Notes under the pieces: generated by a model
What the model was told of the DNA's origin: nothing
The model's database searches: none
Seen by the model: the letters and a program-made list of their open reading frames with translations, nothing else
Assembly: GCA_024704765.1 (NCBI GenBank)
Contig: JAKMXF010000210.1
Span: 656,121 to 720,120 of the forward strand
Reading direction: 5' to 3'
Source: Oopsacas minuta
Lineage: Eukaryota; Animalia; Porifera
Length of the DNA: 64,000 nucleotides
Position numbers and translations under genes: made by a program
Shown: in pieces, positions 1-64,000 of the stretch
How the letters are laid out: the number at the start of each line of letters is the position of its first letter
Position numbering within the stretch: position 1 is the first letter of the stretch

Positions 1-618
1 CCTCAGTATCTGCTGTACAGCTTCTTGTCCGTTCAGATGTATTAACCCATTCAATCTGACTATACACATATCTTTATCTAGTGTGTACTCTGAGTTTATT
101 CTAGCTAACATACTGTTTGTTATGAATGTCTTCCCTGATCCAGGTGGTCCTAGCAGAAGTACAGAATTACTCTCATCCCATTTCAAACTCCTCTCTACCA
201 GGGTGTAGAGGGATTGATAACATCCAATTTGGTACTCAAATAATCTCTTCTCCGGTACTGCTATCTTGGGATTAGCTCCTCCAAATAGAGACTGTTGTAC
301 TGTTTGTAGCTGCTTTATTGTAAATACCTGACCTTGCTTTTCAGACATTTGTTCAGACTGTAAGATTAGTTGTTAGTTCAATAATACAAGCTATTAACTA
401 ATGTATATTCAATAGAAGTACTTATTGCCCAATGTGGTTCTTGTAAGATCTAAAATAATACGTCATATGGTATTATGAACATATCAGCTCTGTTATCACC
501 TGTGTGTCAGCTGATTATATTATTAGTGTTATGTCAACTAAGCTTAATTATTTGCATACATAATTTGCTAATTTCTCTAAAAATAGAATTAATTCCTAAT
601 AATTCTATTTATAATCAT

Positions 619-1968
619 TTAATCCTCATTATAATCAAACTTAGCTCTCTTTTTTTGTTGTTGTTGTTCAGGTTCCACTTCTGCCACTTGTTTGTGTCGG
701 TACGCCACTTCTGGAGGAAGTTGGAAGCTAATTCTAATTTGCTCTTTAACCGTAGACACTTGTCTAACAAAGCTCGTATCACATGTAGTTAGTCTTGAGA
801 TTAGAATTCCTTCAACTCGTTGCTTTACTTCATTTTGCGGGTCTTCTCCACTTGCGAATGAATAGCAATGAATAGTTGGTAGTTGGAAACTATCCCTCTT
901 GTCTTCAGGTACTGATATAAATAGTCCGATAAAAGTATTCAGGAATCCTACAGCTGTTCCAGGGAGGTTCATTATTACATGAGAATACATTGTCTTCAGT
1001 TTGCTTGCGAACCCATCCCCTGATAGCTCGCTTTGGATCAGCTGTTCTGTTAATTTCTTTATAAACACGCGAGCATCCAAGTTATAACATTCCATTCTAT
1101 CAACTACTTTATTTATTTTTACATTCTCACTCATGAATTGGTAGCAATTCGGATTCAGATCGTTTGCATGTGCGAAGCATTTCTTTTTGCAAGCAAGTAT
1201 AGAGAAAGGACCGACTCCAGCAAACACGTCTAGAATGACTTGATTAGGCTTGAATAAGTCTGTGATTCTCTGTCTCTCTCCTTGTAATCTGGAGTTCCAG
1301 AAAGCTTTGAAATAGTCTAGCTTATAAGTACAGTATTGCTCTTTAACAGTTACTATTCCTGCATCTTTATCCCCTGCTATTACCTATAGCACATATCATA
1401 TACACTCTATCGTAGTTAGGATATATTAACTCACCTCCATGTCAAATATTCTGAATTCATTCTCTATCTTCCCTATCTTATTCACTACTGTTTTGATAGG
1501 GGTCAGCTTCTGCAATATAACTTCTCCTATAACGTGTTTGTAAGGTAATTGCTCGTCTCTAAGATTCACATGAGCTATGTGTCCAGCTGTCTCGAAAGCA
1601 GTAGGCACTACAGTATTTTCTGGTAGAATAGCAGACAGCAAGGCCTTTATTCCCCAGCTGGAGAATTCTAGTTGTATTTCTCTGTCTATGAACTTCATAT
1701 CCTCTGTTAGTGAGCTCTCTTCATGTGTAGATAGCTTATAATCAGGTTTCAATAAGATAGCTACTAGCTGGCTCGCACCTTCCTCTGGTGATGTTATGTC
1801 CATCACTCTACGTATATTGACTGAATCTAGAATGTTCTTCTTCAACACTTTGAGTAGTGAGTCCACTCCCTTTCTAGTTATTTGAAGAGCTGGCACTCTT
1901 ACTGTCTTCCTGAATAACTCTTTGTTCAGGATTTTCATGCCTCTTACAGCACTGGGCGGTAGCAACAT
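619..1968 (-). CDS. TRMT5: tRNA (guanine37-N1)-methyltransferase Trm5/TRMT5, 2 exons (1438..1968 and 619..1385, intron about 52 nt from GTGAGT to TATAG)
   Basis: The translation contains DVFAGVGPFSILACKK..AHANDLNP and MNLPGTAVGFL, which are the class-I SAM-MTase motifs characteristic of Trm5. The start is an ATG and a GTGAGT donor is visible on the minus strand near 1436. Confidence 0.8.
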
Positions 1969-2173
1969 GTGCCAATTATGCTAATTAATTAATTAATTAA
2001 TGATTTTCCTAATTATAAGGCACTGAACATATTTACTAAGCCTTTTATCATATAAAAGAAGAAATAGCTCAATTCTTGTATACCGCATATATATTTGTGT
2101 CATATTCAACACGATTAATTTTAGTACATGTGTTATTTGGCCACTAATCAGCTGGCGGAAGCATATGAATATT

Positions 2174-3241
2174 TTAAGTGGCTTGCTCTATCATAACCCA
2201 GCTACATGTTTTGTTAGATGTAGTTGCTGCTTGCATTACTCTACTGATTGAGTTCATATGTGAATGGTTAATGACATCAATCATTTGATCTGAAACTATC
2301 TCTTTGTCTAGAGTACCAGCCAAGCAATCCATCTGTCTTAATATTCCTTCTTCAAATGGTCTGCTGAATACGCCAGCTTCTGATTGAGACTCAACATCTA
2401 AAATCTTTATTTTCCCTTCTTCTCTAGATTCTTTGATTAAGTTAACTCCATCAAAACTCAACGAGGCGTATTCTCCAATAACTTTAATTAGGAATCTTTC
2501 TTTGCCAGGCACATTACCAATGCATTCAACGGTAGCGAAGGTGCCACTATTAGTTTTCAGTTGTAATGAGCAGAAATCATCACTGGATATTGTACGGAAT
2601 CCTTTTATCGTGTCTGTCTTCTTGAAGAATGTACACAATCTGCAACAAACTTCCTTTATATTCTCGTTACTAATGAACATTATTGCATCTATACAATGAC
2701 TTCCAAAGCAATTCAATACTCCTCCTCCCATCATGCCTTCACACATCCAATCAAAACAAGTAGTATTAAGACCCAGAGTAGTAGGCATTTCTAATCTTAT
2801 CTCAAATAGAGATAATTTTCCTAGAACTCCCTCTCCCACAACTTTCCTCATCTCTTGTACAGCTCTTACCATTCTCAGTGGGTAAGATAGATACGTTTGT
2901 TTTTTCCCGAAGAAGCTAGTAATAGTAGGAGACGGAGATGTGTAGAGACTGCAGATTAAACACAGTTTTTCCTTCTTACTCACTTCAATTAGTTCTCTCT
3001 CTATCAGCTTGGGAGCTGTAGCTATAAGCACCAGATTTACATCTAGATCTGAATAGATGTGTAGTGGAGATAGAGCTGGATATTTGACATTATAACGTAT
3101 AGATAGCATATCTGTATCTTGACTGTTGTAGCAGAATAGTGTATGAATAATATGTCCATTTCCTGTAAGAGTAGATAGCCAAGCTTCTACAAAGGATCCA
3201 TCTCCTATTACCCCAATCTTCAGAGGTCTACTCCCTTTCAT
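2174..3241 (-). CDS. Glucose-fructose oxidoreductase domain-containing protein (GFOD1/2-like, Gfo/Idh/MocA fold), single exon
   Basis: N-terminal Rossmann motif LKIGVIGDGSF and the GFOD-conserved block TDTIKGFRTISSDDFCSLQL (human GFOD1 has [20 protein letters not shown]). The first ATG is MKGSRP; the track's MVM start uses TTG. Confidence 0.8.
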   Translation of the reverse strand: MKGSRPLKIGVIGDGSFVEAWLSTLTGNGHIIHTLFCYNSQDTDMLSIRYNVKYPALSPLHIYSDLDVNLVLIATAPKLIERELIEVSKKEKLCLICSLYTSPSPTITSFFGKKQTYLSYPLRMVRAVQEMRKVVGEGVLGKLSLFEIRLEMPTTLGLNTTCFDWMCEGMMGGGVLNCFGSHCIDAIMFISNENIKEVCCRLCTFFKKTDTIKGFRTISSDDFCSLQLKTNSGTFATVECIGNVPGKERFLIKVIGEYASLSFDGVNLIKESREEGKIKILDVESQSEAGVFSRPFEEGILRQMDCLAGTLDKEIVSDQMIDVINHSHMNSISRVMQAATTSNKTCSWVMIEQAT

Positions 3242-5378
3242 TACCAAATTCTATTAAATAAATAAAATTTAAACACATTTAAAGTTGCTGGGTAAGAGTT
3301 CGGAGTTAATTTCCTAATTCTTATAACCTTACTTGAAGCACTACTCCTACACTATACCTTGACCTTATGTTCTGTGAATGGTCATTCAATAATTACATAG
3401 TTTATATACAGAAGTAATTAGGGGAAATTAATGCCTTGAGTATTCTAGGCAGCTAAACAATTGCTAGGACCAGTGGCGCTATAGATTCACCTCCCGCCGA
3501 GTAATTATGTAACAAACTAACAATTAAACACTTGTACAAATTTAGCTGAGAAAAACCTGCTGTATAATTTGTAAGTAATTTGGAATTATAGACATTCTCT
3601 ATCTGCACCACCTAGCTTGACATTTCTCACTCATCCTATTATCTCTGTTGTTAGGCGAGTCCAACAAGCAGGTTACTAGCAAATTCAAATTCTTAGCCCA
3701 ATTGTCTATACTCTAATGTAGTATCTGTCCTATGACACATACATCTACATTTGCAGATATTTCCACTTTCAACCACTAGCCCTATTCTTTGCCCATTCAT
3801 TGACCTAGCTATTCATGCATCTTACATATTGAAATTTTTAAATACACTCAGATCACGCAGTAGATAATATGATAGTAGCAATGAAGAGAAAAGCTTGAGG
3901 ACATCAGTATTGGCTAGTTTCTGGCTAAGCAACATTATAATAGGCATTGCCATCAGTAGTATATTGCAGCTAAGTCAATAAATTGCTTGCATTTCTATTC
4001 TGAGTGCGTTAATAATGTAAACAAGTCTATTGGATTTATTTATTTATAAGATTTTCTATTTATTTTGACATTTCAACTGATTACACACTTTCAAACACAT
4101 CTAGCAAATCTGTGAGTTTTTTTCTGTTTTTGTATTATTGGTGAATATTATTAGTATAATTTCCAATTATCTTAATAATGAGTTCCTTCAACTTCAATTC
4201 TCTTAATACAGCACTTAATGTCCTCATCACCATTGGGCACGGATTTAGACCACCCTTTCAGAAGATTAGAAAGTCGTTACATTTCATTTGACAGAAGCGT
4301 TCACTTTAGTGAGCCTCGTTCAACCCAACACTCCGATCCTTTGAATCTGAAAATATCAGAATTGCTCGGCCCCTATAGTCAGGTATCTCCTCATCTCCTC
4401 TCAGAGCTAAAAGACAGTAAGTTTACTAAATCTTATGACTTTAATTACTGAATTGTATTCCTATATTTCTTCCCTAGGTCCAGATAGTCTGTTTGGCATT
4501 GAACCGTTGAATACTATTTCACCAAAACATCAAAGACAGAGACCTTCATCTTCAGGTACCTACCTATGCCTTATTCAGTATACACGTAATACTCTAATCC
4601 TTTAATCTCTCCAATCTTCCACTAGCACTAGCTGCTACTGGGTTAATTAATAGTTACCTCTAATTACATCAAAGAATAGCTCCTGCTTAAAATATTTGGA
4701 ACTATATTTGCATAAAGAAGTTACAAATATCTCCTAATATGCTCGATGCTAGATTTCACTTTGTCATTATCTTGTCCTTGCTTCCTAATATATATTCATA
4801 CGAACATTCCTGTACTAATCTCGTTTGTATCTCAACTCATAACACTTCCATCTTGCTAGTTTAGTTCTAGAGATTAGCATAATGCATAATACTGTATCTC
4901 AGAACTTTAGACAGCCCTCTGTTCTTTACTTGTAATTGTAGTTTCATTATTGCCCAATGTAATTACTTATGCCAGTTTTCAATATGACTACATTAGCTTG
5001 TCATATAATTATGTAAATCGAGCACAAGCAACTTGCACTTACGACTGATGTAACCACCTGATAGCATCTGGAAATCTTATTATGTTTACTAACACGCAGA
5101 ACTTTCCTAGGAATACTTAGAATATAGATTTAACTCAGTTTATCAGTAATAAATTTATAATCTCTCATAACTACCACCTGTGTAACCTTTATTTCTTCAA
5201 AATGTGAACTCAAAAAACACAACACAATTAAGAGCATTTTGCATTTTCGCTAACGTGAACTATCCCCATTTCTAAATTTTATGCTTATGGCCTGTTTGTG
5301 ATAATCAAGTATAAATAGATGACCATTTGATGACTGAGAAATTTATCATTCTTATTCTTAGATCAAAAGCTAGGCAAA

Positions 5379-8300
5379 ATGATGGGCCAAAGCTCGAGGC
5401 CTGTCTCCCCCCCGGGGAAGAAACACACCCCCAGACAACCCTTTAACCCAGCCGTACAAAGACCCAACCAAATAAATAAGCACCTAAAACCGCAAAAAAA
5501 TCCAGAGAACAAACCTCGGCCAATTAACCCATACCCATTGCATAATTCAGGTAAACATGGATCACGTACATTTCTTTCCAGTTCCAGTCCTAACACTAAT
5601 TCACATACACACAAGAACGGTTCAATCAGTAGGAAGACTAAGTACGATACTCCAACCACTCTGCAGGATAGCAGTACTGATATTAAGATGAAGAAGCCTA
5701 TAAACAACACAGCTCCTATGTTCCCTAAGAGACCGGATAAAGTCAGGAAAGAAGAACACAACATGAACTCTAAGAAACTTCTTCATTCTGATACAGTCAA
5801 TAGCTCTAGACCTGTGAATGGAGAACATCTGGATTTCTCTCAAAAGATATCTCCCAAAGAAGATACTAAAACAGCTACAATCCTTCCGGCACGTGTCTTA
5901 AAGCCTCCTAGTGACAAACCTCGTCCCCCTACCAACAAGAATCCTGAAGAGTTCACTTCTAAGAACAACCAAGTTCCTAATCTAGACCTATCATTATCTT
6001 TAAATAGGTCGAATTTACATGACGATAGTTTCAATGACATATTCGCTATTGGTAAGATTATTTTATTATTCTTATTAGTGATAATGCTTATCTAAAATCG
6101 TATGGTGTGTCTAGGGATGGAGCCTCTCCCCACCCCCCTCACTGAGATACAGACACCAGTTGGTAACAAGAAGTTCCTAGCTTTCCTTTCTAACCAGACT
6201 AAACCACGTTTAGATCTACCGCAGCAAAAAGAAGCTAATTCTAATCGTTTGTTTACTGAGAAAGTAGTAGAGCAGAATAGCTCTGATTCAGAGGATAGCT
6301 CAGACAGTGATTCAGAGCATGAACACAATCATGATCAGGGGACAACTAGTAGCAGACGTGGTGATGTAAGTATATTATTATTATTTATTTGAGGAGAGAG
6401 AGAGAGAGAGAGAGCACGGCATTGATTAGCTAGTTTCTGTTGTGTAGAACTTTCTAGACATTATTGTGAGTTCAGATTCTGAGAGCAGTGATTCCTCACC
6501 GATTCAAGCCCCCTCTTACACCAACACAGAGGACATATTCATGTCTATTCCTCCAAAAAGAGTGGATATGATAACTGAGCCAGCTCCTGTACACAACAGA
6601 GGTTGGGAGTCTAGTCCTTCTTCTGACAGCTCCAATGGAGATAGCAATATCCACTCTTGGAATAAAATGAATATTACATCTAATCACAAGTAAGGCTATT
6701 AGATTCCCTCTTCCCTTTATTTGCTGTGTATTTCATCTACTGGTACAAAATTGCTCCTTTGAATATATTCAAGTTGCAAGACAGTCTTTTAATCGCTAAT
6801 TACTGCGTACATTATTCTAAATAATTAATATACCTAATCTTACTCCTGAGTGTAGCTACGTATCACATGTACCTAAATATTTACAAGTATTTCATTAATT
6901 GGTCTCTTTCTGTTTCAGAACTGAGTGCCCTTATTGGGACTCTCATCGTTCTACCTCTCCTCCTCGTGACTTGAATCCTCGTCTCAATGCCACCTCAGAA
7001 CCAGTCATGCATCTCAAAAGCTCAATGGTAAGATAATCATATATGTGTATACATGCTGTAATATATGATAATTTATACGCCTCAGCTAATCATTACAGAC
7101 AAATTTAATAATTATCTGCGTAATTCTATAAACAAGCAATCTTTGTTTACTACAACAACAAGATCTAATTTGATCTAGTATAATTTTATGACTGTACACA
7201 ACTATATTGTTACAAGACAACATTGAAAAGAATAACTACACTATTGTGTTATATCATAAACAATACACACTACAGAGTTTAGTATATTGTTTGTTCTACA
7301 GCCACGGAGTAGAGAGATGTCTCATGATTCCGATTCAAATTCCCCGAAACGATTGAAGATTTCAATCTCCTTAGATAAGATTGCAATACTTGACAAGGTC
7401 AAGCCTCTAATTGTTAGCTTCCCTAGAGTGAAAATCTCTCTCCCTGGAGATAAGCCCCCTGAGAGTAGCAAGCAGATGGCACGTGTTCAACCTATCCAGA
7501 GACTTCCTGACTCTGGAAAGGATATGTCTATTCCTCCAACTTATAGCTGTCCACATAGGTAACTAATGAACATACTAAGCACATAACCTCTTTATTTATT
7601 TAAGTTATATCAAATATTTGTATCTTGTATTACAAACATATAAAGATGCTAATCTTATTCTATATAGAGTAGCAGAAGTACAGCCTCAGAAAAAGATACC
7701 TCACAAAGGTGCTCGAAACATGATCAATTCTCCAGATATGTCCTGGCACATGGATGCCTGCTATGAACCCCCTGTCTCTAGTACTATGATCCCACCCACT
7801 CAAAGCTCTGCTGATGACAGATGGGGTACCAGCAGTCACACTGGCGTATCGTATCCCTCTAAAATAGCACGTCCCTCTACCTCTCATGACTATCTCACGG
7901 TTAGTATTACGATTATATTCACCAGATTTGTTGTTTTAGCTAGATACTTTTTAGGAGGCTAAAGGTCTGAAACATCAAGCAGACCATTTCAAATGTAGCT
8001 ACAAGAAAGCGCTATTCTACTGTGAAGCAGCACTCAGCTTCATGCTATACGGAGATCAGCTGGAGGACAAGACTGAGGCTATTCCTACTTACTCAGATAC
8101 ATTTGATCTGCTAGAGTTTGTATTGAGACCTGCTAGCAGTAGCGGGGGTGGACTAGGATTCTCTAGCTCTAAACAAAGTCCTCAGCTGATTACTATCTGT
8201 ATGAGATGTCAAGCAGTTATTCTCAATAGAATATTCGTTATTAAGCAGGATTCATTAAGGAGCACACACAAGGAGCTACACGAGTTCTTTAGCGTTTATA

Positions 8301-8678
8301 AATCGGACACCAAAGCTAAGACCCCTCTGTCAAACAAATCTCCATATGCCTCTTCCTGGTCTCCCACTAACATGGTACAAGTTCCCCAGAAGATCGCTAC
8401 TATGAACTCGGACTATCTCCAGGTAATTATTGACTATATAGATAACTACCATGCTGATGTGCTAGTGTAATTTATCCTGCTTTATTCAGGTTCTGGAGTA
8501 TCAATTCAATAGCTTAGAGTTATGGAACAAATCACAACTATACGAAGACGATGTACTTCCATTTATTCAAAGCCTCAACAACTCTGTTGGCAAATCAGTA
8601 GAGATTTACAGCTCCATTAAAGATATTACGACTTGGTGTAAAACCGGTTTACATTGGTTAAGGAAAGATCAGACGTGA
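5379..8678 (+). CDS. AF4/FMR2 (AFF, lilliputian) family protein, 8 exons (about 5379..6052, 6115..6365, 6466..6690, 6919..7028, 7302..7558, 7668..7899, 7955..8422, 8490..8678)
   Basis: Long Ser/Pro-rich N-terminal half. The C-terminal exons reproduce the AF4 C-terminal homology domain: EAKGLKHQADHF..ALFYCEAALSFMLYG, LITICMRCQAVILNRIFVIKQD, VPQKIATMNSDYLQV and KTGLHWLRKDQT, compared with human AFF4 EAKRLKHNADAL..AVYYLDAVVSFIECG, LTVLCLRCESLL, IPQKIHQMAASYVQV and RQGLHWLRQDAKL. Exon joins are read from GTAAG/GTTAGT donors and pyrimidine-AG acceptors with consistent phase. Confidence 0.7.
6391..6414. repeat. (GA)n microsatellite in an intron of the AF4-like gene
   Basis: gaggagagagagagagagagagag is read directly. 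Confidence 0.9.
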
Positions 8679-9234
8679 CTTGTGATGTGACTGTGTACAT
8701 ATCCTTATTTTTAAAGCATCCTATTACAACCCTAACCTCTTTTGACGCTTTTAAATATATCAACTCGCTCCAGATATTGTATATTAATTGACCTGCCTAA
8801 TTTTACTATTTTTACTCATCACTCATGAATCTTCCTCGCCCAATCAATAGCCCTTATTAATAAATATCGCATTTGTCGCACTCTATATGCTGGCATAGAA
8901 TATATATATATATTGTATATTACAATTCTTGTGAACGCAAGAACATTTAGAAATCCTCTTGTTATTCTTATCATTATTAATTATTTAGAAATACACCTTG
9001 TTTCAATTATTTGTTATATCGTAAGGGGTGGGACATGGTTCATGAGTACCTCTATTGAGACTTTACATTATACCCATGATGACCATACATGGTGAACTAT
9101 AAGCATTATCAGCGATTATATTATGGGAAATTGAGGGGATTTGTATCTCCTTACAAGGCATTAATTATTCTATAATTACAATTAGCAATTAGTAATCATA
9201 ATCACAACTTTATAACATCTAACAGATATTTATC

Positions 9235-9837
9235 ATGCGATATTATTTGCTACTATGCTTGCTATGTGTACTGACCTATCGAGTCTTATCACATTCGTGT
9301 AATTCTGCTCAACAATGTACAGCTACATCCTTAGTACAAAACAGCTTTCTTGTTCAATGTATTGATAATCAATGCGTTTGCGAGAGCGATTGTTTCTTCT
9401 ATGATTTTTATGTTAGAGGCAACATAACAGACACTTGTATCATAAATTCAGTCTGCTACTCATATTCCTCAGAGAATGATACCTGTTATCTTATCACTAA
9501 GTCTGCTAACAGTGCTGTCATATACGCACTATTCCTCGGCTATGTGGGTGGTGCTAACTATTATATAGGTCGTTATGATCAAGCAATAATACAAACTATA
9601 TTATTTCTTATTTTAGTCCCATTCTCTCTACTGTTATGTGCTCTTAACGTTTATTGTTGTAGAGGTCACAAACGAAGATCCTCTTTAACTATTCGTTGGT
9701 TTATCTGTAATTGTATCGGGGTAGTTATTGTTGTGCTACTGAGTGTAGTACTGTTCATTTGGTGGATTGTGGATATATTTCTGTTTGCTAACAATATGAA
9801 GCTGGACGGCAATCAATGCTCTCTCTCAGTCAGCTGA
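9235..9837 (+). CDS. TM2 domain-containing protein (TM2D family)
   Basis: Signal peptide, a Cys-rich ectodomain, then LGYVGGANYYIGRYDQAIIQ (the TM2 Gx3Gx3..Q signature between two TM helices), and a second TM helix. Confidence 0.6.
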   Translation: MRYYLLLCLLCVLTYRVLSHSCNSAQQCTATSLVQNSFLVQCIDNQCVCESDCFFYDFYVRGNITDTCIINSVCYSYSSENDTCYLITKSANSAVIYALFLGYVGGANYYIGRYDQAIIQTILFLILVPFSLLLCALNVYCCRGHKRRSSLTIRWFICNCIGVVIVVLLSVVLFIWWIVDIFLFANNMKLDGNQCSLSVS

Positions 9838-10092
9838 GAGCCCTGTTATTTTTGAAGCAACTCTAGTAATATTTGTGATAATACGTATATATTGTTTTGC
9901 TCTGTAATTATACAGTATTAGTAGCAGCGGAATAAGAAGCCATAATTAATAGTATCACTATATAACTTGCTATGTCATTTGCTTAGTCATTTTGCTGACT
10001 GTAATAATAATAATACATCAAAGGAAGCTGTATATAATTATAACATATAGAGGAAATTTATGGCATAATATTATATCCGTCAATAGCTTGAC

Positions 10093-10674
10093 ATGTCAAT
10101 TGACACATCTCCTAACCTTATGACAGAATCAGCATCTACTCAACCTCCAGAAGATGCCGCTACCTTAGAGATCAAACAGAAGATGTTGTCAAACTTCTCA
10201 GTGTTTGATCACGAGAATACCAAGACTGTAGATGTTAGTGAGGTGAGGGCTATCGTAGCCTCTCTGGAGCTGTACCCCACTCAGACAGAGCTACACGATC
10301 TGATAACTGAGATGGAGGAGGAGGAACCTACTGGTTACATACGGTATGATAGGTTTGAACCAGTAAGTGCATTAGCCATATAAATGATTGGGTAATATAC
10401 TTATAGTGTATTATAGGTAGTGTTTAAAGCTGTAGCAGAGAAGCGCTACTCTCCTGCTAGCGAGGAGATCTTATTGAAAGCATTCGAGACTCTAGACAGA
10501 GATAACAGAGGATATCTAACACCTGAGGATATTGAGGCTTACTTCACTGAGGGGGAAGATTCATTTTCTAAAGAAGAATTAGATGAGTTCTTACACTCAG
10601 CAATAGATCCTAATACTGGGAATATTAACTACAGAGATTTTGTACAATCAATGCTAGAACAGGATTCTAACTAA
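10093..10674 (+). CDS. EF-hand calcium-binding protein (calmodulin-like, EFCAB2/DRC8-like), 2 exons (10093..10362, 10417..10674)
   Basis: Canonical EF-hand loop DRDNRGYLTPEDIEAYF and a second degenerate loop DPNTGNINYRDF. CCA|GTAAGT donor and tatag acceptor, phase 0. Confidence 0.6.
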
Positions 10675-10775
10675 CAGCCTAATCACTCAGTATATTACTA
10701 TTAATAACTACACAATGTATAACCTTATTACTAAATGTTATTATGATATTCGTTAGCTGATTGAAATGCTTTAGA

Positions 10776-13700
10776 ATGGATGATAAATCTCGGAGTGATA
10801 ATAAGAACGATAACTTTAAAGTGGGTCTACGAGTTAGACCCCCTCTAACCAAGGAGTCCAATAGCAAAAGATGTGTGCATCTGGAGCATGGAGGTGTGTC
10901 TGTATTCAGAGGGAACCTGGGATTAGACCTGAGAGGCAGGTCTCCTCAAGCTCTCATTGACGTCACTGACTTAGCAAATCTACAACCTGACCCTAAGCCT
11001 CAGACATTCTTCTATGATAGTTTGTTTGATATAACAGCATTACAGGTATAATAACCGCTATATTATAGCTATACTAGTGTTATCTATTATTAATTGTAGG
11101 AAGAAGTGTATGATACTTGTGCTCAGCCTATTGTCCTATCAGTACTGGAGGGATACAATGGTAGTGTTATAGCATACGGACAGACTGGTACTGGTAAGAC
11201 ACACACGATAGAAGGGACATATAGTGAGGAGGGGAGAGGCCTGATCCCTAGGTGTTCTGAGGAGATATTTCATTTTATTCAGAATAAAGCTGACTCGGAT
11301 TCTAAGTTCTTAGTAAGTTATCTAAACAAATAATAAAGAACAAACAATTCTATTATTTATTGGTGCTTTCAACTGGCTTCTTCTTGGCGGTGAGCAATAC
11401 TCCCGCTACTATAACGAACACTGTAAATCCCTGAGCTGCTACACGGGCCCGCATCATCAAATTTGACTTTCTTTGATCACCTTTAACGAACTGATATAAT
11501 CCATAAGAAAGTGCTGCTACTGTCAGTCCACATCCCAGAGGTACGAAGGGGTTTTCCTTGAGTTTCCTCCAGAGCTTCTCTCTCCTGGTCTCGGGTCCTG
11601 AGTAGATATATTCAGACAGCTGATCAGCAGTTATCTTATCTGAACTCATAGCTAAATAATAAATAGAAATTAGTTTATCAACCATAGATAAGAACTATAA
11701 ATTATAGGTACGGGTCTCCTTCTTGGAAATTTATAACGAGCGTCTATTTGACCTACTGGATCCATCTCATGAAAAGCTACGAGTACGCGAGGACGGCTCC
11801 AGCTGTACGTTTGTAGAGGGACTGAGTGAACACGTGGTTAAAGGGACCATGGATGTGAACAGACTTCTCAGGAAGGGATCAACAGCTCGTATAACAGATG
11901 GTTCTAAAATGAACAAAGAGAGTAGTCGCAGTCATGCTGTATTCACAATAGTGATAGAGCGATCTGGCGGATCATACAGGAGTAGAGTAACTATTGGGAA
12001 ATTACGCTTGGTTGATTTAGCTGGCTCTGAGAGGTGAGAATTGCCGCGAAATAACGCATAGTAATTCAGTTAATTCCCTCCTAATAGATTTGATATAGAA
12101 GCAAAAGACAAACATTTAACAGAGACTAAGAACATCAATACATCTCTCACAACATTCGGTAAAGTAGTTCTAGCCCTGACTAGCTCTGGATATCACTCCT
12201 ACATACCGTACAGAGACAGTAAGCTGACTAGGATCCTACAGGACTCCCTGGGTGGTAACAGCAAGGCCTTCTTAGTATGTACAGTCAGTCCTATGACAGA
12301 TTGCTATCTGGAGACCTTAAGTACTCTAAAATTCGCTCAGCGAGCTAAACATATACAGAATAAAGCTATTGTGAATCAGGACTTTACGAAGAAGGCAATG
12401 CTCTCTGCCTACGAGAAGGAGATAGCTCGTCTACACAAGGAACTGATCGAGAGCAGAGAGGGATGGGTATCTGCTGGGGAGTTAGAGAGAGTTAAAGAGG
12501 AGAAAGAGAGAGTTGAGTTAGAAAGAGAGGAGGTTATGCATATGCTGGCTAGACAGAACGAGCAGAGTAATCTGAAGGAAGATGAGAGAGAGAGTCTTGA
12601 GAAAAAGATACAGGAATTAGAGCTTCTTGTACTTAAGGTAATATATATCATATAATATAATATATTATTAGTTAAATATTCTTGTTCAGGGTGGTGATAA
12701 GTCTAAAGGGTCGTTAATAACTCCTGAAAGAGAGCTAGTCGATCAGAGACAAGCTCTAGAAGCAGAAAGGAAGAGATTAGAGGACGAGAGGATAGCATTT
12801 AAGCAAGAGAAAGATTCTTTCTTGAGAGCAAGAACAGCTCCTGACGGACAGACGGGATCTGATGAGGAAAATACCGACATGACGTCACCATATCGTCGAC
12901 GTGCTGGCAGTATAAGTTCATCAATCAGTTCATTACGTACTGGTCAGAACACACCAATTATGAGACAGTCTAGATGGTCTCAAAACTACGCGTCTATGTA
13001 TCCAGCTGGTCCTGTAATAGGTAGGAGTCACCAAGGATGGGTAGGATATCCTGTAAGTTATCATTAATGCTTATACATTACTCATTCTATTGATTATTAA
13101 CTTTATAGCAGCAAAGAAGCTCTGTAACAGCTCTCTTAGACGCATCGTACAGGAAGTCTCTTATCACATACGTCACTGCTCTGGCTAATCCTAAGACAGG
13201 AATTCCGTGTAAACAGTTCGATAATGGTTTGTCTGTGTTCTCAGGCAGTCATGCAGTCAAATGGTTCATGGATAATATGGATGGAGTAGGTAGTGTAAAT
13301 GCTGCTGCTGACGTAGGACAGAAGTTAATGAATCTACAGGTAATATCCCTGTTCCATTAATTCATAAATAATTATTACTTATAACAATTGTATAGGTGTT
13401 TATTAGCATGGACGGGACTCTACACTTCCTTCCTTCAGACACCAATTACTACAGATTCTCTCCTGAGTATATTCCTATTCATTCATCCTATCCTAGCAGA
13501 GAGAGTATACACTCAATAGACAGACCTATCTCCTCAGCTGTTCCTTCTATCAGGTCTAATAAATCCAGGAGCTTATCACCTGAATCCTATCCTCTGTCAA
13601 ATATGACATCTGACAACCTATCAACTAACACATACAGTCTCTTGTCTGATACGTCTTCTATTAGTAGTTACTCCTCCATGTCCTCAGCTACCAGGATACC

Positions 13701-16044
13701 TCTAATTGACAGACTGGGTTGGTCTAGTGCCTCTCTTCTACACATGACAGCTTCTCAAGTAAGTACTCTCCTCTATTGGATATATACTAATTGTTATATC
13801 TATATGTGTGTAGGGTAACCGGAGTCTCTTAAAGAGGTTAGTAGCTACACAGAACGTGAATGAGCTGGATACAGAGAACAGATCTGCTCTTATGTATGCT
13901 TGTGTGGGAGATCAGCTAAAGGCTGCTGAGATATTAATTAAGAAAGGAGCTAATACTAACTTAGTAGATAAGGCAGGTAACTCTGCTCTAATCTATGCTG
14001 TACAGTTCGGGAGAGATCAGGTTTGTTATTCTGTTTGATGCTCCAAATATTCTTTATAGCTTGTATTAGCTAGTTAAACTATTATTGAAGTCATCAGCTG
14101 ATTCATCTCTCAAGAATAAAGAGGGGAAGAATGCTATTCACATATGTGCAGAGATAGAAGAGAGTCTCAGATGTTTGGAGTTCTTATGCAAGTAATTATT
14201 ATTCAGACATATAACTTGTAATAGTCATTCTATACATATCATATATGTATTCTACAGACATTCTAGTGTAAATAGAGCTGTTAACGAGAGAGACGGTCGT
14301 ATGCAGTCTCCTCTACATATCAGTGTATTTGCTAACCTCCCTCAACACACCAGGATGCTACTAGTAGCTAGAGCTAAGCTGTGTATCAGTGATGCTGAGG
14401 GTAGGACCCCTCTACACTATGCTATTACAGCTAATTCTCTAATATGTCTTCAAATCATACTAGAGGTTGTTAATAATATTATAACTAGTAATTACATTCT
14501 CTTTGAATCTGGTTTCTCTATTGAATTTCAGAGTATTCTCATAACATGCATGTTACCTACGTAATAGACATAATTATATTAATAATCAGTTCAGAGCACT
14601 TAGAGGAGTCCAAGTTGTCGGATAGCCTTGAACTGGTCTGGAATCTCCATGAGGGCGTGGAGTGCAAAGTTCACTTCAGGGAAGTCTTGACCCTGAGTGA
14701 CCTTGTGGAAGTTCACAAATTGGAAATTATCAAAAGTTCTCTCTTTAATTCTGTCATCAAAATCCTCCATCGTATCCCATGGTCCATCTCCTACTCCTAC
14801 CATAACTATAGATAGCGGATACTTAGAAGCTCGTATTATTGCCGCGATAGTGTCTGCTTCATTTGTTACTTGTCCGTCCGCTATAATCACCAGGATATGA
14901 TATGACGTCATACTCCTAACTATCTCTATTGCTTTGTCAATGAGAGGCGCAAAGTTGGTGGGACCAGAGAGGGTAATGTGTGGAGTAATCTGCTCGTAGA
15001 TCTTCAAAGTGTCACTCACTCCGTTACACATTCCTCCATCTGTCTTGATGTTAAATACATTATTTCCTTTTGTTCTAGAATCCCCGAAACCATAAACAGG
15101 TATCATATTATCGTCATCAAATGGTTCTAGCACTAATCCTAGAGTCCGTATAACTTTCTGATATGGGTTGAGGAGAGGAGGGACTAATGCGTGTAGAGAG
15201 TGTCCTCCAAAGGTCTGCTCCCCTTGTGTGTTGTTACTACGTGTATAGTCTATACCAAATATCAGCTGACTAGACTCTAAGCCCGCCTTACGCATGCTAG
15301 CTTGTAAATCCTCAAAACTTCTGTATTTGTCCTGGATCGTTAGAAGAGTGGGTGTAGATTGTTTAGGGGGTTGTTTCTTCTTCTTCTTGTTAGCAGTCAC
15401 CAGATACACAATGAATAGAATTAATACGATTATCAGTAGTGTGTCCATGCTTGTATGCTGTAGAATATTTGTTATTATACTTTAGAGTCTGATTGCTATT
15501 GTATAGTCACACACTCCTATATATTAACATGTTACAGTATGTGTTTATGCCTAATGTAGTAATTCAAGTCAGGATTATTGTCAATGATTGAATGTAGTAA
15601 TTCAAGTCAGGAGTATAGTCAATGATTGAATGTAGTTTCGTCATTTATTTACTTAATAGTTAAATAGTTTGTACATTTATTTGTTAGAATTGTGGAAGAG
15701 ATGTAAATATTCCTGATACATCTGGGTGGTCTCCTCTACATCTTGCCTGTCATGACGGTACATCAGAATCTGTACAGCTGTTGATATCTTCCAAATATTG
15801 TGATGTCAATCTGTTAGACTTACACTCTGCTTCTCCTCTACACAATTGTGTGTTTGCTAATCGTCCTGACCTCATCAAGAAACTAATAGAGGCTGGAGCT
15901 AACCCTAACTGTCAGGACAAATCTAAGAGAGCTCCCTTACACTATGCCATAGAGAGGGGGTACACTGAATGTGCTCACATGTTACAGAAGAGTAACACAC
16001 CCCTCAAGGGCAAGACCCTGCTACACAACTTAAGAAATCTTTAG
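10776..16044 (+). CDS. Kinesin motor protein whose downstream exons encode coiled coil, a DEP domain and ankyrin repeats. About 12 exons; approximate exon list: 10776..11046, 11100..11312, 11713..12033, 12088..12651, 12687..13058, 13108..13339, 13396..13758, 13814..14010, 14091..14191, 14258..14463, 15688..16044
   Basis: Motor motifs [22 protein letters not shown] (P-loop), SSRSHAVF (switch I), LVDLAGSER (switch II), VSFLEIYNE and [23 protein letters not shown]. These are followed by the coiled coil [15 protein letters not shown].... The DEP core [31 protein letters not shown] is split by an intron. ANK repeats follow ([50 protein letters not shown]). Every junction has a GT donor and AG acceptor with consistent phase, and there is no in-frame stop between the motor and the DEP/ANK exons. 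Whether this is one transcript is inferred. Confidence 0.5.
11353..11685 (-). CDS. HIG1 domain protein (HIGD1/2-like), complete 110-aa ORF nested antisense inside kinesin intron 11313..11712
   Basis: [44 protein letters not shown] matches the HIGD1A consensus PFVPVGIAGFAAIVAYGLYKLK..MRVAAQGFVV. ATG start. Two TM helices. Confidence 0.75.
   Translation of the reverse strand: MVDKLISIYYLAMSSDKITADQLSEYIYSGPETRREKLWRKLKENPFVPLGCGLTVAALSYGLYQFVKGDQRKSNLMMRARVAAQGFTVFVIVAGVLLTAKKKPVESTNK
14600..15448 (-). CDS. Copine-like vWA-domain protein with N-terminal TM anchor (no C2 domains), nested antisense in a 1.2 kb intron of the ANK-repeat exons
   Basis: The N-terminal hydrophobic anchor is followed by a KKKKK stretch. 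The vWA/copine core reads [97 protein letters not shown] and aligns to the copine C-terminal A-domain consensus (NPY..A..VG..YD.D..FPAFGFG, LLIITDG..D, SIIIVGVG). Confidence 0.7.
   Translation of the reverse strand: MDTLLIIVLILFIVYLVTANKKKKKQPPKQSTPTLLTIQDKYRSFEDLQASMRKAGLESSQLIFGIDYTRSNNTQGEQTFGGHSLHALVPPLLNPYQKVIRTLGLVLEPFDDDNMIPVYGFGDSRTKGNNVFNIKTDGGMCNGVSDTLKIYEQITPHITLSGPTNFAPLIDKAIEIVRSMTSYHILVIIADGQVTNEADTIAAIIRASKYPLSIVMVGVGDGPWDTMEDFDDRIKERTFDNFQFVNFHKVTQGQDFPEVNFALHALMEIPDQFKAIRQLGLL
15552..15638. repeat. About 38-bp tandem duplication (2.3 copies) in the intron between the copine-like gene and the downstream ANK exon
   Basis: aatgtagtaattcaagtcaggattattgtcaatgattg is repeated as aatgtagtaattcaagtcaggagtatagtcaatgattg, then aatgtagtt. 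Confidence 0.85.
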
Positions 16045-16235
16045 AATAGAAATCCTTTACAAGTATGTAGTATGTTTTATTGACATATATTGTTTTTATG
16101 GTTTTTATCCATTTCTACTCATGAATAATTATTTCAGTTTAATATAAGAACATTATAACACTAAGTCATTATCCTATCAGCTTTAAACATACGCTCTGTA
16201 ACGAACTCAAATCTTCTCGATGGTTTGAACTATAA

Positions 16236-16706
16236 CTATTCTGTTATTTGGTTGACGGAATCAGTGATCTTAACAATATCGTCTAGTATGATAGACATCG
16301 CTACAATTAGAGCTCCTATTGCTAGTAGTATCGTGATCAGGGAAGATACTATAGCAGTGTAGGAGATTATCTTTAATATCTTGGCCCAGTAATGTGTGTT
16401 CTCTGAGTCTTTTTTGTTTTCGCTTGATCGCACTAGAAATGCTGCAATGATAGAGAATATCCCCAGACAGGGACAAGCTATACAAGCTGATATAGACAGT
16501 ATCCATACCCAGGGACCAGCAGCTGCTCCCATCCCCACATCGTATAGGTTAGGTGGTAGCATCGTGGGTTGATCCATGGTAAGCACAACTCCCGGATACA
16601 TAGCTGACTCTAGGTCAGGGTACTGTAAGGCTGGAGCTGAGGGTCCCGGTGAGGTGTGGTATTCTCCTTCATAGCCGAAAGCCTCTCTCTCTTTTTCTGT
16701 AGCCAT
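16236..16706 (-). CDS. CD225/dispanin family small membrane protein (copy B), start at MATEKE
   Basis: N-terminal Pro/Tyr-rich tail, then the two-helix CD225 core WVWILSISACIACPCLGIFSIIAAFLVRSSENKKD...TAIVSSLITILLAIGALIVAM. The track's start at 16865 is a GTG that overlaps the stop of copy A. Confidence 0.55.
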   Translation of the reverse strand: MATEKEREAFGYEGEYHTSPGPSAPALQYPDLESAMYPGVVLTMDQPTMLPPNLYDVGMGAAAGPWVWILSISACIACPCLGIFSIIAAFLVRSSENKKDSENTHYWAKILKIISYTAIVSSLITILLAIGALIVAMSIILDDIVKITDSVNQITE

Positions 16707-16861
16707 TAAGCTAACAATAGGTAATGAATTGATTAAAGAATACATTGTGTGGCGGTAATACAGTGTATCCCTTAATCCCTTATATGTAGAGTTCTTGTGC
16801 AATCTCTCTTTAATTGAAATGAAACACATCGTAACAAGGGCATGAAGCTTACCTGTAATAC

Positions 16862-17296
16862 TCACTGATCATTATACACTAAGTTTCGTAGTATAAAAAC
16901 TATTACAATCACTGCTATTAGACTGAAACATGCTGTGTACAGCACTGTACCCGTTACTATTGCTACTAGAGCAAATCCACGTCCGTACTTGACTTTTCTA
17001 TTTGTTTCGATTGTTTTGCCTTCTTCTGCGTCTTTGCAGGCTGAGAATGTGAAAATGATAGATGGAATTCCACAGGCTAGACAGCACACGAATGAGATGC
17101 TGGAGAGAATCCAGTCCAGAGTCTTAACTTGAGGTACCTTCTTCTGACGAAAATCGCTCAATCTTACAGCTGCTTCCTGTTGAGCTTTATAAGGATTGGT
17201 GTTTGGAGTGAATCCGTTGTCTTCGTATATCTCATATGGAGGAGGCAATGGGCACTCTTTGTTTGAATATTCGTCCAATTGCAATTCAGTATTCAT
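16862..17296 (-). CDS. CD225/dispanin family small membrane protein (copy A)
   Basis: MNTELQLDEY..PPPYEIY (PPxY) followed by WILSSISFVCCLACGIPSIIFTFSACKD...GFALVAIVTGTVLYTACFSLIAVIVIVF. This matches the IFITM/PRRT-type topology. Confidence 0.6.
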   Translation of the reverse strand: MNTELQLDEYSNKECPLPPPYEIYEDNGFTPNTNPYKAQQEAAVRLSDFRQKKVPQVKTLDWILSSISFVCCLACGIPSIIFTFSACKDAEEGKTIETNRKVKYGRGFALVAIVTGTVLYTACFSLIAVIVIVFILRNLVYNDQ

Positions 17297-18106
17297 TATA
17301 CATTAATTATTTCACTGGGATATTTTATATACTTAATGCAAGTGTTTTATGAAGGCATATACATATACACGAGCAATACTCACTTGTATGTTTGAGAATT
17401 GTCTCATGGTTGCTAGTGGGCATAATATTTCTTATTCTACCAAAGGCTCTTGTATCTGATTATTTCGTAATACAAATTCTATTGTTCTGGTGAGAATCTC
17501 AAGAGCATCTCAATGCCTCCCATACATACAATTCTCACATGGTTCTATTGAATTCTAAAGATTTACTTCGTATCATTAATGCTTTATTTTACGATAACTC
17601 TACGCTTCGTTTCTTTATATATTCACCCTATTCTAGTGATGATTATCTCACTCTCTTTAGCTTAGGATTGTGATCTTATCTGTGTAGGTATGTAGGCTAC
17701 TTTTCTGACAACAAATTTTACTTCAAAAATGGCTATTATCATTGTAGTAAATGGTGAGATTTTTCTAAGATTTGAATCTACCTTAGTTGGGTATTTTATC
17801 TGATTTCGTTTGGATTTATAAAGCCTCTCTTAGTTGTAGTGGTAAGCTCACCAAATTTAAGTAATTCATTACGAGTTGTGACAATAGTCACTACTGTAAC
17901 TGATAGAAATTACCAATTATCAATTAAGTATTGAATTGGTTTACGAATGGTCTGTTGACACTTTGGCACAAAAGCCACCAGGTTCCATTTTCCTATTCTC
18001 ACACTAATTTGATGCTTTACTCTGGGTATAAAGTTCTTTCCTATGCAATAGCCATCCAAGTAGCCTTCAATCAGGCTCTACAATAAATAGCTGAATTGCT
18101 CCTATT
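17297..18106. promoter_or_regulatory. Divergent intergenic region between the minus-strand CD225 gene and a plus-strand gene, a probable bidirectional promoter
   Basis: There is no ORF in this region and the flanking ATGs face away from each other. This is inference only. Confidence 0.3.
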
Positions 18107-19054
18107 ATGATATCTCGTGCAAAGCACAAAGTCGTTAAGAAAACTAGGTCTAAACTTTCAGGTAATTTTGAAATGAAAACAGTTAAGAAATCTTCAGAAT
18201 CAATGCCCATACACACTGATGCAGATCCTGCGGATATGCCCTTCACATCAGCCTCCAAGCGAGCCAGGACCCTCTCAAGAATGACCAAACAGAAAAAGGC
18301 AGCGGTGACTGTTGGTCCGAGAGATTTAAATATCGCACAAGAGTCTATCTTCACAAATGATACAGTAGAAGATCTACGTATTCCCATAGAGAAATATAAT
18401 ATGAGCAGTGATGAGTCTTTCCGTATTAAAATCGAGAATAACTTAGCTCAAGGGTTCGTACCAGTACATCTGTGTATTGATGGAAATCTTAATGTAATGC
18501 CCCCTACTGGTGTTGGTATGGTGTGGAGCTCTCTGCACATTCTCTCAGACATCCTGATAGAAGATGAGATAGAGATGAGGGGGCAGAATCATACTGAAAA
18601 GGTTACATTTGAAAGGGATGCAAAAACATTTGTGAATATAGACAATCATACGATGGCATTCGAAGCGATTGCTTTGTTAATCAGGAAGCTATTCATTGTA
18701 GAGAATCCAGCTGACTTTATATTCTACGAGCATTTACATGGAATCACTAGAAAGGTTAAAGATACGGAATTACCGCTTATAAATATGGTGCGTTGTTCCG
18801 ACAGAAGTGATTGGAAATTAATATTAAAAAGAAAACCATTTGATGATCAAATTGGCCAGTGGAGTCCCTTCACGATTCCAGAACTACGTATGTTCCTGGA
18901 CATGGCAGATTTTGAGCGAGAAATGAAAGAAACAAATCTTCGCAACCTTTACGAAGAAGTTAGAATATTATTATTGGAGGAAATTGGTAGGAAAAAGCAA
19001 CTGGAAGAAGAAGTATCTCTTGTAAGAATGAGGAAGAAATCTGTTCAAAGTTAG
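18107..19054 (+). CDS. Uncharacterised conserved-looking protein, 315 aa, no recognisable domain
   Basis: Long clean ORF with an ATG start and a basic N-terminus (KRARTLSRMTKQKK, NLS-like). It is the first gene of the co-oriented array. Confidence 0.4.
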   Translation: MISRAKHKVVKKTRSKLSGNFEMKTVKKSSESMPIHTDADPADMPFTSASKRARTLSRMTKQKKAAVTVGPRDLNIAQESIFTNDTVEDLRIPIEKYNMSSDESFRIKIENNLAQGFVPVHLCIDGNLNVMPPTGVGMVWSSLHILSDILIEDEIEMRGQNHTEKVTFERDAKTFVNIDNHTMAFEAIALLIRKLFIVENPADFIFYEHLHGITRKVKDTELPLINMVRCSDRSDWKLILKRKPFDDQIGQWSPFTIPELRMFLDMADFEREMKETNLRNLYEEVRILLLEEIGRKKQLEEEVSLVRMRKKSVQS

Positions 19055-19691
19055 TGGTAAGTCGCTATCTGAGTATGAATTTGTATATATTGTATTAATT
19101 CTGTTCGCTTGCTCTTTCCCTATCTGTATGTGTATATATTAGTAATTATTAGCTGGACAGTTTTTAATAAATTGCAATTATATAACCGTTTAAGCTCGGG
19201 GTATAATGCTAGCTCAGTTGCGAATAATTTTGTTATATTCTACTTGCTTGAACTCCATCTTCCTCCTCAAACAATTCTGGAATTTGCATCATTGAAAGCC
19301 TCTCATTAATTATTAAGCTAATTTGGTGGATTATTTGTAGACAGCTCTTACGTTGCCATGGAAACGTAAGCACTATTGAAATTGTGATTCAACTTACAAC
19401 AAATTACCTTATCCCTGTGAGGGAAGGTTCCATTGTTTAATCAATTGCATCGTGAATATTTCAAACATAACTAAGCTCTATGAAGTATCTGTTGCAGTAT
19501 ATGTGTGGGAATTGCTGGGGTATTATAAGGTATATTTGTGCCTACGTGCTGTGTCGTTACGCCCCTACCTGAGCTCAGTAGAGAGTAGTAGCGACTGAGG
19601 GTAGGAAAGATTGAATGGGTGAGATGGATAGTTCTTGAGAACAAACTTAACTACAAATTACATCTCAGTGCAGTATCTCTCTTGCATAAAG

Positions 19692-22186
19692 ATGACCAGA
19701 GAATCAGACTACTGGCGGTATCAAGATCATCCTTACGAGAGAGAATACGAGAGGGAGTTGAGGGAATTTGCAAATGATTCAGATTCGAAGAGAGAGGGTG
19801 GTAGAAGTCGTGCTGACGAGCGTAGAATCGAGGCTCTGGAGTTGAAGTATCGTCGGGAGCATTTGAGAGAGCGAGACACTTCTCGGAGAGAAAAGCTCCG
19901 CTACACAACCAGAAGCAGCAGGAGCAGGAGCGGGAGAGAGACTCCGGAGAGAGAGGTCAGACGAGTTAGGATTGTGGAGAGTTTGAGTCCTGAGCCCGGA
20001 CTGATAGTCTCACCGGAATCAAGTCCTCACTGGAATGAGAAGTCATATTGGTCTAGATCTCACAGCAGAGAGAGAGAGGACGCATTTTGGAGAAGGAGCA
20101 GGTCGTATTCAGAGGAAGGGAGTCCAGTTAGGAAGCGAAGGAGCAGGAGTTATTCTCGTGAGAGGAGACGAGTTTATAGTAGAAGTCCAGACCGCAAGCA
20201 GTCCAAACGTAATGACAATTGTAAGTAATATTATTTATCTATTATATAATTTGTAGATTGTTATGTTTGTTTTTTGTTCGAATTGAGAGACTTGAAATTT
20301 GGCATGTGTGTGTAATGTTATAAATATATTTATGCAAGATCTAAGATCTAAGCGATATCTCAAAAACTCTCTGAGATAGGTGTTAAAATGTATTGACCTA
20401 TCAGATTTGAGTGTTACCAATTGTCCCTATCATATGATAGGCTTTAACACAGTTGAATTCGGATACAAATATTACTCAATTGTTTTCTTAGATCGACCCA
20501 AACGTTCAGAGCATCGATCTTCAAAAAGATCCTCTCGTTCCAGGTCGAGAGAGTACAGAGAAAAGACCCCACAGCCCTCTAAAGACCCCTCCCCCTTAAT
20601 CCTACTCTCCAATCTGCCCACCTCAGCTGACCGGGGAGATATCGAGGTGTCAACTCGCCCCTTCCAGACTCGCGAAATTCGCATTTTGTATGACACGGAT
20701 ACGAGGAAGAGTCGCGGGATGGGACTGATTGAGTTTGCTTATGAAAGTGACGCCACTGCCTGGCTGACTCAGAACAAAGATTCCTTCTATATTTTCGGAG
20801 AGAAAATAACTGTAGAGTATACAGTACTCAAGGCTAGAGAGGGCGAATGGAAATGTGCGAAATGTAACGCTTCTAACTATAGTCACAGATTAGTTTGTTA
20901 TATATGCAGCAATCCTCTTTACGAATCTGAGGCAGTTAATCAAGGCAGTAGACCTCCTGAACTAGCACCTCCCTCTAATGTCCTCATACTACGAGGTCTT
21001 AAGTTTACAACAACTGAGGAAGTGGTTAGAGCTGCTATCTGCACTATATCAAATAACCGAGTTAAAGATATCCGTCTGATCAGAGATAGACTTACTAAAC
21101 AGTCTCGGGGGTTCTGTTTCGTAGAGTTTGTAGGAATCTCAGAGGCTACAGAGACGCTAGACACTATCTTTGGACAGGACCCAGCCTTCTTTGTTGATGG
21201 GATAAGAACTATAGCTAATTTTGCTAGAGGAAACTTTACTTCTAACAAACCTAATCAAGCAGCTCTGTCTGCTATAGAGCAGGGGAGCTGGTCATCTGTG
21301 TCGGAGCAAGGACCAGAGGGTAAGGTAGTCACAGGTGGGAGCAAGCTAGGAGGTGAACAAGAATATTCTTCTAAACCTGTCACCTACTCGACCCCTGTCT
21401 CCAGTAGCAGTACTGAGTCTAGATACCAATACGATCCTACCTCTGGATACTACTACGATAGTGCTAGCGGTCAGTTAATGAGCTCTCTTAGTTTACTGCT
21501 TTCGATTGTAGGTTGATATTTCTGTAGGTTTGTATTACGATCCAAATTCCAAGTATCACTACGATGCTAATTCACAGAAGTTCTGCTACTACGATCCCGT
21601 ACAGGGCTCTTACGTATACGTGTCTACAGCTCTACAGATTCCTACACAAACAGACACACCTGTTGTCCCTGCTCCTACTTCTGCTCCTGTAGAGACTGAG
21701 GACTCAGGTCAGCCTAAAACCAAAGATAAAAAGAAAGCTGAACTAGACAGCTTCTCTACTAGTAATACGAAGCAGGCTAGGAGGATAGCTAAAGATATGG
21801 AAAGATGGGCTCAAAAACAAAACAATACCAAATCTACAAAACCTGTAGCTGTTGTTAATCCCCAAGAAAGTGAGACTGTTCCTCCTGCTCCCCCTGTCCT
21901 GTCTGGAGATTTCACTCTAGGTCCTATCAACCTCAGCTTAGACACTCGTGCTATCCCAGAGGTAGGTATCTCCAATTATTCAAGTCAGCTGGACTTCTCT
22001 CAGCTTGGTAGCTCTGCTGCTACCAGTGCCCCTCTCTTACCGATTAATGCAGAACCTCTGTACACGGACTGGGACAGATTAGCATGTCTGCTGTGTAAGA
22101 GACAGTTCCAATCTAGAGATCAGCTGGTCAAGCACCAACAGCTGTCAGATCTCCATAAACAGAATCTGGAGAAGACGCAATATTGA
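19692..22186 (+). CDS. RBM5/RBM10-like RNA-binding protein, 3 exons (19692..20220, 20482..21469, 21526..22186)
   Basis: RS/RD-rich N-terminus, RRM1 (ILYDTDTRKSRGMGLIEF), a RanBP2 zinc finger (EWKCAKCNASNYSHRLVCYIC), RRM2 (SRGFCFVEF), an OCRE Tyr-rich repeat (YQYDPTSGYYYDSASG / YYDPNSKYHYDANSQKFCYYDPVQGSYVY) and a C2H2 finger (CLLCKRQFQSRDQLVKHQQLSDLH). No G-patch is visible before the stop. Confidence 0.75.
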
Positions 22187-22398
22187 GGCGATTTCAATTG
22201 TTGTGTGACGTAAGTACTATGTCAGTGTTTTCGTATTTGTTAGTAAATCCGTATTCTAATGTCATTGTCTTGTCAGGAGTATCATTTTACCATTATATAT
22301 TACATATCATTTATTAATCCATTGAGGTGTTAGAATATGTTCCTATAGCCATTCTGACAGCTGTTGCAATAGCGTTAGTAGATTTTACTGAGTGAGCG

Positions 22399-25300
22399 AT
22401 GACTGACGTAATATTCCAAGAAATGCAAGCAACATTCATTAAAATACCGCTAACAGCTAGACCACCAACCAGAAAGAAGTTTATTAGATGTAGTAAGGAT
22501 ACGCTGGAGATTTTAGTCAAGCCTTCTAAAGGTGGTAAAGCTGAAGACATAATAGATATAAGAACTATTCATGAGGTGAGGAAGGGGAATGATATTCTGA
22601 GAGAAGAGAGGATTGTGGATGCCAGTGTTACTGATGCTAAAATGTGTTTTACGATTGTATATGGTTCAGAGTTTAGATTGAAATTTGGAGTCTTTATTTG
22701 CTCTAATTGGAACATTCGTGAGTTCTGGTCCGAGGGACTTTTGACTCACATGCAAACAATCGCGAAACTTGATACAAATAGTCATACTAGGATTTGGCTT
22801 ATGAAGGAATTCAATGAACTGGATAGGAACCAGACCAGCACTATTGGGACTAATGATTTAAAGAAGACCTTTTTCAATAGAATTCAGCTCAAAATTCCTC
22901 GCGAAAAACAACACAAATTGATTGCAGACCTTGACACTAAGAATGTTGGTTATGTTTACTTTCCACAGTTCAGACAATTCTACCACAAAAAACTAGTATT
23001 CAACGAAGATATGATGAAGCTACTTAGTCATTGCATGTCTTTCCAGCTCAAGAATTCTTGGTATATTAGCTCTCAAGAGCTCTGTGCCTTTCTACAATCA
23101 GAACAATTCGTTCATCACATTCCTATAACCACCTTACTGGCCGAGAAAATGATCCGGCCTTATCTGCTCTCTGAGAAGCCTCTCTCCACTCCCAACTTCC
23201 CGATAGATGAATTCTTCGACTACCTCTTCTCTCGTGGGAATAGTTTATTCGATGATGAATACACCTCTAGACTCTTGGCTGCTGATCCTAACTATATGGA
23301 CTACAGTATGTCTGAGTATTGGATCAATTCCTCTCATAACACCTATCTAACTGGTAACCAGTATGCATCAGAGAGTACTGTAGAGGCTTATATACGAGTA
23401 ATGAGGAGCGGGTGTCGATGTATAGAGCTGGATCTCTGGGACGGAGGTCCTGATGACTTACCTTGGATCACTCATGGTCACACCAGATGTACAAAGATAA
23501 AGTTCCGTGACATAGTAATTGCTATTCGTGAGCATGCCTTCGCTACCTCAGACTACCCCATGATATTATCACTAGAAGAGCACTGCTCTATTCCAATACA
23601 GAAGAATACTGCTTATGAGTTTAAGAAGATTTTAGGAGATCTGTTGCTTACAGAACCAGTAAAGGGCGCTACCTGCCTTCCTTCTCCCAATCAGCTGAAA
23701 CGTAAAGTTATCCTAAAACACAAGAAACTCCCCGAGGGATCAGATGAGACCGTGGTCTTGACAGATACGGGAGAGGCTCAGGTCACTAAACAGCAGGACA
23801 TATCCAACTCCCAGAAGAACGGATTCTTGTATCTGAAAGATCCAGGAGCTAATGTATGGACTCGTCGCTACTTTGTACTGACAGACAAAATCCTTTCCTA
23901 TTGTATAGAAGAAGATGACCAGGAACAAGACACAGAGAATGTACGGGACCACATTTATATGGAAACAGTACCTTCCCACTTAAAACATATAAATCATGTA
24001 TGGTATCATGTAGTTGATAGAGATGGAGCAGTGGACAAACTGAAAGAATTTGAAGGTGGTAATGGTTCCTTCTTGGTACGTCCTAATGATAAGTATGAAG
24101 GTTATGTGTCTATATCATTTAAACATGAAAGAGAGGTTTATCACAGTCTTGTAAAACGTATACCAAGTCCTGACGGTCTGTACAACTATCAGCTGGTACA
24201 TCCTATGACATTTGATGATATACCTAGTCTCGTGGATTACTACAAGTGTCACCCTTTACGAGCTTCTACCTTTGAACAAATCTTGACTACTCCCTGTCCC
24301 TGTCCTAGCCTCAGTAACACTAACCACGAGGCTCAGCCGTGGTTCCATGCGGGTATGAAACGCTGGGAAGCTGAGAAGATGCTGACATCTGTCCGACTAG
24401 AAGGAGCCTTTCTAGTCCGTCCCTCTGGTGAGCAGAGCACCTACACGATAACATTCAGGACTGAGAATGAGATTAAGCATTGTAGAGTTGAGTTCAATAA
24501 AGACAGTGGTCTATACACGATAGGAACTGCTCAGTTCGAGTCTCTGAGTGAATTAGTGGTTTATTACAAGTCTCATCCTCTCTATCGTAAGATGAAACTT
24601 AAACACGCTATCAATGAGAGTATGCTCAAGAACATCGGAGTAGATGCAGAAGCCTCAGCAGAAGCTGAGTACATATCTGTTAATCCTGTGACATACAGAT
24701 CTATACACGCATTCACTGCTCAGAACAAAGATGAATTGAGCTTCCCAGCTGGAGTAGAGATAACTAATGTGATAGAGCACCAGCACACGAAGGGGTGGTT
24801 TCAGGGAGACTTTGGTGGAAAGGTTAATCTATGGTTTCCTGAAAACCACGTTAAGAGGTTCGATGCTACCACTCCTCTGACTCCAATGGACCCACCGAAG
24901 CCTGAGCTGGATAATCAAGAGGAAACCATAAGGATCGAGAATTTGGAAGTGACTCGGGTTAGCCCACATTTAGCAGGTCGTGAGTGGGTGCTGAGACTGG
25001 TTCAAGACGTTCCAGTCGAGTACAAAACGCTAAAACCTGAATCTAGCAATGCTCTATTTGTGGGTTGTGAAAACGAAGAAGACTTCAAATCTTGGGAGTC
25101 TAAGCTTAATGAAGTGAAGAAGGAACTGACCAGAAGTCAGAGCTTGGATGCTCGTCTCCAGAAGCGGACTAGCATTGCAAGAGAGATGTCTGACTTGATC
25201 ATTTACTGTAGATCTGTTCCATTCCGTGTGGAATCTATAGGGAATGGAAAGTTTAGCGAAATGTCTTCATTCCCAGAAACCAAAGCATTTCATCACGCCC

Positions 25301-26166
25301 TCAATCGCGAGACAGCTCCCAAACTTGTGATTTATAACCAGCAGCAATTCAGTAGAGTATACCCCAAGGGCAGTCGTATAGATTCTTCCAACTACTTGCC
25401 TATTCCTCTATGGAATATGGGGTGTCAGATGGTAGCACTCAATTTTCAGACACCAGATAAAGCTATGCAAGTTAACGATGCTCGTTTTTTGGTTAACAAC
25501 AAACTGGGATTCGTGTTGAAGCCTGCCTTTATGCGAATGAAAGATACCAAGTACAATCCACTAGATCCCAAGACTGTACCCACTCCCCCCACACGTATAA
25601 CCATCCGTGTATTGGGTGGGAGACATCTGTTCCGAATAGGCAGAGGGTTCCCTTCCTGTCGTGTTACTGTTGAAATTGTAGGAGCAGACTATGACAATCA
25701 GTATTATATGACATCTAATATATCTGATAACTGTCTGAACCCTGTCTGGGAGTACAAGAGCTTTGAGTTCTCTGTAAAGAACCCTGAGTGTGCTTTCCTA
25801 AGATTCGTAGTACATGATATAGACATGTTCGGAGATCCTAACCAGATAGGTCAAGCTACCTATCCATTGACTGCTATACGTCCCGGGTTTCGATCGGTAC
25901 AGTTAAAAACCCCATTCTCTGAAGAGTTAGAACTCTCTTCTCTTCTTGTATATGTCATCTTAGAGAACGGCGAGAAGTCGCAGAGTGACAGTACGGAAAT
26001 CAAGTCCCGCATCGACAAGCTCAAGGACGAGTTACGAGGTCTCTACTCGTCGGGAGACCTGCGCTCTGATCTAATTGAGTCCAAGAGACGGGAGCTACAG
26101 GCTGCTCAGAACCAGATGGACCGAGTCAGTCAGGAAATGAATAGAATAAATACTTTACGCAAGTAG
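22399..26166 (+). CDS. PLCG: Phosphoinositide phospholipase C-gamma, single 3768-nt exon
   Basis: X-box catalytic YWINSSHNTYLTGNQ..CRCIELDLWDG. Tandem SH2 domains (FLVRPNDKYEGYVSISF and WFHAGMKRWEAEKML..GAFLVRPSGEQSTYTITF). An SH3 domain (YRSIHAFTAQNKDELSFPAGVEITNV). Y-box SRVYPKGSRIDSSNY..WNMGCQMVALNFQT, followed by a C2 domain. Confidence 0.9.
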   Translation: MTDVIFQEMQATFIKIPLTARPPTRKKFIRCSKDTLEILVKPSKGGKAEDIIDIRTIHEVRKGNDILREERIVDASVTDAKMCFTIVYGSEFRLKFGVFICSNWNIREFWSEGLLTHMQTIAKLDTNSHTRIWLMKEFNELDRNQTSTIGTNDLKKTFFNRIQLKIPREKQHKLIADLDTKNVGYVYFPQFRQFYHKKLVFNEDMMKLLSHCMSFQLKNSWYISSQELCAFLQSEQFVHHIPITTLLAEKMIRPYLLSEKPLSTPNFPIDEFFDYLFSRGNSLFDDEYTSRLLAADPNYMDYSMSEYWINSSHNTYLTGNQYASESTVEAYIRVMRSGCRCIELDLWDGGPDDLPWITHGHTRCTKIKFRDIVIAIREHAFATSDYPMILSLEEHCSIPIQKNTAYEFKKILGDLLLTEPVKGATCLPSPNQLKRKVILKHKKLPEGSDETVVLTDTGEAQVTKQQDISNSQKNGFLYLKDPGANVWTRRYFVLTDKILSYCIEEDDQEQDTENVRDHIYMETVPSHLKHINHVWYHVVDRDGAVDKLKEFEGGNGSFLVRPNDKYEGYVSISFKHEREVYHSLVKRIPSPDGLYNYQLVHPMTFDDIPSLVDYYKCHPLRASTFEQILTTPCPCPSLSNTNHEAQPWFHAGMKRWEAEKMLTSVRLEGAFLVRPSGEQSTYTITFRTENEIKHCRVEFNKDSGLYTIGTAQFESLSELVVYYKSHPLYRKMKLKHAINESMLKNIGVDAEASAEAEYISVNPVTYRSIHAFTAQNKDELSFPAGVEITNVIEHQHTKGWFQGDFGGKVNLWFPENHVKRFDATTPLTPMDPPKPELDNQEETIRIENLEVTRVSPHLAGREWVLRLVQDVPVEYKTLKPESSNALFVGCENEEDFKSWESKLNEVKKELTRSQSLDARLQKRTSIAREMSDLIIYCRSVPFRVESIGNGKFSEMSSFPETKAFHHALNRETAPKLVIYNQQQFSRVYPKGSRIDSSNYLPIPLWNMGCQMVALNFQTPDKAMQVNDARFLVNNKLGFVLKPAFMRMKDTKYNPLDPKTVPTPPTRITIRVLGGRHLFRIGRGFPSCRVTVEIVGADYDNQYYMTSNISDNCLNPVWEYKSFEFSVKNPECAFLRFVVHDIDMFGDPNQIGQATYPLTAIRPGFRSVQLKTPFSEELELSSLLVYVILENGEKSQSDSTEIKSRIDKLKDELRGLYSSGDLRSDLIESKRRELQAAQNQMDRVSQEMNRINTLRK

Positions 26167-26419
26167 AGATTTGTAAGTTTGTAAATTTTGTTGCTGCTTT
26201 TATTGTATGTAAATATTGATTGGATTCTTATTTTATTAGTGTATAATAAGGTGTTGATACAAGAAAGTGATTTAAATGTCTTTCTTACGTAGTTAGTGTT
26301 CTTATGATCTCGCAATCTTATGACAAACCCATCACATGATTCACGTCAATTCCTATTTGGATATAAATACTGTCGCATTCTGATTAGTTAATTTGAATCT
26401 ACTTGATTATATAATTGTG

Positions 26420-28663
26420 ATGTATAAAACTACTCAAACACAGTCTGAGACTAATGCTAAGTTGGAAGTGATGATAGATCTGGAGAGTTTGGTTAGGCCA
26501 GTAGGTTCAGAGCCCCAGAAAGGATTCTCTGTAGCAGAGTATGAAATAGCTCCTCATAAGATGATAGCTGACCTGGTAACACTGATTTACCAGAGAGAAG
26601 GTCTCGGCATTCAAACCCCTCTATGTCAGCAACAAACACACAATTCGAAGACCAAGAGGAGGCCTTCTCTAGTCATGGCTAACTCTGTTAAAGAGTATGG
26701 AATATTTGAAGTATTCCGAGGTAAGTGGCAATCTAACGGGACTGAAATCAGAGAGCTGCTAGCAGGAGACAACAATCCACTCATCGTGTTTGGACGGAAA
26801 CTACGCATAACTAGTGTAAGATATCTAGACAGCAGTATGAAGACTCTACTGATTGATCATAGTAGCTCTGTAAGGGGAGTGGTTAGGGACATCTGCTCTA
26901 TTGTTGGTATGGAGAATCCTGAAGAGGTAGGATTGATAGTGGCAGCAGACTACTCTACAACATCAGGACATCATCCAGCTATAATTCCTCAAATAGAATC
27001 TGATACTTCTAAGAAAGGCACTTTCACAAACCTGTCAGCTGCTAAGAAGCTAGCTTCTGTGACAAATGCTAGCCTTAGTCCTGCTCAGAAGAGACGGTAC
27101 ATCAGTAAAACTATTGGTAAGGCAGCAGCTGACTCTAGACGTGCTAAGAGGAAGGAAGGTCGTAAGAAGAAGAAACAAATTAGCAAGAAGAGACAGCTCA
27201 GGTTGGATACTCCATGGTTAGACCTGAATCTCAGTCTTCCAGAGCAGGACGTGTTGGAGAATGATCAGCTGATCCTAATGCATCGCTATTTCTACAACAT
27301 GCAGCTGGAGAGCGGGTCTAAGCGAGCAGAACTTCTCTTCTCACAATGCAAGGCTAAGTTCCTAGCCGGAGAGTTGTTCTGCTCTCAGGAAGATTGTCAT
27401 AGATTCGCAGCTCTCCTCTGTCAGATATCTTTTGGAGACCACCATCAGGATTCTCATACGGAGAGTTGGCTTATTAGTGTAAAGAAGTCTGTTCTCCCTC
27501 CCAAATTCAAAGCTAAGACTCTTTGTAAATCAATCCTCCTTCTCTACCAAGCTCTGAGAGGAATAGCGTTTGAGCAATGTCAGCTGATTATGCTCAAGCT
27601 CTGGAGCTCTATGCCTCTATTTGGATATGAATTCTTCTCTGGAACTAATTTGGATAGCAAGAAGAAATGTTTGCTCGGTGTATCCAAACAATTCGTCTTA
27701 TACTCAGAGCAAGGAGAGACTTCTTTCTCCAGAACTCTACGCCTAGACTCTCTCACTTCTTGGGACTTTGAGAAGACTTCGGACTCTCTATCCTTGGTAT
27801 TTCCTTCAGAATGCTTTAATATTTATCTACCAGATTACTCCGGGATAGTAGCAGATACTATCTGTTCCCATCTAGAACATATTCGATCTTGTGAAGACGA
27901 ATTATTTCTGAGATCAGAGTTCATACTTCCTTCTGACTTATGTAACACATACAGGTCAATTGCTAGTGTGTTTGGCATTAAGTCTCTAGGTACAGGACTA
28001 CCTCGTACAATCTCTTACCAGAGTTTATACGATGGGAACAATCCCCTATTCACCCCTGAAGAGATTGAGAGCGTTCAGGTTACAGCTTGGGAGAACCCAG
28101 CATTCCATGACATGGACCAGTTGTTAGAAGAGAGATTCAATTTCCTGGATGATATACACTCAATTATTTCAGAAGAGAATCTCTCCCAAATTGTTCCTCC
28201 TAGCTTTGCTAACTCTCCTAATCAGTCACCTGTACAGGACCCTAAATATATGGATGATTTTCAGGTCAACATACCAGATTTGAATCCAAGACCTAGTTCA
28301 TATCCTGCTCAGACAGACAGCGACCCGGTCACTCCGGTGGGTACTCCTCCCTATCTGGACTCTCCCACCACTACTCGGACTCCTACAAGCAATCTCGTCA
28401 CTGCATTCGAGAAGAAGGGTAACTGGAAAAAGCCCGTTAGCAAGAAGCTCCCTGATAGAAAGACTAATGCTAACACCAGCCAGAAAATAATGAGTTTTGA
28501 GAACCCTCCCAAATGGACAGGTGAGCCCAAGAACATCGCTCCCATTCCGAGGCACGCTAGCACTGGTGTTATTATTAACGCTTTTGAAACTCTGCATAAG
28601 AATCAGGCTGCTCAAATCGCGAAATTTCTCGAAATAAGAGAAGACATTTCTGAGCTCGTTTAG
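26420..28663 (+). CDS. FERM-like domain protein (kindlin/talin-like head with a basic loop insert), identity uncertain
   Basis: Ubiquitin-like N-terminus, a Lys/Arg-rich insert (RRAKRKEGRKKKKQISKKRQ), and an F2-like helix block KRAELLFSQCKAKFLAGELFCSQEDCHRFAALLCQISFGDH. The first ATG is at MYKTT; the track start is TTG. Confidence 0.4.
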   Translation: MYKTTQTQSETNAKLEVMIDLESLVRPVGSEPQKGFSVAEYEIAPHKMIADLVTLIYQREGLGIQTPLCQQQTHNSKTKRRPSLVMANSVKEYGIFEVFRGKWQSNGTEIRELLAGDNNPLIVFGRKLRITSVRYLDSSMKTLLIDHSSSVRGVVRDICSIVGMENPEEVGLIVAADYSTTSGHHPAIIPQIESDTSKKGTFTNLSAAKKLASVTNASLSPAQKRRYISKTIGKAAADSRRAKRKEGRKKKKQISKKRQLRLDTPWLDLNLSLPEQDVLENDQLILMHRYFYNMQLESGSKRAELLFSQCKAKFLAGELFCSQEDCHRFAALLCQISFGDHHQDSHTESWLISVKKSVLPPKFKAKTLCKSILLLYQALRGIAFEQCQLIMLKLWSSMPLFGYEFFSGTNLDSKKKCLLGVSKQFVLYSEQGETSFSRTLRLDSLTSWDFEKTSDSLSLVFPSECFNIYLPDYSGIVADTICSHLEHIRSCEDELFLRSEFILPSDLCNTYRSIASVFGIKSLGTGLPRTISYQSLYDGNNPLFTPEEIESVQVTAWENPAFHDMDQLLEERFNFLDDIHSIISEENLSQIVPPSFANSPNQSPVQDPKYMDDFQVNIPDLNPRPSSYPAQTDSDPVTPVGTPPYLDSPTTTRTPTSNLVTAFEKKGNWKKPVSKKLPDRKTNANTSQKIMSFENPPKWTGEPKNIAPIPRHASTGVIINAFETLHKNQAAQIAKFLEIREDISELV

Positions 28664-28822
28664 GTTTACTGACTTTATTTTATCTTTTCTACACTGTTTG
28701 AAGATTAATTTTATGATTCTTTTATTTGTGTTGAGTTATCTCTACAGTTATATATATTCTATTACTGTCGTAGGTGCATTATTATCCATGGTACTCTAAC
28801 ACAATGTAGATTTAAGTTTGTC

Positions 28823-29620
28823 ATGGCCTCTGAGCTTACTAACAGATTTGAGTTGTTAGAGTCTGGACAAGGAGATTTCCCAGACAAAGAATTTGATGAA
28901 GTAGCATCCGAACTGATAACTTCTGTAGATTATGAAGGCTATGAGTTTATTACCAATTATGAGATAGATAATATCCGTTGTACCATGCACAGGAAGTACC
29001 GAGAGGACTCGGGTCTCTATCAGTACAAACTATGGGGACACATGATGGACGTTAGTGTAGAGGCTTGTTCACATAGCTATGTAGACTTGGAATTCCGGTT
29101 AATCTAATATTATTTTATAATAGAGGCTGTATTATCACTACCTGTATCCATATGTAGGAATTATTGGGATGACTACTGTGTAGAAGCTGTTAGGAAAGAA
29201 GATCCAGACACAAAGAAAACTGCTTATTACTGGCAGCTGAACTATCCTTTCCCGCTATCCAATCGGGACTACTGTTTCGTTAGAGAGTCCAGGAAACTCT
29301 GCAAAGACGAGAGAACTATATACGTCACTCTTGCTAGGAGCGAACCGTTCCAAATATTTCCAGAAAGAAGCGGAGTTATTCGTGTTAAGGACTACTTCCA
29401 GAAAGCTGCAATGATGAGTGACGGGAAGATAGGCACCATAGCTTATATGACTTATTACGATAATCCTCAAGGTATGATACCTACATGGTTGATTAACTGG
29501 GCAGCCTCTATTGGTGGACCTCAGTACTTGAAAGTTATGCACAAATCCTGCAGTCAGTATTTTGAGTGGAGAGAAGCTGTTGACAAGAATAAGATGATAC
29601 AGACTGATAAGGAGATTTAG
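28823..29620 (+). CDS. START (StAR-related lipid transfer) domain protein, PCTP/STARD2-like, 2 exons (28823..about 29094, about 29152..29620)
   Basis: QYKLWGHMMDVSVEA..., then after a phase-consistent intron YYWQLNYPFPLSNRDYCFVRE..IYVTLARS..GTIAYMTYYDNPQGMIPTWLINWAA, which is typical START beta-grip. Confidence 0.65.
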
Positions 29621-29773
29621 GATATTCAGGTTTAGTTTGTAATTATATTTAGTAATAAAGTTACCACATATTTAATATATATTTATATATGAATAAATAC
29701 GTATATCTACTCGGTACAATTCCTAATAAGTTATTTGAGGTTATACACGAGGCCAGCACTAGTGTAGCTTATA

Positions 29774-31609
29774 ATGTGGATATTGATACACCAACAACCT
29801 CGCAGTAATTCTCATACTCAAAGCACTTCTAGAGATTTTAAGTCAGCTGTTTCTTACTGTTTGGTACCAGGTAGAGGCTACACTGTGGGTAGGATAGCTT
29901 GTGATCTTACTATACCCAATGAACAGTCTGTTAGCAAGAATCATGCCACAATAACAGTACATATTAAAGATGATACTGAGCAGAGAAATAAACTTTTCAT
30001 CAAGGATACATCAACTTTTGGTACTCACATTAACTCAAATAGGCTGCATAACTCAGAACGTGAGTTATTTGATGGTGATCAGATTGTGTTTAGTCAGAGG
30101 GTAGAGATTGGAGGTAGGTACTCTCTTAAATGGGAGTCTATAGTGTTGTGCTTCTCCAAATTCGAGAAATCTCTCTTCGCTATAAAAGCCAGGGTTATAA
30201 AGTACAGCATAACGGTACTAGACAGCTGGGATATCAGTGTAAGCCATCTCATAGTCGGGGAACTCAGAACCACCAGCAAGGTCCTGTGTGCTCTATCTAA
30301 AGGCGTGCCTATAGTGAGATTCAGCTGGGTAGACCAATTGATCCGCTCCATCGAAGACTTTACTCCTATTCCATCACCTTCAGAACATATGCCACACCTC
30401 TCTAATGTTTCTGAGATTAGTGATGTAAATCTGTTTGCTGTTAATTTGAAACGGCTTAAACTTTTTGAAGAGAAACGTTTCTATTTCTTGAATAGTAAAG
30501 AATTTGATCAATATAGCATACCAATCTCATACTGTAGTGGTATTAGCACTTTGATTGAAGTGTTGGATGTGACATATGCGACATATGACAGGTACTCAGC
30601 TGATGACTCTATTGTAGTGTCAGGTAATTATGACAGATTCTATTCAGTACCAGGAGGAGAGGAATTCATAGCAAAATTGGAATTAACTCTTGAGAATGTT
30701 TGTAAGAGTTTAATTCCAGATTCTAAGATTGTCCATGCTATTATGCAAGTTTCTACAGAGGGTCTCTTCCCTCAGACTCCTCAATCTCAGGCGTCAGAAC
30801 AGTACGTGACTCCCCCGGAGTACTATGTCCCTATCCATAGTCCTGTTCTATTTCAAAATAATGTATCTCAGTCAGAGTCTCTTACTAGTTCTCCTAAGAA
30901 GAAGAAAAAGAAAATTGATCAAACTGGAGTAAAGACTTGCTGTATGTTTTCCTTATTTGATGATGAATCTAAGGAGAATTCTGATGGTTCTTATCCTACA
31001 AAACCAAATAGTGAAAATACTGATCAACAGCTAACCTTTTTCAAGGATAGTCCCCCGAATCATGAATATAACTCCTTTCAAAATGAAGATATTCCAGCTC
31101 GAAAATACGACTTACTAACTATAACTGATGAACTGACCTCTTGTCCTGATACTCTGGAAACATGGATCCCTACTAATAACCCTCAACAGGGAGAATCTAG
31201 TCCTATTGAAACTAAGAAGAGTTACAGATTGGTAGGTAAATGCTTCGTTAAAGCTCATAAGATGAAAGAGCCTTCCTATTTACGTCCTCTAATCCCTATT
31301 AGAGCAGGCTCAGGGCTACTGAAGAAGGATCCTAAAGGCAACCCATTCTCCTCAGATGAAGAAGATCCTAGATTATCTGGATCATTTATCGAATCAAAAG
31401 ATTCCATCAAGAAATTTGCTAATACCTCTTCAAGTCCTCTGTTAATTAACAAGAATATAGCAAAACTTGAAATAAAAACTACTCCTAAAAGTAAGCGCAA
31501 GAGTTTAGAGAAATCTCAGATTACATCAAAGAAGAAATCTCTCTTAGTTGTTCTGGATGGTTCAGATTCTGATGACGATGAATACCTTAAGGTCACTCCT
31601 CTCAAATAG
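29774..31609 (+). CDS. NBN: Nibrin (NBS1) ortholog: FHA plus BRCT N-terminus, acidic C-terminal tail
   Basis: FHA: GYTVGRIACDLTIPNEQSVSKNHATITV..LFIKDTSTFGTHINSNRL..DGDQIVFS. BRCT: SHLIVGELRTTSKVLCALSKGVPIVRFSWV. C-terminus is a Lys-rich patch followed by DGSDSDDDEYLKV, resembling the Mre11/ATM-binding acidic tail. Confidence 0.6.
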   Translation: MWILIHQQPRSNSHTQSTSRDFKSAVSYCLVPGRGYTVGRIACDLTIPNEQSVSKNHATITVHIKDDTEQRNKLFIKDTSTFGTHINSNRLHNSERELFDGDQIVFSQRVEIGGRYSLKWESIVLCFSKFEKSLFAIKARVIKYSITVLDSWDISVSHLIVGELRTTSKVLCALSKGVPIVRFSWVDQLIRSIEDFTPIPSPSEHMPHLSNVSEISDVNLFAVNLKRLKLFEEKRFYFLNSKEFDQYSIPISYCSGISTLIEVLDVTYATYDRYSADDSIVVSGNYDRFYSVPGGEEFIAKLELTLENVCKSLIPDSKIVHAIMQVSTEGLFPQTPQSQASEQYVTPPEYYVPIHSPVLFQNNVSQSESLTSSPKKKKKKIDQTGVKTCCMFSLFDDESKENSDGSYPTKPNSENTDQQLTFFKDSPPNHEYNSFQNEDIPARKYDLLTITDELTSCPDTLETWIPTNNPQQGESSPIETKKSYRLVGKCFVKAHKMKEPSYLRPLIPIRAGSGLLKKDPKGNPFSSDEEDPRLSGSFIESKDSIKKFANTSSSPLLINKNIAKLEIKTTPKSKRKSLEKSQITSKKKSLLVVLDGSDSDDDEYLKVTPLK

Positions 31610-32016
31610 GATTTCAATAATCAGAGGAAATTCTCTTAACTCTATTTAAAATTAAATTACATATTTTGAATTCTGTAAGGAATTAGAGGATCCTGATAAT
31701 TAACTAAATCTTCTCGTGTTATCGCTTTGGGTCTTAGCTCTTAGGTGTAACTTGTAATGTTTAGTTTGGGAAGTTTAAACAATGAGTTTGAGGTTTAACA
31801 ATCTTAACTCATATAGCATATAGATATTTATTTCTGAACCTTGTGTAAAATTACTCTACAGTTTTGTGAACTTTTCAGTGAACTGCTTACCTAGCTTACA
31901 TTATTTATTTAAAAGAATGCTAGCGTTATCATTGATATGTTATCCCCACGAGTTATTACCCCAGAACTTTATCTGATATTGTTTAGAGGAATATATTGTA
32001 AGGTTATTTGATACAT

Positions 32017-33207
32017 ATGGCCTCTCAATATTCCCAAAACTTGTTTTGTGTGAGTAGCTGTAACACTCAAACTTGTAGAATTCTACTAACCAAACTTGAT
32101 ATCATTAATCCTTGCAGGAGAATAGTCAAATTCCCTGGAAAAGATATGAAAGGTATACCAATTAAACCTGACTCCCTAGCTACTATAAACGCACATCAGT
32201 TTGAGTTTGAGTTTGAACTGATAGATAGTGAATCTCCTCTCAAATCTAAATGCATCTCTCCATACAATAAATTGCTACAAAGTCTAACTGATTGCGTTAA
32301 CAAAGAGCATCTACCCTTGTCTATTCTACAAGAAGTTCCACATAAATGGGAGCGTTACGGTGACCTAGTTTTATTGCCTCACAACTCCTTTCTTTCCAGT
32401 GATTGGTGTAAATGTGTAGATTTATGGAAAGCAGTGAAAACAGCTCTACACTGCGATAGAATAGCTAAGAATTTTCCTATTAGTAACAACGAGTATAGAA
32501 AATCTCAAGCTGTTATGTTGCTAGGACAAACTGGCTTGGTGAGGCATTTAGAAAATGGCATTGTATACTGTTATGACGTCACCAAATGTATGTTCTCATC
32601 CGGTAATGTAACTGAGAAGCTGAGGTTATCCCACATAGATTGTTCTAACGAGGTAGTTGTTGATTTATTCGCTGGAATTGGTTATTTCACTTTAACTTAT
32701 TTAGTGTATTCTAAAGCTAAACTTGTACATGCTTGTGAATGGAATAGCGATGCAGTAAAATCACTGGAAATTAGTCTAATGGAGAATCGTGTAAGAGATA
32801 GGTGTGTTATCCATGCAGGTGATAATCGTATTGTAGCTCCTTCCGGTGTAGCAGATAGAGTTAATCTAGGTTTGATTCCCTCCAGTGAGTGTAGTTGGGA
32901 AACTGCTTGCAAGTGTTTAAAGCCTAAGGGCGGTACAATGGTTGTCCATGGAAATGTCAATAGCATACTTATAGAGCCAAGACTATTAAGCGTAGCTTCT
33001 TGCATTAAAGACAAATATTCAGTCAAAGATGTGTGGTGTATGTGGTCAGAAATGGTAAGGCATTCATTCCATGATATATTGAGTAGAATATATCCATTGA
33101 GTAGCTGGACAGTTGAGGCTAAACATTTGGAGAAAATAAAGTCTTATGCACCACACATAGATCATTTGGTTGTTGTGTTAGTTTGTAAACCAGTTGATTG
33201 TCACTAG
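32017..33207 (+). CDS. TRMT12: tRNA wybutosine-synthesizing protein 2 (TYW2/TRMT12), Trm5-family paralog
   Basis: VVDLFAGIGYFTLTYLV..LVHACEWNSDAVKSLEISLMENRVRDRCVIHAGDNR matches the TYW2 SAM-binding and acp-transferase core. The first ATG is at MASQYSQ. Confidence 0.75.
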   Translation: MASQYSQNLFCVSSCNTQTCRILLTKLDIINPCRRIVKFPGKDMKGIPIKPDSLATINAHQFEFEFELIDSESPLKSKCISPYNKLLQSLTDCVNKEHLPLSILQEVPHKWERYGDLVLLPHNSFLSSDWCKCVDLWKAVKTALHCDRIAKNFPISNNEYRKSQAVMLLGQTGLVRHLENGIVYCYDVTKCMFSSGNVTEKLRLSHIDCSNEVVVDLFAGIGYFTLTYLVYSKAKLVHACEWNSDAVKSLEISLMENRVRDRCVIHAGDNRIVAPSGVADRVNLGLIPSSECSWETACKCLKPKGGTMVVHGNVNSILIEPRLLSVASCIKDKYSVKDVWCMWSEMVRHSFHDILSRIYPLSSWTVEAKHLEKIKSYAPHIDHLVVVLVCKPVDCH

Positions 33208-33301
33208 ATTCTTATTAGATTATATTTGTATATTTACTAATAATAATATATTATTCAGTTATTGTCATATATATTGTATAATTAGCCCAAAATACTAAGT
33301 G

Positions 33302-35209
33302 ATGCAGTGTAGCAAGGTTTTTGGATATACTCTGTTCTCAGAATATTTGATCAACAATGCTCCTCCACCAATTTACAAGGATAATCGTCGTAGAGCTCGA
33401 GGAGTGTCAGACCTGGAATCTAGGCGGAATTACACCATCCTCACTTCTATACAAAGCCCCGAAGATCTGCAAATTGTATATTCTCATTCTCAGACTTGTT
33501 ATTTCAAACACTCATATTTATCTCTTCTAGCTAACAAGACAGGAGAATCCTACAAGAAATGCACACTACATCATATTGGGTGTAAATTAACTCGTTTCGA
33601 GCACTTCTTGCGAGATATCGAGCAATCTGTATTCAGACACGATTGTATTCCTCCAAAGGATTCATTCCCGAAGGAGTACGATTGGCTAACAGAACATTTA
33701 ATTCAACAATTCTATAATAATGCTCTTAACTTTAACGAGTTCCTCGGAGTTCTTCTAAAACTTACCAACTTCTCTAATGCGAATATTCTCACAGCTCAGG
33801 CGGTCTGCTGGGATGTATACTACAGAGAATATTATTCTGTGTTGCAGAAGCTGGCTTTAGTTAATGAGCATTCAGCTGGGTTTATAGAACAGCTGTTCGC
33901 TATTTTCACTCAATTAGATAGACATATTTCCTGCGAAATTTCTCCCTTCTTGATGAAGCAGTTTATCATTTGGTGGATTAAAGAATCAGATACGAATCCT
34001 GACAAACATTTCGAACTAATTGAACAGTGGTACAGATCTTCAGACGGGCAAGAATCCACTATTGACTTTATTGAGTTTCTGGATTTACTATATAAGTTAT
34101 TTTTCAAACATTTTCCTATTACTACTCGACACTTCTTGCTTAAAGATGCCTACCATAGTCTGGTGTGTAAAGTTCTTAAGAAGGGGTATCTAGCTAAATG
34201 TGGACCTAACAACAGTAAGTATCAAATTCGATGGATGATCTTATATCCAGATAAACTGGACTACTACAAGCGTAAATCTGAAGAAGAAATGAGTTTAAAG
34301 GGCACCATCCTTCTGGGTGAAAAAGCTGTCGTTAAAAATGTTTACGATGACGACAAGAAAGGCTATTACAGATTCACAGTATCATATACTAGCACTGCTA
34401 GACAGTTCTCTATCCGTGCTGATGATATTCGTATCAGAATGGCTTGGGTTACTGCTATTGATCAAGCTATCGATGTGCTTAAAGGGAATAAGGGGTTGCA
34501 CGTCTTTGAGAAACCTCTGGATCTAACACGTGCAGACAAGGACTTACTGGCTTCTACGATGCATCCTGGCGCTAAAATGCTCGACCTCACAGAATCAGAG
34601 TCCATACAAGAAATTGCTATATGTTCTGTACCTCTACCTGCCCCATATAACGGTCAGATAGATCCGTTACTACAACCTCTTTCCTCTTTCAGTGGAGATG
34701 ACAAATCTCTGCCTACGTCATTAGATCATAACAGAGATCATAGCAGAACTCTTCACATCAGACATATAGATAGAGAGTTTCCCATGGATGATTTCACGAA
34801 TTCTATATACGAGTCTAGCTCCCCGGGTGCCGTTAATTCGGACAAATGTACTGAATTTCGCTCCAAACGATTCCCCAGCATGTCTTCTAGTGAAGACGAA
34901 GGGACCTTGCCCCCTCTCCCAGGTAGGCAAATTCAACACACTCCACTTCTCCTAGAATGTATTAAGAATCCTATTCCAGTTCCTAGAGATTTGAACAAGA
35001 GAGCATCATTCGGAGATGTCCCGTCCTCAAACCGAGTTAGCATGACTACTCATTCTTCCTTTGGTACATTCAACCACTTCAGAGTGAGCTCAGAAGAAAT
35101 CCCTCCTCAGCTAGCTCCACGAGTCAAGAACGTGCTCCCCAAAGTTCCCCCCAGGACATTTCCTCAAGTTCCTGACAGGGTGGACTCTCTCAGGAAGTAT
35201 AGTAGCTAG
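33302..35209 (+). CDS. PH-domain protein with SWAP70/DEF6-like N-terminal helical/EF-like region and a Pro-rich SH3-binding C-terminus
   Basis: PH: KKGYLAKCGPNNSKYQIRWMILYPDKLDYYK..YYRFTVSYTSTARQFSIRADDIRIRMAWVTAIDQAI (signature W-helix). C-terminal PPLPGRQ and PKVPPRTFPQVP motifs. Confidence 0.55.
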   Translation: MQCSKVFGYTLFSEYLINNAPPPIYKDNRRRARGVSDLESRRNYTILTSIQSPEDLQIVYSHSQTCYFKHSYLSLLANKTGESYKKCTLHHIGCKLTRFEHFLRDIEQSVFRHDCIPPKDSFPKEYDWLTEHLIQQFYNNALNFNEFLGVLLKLTNFSNANILTAQAVCWDVYYREYYSVLQKLALVNEHSAGFIEQLFAIFTQLDRHISCEISPFLMKQFIIWWIKESDTNPDKHFELIEQWYRSSDGQESTIDFIEFLDLLYKLFFKHFPITTRHFLLKDAYHSLVCKVLKKGYLAKCGPNNSKYQIRWMILYPDKLDYYKRKSEEEMSLKGTILLGEKAVVKNVYDDDKKGYYRFTVSYTSTARQFSIRADDIRIRMAWVTAIDQAIDVLKGNKGLHVFEKPLDLTRADKDLLASTMHPGAKMLDLTESESIQEIAICSVPLPAPYNGQIDPLLQPLSSFSGDDKSLPTSLDHNRDHSRTLHIRHIDREFPMDDFTNSIYESSSPGAVNSDKCTEFRSKRFPSMSSSEDEGTLPPLPGRQIQHTPLLLECIKNPIPVPRDLNKRASFGDVPSSNRVSMTTHSSFGTFNHFRVSSEEIPPQLAPRVKNVLPKVPPRTFPQVPDRVDSLRKYSS

Positions 35210-35446
35210 TTTCAAACGATTTATAGCTGAGCTGTTTTTATGTAAATGTTGGAATGTTTTATTATTTTTAGACTGGAAATTTTGGTTTAATTTTTCAAAT
35301 ACATAAAATAGTACGTACGTATATCCATATTTGGATTTGAAAAATATATACGTAATTACGTATATAATAATAATTTCAAAGAAATACAAAAGTCTCAACG
35401 CATATAAGCTCATTTGTTGTAATCTAGATGGAGTCTTGAGATAAGT

Positions 35447-36154
35447 ATGCTTTCTATTATTCTGTCTGTTTCTCTGGTTATATTTTATTTGTCTCTGTCC
35501 AGTAGTCAAACTGGTATTCGTGTTGAAGATTTCGGGTACTCTTATGGCAACACTATGTCTACTGTACTTGTATTCTACATAGAACTATTCAATGAGGGAC
35601 ACACACCAGTTGAAGTTGAAGTTAGAAATGAAGAGTGTTGTCTGTCTATTGAGAAAGATGATATAGATTGTCAATCTATGAAACTTGCTACAAAAATATC
35701 CAGAATTTCACCCCTGGGCAGTCAGGGATCCACTAAGACAATAGAGTTCATGTTTCACAGTATGTATATTATGAATAGAGAAGGTGTATGTACTTTCTAT
35801 GTAATAGATCGTAGACATAAACACAAAGAACATGTTCGTATTGCCTTTAATACAATGATGCAGAACTCTATCGTCTGTAGCTCTGTTGATCTTGACACAG
35901 AGCGTAACTGTCATCCAGCGAATTGTTTGTTAAAGTACATGGGTAAGAGAAACTTCTTCAACAAGAACACTCTCCGATGTGAATCTATTGTTGAGTGTAT
36001 GACTCTATCAGCTGACAGGAGAGAGATTATTGCTTACTATAACCCCGAGACTAATATGTGTGTGAGTCTAGACGAAGGGATAGGAGTAGTGGAGAGTGCT
36101 GAAGAAGATGATTTACCTTTTCATGACGATTTGATGAGTGAGAACATATTGTAG
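35447..36154 (+). CDS. Orphan secreted Cys-containing protein (signal peptide, 235 aa)
   Basis: N-terminal hydrophobic signal MLSIILSVSLVIFYLSLSSSQ. There are 12 Cys, mostly in the C-terminal half, and no recognisable family. Confidence 0.45.
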   Translation: MLSIILSVSLVIFYLSLSSSQTGIRVEDFGYSYGNTMSTVLVFYIELFNEGHTPVEVEVRNEECCLSIEKDDIDCQSMKLATKISRISPLGSQGSTKTIEFMFHSMYIMNREGVCTFYVIDRRHKHKEHVRIAFNTMMQNSIVCSSVDLDTERNCHPANCLLKYMGKRNFFNKNTLRCESIVECMTLSADRREIIAYYNPETNMCVSLDEGIGVVESAEEDDLPFHDDLMSENIL

Positions 36155-36254
36155 TAGTTCGTAATATTCCAGATTATTCTAATCTCCTACAACGGTATAT
36201 TGTGTTATATTATTGTATTATGTGTTGATTAGTATATCTAGTGTGATTAAGCAG

Positions 36255-37097
36255 ATGGATGTTAAAATGAATTTCAGGATATACGGGCTCTGCTCCCTAG
36301 CAGCTGTTGGTCTGTACGGACTCCCTATTGTATTCCCACAACATTTTAAAAGTTTTTATCGCAAGACAGATTCCAAAGTTCCCCCAGAACTTGACACACA
36401 TGTGCGCAAGATCGCCTATTTGATGGGTTTTCTGCCCAACCAGGTGGCCAATCTAAATGTGTTCATTACCAAAGAGATAAATAGCATGTCTTTTGGGCAC
36501 TTGTCTTCTCCCTGGGGGGCTTATATCGGTCTTCCTAGACAGGTCTTGTGGACTGGTATTGATGACGTAATGAAGTCTACTCTCCATAAGAAGGGACTGC
36601 CCGTAGATTGGGAGTCTGACTTTGGGAAGAGATTAGCCAATTGTATAACTCCCTCAGGCAGTCAAACAAGTTTCCGTATTGCTCACGAACTGGCTCACCT
36701 CCAATCTAATCACTTATCATACTATCTCTTAATTACTCCTCTCCATCTCTTGTCCCTGTTTATCTTTCTAGAGTTTGGCTCACCTTATATTCAGAAAAGA
36801 TTTAAACTTACTTCAGGAGCTGTCGGCATTCCTGTACTATTGTTTTGGGTATTAGCTCTGTGCTACGACTTGAGACGAACCAGACACAAATTTGAATTTG
36901 ACGCTGATAATACGGCCGCTTCTGTTGGACGGGGGTTTGCAGAGGGTGGTATAGAGTTATTCTTTCGACAGAGACAAGTGTCTCTCTTGTTGGGAAACGA
37001 TGACGAGCATTCTACCTCAACTCACCCCAGTTGTCTTGATAGACAGAAGCGACTACAGGAAGTTATGATTAATAAATATCAGCTTACATTTGATTAG
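36255..37097 (+). CDS. M48-like transmembrane zinc metallopeptidase (OMA1/HtpX-like)
   Basis: HExxH zinc motif in IAHELAHLQSNH. The C-terminal THPSCLDRQKRL resembles the M48 (T/S)HPxxxxRI motif. Several hydrophobic helices. The first ATG is MDVKMNF (the track start is TTG). Confidence 0.45.
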   Translation: MDVKMNFRIYGLCSLAAVGLYGLPIVFPQHFKSFYRKTDSKVPPELDTHVRKIAYLMGFLPNQVANLNVFITKEINSMSFGHLSSPWGAYIGLPRQVLWTGIDDVMKSTLHKKGLPVDWESDFGKRLANCITPSGSQTSFRIAHELAHLQSNHLSYYLLITPLHLLSLFIFLEFGSPYIQKRFKLTSGAVGIPVLLFWVLALCYDLRRTRHKFEFDADNTAASVGRGFAEGGIELFFRQRQVSLLLGNDDEHSTSTHPSCLDRQKRLQEVMINKYQLTFD

Positions 37098-37165
37098 ATT
37101 TGTTCTACTATTTTTGCCAGATATTAGGACCAGAAACTAAATATAATTATAAATCTTATTAGCTT

Positions 37166-40100
37166 ATGATTAGTCAGAAATGGTACAGCAATGGATTAGA
37201 ATTGAATGAAGATGATGAGAGGAGCTACACAAGAGAGGAGTTCTCTCTATTTTCTTTTGATTATTCCAACTCATTCATTCCATACTCTGCAGAATTCTAT
37301 AAGGATACAGTTAATCTCTTCTCTATAATATTTCTATCATTTTCTGATTTCGTTACGAATCATAAAGCTATGTTTAATCTATTCAAACAACATTTAATGT
37401 TATCTGAGGAATCTGCTCTAACACACGTGTCTGTTCCCAATCTATCTCACTTACAACATTGTCACGTATTTCTGCATTTCTTAGTATACTCGCTAGCTTC
37501 TGCGTCTCCTAGAGAATGGAATAAATGTGATCTCCAGTTGTTCGGAGATACAGTATCTTCACAGCTTGAAACTGTCTGTCTCTTAGTTATCCAACTCAGT
37601 GAAGCAAACAGGTCTTCTAACATGATGATCCCCTCCCCTCACGCCCCTCAAGAAGTACACCCTTACACTCAGCTTCTTATCGACATTAAGACACACCTCT
37701 TGTTATCTCACCACTACATTACCAGACTAGTACCAGAGTATAAGAGTCATACATTTGAATTTATAAAGTATATTTGGACAGATCTGTTAGAACAGTCACT
37801 TGTCATCTTCTCTACTCACTCAGATCTGCTACGATTAAACTTCTCACCTTTCAATTGCTATTCTCATATAGAAATTTGGTGCTTGTCAGCCCAGCTGTCA
37901 GATATATTGACAGCAGATGGCCAGGTGTCTGGCTTTTGGAATTTATTTATTCCTACTCTCCTCTCATTTTCTGATTCTATTTCTTTACCTTTGGAGAAAA
38001 ACAAGTTTGTTTGGTGGTTATTAGTTAACCTTTCAAGAGTGTTACCTCTTTATATGCATAAACATCAAATAAGTTGTTGGGAGCTCTGTAGGGACTGTGT
38101 TATTACTTTAGCTAATCTACAATCTGATTCTAGTTCTCCGCAGCTAGCATTCTCTCTATGGAGTATAATTAAGCTATCCAAGTATTGGGGACAATCAATG
38201 GATTCTGTTATGCTATTATGGGAATCGTTTAGTAAGAAATTGGGAGATATGACCAATAACACTAATCATAAGGCAATGTCTGTAAGAAACATATCTGAAT
38301 TGAGATATCACATTATCAATAATCCCTCAGAAGTAAATAATCCCCTACAAGTTTCATCTTTCGAACTTTTTCTGCGATTTTTCTCTCTCCAATTTAGTCT
38401 GGTCGAGGAATTGCCTACTGATTACTGGAAGCGATATAAAGGTAGGTTTTACTCAAAACTCTCATTTCGCCGGCTACAAAATCTTAAATCAGATTCTATT
38501 CTTAATCTCTATCTGCTTACATTTGTTCTTGGCTACAAAACTGATGCTGATGACGTAATTGACAAATCGAGTGAATTATTTCTCAAACTGTTATCAAACT
38601 CTTCTTCTGTCGTCCCGTCAGCTACGCTGTTGTTAATTTGGGAATCTTTGTTTGGACTTTTCCATGTCTTTACAGATAAGGCAATCAGTTTATCGAACTA
38701 CCTCTCTAAGATTCTACCCAAACTCTGTGAGTACCAGAATATTGCCATGTTTGATGCTAATTATGCCAAGTTACATTGGGAAGTTTGTAATTTGATGTGG
38801 CTTGAGTTACCAGAGCTTAGTAGCTGTCCGGAGCTAATCCATTCTGTATTGGAGGTTCTGCAGGAGTTATACGTCTCGCACTATTCTGCATTCCATAAGG
38901 AGCATATTGTTGTTACAGCTCTTAATATTACTCAAGTATTGATAAGTATATATAACTTGTTAGTTGATAACTCATCTGTAAGAGAAACTTCTGAGAAGGT
39001 ATGTCTGTTTCTTTGGGAATTTGGCTACCCTAACTGGAGACAGGATCATCTCTCAGTCTCATCCGTCCCTGAAATGGGACCTCTTATCTCTCGTCTCATT
39101 CTCCTCTCTATCATATCTGAGTGTAATCCTGTTGTGAGCTTCAGCGATGTAGTTAAAGAAGTTTTGTTCTGTAACAACTTGCCTTGTCAAGTCGGGTGTC
39201 TTTTTATACAAGGTTTTATCTGTGAAGAAATCGGTAGGCGACATGTTTCGCAACATTTGATATTCATACAGCTGTTCACCAAAGCTTGGGTGCTGTACAT
39301 AATACAAACTCACAGATACCCACAATTTACTCCTTCTCTCATTGCATGCACCAATCTGTTGAGGACCCTTTCAATCTTTGGACAGACAACTACTGTCAGC
39401 TGTCTTTCTGACGTCATTATTATTTTCGAGTCTCTCTTGAAACAAATTACACTGACTGGAGAGAGCTACAGAGACTCTCAATATTTCTTTATTTCAGAAT
39501 TCTTAGAGTGGATTGAGCCTCATCTCTGCGACCCGAGCACTTCAAAGGAATGTTTATTCGCGATATACAGATTATCTTATAGTCTGGTGCGGTACTGTCC
39601 AGCTGTAATTTACAGTCACACTCAGACCAATTGCATCCTACCCAGACTCATTGAATACCTCTTCTTCCCTACACATTCTCTGTCCAAGCTTCCTCACCCA
39701 GCACACCTAGACTGTGTGAGAGGATTCCTCATAGAGTTCTTGTCCAGTCTATTTATGCTGCAGTCAGAAACTGACCAGTTTATTCAGCGAAAAATACGAC
39801 AACTATTTTCTAAATATTTTTATCGATTCCAACAACAATCTCAAGGAAACGTTCTTGTTTCTTCCAAAGACAATCCTTTCCTATCTCTGTTTGATTCGGA
39901 CTTGGTTACTGAGCAGAATTCATTTCCAACTAATCTACACCCTGCATTGTGTGCTCTCTCTGTTATACGGGGATTGTTCTTAAAACTTCCTCAGCCTCCG
40001 ACTACTCTCATACAGACTCTGCTTTTCTTGCATAAAATGACAGATATTGCTTCTAACGAGCTCTTAGCTAGTTCTGGAGAACACTTACTCTTTCCAATGC

Positions 40101-40453
40101 TCGGTTGTCTGCTAGCTTGTAACGAATGTCCTACCAATAGAGAACCCCAGCAAATTAGAGAGCTAGCTGAAACTGTTATTCAGAGGATCCTAAGAGCTGT
40201 CACAAGGATGACAAGTATCTGTCACAGACATAAGTTAGTCGAATCTATAACTACTTTTGTTGCAGCGAACATGCCTTCTTGCCATGGAAAGGTATTCACT
40301 ACTTTAAGGATAATTGCTCAGATAGATCCGCATCTCATAGCTCTTTGCATCGGAGAGTTCCGCTCTCTGTTACTAGAGTTTGAGAAAGGTAATCCTAAAG
40401 TAGCAGCAGAAATACGAATAGAACTGAACAGATTAGAGAGTATATTGAAGTGA
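37166..40453 (+). CDS. Large uncharacterised alpha-helical (HEAT/ARM-like) protein, 1095 aa, single exon
   Basis: Uninterrupted 3.3 kb ORF with an ATG start. The sequence is Leu-rich and helical throughout, and I recognise no catalytic motif. Confidence 0.45.
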   Translation: MISQKWYSNGLELNEDDERSYTREEFSLFSFDYSNSFIPYSAEFYKDTVNLFSIIFLSFSDFVTNHKAMFNLFKQHLMLSEESALTHVSVPNLSHLQHCHVFLHFLVYSLASASPREWNKCDLQLFGDTVSSQLETVCLLVIQLSEANRSSNMMIPSPHAPQEVHPYTQLLIDIKTHLLLSHHYITRLVPEYKSHTFEFIKYIWTDLLEQSLVIFSTHSDLLRLNFSPFNCYSHIEIWCLSAQLSDILTADGQVSGFWNLFIPTLLSFSDSISLPLEKNKFVWWLLVNLSRVLPLYMHKHQISCWELCRDCVITLANLQSDSSSPQLAFSLWSIIKLSKYWGQSMDSVMLLWESFSKKLGDMTNNTNHKAMSVRNISELRYHIINNPSEVNNPLQVSSFELFLRFFSLQFSLVEELPTDYWKRYKGRFYSKLSFRRLQNLKSDSILNLYLLTFVLGYKTDADDVIDKSSELFLKLLSNSSSVVPSATLLLIWESLFGLFHVFTDKAISLSNYLSKILPKLCEYQNIAMFDANYAKLHWEVCNLMWLELPELSSCPELIHSVLEVLQELYVSHYSAFHKEHIVVTALNITQVLISIYNLLVDNSSVRETSEKVCLFLWEFGYPNWRQDHLSVSSVPEMGPLISRLILLSIISECNPVVSFSDVVKEVLFCNNLPCQVGCLFIQGFICEEIGRRHVSQHLIFIQLFTKAWVLYIIQTHRYPQFTPSLIACTNLLRTLSIFGQTTTVSCLSDVIIIFESLLKQITLTGESYRDSQYFFISEFLEWIEPHLCDPSTSKECLFAIYRLSYSLVRYCPAVIYSHTQTNCILPRLIEYLFFPTHSLSKLPHPAHLDCVRGFLIEFLSSLFMLQSETDQFIQRKIRQLFSKYFYRFQQQSQGNVLVSSKDNPFLSLFDSDLVTEQNSFPTNLHPALCALSVIRGLFLKLPQPPTTLIQTLLFLHKMTDIASNELLASSGEHLLFPMLGCLLACNECPTNREPQQIRELAETVIQRILRAVTRMTSICHRHKLVESITTFVAANMPSCHGKVFTTLRIIAQIDPHLIALCIGEFRSLLLEFEKGNPKVAAEIRIELNRLESILK

Positions 40454-40611
40454 GATATATGAATTGTATCAATCATTGTGTGTATATTCAAGTTTGTTTT
40501 GAATGAATCATATTACGTACATATTAATTTTGGCATTTTCTTTACTCTTCATAAACTATTCGCAAATCTACTTTTACCATTCATTTCAGTTCTATTCTAT
40601 TTGGAATTGCA

Positions 40612-41610
40612 ATGCAGTTTGCTCCTCGTTGGGTTAGATACTCACTAACAAATCGTCGTAACTTATGGATAGTTCTTTTCCTTGCTTTGGTAATTGTCTC
40701 TGTTTGGTATTTGAAGACTCCATCATTGGGGACAGAATCTATGGAGCTGCCAGAGGAATTGAACGAAGTGCTTTTTGAGACGGAATGTTTTTCTCATAAC
40801 CCGTATGTTCTCTTTTTCAACCGAATACCTAAGTCTGGAAGCACCACTCTACAAGATTTCTTTCGTACTTTGTCAAATTTAGTTGACGTGGAGACAGACA
40901 TCTACCCAGAAGGCGCGACCAAATGGACTCTATCGAAAATAGAAGAAGTAGAGAATCGCGCTATGGCTCTATTAAAACGCGCGAAATTGATGCACGGTGG
41001 GCACGGTATGGACGGTTACTCTCCTCGAGGCATTTATATTCAACATTTCTACTACACAGAATTTCCTGGGTTGTCAGCATTTGGAATGAACTACGGCTAC
41101 ATTACTTTAGTGCGAGAGCCTGTGGATAGGGTTATATCTGCTTACTATTACTATCATTTTACTAAGAATTTTAAAATACCAGTTGAAGATAAAATGACTT
41201 CTCTCTCTGATTGTGTTAAAAATGAATTGTATGGCTGTGAGGCTAATATAATGACTCAGTATTTCTGCGGGCATGAAGACAGCTGTGTCTCTAAGAATGG
41301 AGACCACAAGTACGCGCTCTACACTGCTAAACAGAATCTGTTAAAATATATCGCAATAGGTCTCACTGAAGATTTCTTATCCTCAATCAAACTATTTCAG
41401 AAATTATTACCAGACATTCTTCCTCGGTTTGTTGAGCTACCGACCTCACTGAAGAAGCAGAATGCTAATGAAATCGATTACAAGAAAGATGTCTCTGAGA
41501 GTGACAGAATACTAATTAGAGAAAAAAACGTTTTAGATATACAAATATATGCTTTCGCAAAAGACTTGTTTGATGCGAAACTTAAGGAGTGTAGTATTTC
41601 AGGAGAATGA
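40612..41610 (+). CDS. Heparan sulfate 2-O-sulfotransferase / uronyl-2-sulfotransferase family, type II membrane protein
   Basis: N-terminal signal anchor, then the PAPS-binding motif LFFNRIPKSGSTTLQ (HS2ST has YNRVPKTASTSF), with a sulfotransferase fold downstream. Confidence 0.65.
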   Translation: MQFAPRWVRYSLTNRRNLWIVLFLALVIVSVWYLKTPSLGTESMELPEELNEVLFETECFSHNPYVLFFNRIPKSGSTTLQDFFRTLSNLVDVETDIYPEGATKWTLSKIEEVENRAMALLKRAKLMHGGHGMDGYSPRGIYIQHFYYTEFPGLSAFGMNYGYITLVREPVDRVISAYYYYHFTKNFKIPVEDKMTSLSDCVKNELYGCEANIMTQYFCGHEDSCVSKNGDHKYALYTAKQNLLKYIAIGLTEDFLSSIKLFQKLLPDILPRFVELPTSLKKQNANEIDYKKDVSESDRILIREKNVLDIQIYAFAKDLFDAKLKECSISGE

Positions 41611-41717
41611 TCTTTTGATAGAATTGTAATTATTTCTTTATTTTGCTATATTATAAGTAATTAGTTTTTAAATAACATGATTTGTACCTTTATGCTTATT
41701 TCTAGGGATCTTATTAG

Positions 41718-42959
41718 ATGGCTACAGTAGCAGTAGGACCTGAAATAGAACCACTTGAAGATTCTATTGAAAGAATTAAAGCGGAAGTTAGAGGAAAGTT
41801 TGCAGAATTTGTAGAACGGGTGCTAGCAAGAGAAGCAGCTCTTCTGGTTAAACTAGATGACATATTTGCCATTCGAAGAGCACAAATAGAAGAATTTCAA
41901 GGAAGGAAAAGAGAACTAGAAGAGATGCGAAATCAGAACAAATCTAATCTAAGGTATGAAGAGCTGAGATCTATGCAATCAGAATTTATGAATAAGATTG
42001 AAACCAAAATAAAAGAATTAGAACACCAGCTGGTCAATTCTTTCGTTCATTTTGATTGGAGTTCCAATATTTTCAATGAACTGTCTGAGCTGGGCAATCT
42101 TCATGTGCTGGATAAATATACATTAACTCCAAAAGTTGAATACACTCACAAACAGGAAGTTGCTTTAAAGAGAAGCAAGGTAGGAGATCTGGAGGGAGAA
42201 TTGTACGGACCGCGAGTTATCTGTATAGATCCTAAAAGCAATAATATATTTATCTCTGAACATAAGAATAATCGAGTTCAAAAGTTTGATAGAAATGGAA
42301 ATTATTTAACAACTTTGGGAAATGGTAAAATGAAAGCTCCTGACGGAATAGCTATTCATAATGACCAGATATACATTGCACAATATGAAGGAAATCATGT
42401 ACAGGTCTATTCCCTTCTCACAGATAAATTTGTTGGACGGATCGGAGAGAAGGGATTTGGACGAGGGCAATTGGATTGTCCTACTGGACTCGCTATCAGT
42501 AAGAAGAATAGTTATCTGTACGTATGTGACAGGAAAAACTGTAGGGTACAAGTGTTCGAGCAGGGAGGTGAATACAGATCTAAATTTGGCAGCGAAAATT
42601 TAAATAATCCAACGGACATAAAGATGACTGGAGAGGAGATATTCGTGTTGGATGAGGCCAATCCCTGTATCCACGTGTTTAATTACGCAAATGAGTGTGT
42701 AAGGTCTCTAATCACCAATGGACCTAGAGAACAAACTCTAGACCCATTTTGTTTCTGTTTCGATTTAGATAGAAACTTTTATATTACCGATTTTGACAGG
42801 AATTGCGTATCTATTTTCAATCCAATCGGCGAATCCCTCGGCCAGATCGGTTCTCATACGTCAAGAGTTCTCTATACACCTTCTGGGATTGCTATAGATA
42901 TGCTAGGCAGACTAATTGTCATCGACAGGAGTAACAACGGTTGTATTAGATTTTTCTAA
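41718..42959 (+). CDS. NHL-repeat protein with N-terminal coiled coil (TRIM-NHL C-terminal-like, no RING/B-box)
   Basis: Coiled coil over residues 1 to 120, then six NHL blades (PRVICIDPKSNNIFISEHKNNRVQKFDRNG, PDGIAIHNDQIYIAQYEGNHVQVY, PTGLAISKKNSYLYVCDRKNCRVQVF, and so on). Confidence 0.7.
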   Translation: MATVAVGPEIEPLEDSIERIKAEVRGKFAEFVERVLAREAALLVKLDDIFAIRRAQIEEFQGRKRELEEMRNQNKSNLRYEELRSMQSEFMNKIETKIKELEHQLVNSFVHFDWSSNIFNELSELGNLHVLDKYTLTPKVEYTHKQEVALKRSKVGDLEGELYGPRVICIDPKSNNIFISEHKNNRVQKFDRNGNYLTTLGNGKMKAPDGIAIHNDQIYIAQYEGNHVQVYSLLTDKFVGRIGEKGFGRGQLDCPTGLAISKKNSYLYVCDRKNCRVQVFEQGGEYRSKFGSENLNNPTDIKMTGEEIFVLDEANPCIHVFNYANECVRSLITNGPREQTLDPFCFCFDLDRNFYITDFDRNCVSIFNPIGESLGQIGSHTSRVLYTPSGIAIDMLGRLIVIDRSNNGCIRFF

Positions 42960-43072
42960 TTTCAAACCAAAAGAACACAAATAACCTAATAATATAGTCC
43001 GTACGTATATATGTATTATTATTATTATTATTTTATTCAATTTCAATTTGGAAATTTACTTGTAATTTATAA

Positions 43073-46000
43073 TTATAATCGATTATTTCTGCTTCTTATC
43101 CAACTAACGACCTCGCTTAAGTAAGTTAATCCAGCTGAAGCTGCTATACTGTCAAACACTTCAAAATGAGTTGACAGCTTGTCATTAGATAGTGTTTTCG
43201 AGTACTGCCCTGCACAAGGACAGAACTGTGACATGTGGTCTGCCTTGACCTGATTACACTTAAGACAGACCAGATCCTGAAGTAAATACGTCCTTGATAG
43301 ATTCTGTACTATCTCTACAAGTTCTGTTTCGATGAAGTCTCGATTGTAAGGCTGTCCACATGTACATTTCCAAATAATCCAACCACTTCTCTCATCATAC
43401 ATGTTGTTAGCATCTCGTATCACATCCAAATCCCTCGCGTAATCGCAATAGTTACACACTATCTGCGGTAGGACATAAGACCTACAGGGATTATTGAATA
43501 CGCCTAGTTTGGAGAATTCTCCTACATTCAGCAATTTCAAGAGGTCGCGTTTTATCTTAGTTATTTGTGATTCTAAGTTGGAGTCAAGGGAAATTATCTT
43601 GCATATTATTTTGACAAAATTAAGGAGATCAGACTTTCCTTGTGTTTCTGAGTAATTACGGTCTTGTCTGACGTCATACACTATTTTATACATTTGTTGA
43701 CTTATCACATCTTCCACTCGTTGAATTGTGTAATTTAACACACTCATTCCAATGGCAGACGGCTGTTGTGAGGAAGTTTTCTTAAGAATGGGGGTCTCTC
43801 CTCCCCTGGTTATATTGTACTCGTCATGTGCGTGAGTATAAATATCTGTGATATGCTCTTCTATCACTCTGCTAAACATTTGCTTGTAATCTGGGTCATT
43901 GGCCAAGTAATCTTGTAGATTCCATCGCATGTCAAGTTTTCTTTCTTCAGAAATGAGCTCGTTCTGAGTTGTTTCTACAAGCACACCTCCGTAATTGGCA
44001 GTATCCATCCACAAGAGATATTCCCAGCACTGCACATGTTCCAGTCCAACATAATGAAATAAATCTTTATTATGAATACTGCTAAGAATAAACTCTGAGT
44101 ATGATAGAGCATCTTCTATCTTCTTCTTTCTAGTACTAATCACGAGTTTGTTAAAGGAAGCGTATATAATGCTGGCTCCCAGCCTTTTGAACTCTGCGAT
44201 GAATTGCATGAATATCTTCTTCATCAGTTTGTGTATCATCCTACAGAGTCCGGGCTCGTAGAGTAAAGAAGAAGGAGACTTTAGCCAACGATAGAAATGT
44301 TGTTGTAGAATATCAGCCATCTCGTTACCCTTATGGATATCTTTAACCCAGCTCCATACCATAGACCTGAGGATTTTAAATGTAGGCGAGCAGAGTGCAG
44401 CTTCGTCGAATGAAGATAGAATGTTGCTCGAGCTGACTCCACTCTCAAGCATTTCTTCTAGAGAGGCTTGAGGGATAAAGTCAAAGCTGATGGAGGATAC
44501 AGTTCCTCCTTCATAGTCATTGATATGAGAGGATTGGAGAATAGCAACGAGGGCAAGAGAGTGCACTGCAAACTCAATGCATACAGTAGCATAAGTGCCA
44601 GGATTGTTTAGCTCCACCTGTTTTACTTCGTTGGGATTTGAAAGGAAACGGAAATCAGTTTGTTGTTTTCCTCCCAAGTCTGGATCTGGTGAGCGGGACA
44701 CCCAGAGTAAATGGTTATTACGTGTAAGGTTTCGCGAGAAATAAATATCTACCAAGAACCCAAGTACATCCTGTGAAATATTTCCTACTGGAACACCTCC
44801 ATAACGTGAGAGCTGCTTCTGTAGTTCAAAACTGTGTAATGAAACAAGAAAAGAAGAAAGCATTGATTTGGCGGCTACTCTCTGCCAATCTAGAGCTGGG
44901 TAGTTGTTATCACTGTCACTGAACGCAAGTTGAACAAGAGGAAAGTCTTTGAGAGAATGAATGGATTTGGACAGCTCGCTACGGGATAAGCTAGTTTGTA
45001 ACAAAACTATTGTAGGTCCTTTCTTCTCTCGGTTGTACTCACCTAACAATTTATCGATATGCTTAAATGCTTGTCTGTACTCTGTGTCAACTCTAGCTTC
45101 GAAAGAATATTCTTGTTGTGGTAAGGGGTTAACTTGACCCGTGTCATTAAATGACTGCCATTCATTCTCGTAAACTTTTGAAAGATTCGAAAGTTTGTTT
45201 TTCCTAATTGTGTCCAGGATAAAAGTATGACATTTTCTAACTCCTGTAACAAAGATCCCGATAATTCCTCTAGATTCCTTCCCACTCTGGTACAAATAAA
45301 TAATTTTCATTTCTTTTCGTAAATAATTTGATTCTGTTTCTTGCTTTGAGCTGAGATGATGAAGTTCAAACACATCGACCTCTCCGCTAGCCACCGATCT
45401 TGTGAACTCTTTGTTTACGCTACAAACACAGCCAAACTCCTTTATTATTCTGAACATCAGAGGAACTTGAGTTTCATAAATACCTTCGACATTAGGCCCA
45501 GAAAGTTGCATCGTCCATGAGCTAATCTGCTCGATGAAATGTCTTTCTGGAATTCTAAATTCGTAAAGATATTTGGCTGGACAGGAGCGTGGTAGGTGCT
45601 TATTCACTTTTCTACAGACACTTCCTTGCAGCTCAAAATCTTCAGGGGCCTTGCAGTTAATGTAGAATATTCTTGGAATCTGTAGCTTGATTGTGTGTAG
45701 ATCTCTGCCCAGTAATACCCATAAGATGAAACGCCCGGGTGTTAGGTCTTCGCAGATCTCAATAATCTCCCAAGCATCCTCTCCGAGAGAGATAGTTTGC
45801 TTCCTCAGAAAGTCAGTCATATTTCGGTGAGTTGGTTCACTTTCTATTGACATGCCGAGTATTTGTCGCTCAACACCCTGAGAGGCGCTATGGCTTTTAG
45901 CAAGTTTACGGTTTTTTCTTTGTATCTGCCATTTCTTTTTGTGAAAACTTACCCAATCTTCCATCTCTTTCTTACTGGTTCCTATTGATGGAGGGTTACC

Positions 46001-49000
46001 CAATGCTATCCGCCAGTTTACTTGAGTAGTTTGGTCACTAGCAATATTCTTCTTAAATTTACAGAGTTTATTCTTTCTCTTCTTACTAACTAACTCATCT
46101 TCCATCCCTGAAGCTTTTCTCTTCCTACTCTCATTGTTATGAGCCTTACTAATAATCTCAAGATGTTGCTCATGAGTTACATAACTGAATAAATCAGAGA
46201 TTCGCTTCTGTTTGAAAACATCATTCTTCTCTAGCATCCTCTTGTGTAGCCAATCAGGGTGCTGGACACGAGGCACTGGATTGCTAATCCCTTGCAGAGT
46301 AGCAGGAATAGTTATTATCTTCTGAATTGTGCTGTTCAGTCTTTCTATGTAGTATTCCCAGTCTAAGAGAGACCGCAAATCAAAATCAATTAGAGAGGAA
46401 TCTTTCAGCCATTTCCTCAGATAATGTTTCTTTACACTTACTTCGGAGTGGAAAATAGCGAGTGGGATTGCCCGCTCTGTAACTGGAGCACCTTCTGGCT
46501 TCTTTGCTATTACGAATCTACAAGCAAGACCTTTGTCTTTAACCATTTGATCACCCAGGAATTCTGCGAGGCGTTTAGCTGTACTGATAGAAGTAGATTT
46601 CTGTTCTCCGTAGTCTTCCAGTTTCCGTGACATACTTCTGCTTTCTGCTATCAATTCAAATAACTCCTCATCTCCCATGTTCTCAGCTTTCTTGTATAAA
46701 ATGTCTAACCAATAATCTGCAACTTTTGCAACTTCTGAGAAGCATTCTTCCAAGGTTTTACCCTTGAGGAAGCTAGCGAACACTTCAGACTGAAATATTT
46801 TGATTATTTGTAATTCTCCTCTCCTCTTCACTTCAAAACCTTTCAATTCTGCAAGCGAACCGTCAAAATTAAATACAGCATATCTCTTTTTTAGTTTCCT
46901 GCCTTCTTCTTTTGCTGCAGGAAGTACCATTGCTTGGTAAGGCCCGTCAACTTCAAAGAAAATAGAATTTTCTACTCTAGTAGCATAGACTAAGTTCTCA
47001 GGATCTTGCAGAGTCTGGTACTGGTCATTTGTAAAGTATTCCTGCACCATCTTATTTAACATGGCACCTGGATAAGAGATGTTCAGTTTAGCTTTTTTCT
47101 TGTCTGTGGTATTGACTGCTACATTTTCTGGGAAACTTGACGGTAAAATACACCAAATTCCATCAGTGTCCAACTCGAGTGGCCTTCCTATCTGCTCCAC
47201 TATTTCTTTAGCTTTGGTGATTATTTTAGCTCCAGTGTAACACACAATGCCAGCCATTTCCATTGAGTACCATCTTGCACCCTTTCTCATTACATACCCG
47301 TAAAATGAATTGAGAAGGCATTTGTGTGCTAATTGAAGGGAGTCATAAAGAATTACCATTCCATTACATTTCTTCTCTTCCGTAGGGTCGCTGGATTTCT
47401 TTGATTCTTCCAATTTCTTCTTCCAACTTTTCAAAAGACCTTTGAACTCATACCTCCTATTCCTGAAATCTCTAACCGTATCAACATAGAACGGATGTTC
47501 TCGCATACACACAGTTGTCAATCTCTTCTCTTGTCTGGTTACTCGTATCTTCTTGTATGCTTTTCTACAATATTCTTGCAGTCTTTTCTTCTCAAAACTA
47601 GCTTGTTCTTCTTTAGAGAGACTATGAAAAGGACTTGGTGCAACTCCTGGAACTACCGACACAAACTCCGCTTCTAATTGCTGTCTAATATTTTGAATTT
47701 CACTCCTAGAAGCGGGCATAAAGTCTCCTCTCCACATCCATTCCATATCCCTCTGACACCTTGAAGAAGGTCTATTGAAGCTACAGGCTGCGCACGTGGC
47801 TTCGTCTACAACAGCTGAGGGCTGGAGTCTGTTTGTTAGGATAATGTTAGGGTACATGGCTCCTACGTCAAGATGATAGATAAGTGGGTACTCATACCGA
47901 TTGGGGGTGTCTCTTAATTCCACTAACTTGCTACGAATCTGTTCACATACTCCTTCGAAGTTTATAACTGTTTCTAAAGAGATACCCTCTTCCTTCACAA
48001 TAGCATGTATCATCGTATCTTCAATCCCATCGATTAGTTTCTGACAGGCAGCAGGAACAATTTTGAAGCGATAAGGTATATTTGCTCTGAAAACACCTGA
48101 CTCTATCGCCTCTACGTGACCACCCACATACGTCTCTGAGTCCAGCATGTGTCCATCATCTGTGAGTTTGTTTAGAATATTTTCTTGCTTGTTAGGGAAG
48201 ATAACATTGGCTTCGTAAGCCTTTACCATCAGTAGAGCCTCACAGAGTGTTCCGGTTCCCTTACGCAGCACTTCGTCAGGTTCTAGTGGTATGATGGTTG
48301 AGAGAGCGAAAACGAACGGATGAACATATTTAACATAGAGGTAGTAAGTAGCTACTGCATCGGATACTGAATAGTTGGAGAGGCCCTGAGGATCTTCACT
48401 AGCCATTCTACACATATCCTCTGGATCTATCTCCACAGGATTGTAGCGTAGTTTAGCTCTAGTAGCTGCTTTCAAGTGTTGACTCCCCACAGGGAGATAA
48501 CTGTCCCGTTTTACCCATCTGTACGCGTCCATGTGTATCGCATGACGAGATTTGTATTCATTCTGATTGTCTGGAGCAAATCCTAACTCTTCTGCAAGAT
48601 TTATATTGAAATGAGCCATCCTAGCATCAACGAATGGCCAATCGAACATATCTCCATTATAAGTGACGATTATATTCGGTCGGACATCTTTGATATGATC
48701 AACAAACCGCTCAAGCAGAGACTTTTCGTCTGGTTCATTGAAAACTATAAACGGTCCCTGGTATTCAGGTCTAGGAGTAAATTCAAAATCGTCAACATCT
48801 TTAGAGATGATATCTCTGTTAGTGATTAGGTAGCCTTGACAATCTATCATATAGGATATCATCATTATTGAGTCAGTTGCTGAGTCAGGGAATTTCAGTG
48901 GTAGTTTGGTGGTTTCTATATCAAAAGCAAGTATTATTGGCTCTGGACGAGCCGGGTCATCATGGAACCTAATTTCTGGCGGATTACTGCCATGCCCTTT

Positions 49001-49653
49001 AACATGATACCACAATCCGCAGAATATTTGTAAGTCAATGCTAACTCTAACATGATAAGGGACATCATATTCCCGAATATCAATTATGTTTTCTCTCTGG
49101 TCAGTTATCTTTGGTGCGTTAGATACTACCTCTTCTGACACGGATAGATTGTGTGAGAAGAGACTTTCATCATAAATTGGATTAGTTGACTTTTGATTCT
49201 TTTTCACCGCAGGCATTATGTCTCGTTTTGCTTTTATTAGATCTTCAACTGAGTAAAAGCGCAACTTTAGAAACATAGCTTTGATCCCTATCAAATGATT
49301 TGGAAGATCCAAGTTTTCTTTTTCAATAATTTCTATTGTTGCTAGTCTCCCAGAAAGTTTTCTGCTGATATAGGTACTCACTTCTTTTTCAGTTCCTTTC
49401 TTTGTTCCGATATAAAAGTAGGGTTGATAAGGGATCGTAACTTTGAACCTGCCCCCATCATCCTCAATGAAGTAATAGTCCACTGCACTGACCAGCCTCT
49501 TATCTTCATCCATAACATCTGCCGGATGCATGTTTATCAGGAATCCTAGTCTCTTGGCATGTTCTCGATATCTATCAAACCCGAACTTAGAATCCATCTC
49601 ATCGTTTTTGAGAGCCCTCAAATACCGATTAGACTGTTGTGGTTCTTCTATAG
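43073..49653 (-). CDS. POLE: DNA polymerase epsilon catalytic subunit A, single 6.6 kb exon
   Basis: N-terminus FGFDRYREHAKRLGFLINMHPADV..AVDYYFIEDDGGRFKVTIPYQPYFYI (human: [40 protein letters not shown]). Exo I ILAFDIETTKLP. Polymerase motifs YHLDVGAMYPNI and LELDTDGIWC. C-terminal Cys4 zinc modules CNYCDYARDLD...CTCGQPY and CLKCNQ...CPCAG. The ORF extends to 49741 from a TTG; the ATG at 49653 aligns with the human N-terminus. Confidence 0.9.
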
Positions 49654-50058
49654 GGACTGACATTCTTTTAGCAATTTTATGTGATCTAATCTGTCTGATA
49701 GAGGGAGAAATATACAATTTATTTTTTAGGTTCACTAACAATAAGATCGCTTATTAACTTTTGTAATTAATCTTTAGCTCTAAACCCGTATCTTCTCCTG
49801 AAAGTTATTCTGATTTAACATTCAAGAGAAATTATCCTTTGTATTAATAAATAATTTGATTTCTATTATCCTACACTATCATTTCCTGAAATCTCCACGT
49901 AGGTATTTATTTGATTGTTTGTGTACTTTTCTGTTTCCTCAGAGTATATTTGTTAAATAGAACTTTACAAATTTAATACTGTAATGTCTGTAATGATTTC
50001 GTATTATGTTTGTGTATTTATTAGGAAAATATTCTTCTAAATTCGGAAACTTAAATTA

Positions 50059-50472
50059 ATGTTAAAATTGTATGTCCACTTACATGACGTGACACAAACT
50101 TATTATGTTTTATTCATGTGTATAAAAGAGTGTAACACGTCCAGGATATACATCCCAAATATTCAAATGGCTGAAAAGCTTGGAGCATCCACAGTGTATT
50201 CAGTCTTTGTATCGATTTTAAAAATTGAGCATAGTGTCAAAATATCCTTCGATAATCTTTTTGACAATATCGACGAAGAAAAAATTGGTTCTATAGAATG
50301 GGTGAAGTTTGAAAATATTATTCAAGGAGCTTATATACTCCCTGACTATACGGAAGTACATAAAGCTAGGTTAGAAAATTTGCGTCGAACAGTTAAGAAT
50401 AGAAGAACTAGTCAGAGATATTATCAAAGAAAGAAGAATCTGAATGGGAAGGATTCTGTAGAGAAAGACTAA
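50059..50472 (+). CDS. Hypothetical small protein (no family assigned)
   Basis: ATG-initiated 137-aa ORF in the POLE/formin intergenic region, with a basic C-terminus. Coding status is uncertain. Confidence 0.2.
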   Translation: MLKLYVHLHDVTQTYYVLFMCIKECNTSRIYIPNIQMAEKLGASTVYSVFVSILKIEHSVKISFDNLFDNIDEEKIGSIEWVKFENIIQGAYILPDYTEVHKARLENLRRTVKNRRTSQRYYQRKKNLNGKDSVEKD

Positions 50473-50792
50473 ATGCCTCTCACTGTTATAATAAATAAAT
50501 TCATAAAAATGCAGCCTCAAACAATTCAAGTATCAAAGCTAAATTTTGTGTAAACAAATGAATTCTTATTTCAGAATACCAATGATTAAAAGGGGTGCCT
50601 AGAGCCGTGGGGCGGGAACTAATCGTACTTCTTACATTATTTAACATTTATTCTTAAGAGTAATTCTTAGTATATATATGAGTCTTAAATATAAAATAGG
50701 ATAAATTAATGCATCTAAGAAATGGTACATTGGATTCCTGGAAAAATATTCATCCTAACCATGAAATTAGCTTATACATTAATGATATACTT

Positions 50793-53700
50793 TTATTTCT
50801 TGTGGAAGCGTGATGTTAGTGATTTCCATCTACTAGCCTCTTTAGCAACTGGTTTAGACGTTGAATTTTCAGTCTTCTTAGTACTTTTCCCCTTCTTAGT
50901 AGGGGCTTTATTAACACTTGTGAGCCCTTGAATTTCTGGAATGACCTCAAACTCTGTAGTGTTTTCATATGATTTTGAGATTCTTACAGTATTTTCACTC
51001 TCTGATGTCTTTGGATGTGTGTCCGATTGATCTAATCCATTCTCATTTGTCTCACCTTGAATATATTTCGATTCGTTAGCGTTTTCTTTCTGTGGGACAC
51101 CAATGACTTGTTTTTCGGTTTCGCCTTTCGGAACAGGTTGCTCAAAATATCTAGTTTTCAAGGAATTATTTTCTACGTTTAATTCCTTTACTTGCTCATT
51201 TGATAACTTCTGAATCTCTCCTGAGTTTGTCTTTTTCGCTTGTTCTTTTGTAGATTGTGATGCGATAAATTCTTGAGAGCTTTGTGAAGTTCTAGCCCCA
51301 GAGTAACGTTTCCGTTGTGAAATTCTCCTTTTCCTCTCACTAGATCCAGGATGCACACTATTTTCACGACATAAGCTCACAGATTTCAACGTCAAACCTC
51401 GTTTTATCTCCCCCATCAGATTTTCAATGATATCTCCCTCTTGGTTTATATTTGAAGTTCCCAGAGCACGTAAATTTTTATTTTTCATATCTTTCTTTTT
51501 TTCTTCAATCCTCAATTTCCTGGCTTCAGTCTCTTTGCGGGAAATATTATCTTTCATAGCTTTGTCAAAATCTTTTCGGAATTGATGGAGTGTTCTCATG
51601 AAATCCTCTAATTTGAATGTTTTCGGTTCTTCAGCGAAAAATTGACAAATTTGAGCACTAAAATCAAGTACATGGTTTGTCTGCTTTTCCAACTCTTCTA
51701 GTTGAGGCGTCACCAGGTCCAGGAATTCTGTGACTTGGATCTTTAGATCTTCTGCAAAATTTATCTTTTTCCGGCAACTCTGGTTCACTTTTGTTTGCAG
51801 AGATTTCACAGAATCCTTCAGTTGATCGACGCTTAGTCGAAGAGCACCTTCTAGAGTTTGCATACTGGCACCAAATTCACTCAATTCTGGGTATTTCTGT
51901 TGCACTATTTCTACTAGGGAGTTGAGAAGTGTCACTCTAGGTTTGTTTGCCCGTGTGTCATTCAACTTGTTTAGTGAAGAAATCTTGAATCCAGCAGCTG
52001 ATCCAGCATAACTCCCATGATTTATAAAGTTGCCTAATGATAGAAGAATTCCCATTATTCTTTTGAGACTCTCGTTTTCAATTATTTCTCGACAACTTAT
52101 TTCTAGTTTCTTAATGTTTGGTTCGAGTTCTTGATATTCACTAGTATAATCCAATTTTGTTGTTAAAATTTGAACTCTCATTTCGTAATTTTCTAGCTTT
52201 AGGAATTCTGAGAAGAATAGATCTGCTTCTGCCAAATCTTTCACGTCTCCGTGGTATTCTCTTATTTGCTTAACAACTGATGTCTCAGGAAGCAATTTAG
52301 AGAAAGCTTTCATTTGTTCCAGGCTGATTTTTGATTCATTCCCTTCCTGAATTATTTTTGTGAGATTATTTTGTTTGAATTGTTTGAGGAAAATGCTGAT
52401 GTTCATGCTTGCTCGTTGATCAAAAAATGAAGTCTTTTCTTTCTTCTCTTTCGAGGTAGCAGAGATCGTTTTCTTTACTTCTTGGATTGAATATTGCTCC
52501 TGGACTATACTAATTGTATCGGTGTCTAGAGTATATCGAGATAAATCAATTTGGTTCCACAGAGTACCAGTTTTCTTTTGAATGTCTCTCTCCGTAATTT
52601 TCTCCCACTTCAAAGTTCGCATTTTACACGATGGTTTCTGCAAGATAGCAGGTGCTGATTTCGTTTTACCTGGGACTTCTCTTGTGTCATCACTCGTCTT
52701 CACGCCAGGGATATTTGGCGGGGGATTCGGAATTCTCGGATCTCCACCTCCTTCGCTGCCTCTAACTCCTGGCATGTTTGGGGGAGGGCGTGGGATACGA
52801 CTATCTCCACCAGATCCCCCCTCGACGCCAGGCATATTTGGAGGAGGATCTGGGATCCCTTCGGTCTCATCTGCCACATTGACTCCTGGGAGATTCGGTG
52901 GTGGGTGGGGATATACATAGTTCTTAGGGGGTAGGTCTGAAACCGGAATCTTATTAACAGGTTGAACTGCAGTTTGTGGGACATTTTGGATAAATTCTAT
53001 TTTATCTGTCTGTGTTACTGCGATTTTTCTCGTTTTTTGGGGAGTTTGAGTTGTTGATTCTTTTTTTTCGATTTGTTTCATTTCAACTTGTACTTCCTGA
53101 ATATTATCTGGATGTTTAACAGTTAATCCTATCAATGATTGCTTGAGTGCTCTTTTCATCAAACTCTTTCCCTCAAATCCTGCCATTTCCTCCTCCCTCT
53201 CGTTTAGAGAATTAATTATTACCGAACTCAGTGCGTTATCCATTTGTCTCCATATTTCAATGTTATCTTGAGCACTTTTCGATTGCTCAATTAGAAGTAA
53301 TGATTGGAGAATATGTGTAAAATGATCGAGACACTGAGTTCCGGTTAGATTCTTGCTTATTCTTGCAACTAACTCCGTGGGGGATTCTATGTCTAATCCT
53401 AGAGTGCTTGTTTCCTGGTCTGATAGATCCAAGTCATAAGCGTGTGTATCTTTGAATGAATCAAGTTGTGCTTGAAGTTCTGTATTTTCTGTGTAGCGTA
53501 ATTTGTCAAGAATATCTAGTATTCCAAGAGCAATGAACTCGTGTCGTACCTAGAGATATGTATCTATTTATTATTACTCAATTCAATAAATCATTTTATG
53601 ATTGACCCAATTCTTTATTAATTTTATACTCGTCGTATCTCCATTGTAATTGATATCGAAAGGATTGGAGTTCTATATTGGGCACACATTTTATTGAATA

Positions 53701-55147
53701 CATAGAAACTATTTGAATAATGCTTCTTTCCCACATTTTACTTTTCTAAGAGTGTGTCTGGCATAAGCTTACGTTTTCATATTCTCATGACTTTTTCAGG
53801 TTGATGAATATATAAATAAAGGATTGTTGAGATTAATGAGAAAATATTTAGCTCTGTTCTTATATTTCGATTTCAAAATGAATACCAATAATATTGCTTC
53901 TATCGTTCAAGCGATCACAAAAGATGGTACAACTAACGTGACTTTAGATACATTAGATGAAGTGATTGATACTAAAAGACTTTTGTCTCTTAATAATTGT
54001 AAATTTGAGAACTTAATTTCCGAATCTATTCAGTTTGCAAACAAATCAGAATATGAAACATATTATTCCTCTAAGTTCAAGGAAATACGAAGAAAGCTAA
54101 CAAGTCGCAGAGCTGGTCATAAGTGCCAAGAAAAGAAAATCATGAATAAAGAGCGGAACAATGCCGAGATAGAAATTTTAAAACGGAGAAAACTACTTTT
54201 CTTAGAAGAGAAATTCATGCTTATAAGAGAAATCGATTATTACTCATACGCGATTAATTCCAACTTTTGTAATTGCAACTATAATTTTGACCAAAAATTA
54301 GCTTAGGGGGGCATCTATGATCATTATAGGTTGAAAATTTTGCTTTTCCATATACTCTTGTTTGCTATTTACATTTATTTATAAACCTTCTTTTATGAGA
54401 TGATTCTGATTTGTTGATATTAATTTTGTTAATTCTCATATTAAATGTCTTATATTTACAACTAACCTCGTTCCTCTCTTCATATTCCTCTAAACTGACG
54501 ATAAGGCAGTTGATAAACGTAACTAGAATCAATTTGTAATCATCTAGCTCAGCGTGTTTAAGTTCGTTGATAACAGAACTGAATGTATATGGTAAGCCTC
54601 TCAGTTGTTGCACTTGTTGGAGAGTCCTCATAGTAGTCTCGTAGCCGCCCTCAGAGTATATGCACAGTGCACTGAGTAGCTCTAGTATCTGAATCTTCAA
54701 CAATACATTTTCTGTATCTAATGATCTGCTAATTTGTATCGCAAATATCTCTAAAGTATCTTCCGAGGTTATAATATATCTTAATCCACCTCCATTATTC
54801 ATTATTGCCCTTATGCATTGGATGCATTCTAGTTGTTTGACTGCGTCCATAAATGAGCCTAACCCTTTCTTACTTAGAACGTCCAGACTGTCGAATATAA
54901 CTTGCATTCCTCCATGTTCCAGAAATCCTTCTATCCAGTCAGGTGGACATTTGAGTAGTTTCGCTTTGAGCTTGCCGAACGAACCAAGATGATGACGGCA
55001 GAATTCTACCACTAGCTCTGGAGCTGCACTGTCCCATAGATGTTTGTTCTCTGGTTCGGTTTTCTGTTTTGTGAAGAATCGGTCTTTTAAATTACCCCAT
55101 CCATCTGTTGGCGCTCCTGATTTCAATCCTAGGTTTCCAGTTGCCAT
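50793..55147 (-). CDS. Diaphanous-related formin (DAAM/FMNL-like): GBD/FH3, FH1 and FH2. At least 2 exons (54469..55147 and 50793..53549, intron about 920 nt)
   Basis: Exon 1 carries the GBD/FH3 armadillo region (..LECIQCIRAIMNNGGGL..LLKIQILELLSALC). A GAG|GTTAGT donor at 54463..54468 joins phase 0 to a tctag| acceptor at 53550 (VRHEFIALGILDILDKL). FH1 has 4 copies of PPPN[MI]PGV. FH2 includes GSYAGSAAGFKISSLNKLNDTRANKPRVTLLNSLVEIV. C-terminal DAD-like GDIIENLMGEIKRG is followed by a basic patch. Confidence 0.8.
53836..54306 (+). CDS. Candidate nested gene inside the formin intron (hypothetical, about 157 aa)
   Basis: ATG-initiated ORF fully within the 53550..54468 intron on the opposite strand. 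It has coiled-coil and basic character and no recognisable domain. It is proposed only because two other introns in this window carry bona fide nested genes. Confidence 0.2.
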   Translation: MRKYLALFLYFDFKMNTNNIASIVQAITKDGTTNVTLDTLDEVIDTKRLLSLNNCKFENLISESIQFANKSEYETYYSSKFKEIRRKLTSRRAGHKCQEKKIMNKERNNAEIEILKRRKLLFLEEKFMLIREIDYYSYAINSNFCNCNYNFDQKLA

Positions 55148-55650
55148 TATAATCTAATAATTATATTTGGAAGTGCAGTTTTTAGTAATTGTCTTTGGAT
55201 TTATCACAAAGCCTTTAAGTGATTATATATTTATATAATTTCTACAGATGCCTGAATGCATCTTATTTCCTTTATGCTTATTAGATTAATCTAGGTGTCT
55301 GAAATTTATTGAAATCTTTCAATTCATTTGCACGAATCAATGAAATCAATTGACTCGCCTAATGTAGACATTTTCAGTAATAATACTCATACATTTTAGG
55401 AATAAGTATTTATTATCCATATGCCACCTGAAACTTTATAAAGTAAGCCTACCCTTAATGTAATCAATAATTTTGGCCACTAAATCTCTTACGTCAGCCA
55501 TTTGTTATACTGCAATAATATTATGCCCTGAAAAGAGATAATATTATTTTATTCGTTTCTACTTATTCTCTTAGCAAATAACTTATCTGTATTCGCGAGA
55601 TACTAGGTATATAATAAATCAAAGAAATTTGATAACGATACATATTTAGA

Positions 55651-57093
55651 ATGAGTAAAAGAAGAGAGAGCAGTCTGGATGATGTTATGAACGAGTTAGG
55701 GCAATTTAATACTTACCAATTGAGATTATTTCTGATTTTACTGCCTTTCAACCTGTCCAGCTCTTTCTATATAATTTTTGTCATGTTTCTGAACCAATCA
55801 CCAAGCTGGTACTGCAATGATCCGGTATCGAAAGGTTCTAAGTGGAATCAACTTTGTGAAGAAGATTGGGCAATTAATATACTTTTATCGATTGCTTTTG
55901 TTGGTGCTATGTTTGGTTCTTATTTCTTTGGCTATTTTGCTGATAAATACGGTAGAATGCCAATGTATTTATTTGGAGTTGTTAGCCTTGAAGTCTTGAG
56001 CTTATGCCTCGGCGTTTTTTATGGTAACTATTGTCTATTTGCTGTTTATATATTATTGTGTGGGTTTTCAATGCAGGGTACTTATCAAGTCAGCTTTGTT
56101 CTGCTTCTAGAATTCGTTGGTCAGGATAAGAGAACGCTCATCTCTACACTGATTACTCTCTGTGGAACTCTTGGTTATATTTTGACTCCTCTCGTTGCAT
56201 TTCTTGTTCCAAACCATCGCGTGTTATACTTGAGTTTGTCTGTTGTGTATATTGGAATATTACTTACTTATTCCTTAGTGCCTGAATCTCCTCGCTGGCT
56301 TCTGCTCACGCGTCAACATTCCAAGTTAAAAGCTCTTCTTGACCAAATAGCCACAATAAATGGGACTCAATATTCCACTCTTACTTTCAGCAAATTATCT
56401 TCTCATGGCTCATCTACTGAACAATCTACCTGTTTAACCTCTATAGGGATGTTTACTAAACCGATTATTCGCTCACGCATCTATATATCTTCTTTCGTAT
56501 GGTTTGTAGTATGCAGCTCATATTATGGACTCTCGTACAGCGCCAAATTACTAGATGGAAGCATTCACATGAATGTATTCCTGGGCGGAGTTGTAGAGTT
56601 TCCTTCCATCATGTTAGCTTATCTCCTGCTGCAGTATAAAGGAAGGAGAATTAGTCTAGCGATAATGACGCTAATAATTTCTTTTTGCACCTTTGGTTCT
56701 GTCCTGAGCTCTTTCTTTAATTTCGAGAGAGAACTAATCTTATTTACATTATCTGCCAAATGTTTTGTCTCAGGTACATTTCTTATTTTGTATATTTATA
56801 CTCTTGAATTACTCCCGACATCTGTTCGAACTATTGGGTTAGGTGTTTGCTCTGTTTTTGCTAGAATTGGCGGTATAAGTGTACCAGTGGTTCTAGCTGC
56901 TCTACCTGACCGGATATATGTCTTCTTATACTTCTCTGTGATTACTCTATTAGCTGTGTTGGTTCTCCTGCTTCTACCCGAGACAAGAGGCATCCCCATG
57001 CCCGATTCAATCGAGCAACTCATTTCTCAAGAGACCTACACTAGCAAGATCTCTTCACAATTAGTTCACTTGGAAAATTCAGACAATGATTGA
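55651..57093 (+). CDS. MFS transporter of the SLC22 (organic cation/anion transporter) type, single exon
   Basis: 12 predicted TM helices. GRMP after TM2. The SLC22/sugar-porter signature PESPRWLL after TM6. The MFS motif D-R/K-x-G-R is present as ADKYGRMP. Confidence 0.75.
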   Translation: MSKRRESSLDDVMNELGQFNTYQLRLFLILLPFNLSSSFYIIFVMFLNQSPSWYCNDPVSKGSKWNQLCEEDWAINILLSIAFVGAMFGSYFFGYFADKYGRMPMYLFGVVSLEVLSLCLGVFYGNYCLFAVYILLCGFSMQGTYQVSFVLLLEFVGQDKRTLISTLITLCGTLGYILTPLVAFLVPNHRVLYLSLSVVYIGILLTYSLVPESPRWLLLTRQHSKLKALLDQIATINGTQYSTLTFSKLSSHGSSTEQSTCLTSIGMFTKPIIRSRIYISSFVWFVVCSSYYGLSYSAKLLDGSIHMNVFLGGVVEFPSIMLAYLLLQYKGRRISLAIMTLIISFCTFGSVLSSFFNFERELILFTLSAKCFVSGTFLILYIYTLELLPTSVRTIGLGVCSVFARIGGISVPVVLAALPDRIYVFLYFSVITLLAVLVLLLLPETRGIPMPDSIEQLISQETYTSKISSQLVHLENSDND

Positions 57094-57396
57094 GTATAAT
57101 TAATTTTGGTGTACTTATTATAATTAATTTGATTCTAACATTATTTCTAAACGGCAAAATGATTGTATATGATAAATTTTTTGGTACACGAATCACATAA
57201 TTATTATTCGACCTGCTTTGCACCTTCAATCGTAATATAACTCAGAATTCTTGAGAATTTGACACACCTTGGGCCACGTATTTTATTGTATATTGTAAAA
57301 CGGATAGGAATACAACATTTTGCATTATCCTGCTCTCAAGCATTCTATCACTGATATACTGTACTTATATTCTAGATTGTATTTCAATTCTATAGG

Positions 57397-58893
57397 ATGT
57401 CACGTACTTTCCAATATAATCTCGACCAAATTCTTCCCGTCGTGCAGATGAAATTTATACCGAACCCTTTCGAAAAATTATGTGTCAAATTAGAAACGGC
57501 CTTCCTTACTGATTATTCTATAGACAATGAAAAGATGGATTATAACTTTGATTTTGAGCAAGACGTCGTGATGAAATCAACTGAACAGCTTCAGAGCGTT
57601 TTTGCGAGCGAACCTTGTTCGAATGGGACGAAAATTATTCCTTCCGAATTGGTTTTCCCTATTGAGAAACTTATAACTACTAATTCCTCTCCTTCCTTGC
57701 AGGATCAACATGACAATGGAAACGGGTCTCAGCTAAATATTGAAGGCTTTGATACTCAAAGCACTGACCCTTTTCAAGAAGCTGAATTGAAGGCCATCAA
57801 TGACATCGAAGAGCTTCAAACACTCATATTTCCTCTTGCTCCGCTAAACACGCCCTTTGATGATGAGAGTAAACCTGCAGAGCTGTCTACAGCTACTCCT
57901 ACTCTCTATCATCAACCTGAGAATCTTATTATTCCAAATGAGACTAATGCAATCAATGATCAATTAGGATATCCCATACAACCTACTATTCTAAGTGTTA
58001 TTGACGATGTACCATCAGTACCAAATAAGAGCGATCAAATTGTAGGAGAGCCCGATAAGCAATTGTATGTAAATATAGATCAGCTTCCCTCCTCTTTAGA
58101 TAGTCCCGAATTTGATAACGAATCTCTATCTCCTAAACCGCCAATACCTGCCCCTAGAAAATTTAAAGGCACCACTTCGCATCCTTCAAACTCACCGACT
58201 CCTCAACCAAGATTGACTACACCTAAATCTACTCCTCGTGCTAAGCCTCTTCATACAGATCAAGTTCTCCCTGCTCCACCTAAGTATCAAGTAGACTCTA
58301 CGATACCCGATAATATTGAGCAAACTACTGCTTGCATGCCGGCTGACGAATGTTCCCCTCCCTACTCACAGATATTAAATAAGAATGACATGTATCCGTT
58401 ATTCAATCCTTCATTGAAACCAAACTCACAATCAGCTAACTGCTTTGCCCTGTATGACTTGACTGAATCGATTTTAGGAGATATCAGTCGTCAGGTTAAC
58501 GTAAACTCTCAGGTAGAATCTCTTCCCCAATATCAACAGCAGCAAGATCCTCTCTCAGAGGAAGAGAATATATTCAGGAGGGTAGTTGATATGGGATTTC
58601 CTATGGAATCTGTGAAAAATATTAGTATTAGTTTCGATACGAAAAATGAATCACAACTAATAGAGTATATGCTCACTATTCAGAATATGGCAGAAAGTAA
58701 TGGGTGGAGTTCTGAGGCGGTGGAAACTGCTTTTATATTACTGAAAGGAGAGACTGATAAAATGAAAGATTACATGGAGACATTCTCGAAATACAAAGAG
58801 ATGGGATTTCAAGAAACAAAGATACATTCAGCTCTGGCTAAGTGCGGCAAAGAATATGAAAAGATGCTAGAAATTCTGATTGAAAGTACATAA
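57397..58893 (+). CDS. UBA-domain protein (tandem C-terminal UBA/SOUBA-like, UBAP1-like), with an acidic/Pro-rich middle region
   Basis: The C-terminus has EENIFRRVVDMGFPMESVKNISI..LIEYMLTI and KYKEMGFQETKIHSALAKCGKEYEKMLEILIE. Both fit the UBA three-helix MGF-loop pattern. Confidence 0.45.
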   Translation: MSRTFQYNLDQILPVVQMKFIPNPFEKLCVKLETAFLTDYSIDNEKMDYNFDFEQDVVMKSTEQLQSVFASEPCSNGTKIIPSELVFPIEKLITTNSSPSLQDQHDNGNGSQLNIEGFDTQSTDPFQEAELKAINDIEELQTLIFPLAPLNTPFDDESKPAELSTATPTLYHQPENLIIPNETNAINDQLGYPIQPTILSVIDDVPSVPNKSDQIVGEPDKQLYVNIDQLPSSLDSPEFDNESLSPKPPIPAPRKFKGTTSHPSNSPTPQPRLTTPKSTPRAKPLHTDQVLPAPPKYQVDSTIPDNIEQTTACMPADECSPPYSQILNKNDMYPLFNPSLKPNSQSANCFALYDLTESILGDISRQVNVNSQVESLPQYQQQQDPLSEEENIFRRVVDMGFPMESVKNISISFDTKNESQLIEYMLTIQNMAESNGWSSEAVETAFILLKGETDKMKDYMETFSKYKEMGFQETKIHSALAKCGKEYEKMLEILIEST

Positions 58894-59052
58894 TTTGCTG
58901 TAACTAAGATACTTCTTGACTATCCATTTCTTGTTGGTGTACATTATTTGAGTATACCCTGTCCTTAAATAATTTTTATCAAAATTTATTGCAAATTTGG
59001 TAAACTTTTCAATTATTAATTTATTTGTTTAAGCATTGATTATGCATTCTTT

Positions 59053-59427
59053 ATGACAAACCAATCTGAGTCAATGACTGGAGTCGATGATTCGACAACA
59101 AATACTACAGAACCTTTTGAGGCAGTTATCCCTTTCGAACCTCTAAACAATACAGATCTATCTAAAGTAAGAAATTACAAACCACTTCCATCAGAACTAT
59201 CTCCAGAGATGATAGCATATGATGAACACCAACTTCTCAGGGAAGCATACACAAAGTTGAAGGGAGGCAAGCTTCCTGAACGGCACAGATCTTTGTCTAT
59301 CATTCCAAAGTTCTACAGCAAACCGCCAAGCGAGGGGTCCTGTCTCGCCCAGAAATTAAGAGAAGAGGCTCGTAGTAGGTTCCTCAAAGAAAAGAGTACC
59401 CAGCTTCTTGACAACCAAGAGGTTTAA
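59053..59427 (+). CDS. Hypothetical small protein, 124 aa
   Basis: Clean ATG ORF between two genes, no motif recognised. Confidence 0.25.
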   Translation: MTNQSESMTGVDDSTTNTTEPFEAVIPFEPLNNTDLSKVRNYKPLPSELSPEMIAYDEHQLLREAYTKLKGGKLPERHRSLSIIPKFYSKPPSEGSCLAQKLREEARSRFLKEKSTQLLDNQEV

Positions 59428-59586
59428 ATCTAATTTAAGAATCATTATTATCTTAATTGAAATTCGGATTTATAATGTTCGATATATTTAGTCAAGTTTT
59501 ATTGAATTCTATTTACTTCCTTAAACACAATAAATACATAGTTATGCGGCACTTTCAAAATTGCATCGCGTAATTCCTTTCGCTGA

Positions 59587-59613
59587 CAACAAACAAACAA
59601 ACAAACAAACAAC
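59587..59613. repeat. (CAAA)n microsatellite
   Basis: acaaacaaacaaacaaacaaacaa is read directly. It lies upstream of, or in the 5' intron of, the PP2A B'' gene. Confidence 0.9.
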
Positions 59614-59700
59614 AATCGAGATTTAATGATATAGATTTATATATGAATAGGTACAGCAGATACTTCAACTCTTGGAGAAGAGAAGTAAATCTTGTTCGCA

Positions 59701-60736
59701 GGATAGCTATTCTAAGATTGACTTGAGTGAACAATTGATAAATTATCAAGAGTTCGTTTCTGTAGGTAAGCAGTCCTCTGCCAAATGTCAACAATTCTTT
59801 CAACCTTCAGTATTTGCTAAGCTTTTTAACGGAGATCCGTATGGCCGACTATCTGTGGCATCCTTCTTCACTTACGTGATGCGCAAAGTTTGGCTTCATC
59901 AAACTAGAATTGGACTGAGTATATACGATGTTCAGGGTCAAGGATATCTGAGGGAAACTGATTTGGAGAATTATATAATTGAACTGATTCCTACGCTGCC
60001 TCAACTAGAGTGTTTAGAAATTAGTTTCTACTCATTTTATGTATGTACAGCTGTCAGAAAATTTTTCTTTCTTCTTGACCCTATGCGTACTGGACGGATT
60101 AAAATTCAGGATATTCTTGCTTCTTCCTTTTTGGATGAGTTGCTTGAGTTAAGGGATGAAGACTTACCTAAAGAAGTTCAGTTCTCAAATTGGTTCTCTG
60201 CTACTTCTGCCTTGAGAGTTTACGGGCAGTATCTTGCTCTGGACAGAGATCACAACGGCATGTTGAGTATTGAGGAATTATCGCATTATGCAAAGGGGAC
60301 ATTAACCCATGTTTTTCTAAAGCAGCTGTTTCAAGAATGTTTGACTTATGAAGGAGAAATGGATTATAAAGCTTATCTTGATTTTGTTCTTGCAATGGAG
60401 AACAGAAAGGAGACGCAAGCACTTCAATACTTTTTCCGGATATTAGATTTGAACAAAGACGGATACTTACACTTAATGAATCTCAATTACTTCTTTAAGG
60501 GAATACAGTTAATGTTGAATGAATGTGGACATGACCATGTAAAGTTCGAGGATGTTCAGAATGAAATTTTTGATATGGTTAAACCCTCGCATCCTTGGCG
60601 AATAACTCTACAGGATTTGATAAGAAGTGGGCAAGGCGAAACTGTTATTAACATCCTTATAGATCTTGATGGATTCTGGATGTATGAAAATAGAGAGAAT
60701 ATTCTCGCTGACAACCAGGATACAGGCTATAACTAG
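59701..60736 (+). CDS. PPP2R3: Serine/threonine-protein phosphatase 2A regulatory subunit B'' (PR72/PR70 family), 3' exon; the 5' exon or exons are not identified
   Basis: Conserved B'' blocks RLSVASFFTYVMRKVWL, DLENYIIELIPTLPQL and FYVCTAVRKFFFLLDP. EF-hand loops DRDHNGMLSIEELSHY and DLNKDGYLHLMNLNYF. The track start is TTG; a pyrimidine-rich tcttgttcgcag acceptor precedes 59701. Confidence 0.75.
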
Positions 60737-60996
60737 ACTTGTAACCTCATTTCACTGAATTTCATTCATTTATAGAATTAATCATTTATTAACACAAAAT
60801 GCTTACCCTTCTCATTTACGTATTGACAATTTATAGCCGTTTAGGAACCATGTCATTCCAAGAGTAAATCACGGGCTACTAGACATGATATATTATTTGT
60901 AGTCCTCATTCTGAGTTATTGGTCTCGTGGCATTCTTAATGTTTTTTGTAGTACGTATAAGTTCGTATAATGTTATTGTATTTATAATTAGATTAT

Positions 60997-62220
60997 ATGG
61001 CTACTAAACAGTCTCATAATTTGCAACCTAAATATAAAGATGCTCACATGAAGTTTGATAATAAAAAGATGATTCTTTCCTATAAAATTGGCGCAGGTGG
61101 ATCTGTTGCTGGGTTTATGTGGTCTTATCCTCTCTTCCATAAGTGGTCATATTTCGAGATTGAAGTTCTGAACACTGGTCGTGCAGGAACCATAACTATT
61201 GGCCTCTGTGATTTAAATTATAATCTAACAAGACAACCAGGATGGGACGGAAAATCTATTGGTTACCATGGAGATGATGGGAAATTGTTTTGTGAACAAG
61301 GTTTTGGGAAGGCTTGGAAAGGAACACCATTCCAAGAGGGAGATATTATTGGTTGTGGTATAGACTTCGATGCTGGCATATCCAGTTGTTGCTCTGTTTA
61401 TTTTACAAAGAATGGGGAACTTATTGATACTATTTCTGATATACGTATTCCAAATGGTGGATTATACCCCATGATAGGGATGCACAGCCAAGGTGAGAAG
61501 GCACGACTCAATCTTCTGCCAAATGATAGAGGGTTAACCAATGAAACGGAAGGTGATGTAGATATGGGAGAATTAGTATTGGTGCCTTCTTTGTATTATT
61601 GTTGGAGAAAAGTAAACACTAACGTATTTATTGAAGAGAATGGGACCGTGCTGACACATATGGGAGGTAACAGTGATCAGGAAGATATCAGTCTAGCCCA
61701 ATGGCATATTCCAATTTCTAGAGTATTCAATTGTTTTCAGATTGAGATTTTACAAATGAATGGTTCTGTTGCTATTGGGTTGGCCATTGGGAAGTATGAT
61801 TTCTTGAGTTTCCCTGGTTGGGTGTCTAGTTCAATAGCTTACCATGCAGATGATGGCAAAATGTTTCATGAGTCTGGTTATGGTGCTGCTTATGGTGAGT
61901 GTTGTAAACCAGGTGACGTCATGTCAATCTGGGCCTGCTTTAAAACAGATGAGTCAGATGCACAACACACATTTGATGGCGGATTGTCCAAGATTACCGC
62001 TGAAGATAAATCTGCATCTGAGGATTCAGATTCTGGAGAAGAAAGCGGTGATGAAGACATTTGGGGTGGTGGCTCAAGTGTTGAGATATTCTTTAGTAAG
62101 AATGGACATAAATATAAACAAATCTCCACAAAGATTCCAAAAGGGGGATTCTATCCAACATTTGGCCTTTTGCAAAATGGAGATAAGATCAAAGTCAGTA
62201 TGCAGCCTTTTAGTGGATAG
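60997..62220 (+). CDS. Double SPRY (B30.2-like) domain protein, SPRYD3/RanBP9-like
   Basis: Two repeats of the SPRY core. The first is WSYFEIEVLN..IGLC..WDGKSIGYHGDDGKLFCEQGFGKAWKGTPFQEGDIIGCGIDFDAG..YFTKNGELI. The second is IAYHADDGKMFHESGYGAAYGECCKPGDVMS...FFSKNGHKY. Confidence 0.65.
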   Translation: MATKQSHNLQPKYKDAHMKFDNKKMILSYKIGAGGSVAGFMWSYPLFHKWSYFEIEVLNTGRAGTITIGLCDLNYNLTRQPGWDGKSIGYHGDDGKLFCEQGFGKAWKGTPFQEGDIIGCGIDFDAGISSCCSVYFTKNGELIDTISDIRIPNGGLYPMIGMHSQGEKARLNLLPNDRGLTNETEGDVDMGELVLVPSLYYCWRKVNTNVFIEENGTVLTHMGGNSDQEDISLAQWHIPISRVFNCFQIEILQMNGSVAIGLAIGKYDFLSFPGWVSSSIAYHADDGKMFHESGYGAAYGECCKPGDVMSIWACFKTDESDAQHTFDGGLSKITAEDKSASEDSDSGEESGDEDIWGGGSSVEIFFSKNGHKYKQISTKIPKGGFYPTFGLLQNGDKIKVSMQPFSG

Positions 62221-62624
62221 TTTTGGTTTGTTTACATATAACATTATATTGTAACTAGATCTGATTATTTGAAGGATACTTTAATTCTAATACATATATA
62301 TTCATATTACAAACACTTGGACTCCGTTCCATTCTTACTTTGTTTCTGTTTTTTGATAATCTTGTATTTTCTTGTCGATAGTTGTCACATACATTTTTTG
62401 CTACCTAATCTCATGTACGCTTTTTCTCTCACTTATTAGACTATTTATTAATTGGCTAGAGATTTTTGGTGAGAAGAATGAATGAGTCACCTTTGATTGT
62501 GTAGGATGAAGGAAGGATATGAATGAATGAATTGTGATATATTCAACTAGTAATGGAGATTGTTCGCTTCTTGCTATAAATTCACAGAATTCTTAGATAA
62601 TTTTCATTCAAATCTTCCTAAACA

Positions 62625-63182
62625 ATGGTAACCCATTCACTTCTGTTTACTCAAAAATCTTACTCTCCATTTTGTGACTATTTTGGCCTCGCAACAGTTA
62701 TCCAGAGAATGAAATTTCCACCTTCTCCATCCTTTACAGATACAAGTTCTGGATCAGATTCCCCGAACAATATACTGGATTCTAAACTTAATCCATTCGC
62801 TGCTCCTTTTTCCCCTTTGAATGTGTCTACTACTGTCATTGATACCTCCTCTCAACCCTCAGATGGTATAGTAGGGAGTACTCCAGCAGCTAACAAATCT
62901 CCTTGTCTATTGAATTCAGAGCTTCGCTTTAAGTTGCGTGTACAGAGGTGTAGAGCTGCTCAAAATAAAGATCGTTATAGAAAAGTGAAGTTTTGTGTCT
63001 TCTGTCGCAAGAGTGGGCAATCTGAATATATTCAAAGTTCTCATATTCTTAAGAGAGATGATGGCACAGTCTGTTGTCCTTACCTACGTGCTTATATTTG
63101 TCCTACTTGTGGAGCTACTGGTGATGACGCTCACACAATCAAATATTGCCCCGCAACTCAACCGAAGATAATTTTTACTTAA
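62625..63182 (+). CDS. nanos: Nanos (germline translational repressor) with C-terminal 2x CCHC Nanos-type zinc finger
   Basis: CVFCRKSGQSEYIQSSHILKRDDGTVCCPYLRAYICPTCGATGDDAHTIKYCP matches the Nanos zinc-finger consensus C-x2-C..H..C / C-x2-C..H-x4-C essentially position for position. Confidence 0.85.
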   Translation: MVTHSLLFTQKSYSPFCDYFGLATVIQRMKFPPSPSFTDTSSGSDSPNNILDSKLNPFAAPFSPLNVSTTVIDTSSQPSDGIVGSTPAANKSPCLLNSELRFKLRVQRCRAAQNKDRYRKVKFCVFCRKSGQSEYIQSSHILKRDDGTVCCPYLRAYICPTCGATGDDAHTIKYCPATQPKIIFT

Positions 63183-63420
63183 CTATAGGTACATCGAATA
63201 CCCTAATATATATATTTTGTATTTCATTTTGTAGATTTGCACAAATATGCATCCGCGCTCTAATAATACTATATATGTATATTTATATTTATACGCACAA
63301 TATATATTATATGTATATTTTGATATTTCATATGTATATATTCCTACTTTATGTATCATTTCCATATATCCTCACATATACTTGTACATTCATACACTCT
63401 AATTAATAAACTTGAATATT
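63183..63420 (+). promoter_or_regulatory. AT-rich UGUA-motif-dense probable 3' UTR of nanos
   Basis: Repeated TATGTATAT, TGTATATA and TGTATATT words sit immediately after the nanos stop. UGUAUAUA fits the Pumilio element UGUANAUA. A functional role is inference. Confidence 0.3.
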
Positions 63421-63502
63421 TGAATCGTTATTTTTACTTGTTTGGTAATCACCACATAACAAAACATATTATTATCATGTCATTGCTTTTGTTAAGTAGA
63501 TA

Positions 63503-64000
63503 ATGGATACTGAATCAAAATCACTCTTTAATCAGGAATTTTCAATGGCTGTGGCTAGAAACTCAGTTATTTCAGTTGAACCAAATGAGGTTCTGTTTCG
63601 TAACTATAAGCTAGGCCAGCCGATCACTCATCTTTTACATATTATTAACACATCTGGCAGAGAACAGAGATTTCACATCCTACCCTTGGAGACAGGGCCA
63701 TTCTCCCTTAAGTATGAAAAGAAACAGAACCTCCTTCCGGGAATGAACCAAACAATTCAGGTCAAATTTACCCCAAAAGATTATTTACAATGCTTACAGA
63801 CCTTACATATTAATTGTCCTAATGAAGAGAACTTATCTATCCCTATAACAGCCTTCCCGAGTCCTGAATTATCTGGCTTTCCCAATACTCTACATTTTGC
63901 AAACACTCCCATTCACACAAGTACTTCATTACAGTTTACATTAACTTCAGATATATTTATTCCTTTTAAGTTCGAAATGATTTTCAATCCACCATCAGAA
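63503..64000 (+). CDS. 5' part of an ASH/MSP (PapD-like) domain protein, cilia/flagella-associated-like (CFAP65/CFAP221/hydin class); it runs off the window
   Basis: Open frame from the ATG to the window end with no stop. Beta-sandwich-like pattern EPNEVLFRNYKLGQPITHLLHIINTSGREQRFHILP..GPFSL..LLPGMNQTIQVKFTP, which is typical of ASH domains. Confidence 0.4.
   Translation, partial: MDTESKSLFNQEFSMAVARNSVISVEPNEVLFRNYKLGQPITHLLHIINTSGREQRFHILPLETGPFSLKYEKKQNLLPGMNQTIQVKFTPKDYLQCLQTLHINCPNEENLSIPITAFPSPELSGFPNTLHFANTPIHTSTSLQFTLTSDIFIPFKFEMIFNPPSE

Follow-up and report, generated by a model that had tools for sequence, protein, structure and literature searches.

[quoted passage not shown] It is confined to organisms that build cilia, and a role linked to the cilium or flagellum has been predicted for this reason (PMC2867816). 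No functional data had been published on this family as of 2010 and none of later date were found in the literature searched, the 'kinesin-17' of later cilia reviews being KIF17, a member of a different family with which its name clashes. Among the proteins listed as Kinesin-17 is that of the choanoflagellate Monosiga brevicollis (Monbr_28628; MONBRDRAFT_28628), with the domain layout KISc-DEP-ANKx6 (Wickstead, Gull & Richards 2010, PMC2867816, supplementary file 3). The locus described here stems from the glass sponge Oopsacas minuta and was analysed within a window of 64,000 nt (contig JAKMXF010000210.1, positions 656,121 to 720,120, forward strand), in which all coordinates below are given. 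With a probability of about 0.9, the region constitutes one protein-coding gene, encoding a Kinesin-17 family motor of the holozoan type.

Exon chain and domain layout

Eleven exons on the plus strand (10776-16044), assembled from the window sequence, encode a protein of 1069 amino acids, consisting, from N- to C-terminus, of a kinesin motor, a coiled-coil stalk, a Ser-rich linker, a DEP domain, another Ser-rich linker, and nine ankyrin (ANK) repeats. The spliced exons amount to 3210 nt, a multiple of three, with a sole stop codon at 16042-16044, and all ten introns (54, 395, 54, 52, 56, 56, 55, 49, 66, and 1222 nt, in order) are bounded by GT..AG. The chain of the sequence-only reading, running from motor to DEP domain to ANK repeats through GT/AG junctions without an in-frame stop, was hence recovered as a clean open reading frame (ORF). 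Three sponge orthologs were collinear on the window (tblastn), with the motor at 10803-12634, the DEP domain at 13127-13345, ANK repeats at 13814-14483, and the C-terminal ANK repeats at 15700-15993.

The motor is encoded by exons 1 to 4. Exon 1 (10776-11045; aa 1-90) starts with the first in-frame ATG downstream of a stop and contains the N-terminal part of the motor; its 12-residue N-terminal stretch can be aligned with the orthologs, and the exon is identical in the deposited O. minuta protein (KAI6655252.1; P0001). Exon 2 (11100-11312; aa 91-161), in phase 0 at both ends, contributes the P-loop (GQTGTGKT), exon 3 (11708-12033; aa 162-269) switch I (SSRSH) and switch II (DLAGSE), and exon 4 (12088-12637; aa 270-453) the microtubule-binding part of the motor with an 18-residue motif, the neck linker (KNKAIVNQD), and the first coiled-coil segment. 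The exon 3 switch columns are invariant across the family alignment, as are the P-loop and the microtubule-binding motifs, which places the protein in the kinesin superfamily. The Pfam Kinesin profile matched the 1069-aa product over its full length (1-327) at aa 19-359 (E 3e-104), the match ending at position 12355. Exon 5 (12690-13052; aa 454-574) encodes the second coiled-coil segment and an Arg/Ser-rich linker, marked by a 14-residue stretch, and ends in ..GWVGYP. The stalk comprises about 160 charged, heptad-like residues with a Gly hinge (19% Glu, 19% Lys+Arg, 11% Leu) and passes into this disordered linker.

Exon 6 (13109-13339; aa 575-651) completes the linker and encodes the DEP domain over its N-terminal two-thirds. 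Exon 7 (13396-13758; aa 652-772) encodes the C-terminal strands of the domain (to aa 672), a linker of 32% Ser, and the first residues of ANK repeat 1. The DEP domain is indeed split by a 56-nt intron, as claimed before, namely intron 6 (13340-13395), at aa 651/652. For the Oopsacas sequence alone, the Pfam DEP match (PF00610; aa 616-672; E 1.6e-8) is marginal, with 34.8 bits versus a cut-off of 32.7; a PF00610 match is precomputed in most orthologs. A family DEP HMM scored 114.5 bits on the deposited protein, which is identical to the 1069-aa product over the DEP region, and it matched every member of the family between motor and ANK repeats and no plain Kinesin-17. The AlphaFold2 model of the domain, built from a 26-sequence family alignment (pLDDT 89.4, pTM 0.76), shows helices at aa 581-599, 620-630, and 637-649, plus strands, and a Foldseek search of the PDB with this model returned DEP domains for all of its top matches, about 48 in number. 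As modelled, the DEP fold in the sponge kinesin is genuine.

ANK repeats extend over exon 8 (13814-14020; aa 773-841; repeats 1-3, from the Pfam Ank_2 match at aa 766-856 and the ortholog alignment), exon 9 (14070-14191; aa 842-881; repeats 3-4; identical in the deposited model), exon 10 (14258-14465; aa 882-951; repeats 4-6), and exon 11 (15688-16044; aa 952-1069; repeats 6-9 and the stop codon TAG). Pfam matches comprised Ank_2 (E 2e-44), Ank (E 1e-39), and Ank_4 (E 1e-31), the families spanning E 1e-25 to 1e-44. At least five repeats had been proposed; their presence stands, and the count, made by eye, comes to nine (aa ~764-1054).

The deposited model, predicted by BRAKER/Augustus using RNA-seq hints, lacks exon 11 and thereby three ANK repeats. 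In that model, the weak donor of exon 10 (GTTGTT) is read through to a stop at 14562-14564. The join between exons 10 and 11 (..IILE followed by 10 residues) is gapless against all orthologs, and the ortholog residues directly following those that match exon 10 fall at 15700-15993 (tblastn). The missing exon is ascribed to a nested gene: intron 10 (14466-15687; 1222 nt) encloses, on the minus strand, a complete Copine/vWA gene of one exon (14600-15448; Pfam Copine, E 2e-65). Similarly, intron 2 (11313-11707; 395 nt; GTAAGT..AG) encloses a complete HIG1-domain gene as a minus-strand ORF (11353-11685; Pfam HIG_1_N, E 2.5e-24), with its start Met probably at 11649.

The kinesin-to-DEP junction

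Whether motor and DEP-ANK tail belong to one fused gene or to two neighbouring genes had been left as alternatives, and depends on intron 5 (13053-13108; 56 nt; GTAAGT...TTTATAG). Several lines of evidence favour one fused gene. The deposited protein has the same exon 5/6 junction, and intron 5 fits the other short introns of the gene (49-66 nt). The order motor-stalk-DEP-ANK is kept in about 40 proteins of sponges, choanoflagellates, and Pigoraptor, many of which are 'type:complete' ORFs on single Trinity de novo contigs. One relative (P0005) is an uninterrupted, intronless ORF of 3105 nt on two independent 3.2-kb contigs of an SRA-run assembly. A full-length alignment of eight sequences was collinear, with conserved residues on either side of the junction, which itself sits in a poorly conserved linker where the alignment cannot place it to the residue; a ..QGW.. 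motif just upstream of it aligns with the Halichondria ortholog and P0005. RNA-hinted gene prediction and comparative data thus both favour a single mRNA in O. minuta.

Two adjacent genes would consist of a tail-less kinesin, ending in ..GYPVSYH at a TAA codon (13065-13067), and a separate DEP-ANK protein whose first exon was missed. The read-through stop on which this explanation relies does exist, as stated earlier, although its donor lies at 13053-13058 instead of 13059. The gap between stop and exon 6, however, measures 41 nt, which is too small for a polyadenylation site, a promoter, a 5' UTR, and a start codon. By reading, no AATAAA was present in intron 5 (13053-13108), and exon 6 offers no usable ATG upstream of the DEP core, its first Met occurring in W-F-M of the second DEP helix (aa 620-630). 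The same Met argues against a trans-splice acceptor at 13108, an operon-like reading that was rejected, since this residue is located within the DEP fold and orthologous transcripts are fused. A precedent for separate genes might be seen in the 2008 annotation of M. brevicollis, which has a 391-aa kinesin-only model and, 1.36 kb downstream, a 613-aa DEP-ANK model. Yet one transcript ORF of Choanoeca flexa is collinear over both models and over stalk exons in the unannotated gap between them; by this collinearity, the pair is one mis-split gene, a second paralog, and its models should be merged. A tail-only homology search (aa 575-1069) was swamped by generic ankyrin proteins, even missing the identical deposited protein, and was uninformative on stand-alone DEP-ANK proteins, for which an exhaustive DEP-profile search was used in its place. 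The latter retrieved six motor-less DEP+ANK proteins. Apart from the Monosiga model, these matches lie on short contigs (985-7142 nt) and could be partial ORFs, and at least one motor-less match (P0337) opens with stalk-like coiled-coil sequence. With every full-length transcript ORF fused, two adjacent genes are considered very unlikely.

A single gene is also compatible with an additional tail-less isoform, in which intron 5 would be retained and translation would stop four codons in, leaving motor and stalk without DEP-ANK tail. The in-frame stop 12 nt into the intron would permit such a form. Nevertheless, a perfect GTAAGT donor and a standard intron size let efficient splicing be expected, the stop of a retained-intron mRNA would lie about 3 kb from its 3' end, and a conserved truncated form was seen in no ortholog. 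The isoform is therefore rated improbable, albeit less so than separate genes.

Family membership and distribution

The deposited name of the sponge protein, 'Kinesin-like protein KIF3A', would make it a kinesin-2 subunit of the intraflagellar transport (IFT) motor. The kinesin-2 structures OSM-3 and KIF3B are indeed among its best PDB matches, and its neck may resemble the kinesin-2 neck of KIF3A. Yet, PDB scores are tied among kinesin-1, -2, and -12 (~241-248 bits), and the name derives from the best blastp hit. A neighbour-joining tree of the motor, made by a simple distance method (256 ungapped columns, 300 bootstraps) with one sequence for each of four outgroup families (KIF3B, Neurospora kinesin-1, KIF15, and Eg5-like), united the DEP-ANK proteins at 99% and joined them with the Kinesin-17 references Chlre_175469 and Auran_2300 and plain relatives at 97%, whereas grouping with KIF3B received 0% bootstrap support. 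In addition, the next-best database matches outside the DEP-ANK family were nearest to Chlre_175469, not to KIF3B. Monbr_28628 (P0035) is a collinear ortholog of the sponge protein and is classed as Kinesin-17 in the published Bayesian phylogeny that defines the family, and Monosiga has separate Kinesin-2A and Kinesin-2C genes. Finally, the tail, being of the DEP-ANK type, differs from the known KAP3-binding tails of kinesin-2. A sponge KIF3A is hence scarcely credible; on motor sequence, the protein is a member of the Kinesin-17 clade, and 'KIF3A' is merely a best-hit name. The ortholog names 'KIF11-A' and 'transcription factor inhibitor ECI-6' are misleading as well.

A search for orthologs with the same kinesin, DEP, and ANK order, as had been advised, yielded the approximately 40 collinear proteins mentioned above. 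They originate from Hexactinellida, Demospongiae, Homoscleromorpha, and Calcarea, at least 11 choanoflagellate species, and the filasterean Pigoraptor, and carry all three domain types, save that of Pigoraptor, with kinesin and DEP only in a 975-aa transcript ORF. The sponge orthologs include Em0002g757a and XP_003386456.2 of Amphimedon. The named holders of Kinesin-17 are all sponges, choanoflagellates, Pigoraptor, or ciliated or flagellated protists, all of them flagellated organisms. Large sequence searches retrieved no eumetazoan DEP-ANK kinesin, and Kinesin-17 is missing from the published kinesin list of Nematostella. The architecture is not novel, as had been thought possible: it was reported for Monosiga by Wickstead et al. 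(2010), and six sponges show it in their deposited or RefSeq models. The motor-DEP-ANK type is conserved across sponges and choanoflagellates; what is added here is the exon 11 lost from the deposited model, the mis-split Monosiga paralog, and the finding of no eumetazoan member.

Putative function and comparison with known systems

In the literature searched, no functional study of DEP-ANK kinesins was found, in line with the earlier statement that no characterised animal kinesin with such a tail was known, nor was a descriptive paper on a DEP-ankyrin kinesin in sponges or choanoflagellates. A mechanism can be proposed by analogy. From general knowledge of kinesins, the N-terminal position of the motor would imply plus-end-directed movement and the coiled-coil stalk dimerisation. 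Judged from DEP and ANK modules in characterised proteins, the tail would be the cargo or targeting end, in which the DEP domain may dock on a membrane-anchored partner, such as a receptor or an anchor of the SNARE-like kind, as RGS7/RGS9 and Dishevelled do, and the ANK solenoid may bind a protein partner. As the least supported step, the motor of collar cells might move or anchor a membrane-associated complex within or at their flagellum/collar apparatus. In Dishevelled, a basic surface or hairpin of the DEP domain is described as binding acidic membranes. By crude charge counts, the DEP core has a net charge of 0 in Oopsacas (family mean -5); the hairpin arm, basic in many choanoflagellate members, is non-basic in the sponge type and shorter by four residues. 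Such counts, with a neutral to acidic core and a short, non-basic hairpin, lend no support to a plain electrostatic attachment to acidic lipids. Furthermore, Dishevelled and Wnt are reported absent altogether from O. minuta, so that the DEP domain of its kinesin cannot serve canonical Wnt signalling there.

A ciliary or collar role of DEP-ANK kinesins is a prediction only. A broader reading, tentative and on balance doubtful, holds that these kinesins form a distinct, ancient holozoan Kinesin-17 subfamily of two paralog types, which predates the divergence of filastereans, choanoflagellates, and animals, was kept in all sponge classes, and was lost on the eumetazoan stem, and that they act as collar-cell-specific motors whose DEP-ANK tail carries or tethers a membrane-associated complex. 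If true, they would serve as a molecular marker in the question of choanocyte-choanoflagellate homology and offer a first functional handle on Kinesin-17. The DEP-ANK form gives Kinesin-17 a recognisable cargo end in sponges and the closest relatives of animals, and its distribution (choanoflagellates, a filasterean, and four sponge classes) could interest the field of animal origins. Salpingoeca rosetta, which has an ortholog, is genetically tractable and hence a possible test species.

Among known systems, the DEP signalling proteins RGS7/RGS9, Dishevelled-2, DEPDC5, pleckstrin, P-Rex1, and Epac2 share the modelled fold (Foldseek probability 1.0; query TM-scores of 0.54-0.64, with 83-109 columns aligned) at an identity of only 15-25%, and none of the known DEP proteins is fused to a motor. 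Motor and ANK repeats are also combined in Phytophthora sojae KISc-ANK and Monosiga Kinesin-3D (ANK-kinase-KISc-SAM) (Wickstead et al. 2010), but these belong to other kinesin families, have another domain order, and lack DEP; these combinations were judged non-homologous and convergent (PMC2867816, file 6). Kinesin-2 (KIF3A/KIF3B/KIF17/OSM-3, the anterograde IFT motors) shares with the sponge protein an N-terminal motor (45% identity), an apparently similar neck, and a hinged coiled-coil stalk, and, like Kinesin-17, is tied to cilia by its distribution; it differs in motor clade and in its KAP3- or IFT-binding tail. Most Kinesin-17 proteins outside Holozoa have neither DEP nor ANK. Monbr_28628, in contrast, shares the domain order of the sponge protein, is collinear with it, and groups with it in the motor tree; the two are 37% identical over the motor region, and the Monosiga protein scores 854 bits against the family profile. 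At 1069 aa against 1270, the sponge protein is the shorter one. It has neither the motor insertions nor the long low-complexity linkers seen in Monosiga, and the hairpin arm of its DEP domain is four residues shorter than that of Monosiga and not basic. Sponges and Monosiga both have flagellated collar cells.

Gene structure and the missing last exon

The window is AT-rich (36-43% GC), with genes very densely packed. A kinesin gene was put together by hand on its forward strand from 10776 to 16044, consisting of 11 exons (10776-11045, 11100-11312, 11708-12033, 12088-12637, 12690-13052, 13109-13339, 13396-13758, 13814-14020, 14070-14191, 14258-14465, and 15688-16044). All ten introns have GT..AG borders; eight are 49-66 nt long and the remaining two 395 and 1222 nt. 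The spliced ORF of 3210 nt is divisible by three, with TAG (16042-16044) as its sole stop, and starts at the first ATG (10776) downstream of an in-frame stop. Pfam analysis of the 1069-aa product retrieved a complete kinesin motor (aa 19-359; E 3e-104), a marginal DEP domain (aa 616-672; 34.8 bits, cut-off 32.7), and strong ankyrin-repeat (ANK) matches from aa 766 to about 1050. This bore out the sequence-only reading of an in-frame chain from motor through DEP to ANK, with a 56-nt intron (13340-13395) splitting the DEP domain; at least five ANK repeats had been claimed, and nine were counted by eye.

A full-product search retrieved a 100% identical 983-aa protein, 'Kinesin-like protein KIF3A [Oopsacas minuta]' (KAI6655252.1; A0AAV7K1X7), which equals exons 1-10 exactly, including the disputed junction between exons 5 and 6 (..GWVGYP/QQRSSVT..). 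This model was obtained with BRAKER1/Augustus using RNA-seq intron hints and named after the best blastp match (PMC10280926). At the 3' end of this model, the weak exon-10 donor GTTGTT (14466) is read through and a stop follows after 32 extra residues (14466-14564), leaving out exon 11 (118 aa, ANK repeats 6-9). The exon 10/11 join (after ..IILE) is gap-free against every ortholog in an eight-sequence alignment, and the ortholog residues immediately after those matching exon 10 map onto 15700-15993; on both counts, exon 11 is genuine. The truncation probably arose because intron 10 is long and holds a complete opposite-strand gene, namely a single-exon Copine/vWA-domain gene (14600-15448, minus strand; Pfam Copine, E 2e-65). 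The public model is thus in need of correction.

By eye, the Copine/vWA protein has an N-terminal hydrophobic stretch followed by a Lys run. Similarly, a complete HIG1-domain (hypoxia-induced protein) gene (11353-11685, minus strand; Pfam HIG_1_N, E 2.5e-24) occupies nearly the whole of kinesin intron 2. Directly upstream on the forward strand lies a two-exon EF-hand protein gene (10093-10674, intron approximately 10362-10417), whose stop is about 100 nt from the kinesin ATG. Among solved structures, its protein scores best with human Dynein regulatory complex protein 8 (DRC8/EFCAB2, 8j07; E 1e-32, 117 bits, versus about 65 bits for calmodulin). In so compact a genome, an axonemal gene may adjoin a predicted-ciliary kinesin by chance. 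Small membrane-protein-like genes flank the kinesin at 9235-9837 (plus strand), 16236-16865, and 16862-17296 (both minus strand); one flanking ORF is TM2-domain-like (23.7 bits) and the two adjoining minus-strand ORFs are CD225/dispanin-like (both about 20 bits), all under the Pfam cut-offs.

Evidence for a single gene

The sequence-only reading had left open whether the kinesin and the DEP-ANK protein are one fused gene or two adjacent ones, the kinesin ending in the latter case at a read-through stop. A GTAAGT donor and such a stop (13065-13067) are indeed present, although the donor begins at 13053 and not at 13059. At 56 nt, the gap (13053-13108) matches the typical introns of this gene in length; its donor is perfect and its ..TTTATAG acceptor rich in pyrimidines. 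Only 41 nt separate the read-through stop from exon 6. The first ATG of exon 6 encodes the methionine of W-F-M in the second DEP helix (aa 620-630), so that a separate DEP-ANK protein could not begin there. A search for orthologs with the same arrangement, which the sequence-only reading had proposed as a check, retrieved about 40 database proteins with the order motor, stalk, DEP, ANK. An alignment of eight sequences was collinear over the full length, motor, DEP, and ANK each containing invariant residues, and an HMM built from the family DEP matched every member between motor and ANK and none of the plain relatives, i.e., those lacking DEP and ANK. Most choanoflagellate entries and that of Oscarella pearsei are 'type:complete' ORFs, each on a single Trinity contig, and for the relative P0005 a 3105-nt ORF runs without interruption on each of two independent SRA-run assembly contigs of 3.2 kb.

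An exhaustive DEP-profile search (2167 matches at E<=1e-3) yielded 141 new cluster representatives, none with a motor and six with DEP and ANK only. Five of these six could be partial ORFs, as their contigs are short (985-7142 nt), and at least one (P0337) starts with stalk-like coiled-coil sequence. The only named one, Monosiga brevicollis MONBRDRAFT_32632 (613 aa; CH991553.1, 10001-12262), is on the same strand as a 391-aa kinesin-only model (6200-8640) and 1.36 kb downstream of it. A single Choanoeca flexa transcript ORF aligns collinearly with the two models and with stalk exons of the unannotated stretch between them (8739-9046). The 2008 annotation has therefore split one Monosiga gene into this pair. 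The kinesin-only model is probably the 'plain' Kinesin-17 Monbr_25905, which may therefore be a second DEP-ANK kinesin. Local sequence, conservation, transcripts of relatives, and the dissolution of the named counter-example thus support a single Oopsacas gene over two adjacent ones.

Stalk, DEP domain, and putative function

In the single reading frame, the intact motor at the N-terminus is followed by a neck, a charged helical stalk, a DEP fold, and nine ANK repeats. The stalk (aa 360-520; 19% Glu, 19% Lys+Arg, 11% Leu) is broken by ..KGGDKSKGS.., and two linkers contain 20% and 32% Ser, the first opening with an RRRAGS motif, which suggests possible phosphoregulation. As the Pfam DEP score was marginal, the structure of aa 580-690 was modelled from a 26-sequence family alignment. 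The model was confident (pLDDT 89.4, pTM 0.76), displaying three helices, a hairpin, and C-terminal strands, and its approximately 48 best PDB matches were all DEP domains (RGS7, DEPDC5, RGS9, Dishevelled-2, pleckstrin, P-Rex1, Epac2, DEPTOR, and GPR155). The core of the DEP domain lacks a basic character (net charge 0 in Oopsacas, mean -5 across the family). Many choanoflagellate members have a basic hairpin arm (..TKRVRLTSYR..), which in the sponge type of Oopsacas is four residues shorter and non-basic. On this crude charge count, docking to a membrane-located protein partner seems likelier than simple acidic-lipid binding. O. minuta has been reported to lack Wnt, Wntless, and Dishevelled (PMC10280926), so that the kinesin DEP is among the DEP domains left to an animal that lacks the best-known protein of this kind. 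Outside the kinesin family, the strongest DEP-profile matches carry 5-7 tandem DEP domains (P0303-P0308 and others), such as a 721-aa protein of the alga Chrysoparadoxa australica with six matched stretches; more than one stretch occurred in 112 of the 141 new representatives.

Judging by what is generally known of kinesins and of these domains, the protein would be a plus-end-directed dimeric motor, whose DEP-ANK end would select the cargo or site of action. For Kinesin-17 as a family, a cilium-linked role has been predicted from its confinement to cilium-building species (PMC2867816). As a hypothetical extension of this, the motor may serve a membrane complex at the flagellum or collar of collar cells.

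Family assignment and distribution

Against solved structures, the motor scored about equally with kinesin-1, kinesin-12 (KIF15), and kinesin-2 (KIF3B, KIF3C, OSM-3; 241-248 bits). The best non-DEP matches to the Oopsacas query (Paramecium, Andalucia, Chlamydomonas sp., Raphidocelis, and Blepharisma) were closest to Chlre_175469 (53-67% identity, 352-442 bits, versus 286-319 bits to KIF3B), which, with Auran_2300, was taken as a trimmed reference Kinesin-17 motor from the alignment file of Wickstead et al. (2010). In a neighbour-joining motor tree (256 ungapped columns, 300 bootstraps) with a thin outgroup (KIF3B, Neurospora kinesin-1, KIF15, and an Eg5-like sequence), the DEP-ANK clade (99%) joined plain and reference Kinesin-17 in 97% of replicates, excluding all outgroups, and grouped with KIF3B in 0%. 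The 'KIF3A' identity was rejected on these grounds, and the placement suggested by the tree agrees with the published Bayesian phylogeny, in which the Monosiga ortholog Monbr_28628 was classed as Kinesin-17 and given the architecture KISc-DEP-ANKx6 (PMC2867816, supplementary file 3). The automatic names of the orthologs are unrelated, including 'KIF3A' (Oopsacas, Sycon), 'KIF11-A' (Amphimedon XP_003386456.2), 'transcription factor inhibitor ECI-6' (S. rosetta), and 'kinesin family protein 3/17' or 'ankyrin repeat protein' (JGI).

The DEP-ANK clade appears to contain two paralog types. According to the full-length alignment and the tree, one comprises Oopsacas, Sycon, O. pearsei, Amphimedon, and Halichondria; the other, with N- and C-terminal extensions, comprises O. 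lobularis, Corticium XP_062517436.1, and P0017. Compared with P0002, P0003, P0005, and P0006, the extended relatives P0011, P0012, and P0017 carry additional N-terminal sequence (..LDAGNLxxLV..), extra residues inserted behind DLLDP, and a C-terminal extension rich in Pro and Ser. Two genes each are present in Corticium, Mylnosiga, Choanoeca, and Stephanoeca.

Among the matches listed by single-sequence and profile searches, the named holders of the full architecture were sponges or choanoflagellates only: the hexactinellid O. minuta, Demospongiae (Halichondria panicea, Amphimedon queenslandica, Ephydatia muelleri), Homoscleromorpha (Corticium candelabrum, Oscarella lobularis, O. pearsei), Calcarea (Sycon ciliatum), and the choanoflagellates Salpingoeca rosetta, S. 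kvevrii, S. urceolata, Monosiga brevicollis, Mylnosiga fluctuans, Hartaetosiga gracilis, Choanoeca flexa, Stephanoeca diplocostata, and Didymoeca costata. For Ephydatia, KAL5506186.1 (NCBI; 732 aa) is truncated within DEP and Em0002g757a (1076 aa) is full length. A partial form (kinesin and DEP in a 975-aa transcript ORF) of the filasterean Pigoraptor chileana ranked among these holders. In the profile search, scores fell sharply from 760 to 655 bits, followed by plain protist Kinesin-17. Neither search had a cnidarian, ctenophore, placozoan, or bilaterian member among its 120 best matches, and the complete kinesin list of Nematostella contains no Kinesin-17, versus two for Monosiga and one for Naegleria (PMC2867816). 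This fits a likely, albeit not proven, loss on the eumetazoan stem.

Eleven kinesin paralogs have been attributed to the last eukaryotic common ancestor, Kinesin-17 among them (PMC2867816). In 2010 this family had no functional data in print, and a 2018 paper still cites only the published family-level prediction. The 2010 survey of 45 genomes, none from a sponge, recorded KISc-DEP-ANK in one organism only (PMC2867816), and no description of its conservation across Porifera was found in the literature searched. The architecture, considered possibly novel in the sequence-only reading, was hence already on record, as was its family, and the Oopsacas protein had been deposited. The Oopsacas gene is a corrected gene model within a recorded family rather than a new kind of system; its value is that of an uncharacterised motor, conserved since ancient times and suggestively distributed, together with three annotation corrections.

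Follow-up and report, generated by a model that had tools for sequence, protein, structure and literature searches.

The host gene and its introns

The window analysed is a stretch of DNA of 64,000 nt from Oopsacas minuta, a glass sponge (hexactinellid), and all positions are counted from its first nucleotide. The locus contains a plus-strand host gene, which encodes a kinesin motor, a coiled coil, a DEP domain and ankyrin repeats, and two intronless genes on the opposite strand, one within intron 2 of the host and the other within intron 10 (Table 1). The host gene was modelled manually with GT-AG introns, giving 11 exons and a protein of 1069 residues. The full model matches the Pfam Kinesin profile over its whole length (E 2.8e-104, profile positions 1-327 of 327), together with the DEP domain (E 1.6e-8, 34.8 bits compared with a cut-off of 32.7) and Ank_2 (E 2e-44). 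The same architecture of motor, DEP domain and ankyrin repeats is common to homologues from Halichondria, Corticium, Amphimedon, Oscarella, Salpingoeca and Monosiga. The host can be placed among the kinesin-DEP-ankyrin kinesins of sponges and choanoflagellates, as the N-terminal motor, the DEP domain and the C-terminal ankyrin repeats are all present.

Residues 1-951 of the model are 100% identical to the database protein 'Kinesin-like protein KIF3A [Oopsacas minuta]' (P0034). This public model stops directly ahead of the second nested gene. The last exon is supported by an ankyrin repeat in the Pfam match, which bridges the junction of exons 10 and 11, and it is 75-86% identical in the related genomes L001-L006.

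The ten host introns measure, in order, 54, 395, 54, 52, 56, 56, 55, 49, 66 and 1222 nt. Eight of them fall within 49-66 nt, and both of the remaining long introns contain an antisense gene. Several features indicate that intron 2 is a genuine spliced intron, namely its GT-AG ends, the continuous frame and motor domain across it, the same exon 2/exon 3 junction in P0034, and its presence in five related genomes. According to Pfam, the full model gains a complete motor domain only through removal of these 395 nt. The open reading frames on either side had been described in a first-pass annotation, made from the DNA alone, as kinesin exons, and this is confirmed by the match of exons 1-3 to Pfam Kinesin (E 9e-69). 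The annotation placed the donor at 11313, where the GT is indeed found (11313-11314); its acceptor at 11712 was off by 4-5 nt, the AG being at 11706-11707.

Table 1. Features of the kinesin locus and its nested genes (positions in the window)
Feature	Position	Strand	Description	Support or remarks
Host gene (kinesin motor, coiled coil, DEP, ankyrin repeats)	10776..16044	+		Manual GT-AG model, open frame
Host exon 2	11100..11312	+	Ends ...DSKFL	Junction shared with P0034
Host intron 2 (HIG1-bearing)	11313..11707	+	395 nt, GTAAGT...TATAG	Phase 0, L161/V162
Host exon 3	11708..12033	+	Begins at V162	Junction shared with P0034
HIG1-domain (HIGD2A-type) coding sequence	11353..11649	-	98 aa and stop, intronless	Pfam, PDB match, orthologues
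In-frame upstream extension	11650..11685	-	12 residues, completes the 110-aa ORF	Absent in five relatives; 19% GC
HIG1 5' flank	11650..11707	-	58 nt, AT-rich	37-106 nt in relatives; sequence not conserved
HIG1 3' flank	11313..11352	-	40 nt	59-70 nt in relatives
AATAAA (candidate poly(A) signal)	11279..11274	-	Sole canonical AATAAA past the HIG1 stop on this strand	Within host exon 2, 34-39 nt from the intron; antisense to F-I codons
Host intron 10	14466..15687	+	1222 nt	Phase 0, E951/N952
Copine / vWA protein gene	14600..15448	-	282 aa, antisense, intronless	Pfam Copine E 2e-65

A HIGD2A-type gene in intron 2

The first-pass annotation proposed that the kinesin intron holds a complete HIG1-domain gene on the opposite strand, and as a statement of structure this is correct. 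The antisense open reading frame of 110 residues (11353-11685) is present and contains the complete domain, matching the whole of the Pfam HIG_1_N profile (PF04588, E 3.1e-24, 85.3 bits compared with a cut-off of 22.4, profile positions 1-52 of 52). The coding sequence is however likely to be shorter, at 98 residues, because in all five relatives the start corresponds to the second ATG (MS[RK]K..., 96-98 residues). The upstream extension is probably 5' UTR or promoter and not coding. The coding sequence lies wholly within the intron and fills 75% of it. Its GC content is 44%, compared with 19-20% in the flanks. A chance open reading frame is excluded by the Pfam E-value, the orthologues in five other genomes and this contrast in GC.

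The best PDB match of the protein is human HIGD2A (9i6f_N, E 1e-24, 89 bits), to which it aligns over residues 22-104. Matches to HIGD1A (7e-10), HIGD1B (3e-7) and yeast Rcf1 (2e-4) are weaker, and the named database matches are all 'HIG1 domain family member 2A' or generic. The protein differs from human HIGD2A in that the identity is moderate; the best-scoring named animal HIGD2A matches are 52-60% identical.

HIGD2A and Rcf1 are hairpins of about 100 residues with two transmembrane helices, located in the mitochondrial inner membrane. Type-2 HIG1 domains carry the motif (Q)-x3-R-x-R-x3-Q at the beginning of the second helix. The sponge protein resembles HIGD2A and Rcf1 in its length, in its match to the full HIG_1_N profile and in the motif LMMRxRxAAQGFTV. 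The stretch N63-LMM-R67-A-R69-VAA-Q73 (RARVAAQ) is invariant across six orthologues; it contains the R-x-R-x3-Q of the type-2 motif, but its first position is N and not Q. Judged by these similarities, the gene is a sponge orthologue of HIGD2A/Rcf1. Type-2 HIG1 domain proteins are assembly factors for cytochrome c oxidase and supercomplexes (10.1101/787721; PMC7762129; PDB 9i6f chain N), and in human cells assembly of the oxidase's COX3 module depends on HIGD2A (10.1101/787721; PMC7762129). A corresponding function would be expected of the sponge protein.

Flanks and transcript ends

The flanks had been put at 20-40 nt on each side, which does not hold once the start is placed at 11649: the 5' flank then measures 58 nt and the 3' flank 40 nt. 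The 5' flank ends in a T-rich tract and TAG, 2 nt ahead of the ATG, and the shortest 5' flank among the relatives is 37 nt (L003). In the 3' flank, AATAAT overlaps the stop codon and is followed by a T/GT-rich run. Among the six species the flanks are conserved neither in sequence nor in length, and no convincing conserved promoter or poly(A) motif was found in them. A TATAAA antisense to the EIYNE codons of the kinesin is present in only two of the six species.

The first-pass annotation had also raised the question of a poly(A) site inside the upstream kinesin exon. A canonical AATAAA, as a candidate signal, is indeed found in exon 2, although AATAAA occurs in only three of the six species, and ATTAAA in three. 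With so little room on either side of the gene (58 and 40 nt), and the sole AATAAA inside exon 2, the HIG1 transcript probably overlaps host exons, and it is reasonable to infer that the two transcription units overlap. The promoter would have to be at least partly antisense to exon 3, since the 5' flank is so short.

Conservation and selection

The order of exon 2, antisense HIG1 and exon 3 is kept in five related genomes (L001-L006), so that the nesting is indeed conserved in related species. The neighbouring EF-hand and copine genes are also the same in these genomes. Disruption of the reading frame was looked for as a mark of decay, and the orthologues are intact in all five (96-98 residues, in the same intron). 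The dN/dS ratio is 0.08-0.27, with dS from 0.5 to above 1 and synonymous sites largely saturated. The HIG1 gene is thus under purifying selection. A scan of JGI metagenome contigs found no more relatives of HIG1.

The second nested gene corresponds to KAI6655253.1, 'Copine family protein 2-like [Oopsacas minuta]', and occurs at the same position in L001-L006 with 89-91% identity. A Corticium homologue of the host (P0044) has an intron of the same position and phase as host intron 10, which is 342 nt long and empty. Judged by such shared positions, intron 10 is probably ancient and intron 2 specific to the lineage.

Nested genes in glass sponges

Human HIGD2A is not known to be nested. For another glass sponge, A. 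vastus, 2432 nested genes are reported, which is 12.4% of its genes, and many of them are conserved with O. minuta (PMC10282587, Francis et al. 2023). Glassin is described there as a single-exon nested gene in both species. The HIG1 gene resembles these reported cases, being a single-exon gene wholly within a host intron and conserved across hexactinellid genomes. The parts of that study consulted do not name the pair of a HIGD2A orthologue and a kinesin-DEP-ankyrin gene. The present case differs in that a single host carries two nested genes, and in that the HIG1-bearing intron has no counterpart at its position in the non-hexactinellid homologues. Nesting as tight as this is nothing exceptional to the HIG1 locus; it is the normal state of the O. 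minuta genome (PMC10282587). The nesting of HIG1 is in itself of little weight, given that nested antisense genes are common and are reported to be especially abundant and conserved in glass sponges.

The annotation of O. minuta is reported to under-call nested genes, with 83 listed (PMC10282587). The present locus is in line with this: the protein set lacks HIG1, and the kinesin model breaks off ahead of the second nested gene. No protein identical or nearly identical to the HIG1 reading frame was found in a collection of 15 billion proteins, transcriptome-derived sets included. It would appear that HIGD2A, owing to its nesting, was left out of the public O. minuta proteins.

Interpretation of the nested arrangement

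We conclude, with a probability of roughly 85%, that HIG1 is a functional intronless HIGD2A/Rcf1 gene, nested antisense in intron 2 of the kinesin gene as a by-product of genome compaction. The compaction is evident at the locus: intergenic spacers are about 100 nt, as between the stop of the EF-hand gene and the kinesin ATG, ordinary introns are about 55 nt, and the only long introns of the host are the two that bear genes. The nesting would then have arisen from extreme compaction of the genome. HIG1 is most likely an independent transcription unit of the minus strand, and its promoter, and probably its 3' end, would overlap coding exons of the host. During transcription of the host, the antisense copy of HIG1 would leave with the spliced-out intron.

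The nesting could instead have been kept through mutual regulation, either by transcriptional interference or by a sense-antisense RNA duplex between the HIG1 UTRs and kinesin exons 2 and 3. The arrangement is conserved across a deep divergence, the short flanks make an overlap of exons likely, and interplay of host and nested genes is reported in other animals (PMC12274878, PMC11694760, PMC3192792). However, conserved nesting is expected regardless, because about half of all genes are reported to be syntenic between two glass sponges (PMC10282587) and because taking an essential gene out of an intron is no simple mutational step. The host exons beside intron 2 have no excess of synonymous conservation, with a codon identity of 0.46-0.62, where the gene as a whole averages 0.47 and reaches 0.74 at its peaks in other parts. 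Since the synonymous sites of these exons are not unusually conserved, they give no independent sign of embedded regulatory elements. The HIG1 flanks are likewise not conserved, and there is no obvious reason why a housekeeping mitochondrial factor should be coupled to a kinesin. We regard maintenance by mutual regulation as distinctly unlikely, and antisense interplay of HIG1 with the host kinesin is pure conjecture.

It is very improbable that HIG1 lies downstream in a long polycistronic transcript of the minus strand that starts from or upstream of the copine gene, its mRNA being freed by spliced-leader trans-splicing at the T-rich tract and TAG. The copine and HIG1 genes do share their strand and keep their order in six of six genomes, a T-rich tract ending in YAG is found 2-35 nt upstream of the ATG in five of the six species, and the 37-nt flank in L003 leaves scant room for a promoter. 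However, the two genes are about 2.9-3 kb apart, far above known operon spacers, and the transcript would run antisense across eight exons of the kinesin. The operon spacers of nematodes and tunicates are far shorter than about 2.9 kb. A spliced leader of about 37 nt is reported in A. vastus, but it is carried by only 4% of long reads (PMC10282587). No Rfam matches to non-coding RNA genes, including SL RNA, were found in the 64-kb window. As a test for trans-splice acceptors, AG was sought within 10 nt of the ATG; it is present at 15 of 20 candidate gene starts, and the difference from the background of 57%, taken over every ATG of the window, is not significant.

A decaying or recently inserted non-functional retrocopy of a HIG1 gene elsewhere is hardly tenable: although an intronless gene lying antisense in an intron is the classical situation of a retrocopy, and a parental copy is possible beyond the window, the intact orthologues in the same intron of five genomes and their dN/dS, at largely saturated synonymous sites, argue that HIG1 is not decaying, there is no A-rich tail in the 40 nt past the stop, and the lack of introns is uninformative because about 60% of transcripts in O. 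minuta and A. vastus are reported to be single-exon (PMC10282587, Table 1). An ancient retroposition that yielded the now functional HIG1 gene is possible, and is no rival to its function.

Origin of the HIG1-bearing intron

A phase 0 intron at L161/V162 is present in six of six glass sponge genomes. No intron was found at this position in the homologues compared, which came from Ephydatia (a demosponge), Corticium (a homoscleromorph, represented by a paralogue other than the closest one) and Salpingoeca (a choanoflagellate). These homologues have instead an intron 9-12 codons upstream, at a common or nearly common position, where the glass sponges have none.

Two ideas were considered and rejected. 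Simple sliding of the intron from an ancestral site 12 codons upstream does not fit, as the intervening 12 residues are homologous in all lineages. The GTA at the start of the intron and again at the start of exon 3 might be taken as a target-site duplication; such a match is expected by chance from a Val codon and a GT donor.

The HIG1-bearing intron may be specific to the lineage and have an origin tied to that of the nested gene. This is a tentative suggestion, which we consider on balance unlikely. In one version, DNA carrying HIG1 would have entered a coding exon of the kinesin and survived through being spliced out, in which case the intron was born from a gene insertion. In the other, a gene-bearing intron would have moved to a new place within the host gene.

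A related proposal has been made for Giardia, according to which introns of an intron-poor genome are retained because an antisense gene overlaps them (PMC6545626). From what is reported of that case, the two are alike in that the O. minuta genome is intron-poor and compact, and that the only long introns of the host overlap an antisense gene. They differ in that the antisense gene here is entirely inside the intron, and the lineage-specific position of one of the host introns fits gain better than retention.

Implications

The O. minuta genome paper reportedly stresses missing metazoan core genes. With HIGD2A apparently lacking from the public proteins and the kinesin model cut short, claims of gene loss in this sponge need to be checked at the level of the DNA.

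The locus also provides a clean and datable example for asking whether the gene-bearing introns of an intron-poor genome are old and protected from loss, or new and made together with the gene. If a linked origin of intron and gene should generalise, nested genes would be more than passengers in the introns of intron-poor genomes, and would themselves give rise to new long ones.

The nested gene and its host

The host gene model was built manually, on the basis of GT-AG introns and the open reading frame. In its product a kinesin motor (Pfam E 2.8e-104, profile positions 1-327 of 327) is combined with a coiled coil, a DEP domain and a set of ankyrin repeats, an architecture which the protein search also found in other sponges and in choanoflagellates. 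Residues 1-951 are 100% identical to the GenBank entry 'Kinesin-like protein KIF3A [Oopsacas minuta]' (P0034), which assigns the window to this hexactinellid (glass) sponge, and the exon 2/exon 3 junction is the same in both models. Eight of the ten introns are 49-66 nt long, the exceptions being introns 2 and 10. Splicing of intron 2 is required for a whole kinesin motor domain.

The first-pass annotation placed a complete HIG1-domain gene in this intron on the opposite strand, which is correct: the 110-aa ORF matches the whole Pfam HIG_1_N profile (E 3.1e-24). Its donor and ORF limits also stand, but its acceptor was 4-5 nt off. In five relatives the start codon corresponds to the second ATG (MS[RK]K..., protein of 96-98 aa). 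They have no counterpart of the 12-codon N-terminal extension of the longer form, which at 19% GC resembles the remainder of the flank. The coding sequence is therefore likely to be the 98-aa form, with a 3' flank of 40 nt. GC content is 44% in this coding sequence, compared with 19-20% in the flanks.

Coordinates of the features in the window
Feature	Position	Strand	Description
Host kinesin gene	10776-16044	+	1069 aa, hand model
Host intron 2	11313-11707	+	395 nt, GTAAGT donor, TATAG acceptor end
HIG1 ORF, long form	11353-11685	-	110 aa, inside host intron 2
HIG1 CDS, probable	11353-11649	-	98 aa, start common with five relatives
Host exon 3	from 11708	+	begins [11 protein letters not shown]
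Host intron 10	14466-15687	+	1222 nt, last intron, copine-bearing
Copine/vWA gene	14600-15448	-	282 aa, intronless, Pfam Copine E 2e-65, KAI6655253.1
Last host exon	15688-16044	+	beyond copine-bearing intron 10
Formin exon	54365-55147	-	Drf_GBD/FH3
Formin exon	50793-53432	-	FH3/FH1/FH2

The best match among solved structures is human HIGD2A (9i6f_N, E 1e-24, residues 22-104), followed by weaker matches to HIGD1A (7e-10), HIGD1B (3e-7) and yeast Rcf1 (2e-4). Database matches that carry a name are 'HIG1 domain family member 2A' proteins of animals, the top-scoring ones at 52-60% identity, and all six orthologues have the block PLGCGLT...[15 protein letters not shown] without variation. HIGD2A is required in human cells to assemble the COX3 module of complex IV (10.1101/787721; review PMC7762129), and orthology suggests that the sponge protein would function in the same way.

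Conservation and selection

Among 5.8 billion protein clusters searched, five were close relatives of the HIG1 protein (63-74% identity), all from ENA assemblies and taken to be from other glass sponges on the basis of similarity and microsynteny. They lie on six contigs (L001-L006) representing five genomes, since L001 and L002, which are nearly identical, come from one sample. On every contig the order on the host strand is an EF-hand gene, kinesin exons 1 and 2, antisense HIG1, kinesin exon 3 onwards, antisense copine and the last kinesin exon, so that the antisense HIG1 gene is kept in the same intron throughout. This intron is 399-465 nt long in the relatives, with flanks of 37-106 nt (5') and 59-70 nt (3'). 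The two contigs of one sample (ENA ERZ25072730, ctg83184 and ctg83202) carry near-identical copies of the entire locus (HIG1 dS 0.03, dN 0), which presumably reflects haplotypes or a segmental duplication of recent date.

The HIG1 ORFs are intact throughout the relatives, and pairwise dN/dS is 0.08-0.27, with dS 0.5-0.6 between the most closely related species and greater than 1 otherwise. No alignable flank sequence was found among them beyond the host splice sites. Purifying selection has therefore acted on the HIG1 coding sequence over a long period. A pseudogene, or the decaying retrocopy that the first-pass annotation had considered, is rejected on the same evidence. It is concluded that HIG1 is a genuine gene, nested on the strand opposite to its host and conserved.

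Candidate transcription signals

With only 58 nt between host exon 3 and the HIG1 ATG (37 nt in the relative L003), the HIG1 promoter would have to reach into exon 3 on its antisense strand, unless transcription begins within that exon. At the other end, AATAAT overlaps the stop codon and is followed by a T/GT-rich run. The sole canonical AATAAA downstream of the stop on the minus strand is at 11279..11274, 34-39 nt within host exon 2 and antisense to kinesin codons F-I; AATAAA is present in three of the six species and ATTAAA in three of six. The host exons flanking intron 2 were scanned for extra synonymous constraint as a footprint of embedded HIG1 signals. Codon identity at conserved residues was 0.46-0.62 there, against a gene-wide mean of 0.47, and peaks in other parts of the gene are as high or higher. 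These comparisons speak neither for nor against a regulatory interplay of HIG1 with its host.

A T-rich tract ending in YAG lies upstream of the HIG1 ATG in five of the six species, and passages of the Aphrocallistes vastus genome paper report a spliced leader in that glass sponge (PMC10282587). Trans-splicing of HIG1 is possible but unsupported: an AG within 10 nt of the ATG occurs at 15 of 20 candidate gene starts and at 57% of all ATGs in the window, which is not a significant enrichment. Acceptor-like T-rich tracts that end in TAG or CAG are seen a few nt before many candidate starts across the window, for example at 10775, 11651, 15449, 41717 and 55650.

Position of the HIG1-bearing intron

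Exon boundaries of the kinesin homologues from Ephydatia muelleri (P0072, the one demosponge compared), the homoscleromorph Corticium candelabrum (P0044, which may be a paralogue rather than an orthologue of the host, since P0037 scores higher) and the choanoflagellate Salpingoeca rosetta (P0058) were mapped on their own genomic loci, and the proteins were aligned. None of the three has an intron at the position of host intron 2, between L161 and V162; the stretch ...(R/K/Q)(F/W)LVR(V/A)SFL(E/Q)IYNE... is uninterrupted in their DNA, and tblastn found no HIG1 or copine gene within their kinesin loci. In both Ephydatia and Corticium an intron of phase 1 lies 12 codons upstream (F-x-Y^I), and in S. 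rosetta one of phase 0 lies 9 codons upstream; neither occurs in the glass sponges. Host intron 10 agrees in position and phase with a 342-nt empty intron of Corticium. Because intron 10 has this match and intron 2 has none in the homologues, the copine-bearing intron is ancient, and the HIG1-bearing one specific to the sampled glass-sponge clade.

The 12 residues that separate the old and new positions are homologous in all lineages, which excludes simple intron sliding. It is possible that the old intron was lost and a new one gained, and that HIG1 came in together with the new intron or later; a gene-bearing intron may instead have been relocated, or an ancestral intron may have been lost three times independently. 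Only some intron positions are common to the homologues (introns 3, shared with Ephydatia, and 10 exactly, several others within 1-3 residues), and the intron counts are 10 in the glass-sponge kinesin, 40 in the Corticium homologue and at least 21 in the 732-aa Ephydatia model. Intron content also appears to differ among the glass-sponge relatives; for example, one tblastn alignment in L001 continues unbroken where O. minuta has introns 3 and 4.

Other nested genes and compaction

The last host exon is 75-86% identical in all relatives and aligns with the C-termini of other sponges' kinesin proteins, and an ankyrin repeat is rebuilt across the exon 10/11 junction (Pfam), three results that support this exon. 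The public model P0034 (983 aa) lacks it, instead reading through 32 codons of intron 10 and stopping shortly before the annotated copine gene, and the public annotation thus conceals the copine nesting. A tandem repeat (15553-15636; 38 nt, 2.2 copies, 95% match) is found within intron 10 in the 239-nt 5' flank of copine.

A 160-aa ORF at 53824-54306 (+) sits in the gap of about 930 nt (53432-54365) separating the two formin exons. It has no Pfam match, and is a candidate for a third antisense nested gene of the window. Another ORF, at 50059-50472 (+), is vaguely similar to it.

Intergenic spacers are about 100 nt. There are also very long uninterrupted ORFs, at 43073-49741 (-) (2222 aa, by eye resembling the DNA polymerase epsilon catalytic subunit), 22399-26166 (+) (1255 aa) and 37166-40453 (+) (1095 aa). 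Such long single exons are consistent with an intron-poor O. minuta genome.

Discussion

Opposite-strand nested genes are well known in animals generally. Nesting has been described as a hallmark of glass-sponge genomes. Passages of the A. vastus paper count 2432 nested genes there (12.4% of genes), many of them being conserved, and report that microsynteny with O. minuta is extensive (Francis et al. 2023, PMC10282587). The same passages give only 83 nested genes for the O. minuta annotation, and explain low numbers in some genomes, in general terms, by gene-prediction programs that do not allow genes to be nested. The HIG1/copine locus agrees with the picture in these passages.

The O. minuta genome paper makes no mention of nested genes or HIG1. 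A collection of 15 billion proteins contains the O. minuta kinesin and copine of this locus but not the exact HIG1 sequence, as 98 or 110 aa, so that the HIGD2A orthologue appears to be unannotated in the public genome; the 5.8-billion-cluster search likewise returned no O. minuta match to HIG1. The HIG1/kinesin pair appears to be missing from the public O. minuta gene set. The lineage-specific position of host intron 2 is the only element of the locus that could lead anywhere new.

Follow-up and report, generated by a model that had tools for sequence, protein, structure and literature searches.

In the glass sponge Oopsacas minuta, a single-exon gene for a predicted membrane-anchored RGLG-type vWA protein lies antisense in the final intron of a kinesin-DEP-ankyrin gene

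Introduction

In O. minuta, an open reading frame of 282 amino acids occupies the opposite strand of the final intron of a kinesin-DEP-ankyrin gene. Its presence raises two questions, namely whether the frame is a genuine gene nested in its host and what kind of protein it encodes. An earlier note, made from the sequence alone, took the product for an unusual copine. We addressed both questions in the window, that is, the whole stretch of 64,000 nucleotides that was analysed.

Results and Discussion

Evidence for an intact gene

The frame and its product are as follows.

14600..15448, minus strand: coding sequence including the stop codon, single exon, 282 aa, predicted membrane-anchored RGLG-type vWA / copine-domain protein, equal to KAI6655253.1

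The earlier note had called these limits, this strand and this length exactly, and the open reading frame list confirmed that the frame opens with ATG. The protein is already deposited in GenBank, where KAI6655253.1 (Oopsacas minuta, "Copine family protein 2-like") is 100% identical to the product, and its family-level name is correct. We take this name to point to the C. elegans CPNA-1 to CPNA-5 group. The ortholog of the gene is transcribed in a relative: the transcriptome of Vazella pourtalesii contains a complete ORF of 282 aa that is 92% identical to the O. minuta protein and has the same start and end. The contigs of relatives used for comparison came from sponges in which the protein is 91-92% identical. 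When the nested coding sequence was compared with those of two related sponges, third codon positions accounted for 122 of 148 and 160 of 190 substitutions. Judged from these sequence comparisons, the ORF is an intact gene under selective constraint.

No minus-strand ORF of at least 50 aa able to supply C2 domains was present in 15449..16235, where an AG just ahead of the ATG might be a trans-splice or 5'-UTR acceptor, and an Rfam scan of 10000..18000 returned no match. In the promoter/terminator scan, promoter-like sites were below the shuffle mean and terminator-like sites numbered 0, the consensus employed being bacterial and irrelevant to a eukaryote. The canonical AATAAA was not found after the stop codon; only variant hexamers occur there, so no poly(A) site is claimed for the nested gene.

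The predicted N-terminal anchor

The product consists of a 3-residue N-terminal stub, a hydrophobic helix (residues 2-20), a disordered linker containing KKKKK (21-37) and a vWA domain (38-282) that extends to the stop codon.

15389..15445, minus strand: residues 2-20, hydrophobic helix, predicted signal-anchor or transmembrane segment (hydropathy, AlphaFold2, homologs)
15374..15388, minus strand: K21-K25, polybasic stretch (KKKKK) directly after the anchor (sequence), predicted cytosolic flank by the positive-inside rule

The protein begins MDTLLII and has no MG myristoylation signal, the hydrophobic helix standing in its place. The top 19-residue Kyte-Doolittle window covers residues 1-19 with a score of 2.63, and AlphaFold2 places a helix at residues 2-20 with a pLDDT of 82-87. 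Among the 120 best homologs, 85 have an equivalent N-terminal anchor, and these include proteins from molluscs, annelids, brachiopods, nemerteans, echinoderms, hemichordates, amphioxus, a choanoflagellate and an amoebozoan. A further 20 of these 120 homologs begin with MG (17) or MC (3), and their MG/MGC starts suggest apparent lipid-anchor signals for the cytosolic face of the membrane. Because homologs from many animal phyla, a choanoflagellate and an amoebozoan have the same layout, the combination of anchor and vWA domain is, as far as sequences tell, old and common, and is the norm for a large, poorly studied family. The architecture had been described as unusual in the earlier note, a view that the anchored and MG/MC homologs contradict, as do the existing GenBank entry and C. 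elegans CPNA-1, a protein with a predicted transmembrane segment and a copine domain that was described in 2013 (PMC3583664).

The hydrophobic N-terminus might instead be a cleavable signal peptide, in which case the vWA domain would be secreted or lumenal like the extracellular vWA adhesion domains. The hydrophobic run starts at residue 2-4 and leads into V-T-A/N, which fits the -3/-1 small-residue cleavage pattern, and many vWA domains are extracellular, with TRAP, CMG2 and ITIH1 among the lower Foldseek matches. However, the acidic MD precedes the hydrophobic run and positive charge follows it. This pattern recurs in 74 of the 85 anchored homologs, in which the flank after the helix is more positive in net charge than the flank before it (means of +2.56 for the C-terminal and -0.65 for the N-terminal flank in the homologs). 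In addition, the hydrophobic helix spans 19 residues in the AlphaFold2 model, and the MG/MGC starts of other homologs resemble lipid-anchor signals of the cytosolic face. RGLG and BON1, the closest relatives by structure, are cytosolic proteins (PMC7155146, PMC3654428). Extracellular vWA domains have a terminal disulfide that is missing from the RGLG-type VWA (PMC7155146), and the sponge protein contains a single Cys. A secreted or lumenal product is therefore unlikely.

Affinity of the vWA domain

14603..15337, minus strand: residues 38-282, vWA domain (Pfam, AlphaFold2, Foldseek, RGLG1 residue mapping)

The Pfam family Copine (PF07002) matched residues 84-279 over profile positions 1-212 of 218, with an E-value of 2.3e-65 and 220.6 bits against a cutoff of 27; the vWA-TerF-like profile also matched (E 3e-11), and no C2 domain was matched by Pfam. 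These results bear out the predicted transmembrane anchor, the polybasic stretch, the copine-family vWA domain and the absence of C2 domains that the earlier note had proposed. By sequence, RGLG1, RGLG2 and RGLG5 all gave E-values of 1e-72 to 1e-76 at about 50% identity (RGLG5 1.9e-76, RGLG1 7.6e-72), whereas the C2-copine BON1 gave 1.4e-20 at 29% identity. A Foldseek search with the AlphaFold2 model (pLDDT 89.7) returned the RGLG VWA domains with TM-scores of 0.83-0.86 and an rmsd of 1.1-1.2 A, against a TM-score of 0.65 for BON1. On this contrast in bit scores, identity and TM-scores, which carries the placement, sequence and model assign the vWA domain to the RGLG-type branch and not to the canonical copines minus C2.

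The earlier note had the anchor replace the C2 domains of canonical copines; on that reading, a copine would recently have exchanged its two C2 domains for a transmembrane anchor and become an unusual module independent of Ca2+. The Pfam family is indeed Copine and C2 is absent, but the domain is far nearer the RGLG VWA than that of a C2-copine, the layout of anchor plus vWA is spread from molluscs to a choanoflagellate and an amoebozoan, and the VWA domain itself retains its Ca2+-site residues. We regard such a recent loss as highly improbable.

In RGLG1, the MIDAS (DxTxS...T...D) is formed by D162, T164, S166, T258 and D286, and two Ca2+ sites are formed by D338, D347, Q350 and E378 (NCBS1) and by N156, D205, D207 and the backbone of L209 (NCBS2) (PMC7155146). 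Alignment to RGLG1 revealed that the MIDAS is complete in the nested protein (D67, T69, S71, T164 and D191) and that the counterparts are D231, D240, Q243 and E268 for NCBS1 and Q61, D111, D113 and M115 for NCBS2. The sole changed Ca2+-site residue is Q61 for N156 of RGLG1, a conservative replacement. The MIDAS and RGLG1-type Ca2+-site residues are invariant across 35 aligned homologs, Q243 nearly so. With the MIDAS intact and only one RGLG1 Ca2+-site residue altered, there is no support for describing the module as Ca-independent.

The host gene and its introns

10776..16044, plus strand: host gene model, 11 exons, 1069 aa, kinesin motor, coiled coil, DEP, Ser-rich linker and ankyrin repeats
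14258..14465, plus strand: host ankyrin exon upstream of the intron, ending LICLQIILE
14466..15687, plus strand: host intron, 1222 nt, GTTGTT...TTAG, holding the whole nested coding sequence
15688..16044, plus strand: terminal host ankyrin exon, stop codon at 16042-16044
11353..11685, minus strand: first nested antisense gene, HIG_1_N protein, 110 aa, in the 395-nt intron 11313..11707

The host intron has the donor GAG/GTTGTT, with GT at 14466-14467, and its acceptor AG lies at 15686-15687. The exons on either side are in phase 0, and the 11-exon model is frame-consistent. A 1.2 kb intron of the ankyrin exons had been recognised in the earlier note, and its start, given as 14464, was 2 nt early. 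The same note considered the donor weak and the boundary uncertain, but three lines of evidence fix the boundary. First, conservation with two other sponge genomes ends at GAG/GT and restarts at TTAG/AATTGTGG, the GT and AG occupy identical positions in the three species, and similarity falls immediately inside the intron. Second, the best Ank repeat match (host residues 930-961) spans the junction 951/952. Third, a kinesin-DEP-ANK homolog (P0217) aligns to the host without a gap over this junction.

In protein searches, the spliced ankyrin C-terminus of the host retrieved mainly generic ankyrin proteins, the ortholog not being among them, and the unique linker exon retrieved a single fragment from a relative. 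A search of representative proteins with the full host model yielded no close full-length ortholog and recovered the kinesin-DEP-ANK family, an architecture that recurs in unrelated public proteins (P0216-P0232). The public set of O. minuta proteins seems to lack the product of the host gene.

This absence of the host protein from the database, and a donor that is off consensus, would fit a reading in which the ORF is not nested at all, the ankyrin exons belonging to separate genes or the interval being host exon. However, the GT and AG fixed in three species with similarity lost just inside them, the Ank repeat that bridges the junction, the gap-free homolog and the recurrence of the architecture in other organisms all oppose it. 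Another intron of the host uses a GTTTGT donor, and the plus-strand ORFs of the interval are short and without a domain. We give this reading very little credence.

Nesting and its conservation

The vWA gene thus lies antisense in the last host intron, its coding sequence fully within 14466..15687. Only two introns of the host gene are long, and each holds one antisense gene, HIG1 in one and the anchored vWA gene in the other; the claim of a second nested antisense gene in the same host is genuine, the HIG1 gene being the first. Two other glass-sponge genomes show the same double-nest arrangement, and the position of the HIG1 gene is conserved in four loci (L001-L004). Because only 134 nt separate the stop codon of the nested gene from the upstream host exon, its 3' UTR may overlap that exon.

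The double nest has been kept across at least two glass-sponge families, with the intervening sequence squeezed nearly to the coding sequences. Functional coupling of the motor and the membrane adaptor, through antisense or transcriptional-interference regulation or through co-expression, might be imagined in place of neutral persistence. A separate idea is that the minimal anchored RGLG-type vWA protein, its Ca2+-switch residues being intact, stands for an ancient and barely studied Ca2+-gated membrane scaffold. We think these readings quite unlikely. For Aphrocallistes vastus, 2432 nested genes (12.4%) have been counted, against only 83 in the annotation of O. minuta; the same paper puts the low figures of some genomes down to the annotation method (PMC10282587).

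15553..15636, no strand: tandem duplication, 38 bp, 2.2 copies (Tandem Repeats Finder, 95% matches)

The 38-bp duplication that had been noted at 15552..15638 is present, within slightly different limits, in the 239 nt that separate the ATG of the nested gene from the host acceptor. Its motif, GTAGTAATTCAAGTCA, is single-copy in two related sponges. We rejected it as a candidate regulatory array: it is a simple two-copy, species-specific duplication whose motif occurs nowhere else in the window.

Comparison with known systems

Plant RGLG1/2/5 (PDB 6K8x, 8HMG/8HMH, 8XT5) share with the sponge protein the VWA sub-type, the MIDAS and the NCBS1/NCBS2 residues, as well as an N-terminal membrane tether, which is N-myristoylation in RGLG and would be the helix with its polybasic stretch in the sponge; myristoylation accounts for the plasma-membrane attachment of RGLG2 and McCPN1 (PMC3654428). 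They differ in the Asn at RGLG1 position 156, which is Gln in the sponge protein, in a 12-residue insertion after the MIDAS Asp strand, which the sponge protein lacks, and in a C-terminal RING-HCa domain. No RING domain was found in the nested protein, which ends at the last helix of its VWA domain according to Pfam, the RGLG alignment and AlphaFold2; therefore, no ligase activity is expected. Although RGLG E3 ligases are the nearest relatives of known structure, a RING in an unrecognised downstream exon is scarcely credible, since the ORF terminates right after RQLGLL, 89 of the 94 homologs in which an LGLL-like motif was located end 0-7 residues past it, the complete ORF of the Vazella transcript stops at the same point, and the host exon lies only 134 nt beyond the stop codon.

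Among animal proteins, C. elegans CPNA-1 to CPNA-5 ("copine domain atypical"; Warner et al. 2013, PMC3583664) likewise have a copine vWA domain without C2, and the sponge protein has the predicted N-terminal transmembrane helix, the copine domain and the lack of C2 by which CPNA-1 was characterised (PMC3583664). However, CPNA-1 has 1107 aa, and a long stretch separates its copine domain from its transmembrane segment, whereas the sponge protein is minimal, with 282 aa and a 17-residue linker. A sponge need not possess the partners that CPNA-1 has in muscle adhesion. Canonical copines (C2A-C2B-vWA; human CPNE1-9, Arabidopsis BON1-3) share the Pfam Copine vWA domain and its use as a membrane-recruited binding module, but BON1 is distant in both identity (only 29%) and fold (TM-score 0.65), and their membrane association is triggered by Ca2+ and phospholipid, whereas that of the sponge protein, which has no C2 domains, would be constitutive. 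As regards the nesting, single-exon genes in introns of other genes, conserved among hexactinellids, are known from Aphrocallistes vastus (PMC10282587), and the present case is nothing unusual.

Proposed function and significance

Taken together, the locus is very probably an intact, constrained, single-exon antisense gene in the last intron of a kinesin-DEP-ankyrin gene; its product, a predicted anchored RGLG-type vWA protein, would act as a metal-dependent membrane adaptor. By the positive-inside rule and by analogy, the helix would be a reverse signal-anchor that puts the N terminus of the protein outside and its C terminus in the cytosol, so as to tether the vWA domain permanently on the cytosolic face of the membrane, where the polybasic stretch may rest against acidic lipids. 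The vWA domain would serve as a metal-dependent protein-docking module, its MIDAS (D67-x-T69-x-S71, T164, D191) presumably binding a ligand carboxylate via Mg2+, and the two RGLG1-type Ca2+ sites could toggle it between open and closed states. The protein may thereby bring cytosolic partners to the membrane without ligase activity, comparable to CPNA-1 at integrin adhesions and to the myristoylated plant RGLGs.

Glass-sponge genomes routinely contain nested genes, and the domain layout, like the nesting, is common. The finding is thus correct but unremarkable and has little import beyond annotation. For annotation, a host gene with its two nested genes can be modelled from the window. For the family, Ca2+-independence should not be assumed of "copine-like" proteins without C2 domains, since, in the 35 homologs that were aligned, the residues of the RGLG1 VWA Ca2+ switch are invariant.

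Identity and domain structure of the vWA protein

In the protein search, the 282-aa product of the ORF at 14600..15448 (minus strand) of the glass sponge Oopsacas minuta was 100% identical to KAI6655253.1 (UniProt A0AAV7K2T6), deposited as "Copine family protein 2-like [Oopsacas minuta]". The earlier note had given exactly this ORF and length; its observation was confirmed, and its interpretation was partly supported. The gene belongs to a widespread family and already carries an annotation; it is intact and constrained and has a transcribed Vazella ortholog (Trinity ORF). The Pfam search that the note had proposed revealed the expected copine/vWA domain (Copine, residues 84-279, E 2.3e-65, 220.6 bits against a cutoff of 27 bits; vWA-TerF-like, E 3e-11) and, as claimed, no C2 domain in the 282-aa protein. 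The proposed hydrophobic N-terminal anchor followed by KKKKK was also present: residues 1-19 were very hydrophobic (Kyte-Doolittle 2.63, 19-residue window). From the N-terminus on, the protein comprises the anchor helix, a linker with the polybasic stretch and a vWA domain of the RGLG type.

15374..15388, minus strand: K21-K25, directly after the hydrophobic N-terminus

The note had envisaged a canonical copine whose C2 domains had been replaced. However, by sequence the nearest solved structures were VWA domains of plant ubiquitin ligases, with the C2-copine BONZAI1 (BON1) far behind.

Sequence comparison of the vWA protein with solved structures (E-values)
RGLG5 VWA (8XT5): 1.9e-76
RGLG2 VWA: 4.1e-74
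RGLG1 VWA: 7.6e-72
BONZAI1: 1.4e-20

An AlphaFold2 model built with 35 homologs as input (mean pLDDT 89.7) placed a helix at residues 2-20 and a compact alpha/beta domain at 38-282, with residues 23-37 disordered. The top Foldseek PDB matches were the RGLG5/1/2 VWA domains (TM-score 0.83-0.86, rmsd 1.1-1.2 A, 48-52% identity), while BON1 ranked far lower (TM-score 0.65, 29% identity). Because both rankings favour RGLG, the sponge domain is assigned, on sequence and predicted fold, to the RGLG-type branch of the Pfam Copine family and not to a C2-copine A domain left after C2 loss. Unlike the RGLGs, the sponge protein has no RING domain and stops directly after ...RQLGLL; an LGLL-like motif lay 0-7 residues from the C-terminus in 89 of the 94 homologs where it could be located.

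Conservation of predicted metal sites

The RGLG1 structure paper defines three metal sites, and the open/closed switch of the VWA domain is set by Ca2+ occupancy at one of them, NCBS1 (PMC7155146). Their residues were mapped to the sponge protein through a HMMER alignment.

Metal sites of RGLG1 (PMC7155146) and aligned sponge residues
MIDAS: RGLG1 D162-x-T164-x-S166, T258, D286; sponge D67, T69, S71, T164, D191
NCBS1: RGLG1 D338, D347, Q350, E378; sponge D231, D240, Q243, E268
NCBS2: RGLG1 N156, D205, D207, L209 (backbone); sponge Q61, D111, D113, M115

The predicted sites appear to be kept, with Q61 in place of N156. Since their acidic and hydroxyl residues were invariant in the 35-homolog alignment (Q243 nearly so), the description of the module as Ca-independent is unsupported. 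Loss of C2 domains would end Ca2+-triggered membrane binding, but not necessarily Ca2+ regulation of the vWA domain.

Distribution of the anchored architecture

Of the 4495 significant homologs in the protein search, the best 120 were mostly 260-350 aa long and came from molluscs, annelids, brachiopods, nemerteans, echinoderms, hemichordates, amphioxus, a choanoflagellate, an amoebozoan and oomycetes. A hydrophobic segment (score >=1.6) preceded the vWA domain in 85 of these 120, usually starting at residue 1-5. Among the other 35, 17 begin with MG (often MGC) and 3 with MC, starts that point to a lipid anchor; several of the 15 sequences left over are truncated. Membrane tethering of this domain type has precedents: plant RGLG2 and McCPN1 reach the plasma membrane through myristoylation (PMC3654428), and C. 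elegans CPNA-1, reported in 2013, has a copine domain, lacks C2 domains and is predicted to have a transmembrane helix at its N-terminus; Pfam then already contained 168 sequences of the copine-only kind (PMC3583664). Given this recurrence and these precedents, the architecture is not unusual, contrary to the initial view.

Host gene and antisense nesting

The plus strand reads as 11 frame-consistent exons (10776..16044) encoding 1069 aa. In this product a full-length kinesin motor (E 2.8e-104, profile positions 1-327) is followed by a coiled coil, then by a DEP domain (E 1.6e-8), a Ser-rich linker and ankyrin repeats. Several unrelated database proteins of 1040-1300 aa (P0216-P0232) share the kinesin-DEP-ANK architecture, in support of treating the kinesin and ankyrin exons as one gene. 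Eight introns span 49-66 nt, and each of the two long ones contains one antisense single-exon gene; as the note had stated, the vWA coding sequence is nested and is the second such gene in this host.

11313..11707, plus strand: host intron, 395 nt, holding the HIG_1_N gene (11353..11685, minus strand, E 3e-24)
14466..15687, plus strand: host intron, 1222 nt, holding the vWA gene (minus strand)

Five lines of evidence fix the 14465/15688 junction, which had been considered uncertain because of a weak donor, GTTGTT. The flanking exons are both in phase 0 with GT..AG boundaries. The best single Ank repeat match (residues 930-961) straddles the junction at 951/952. In two other glass-sponge genomes (L002-L005, probably Vazella pourtalesii because a Vazella transcript ORF is encoded there, and L001), similarity stops exactly at GAG/GT and restarts exactly at TTAG/AATTGTGG, with donors GTATGT and GTGATC. 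Both ankyrin exons and the vWA CDS, each read in its own frame, show a concentration of substitutions at third codon positions. Finally, the independent kinesin-DEP-ANK protein P0217 aligns gap-free across the junction (LICLQIILE/... against FECCQVLLEHCPQLVNATD). The donor is not exceptional for this gene, since the intron at 14021 uses GTTTGT.

Synteny, HIG1 nest included, is kept in L001-L004, and related sponges have the HIG_1_N gene (110 aa) at the same position. This gene fills 333 of the 395 nt; with flanks of just 40 and 22 nt, its UTRs and promoter necessarily extend into the kinesin exons. Nesting is common in this type of glass-sponge genome. In Aphrocallistes vastus, 2432 genes (12.4%) are nested, versus 83 in the O. 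minuta annotation, and low counts in some genomes have been put down to gene predictors that do not allow one gene inside another (PMC10282587). Protein searches found no database match for the O. minuta host protein, which fits that low count; the host gene seems to be unannotated, split or mis-modelled.

A separate two-exon EF-hand gene (10093..10674, plus strand) ends about 100 nt ahead of the kinesin start codon, an example of how tightly genes are packed in this genome. Just downstream of the host stop codon, two minus-strand ORFs (16236..16865, 209 aa; 16862..17296, 144 aa) overlap by 4 nt; both show weak CD225/interferon-induced transmembrane protein matches under the Pfam cutoff and are conserved in related contigs.

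Spacers around the vWA gene

The reported 38-bp duplication was recovered at 15553..15636 (2.2 copies, 95% matches), within the 239-nt spacer that separates the vWA ATG from the host acceptor. Cross-species alignment of this spacer is poor, with BLAST alignments breaking at 15448/15676. A core motif, GTAGTAATTCAAGTCA (...GACTTGAATTACTAC on the vWA-gene strand), occurs once in each relative and twice in O. minuta, with no further copies found elsewhere in the window; speculatively, it may be a promoter-proximal element duplicated in O. minuta.

15449..15460, minus strand: acceptor-like AG (in L002 and L001, just upstream of position 10001)

In all three species this AG precedes the vWA start codon by 0-8 nt (ttctacag-catacaagc-ATG, tccag-ATG and gacagt-ATG). 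It could serve as an acceptor for a spliced leader or for a 5'-UTR intron; the glass sponge A. vastus is reported to use spliced-leader trans-splicing. On the other side of the gene, 134 nt (14466..14599) separate the vWA stop codon from the host exon; this spacer contains short blocks conserved among the three species (TGTCTATTACGTAG and CAATAGAGAAACC, minus-strand reading) and no canonical AATAAA. At its 3' end, the nested vWA mRNA may run into the host ankyrin exon.

Topology and possible function

In the 85 anchored homologs, mean net charge was -0.65 in the N-terminal and +2.56 in the C-terminal flank of the hydrophobic segment, the latter being more positive in 74. Under the positive-inside rule, and given the apparent cytosolic-face lipid anchors of sister proteins, the helix would be a reverse signal-anchor and the vWA domain cytosolic. 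The main rival, in which a signal peptide is cleaved off and the vWA domain is secreted, seems quite improbable. A cytosolic vWA domain would act through its MIDAS as a Mg2+-dependent docking module, possibly gated by Ca2+, and would bring partners to a membrane, comparable to scaffolding by CPNA-1 and substrate binding by RGLGs; whereas the RGLGs are ligases, the sponge protein would provide recruitment without ligase activity.
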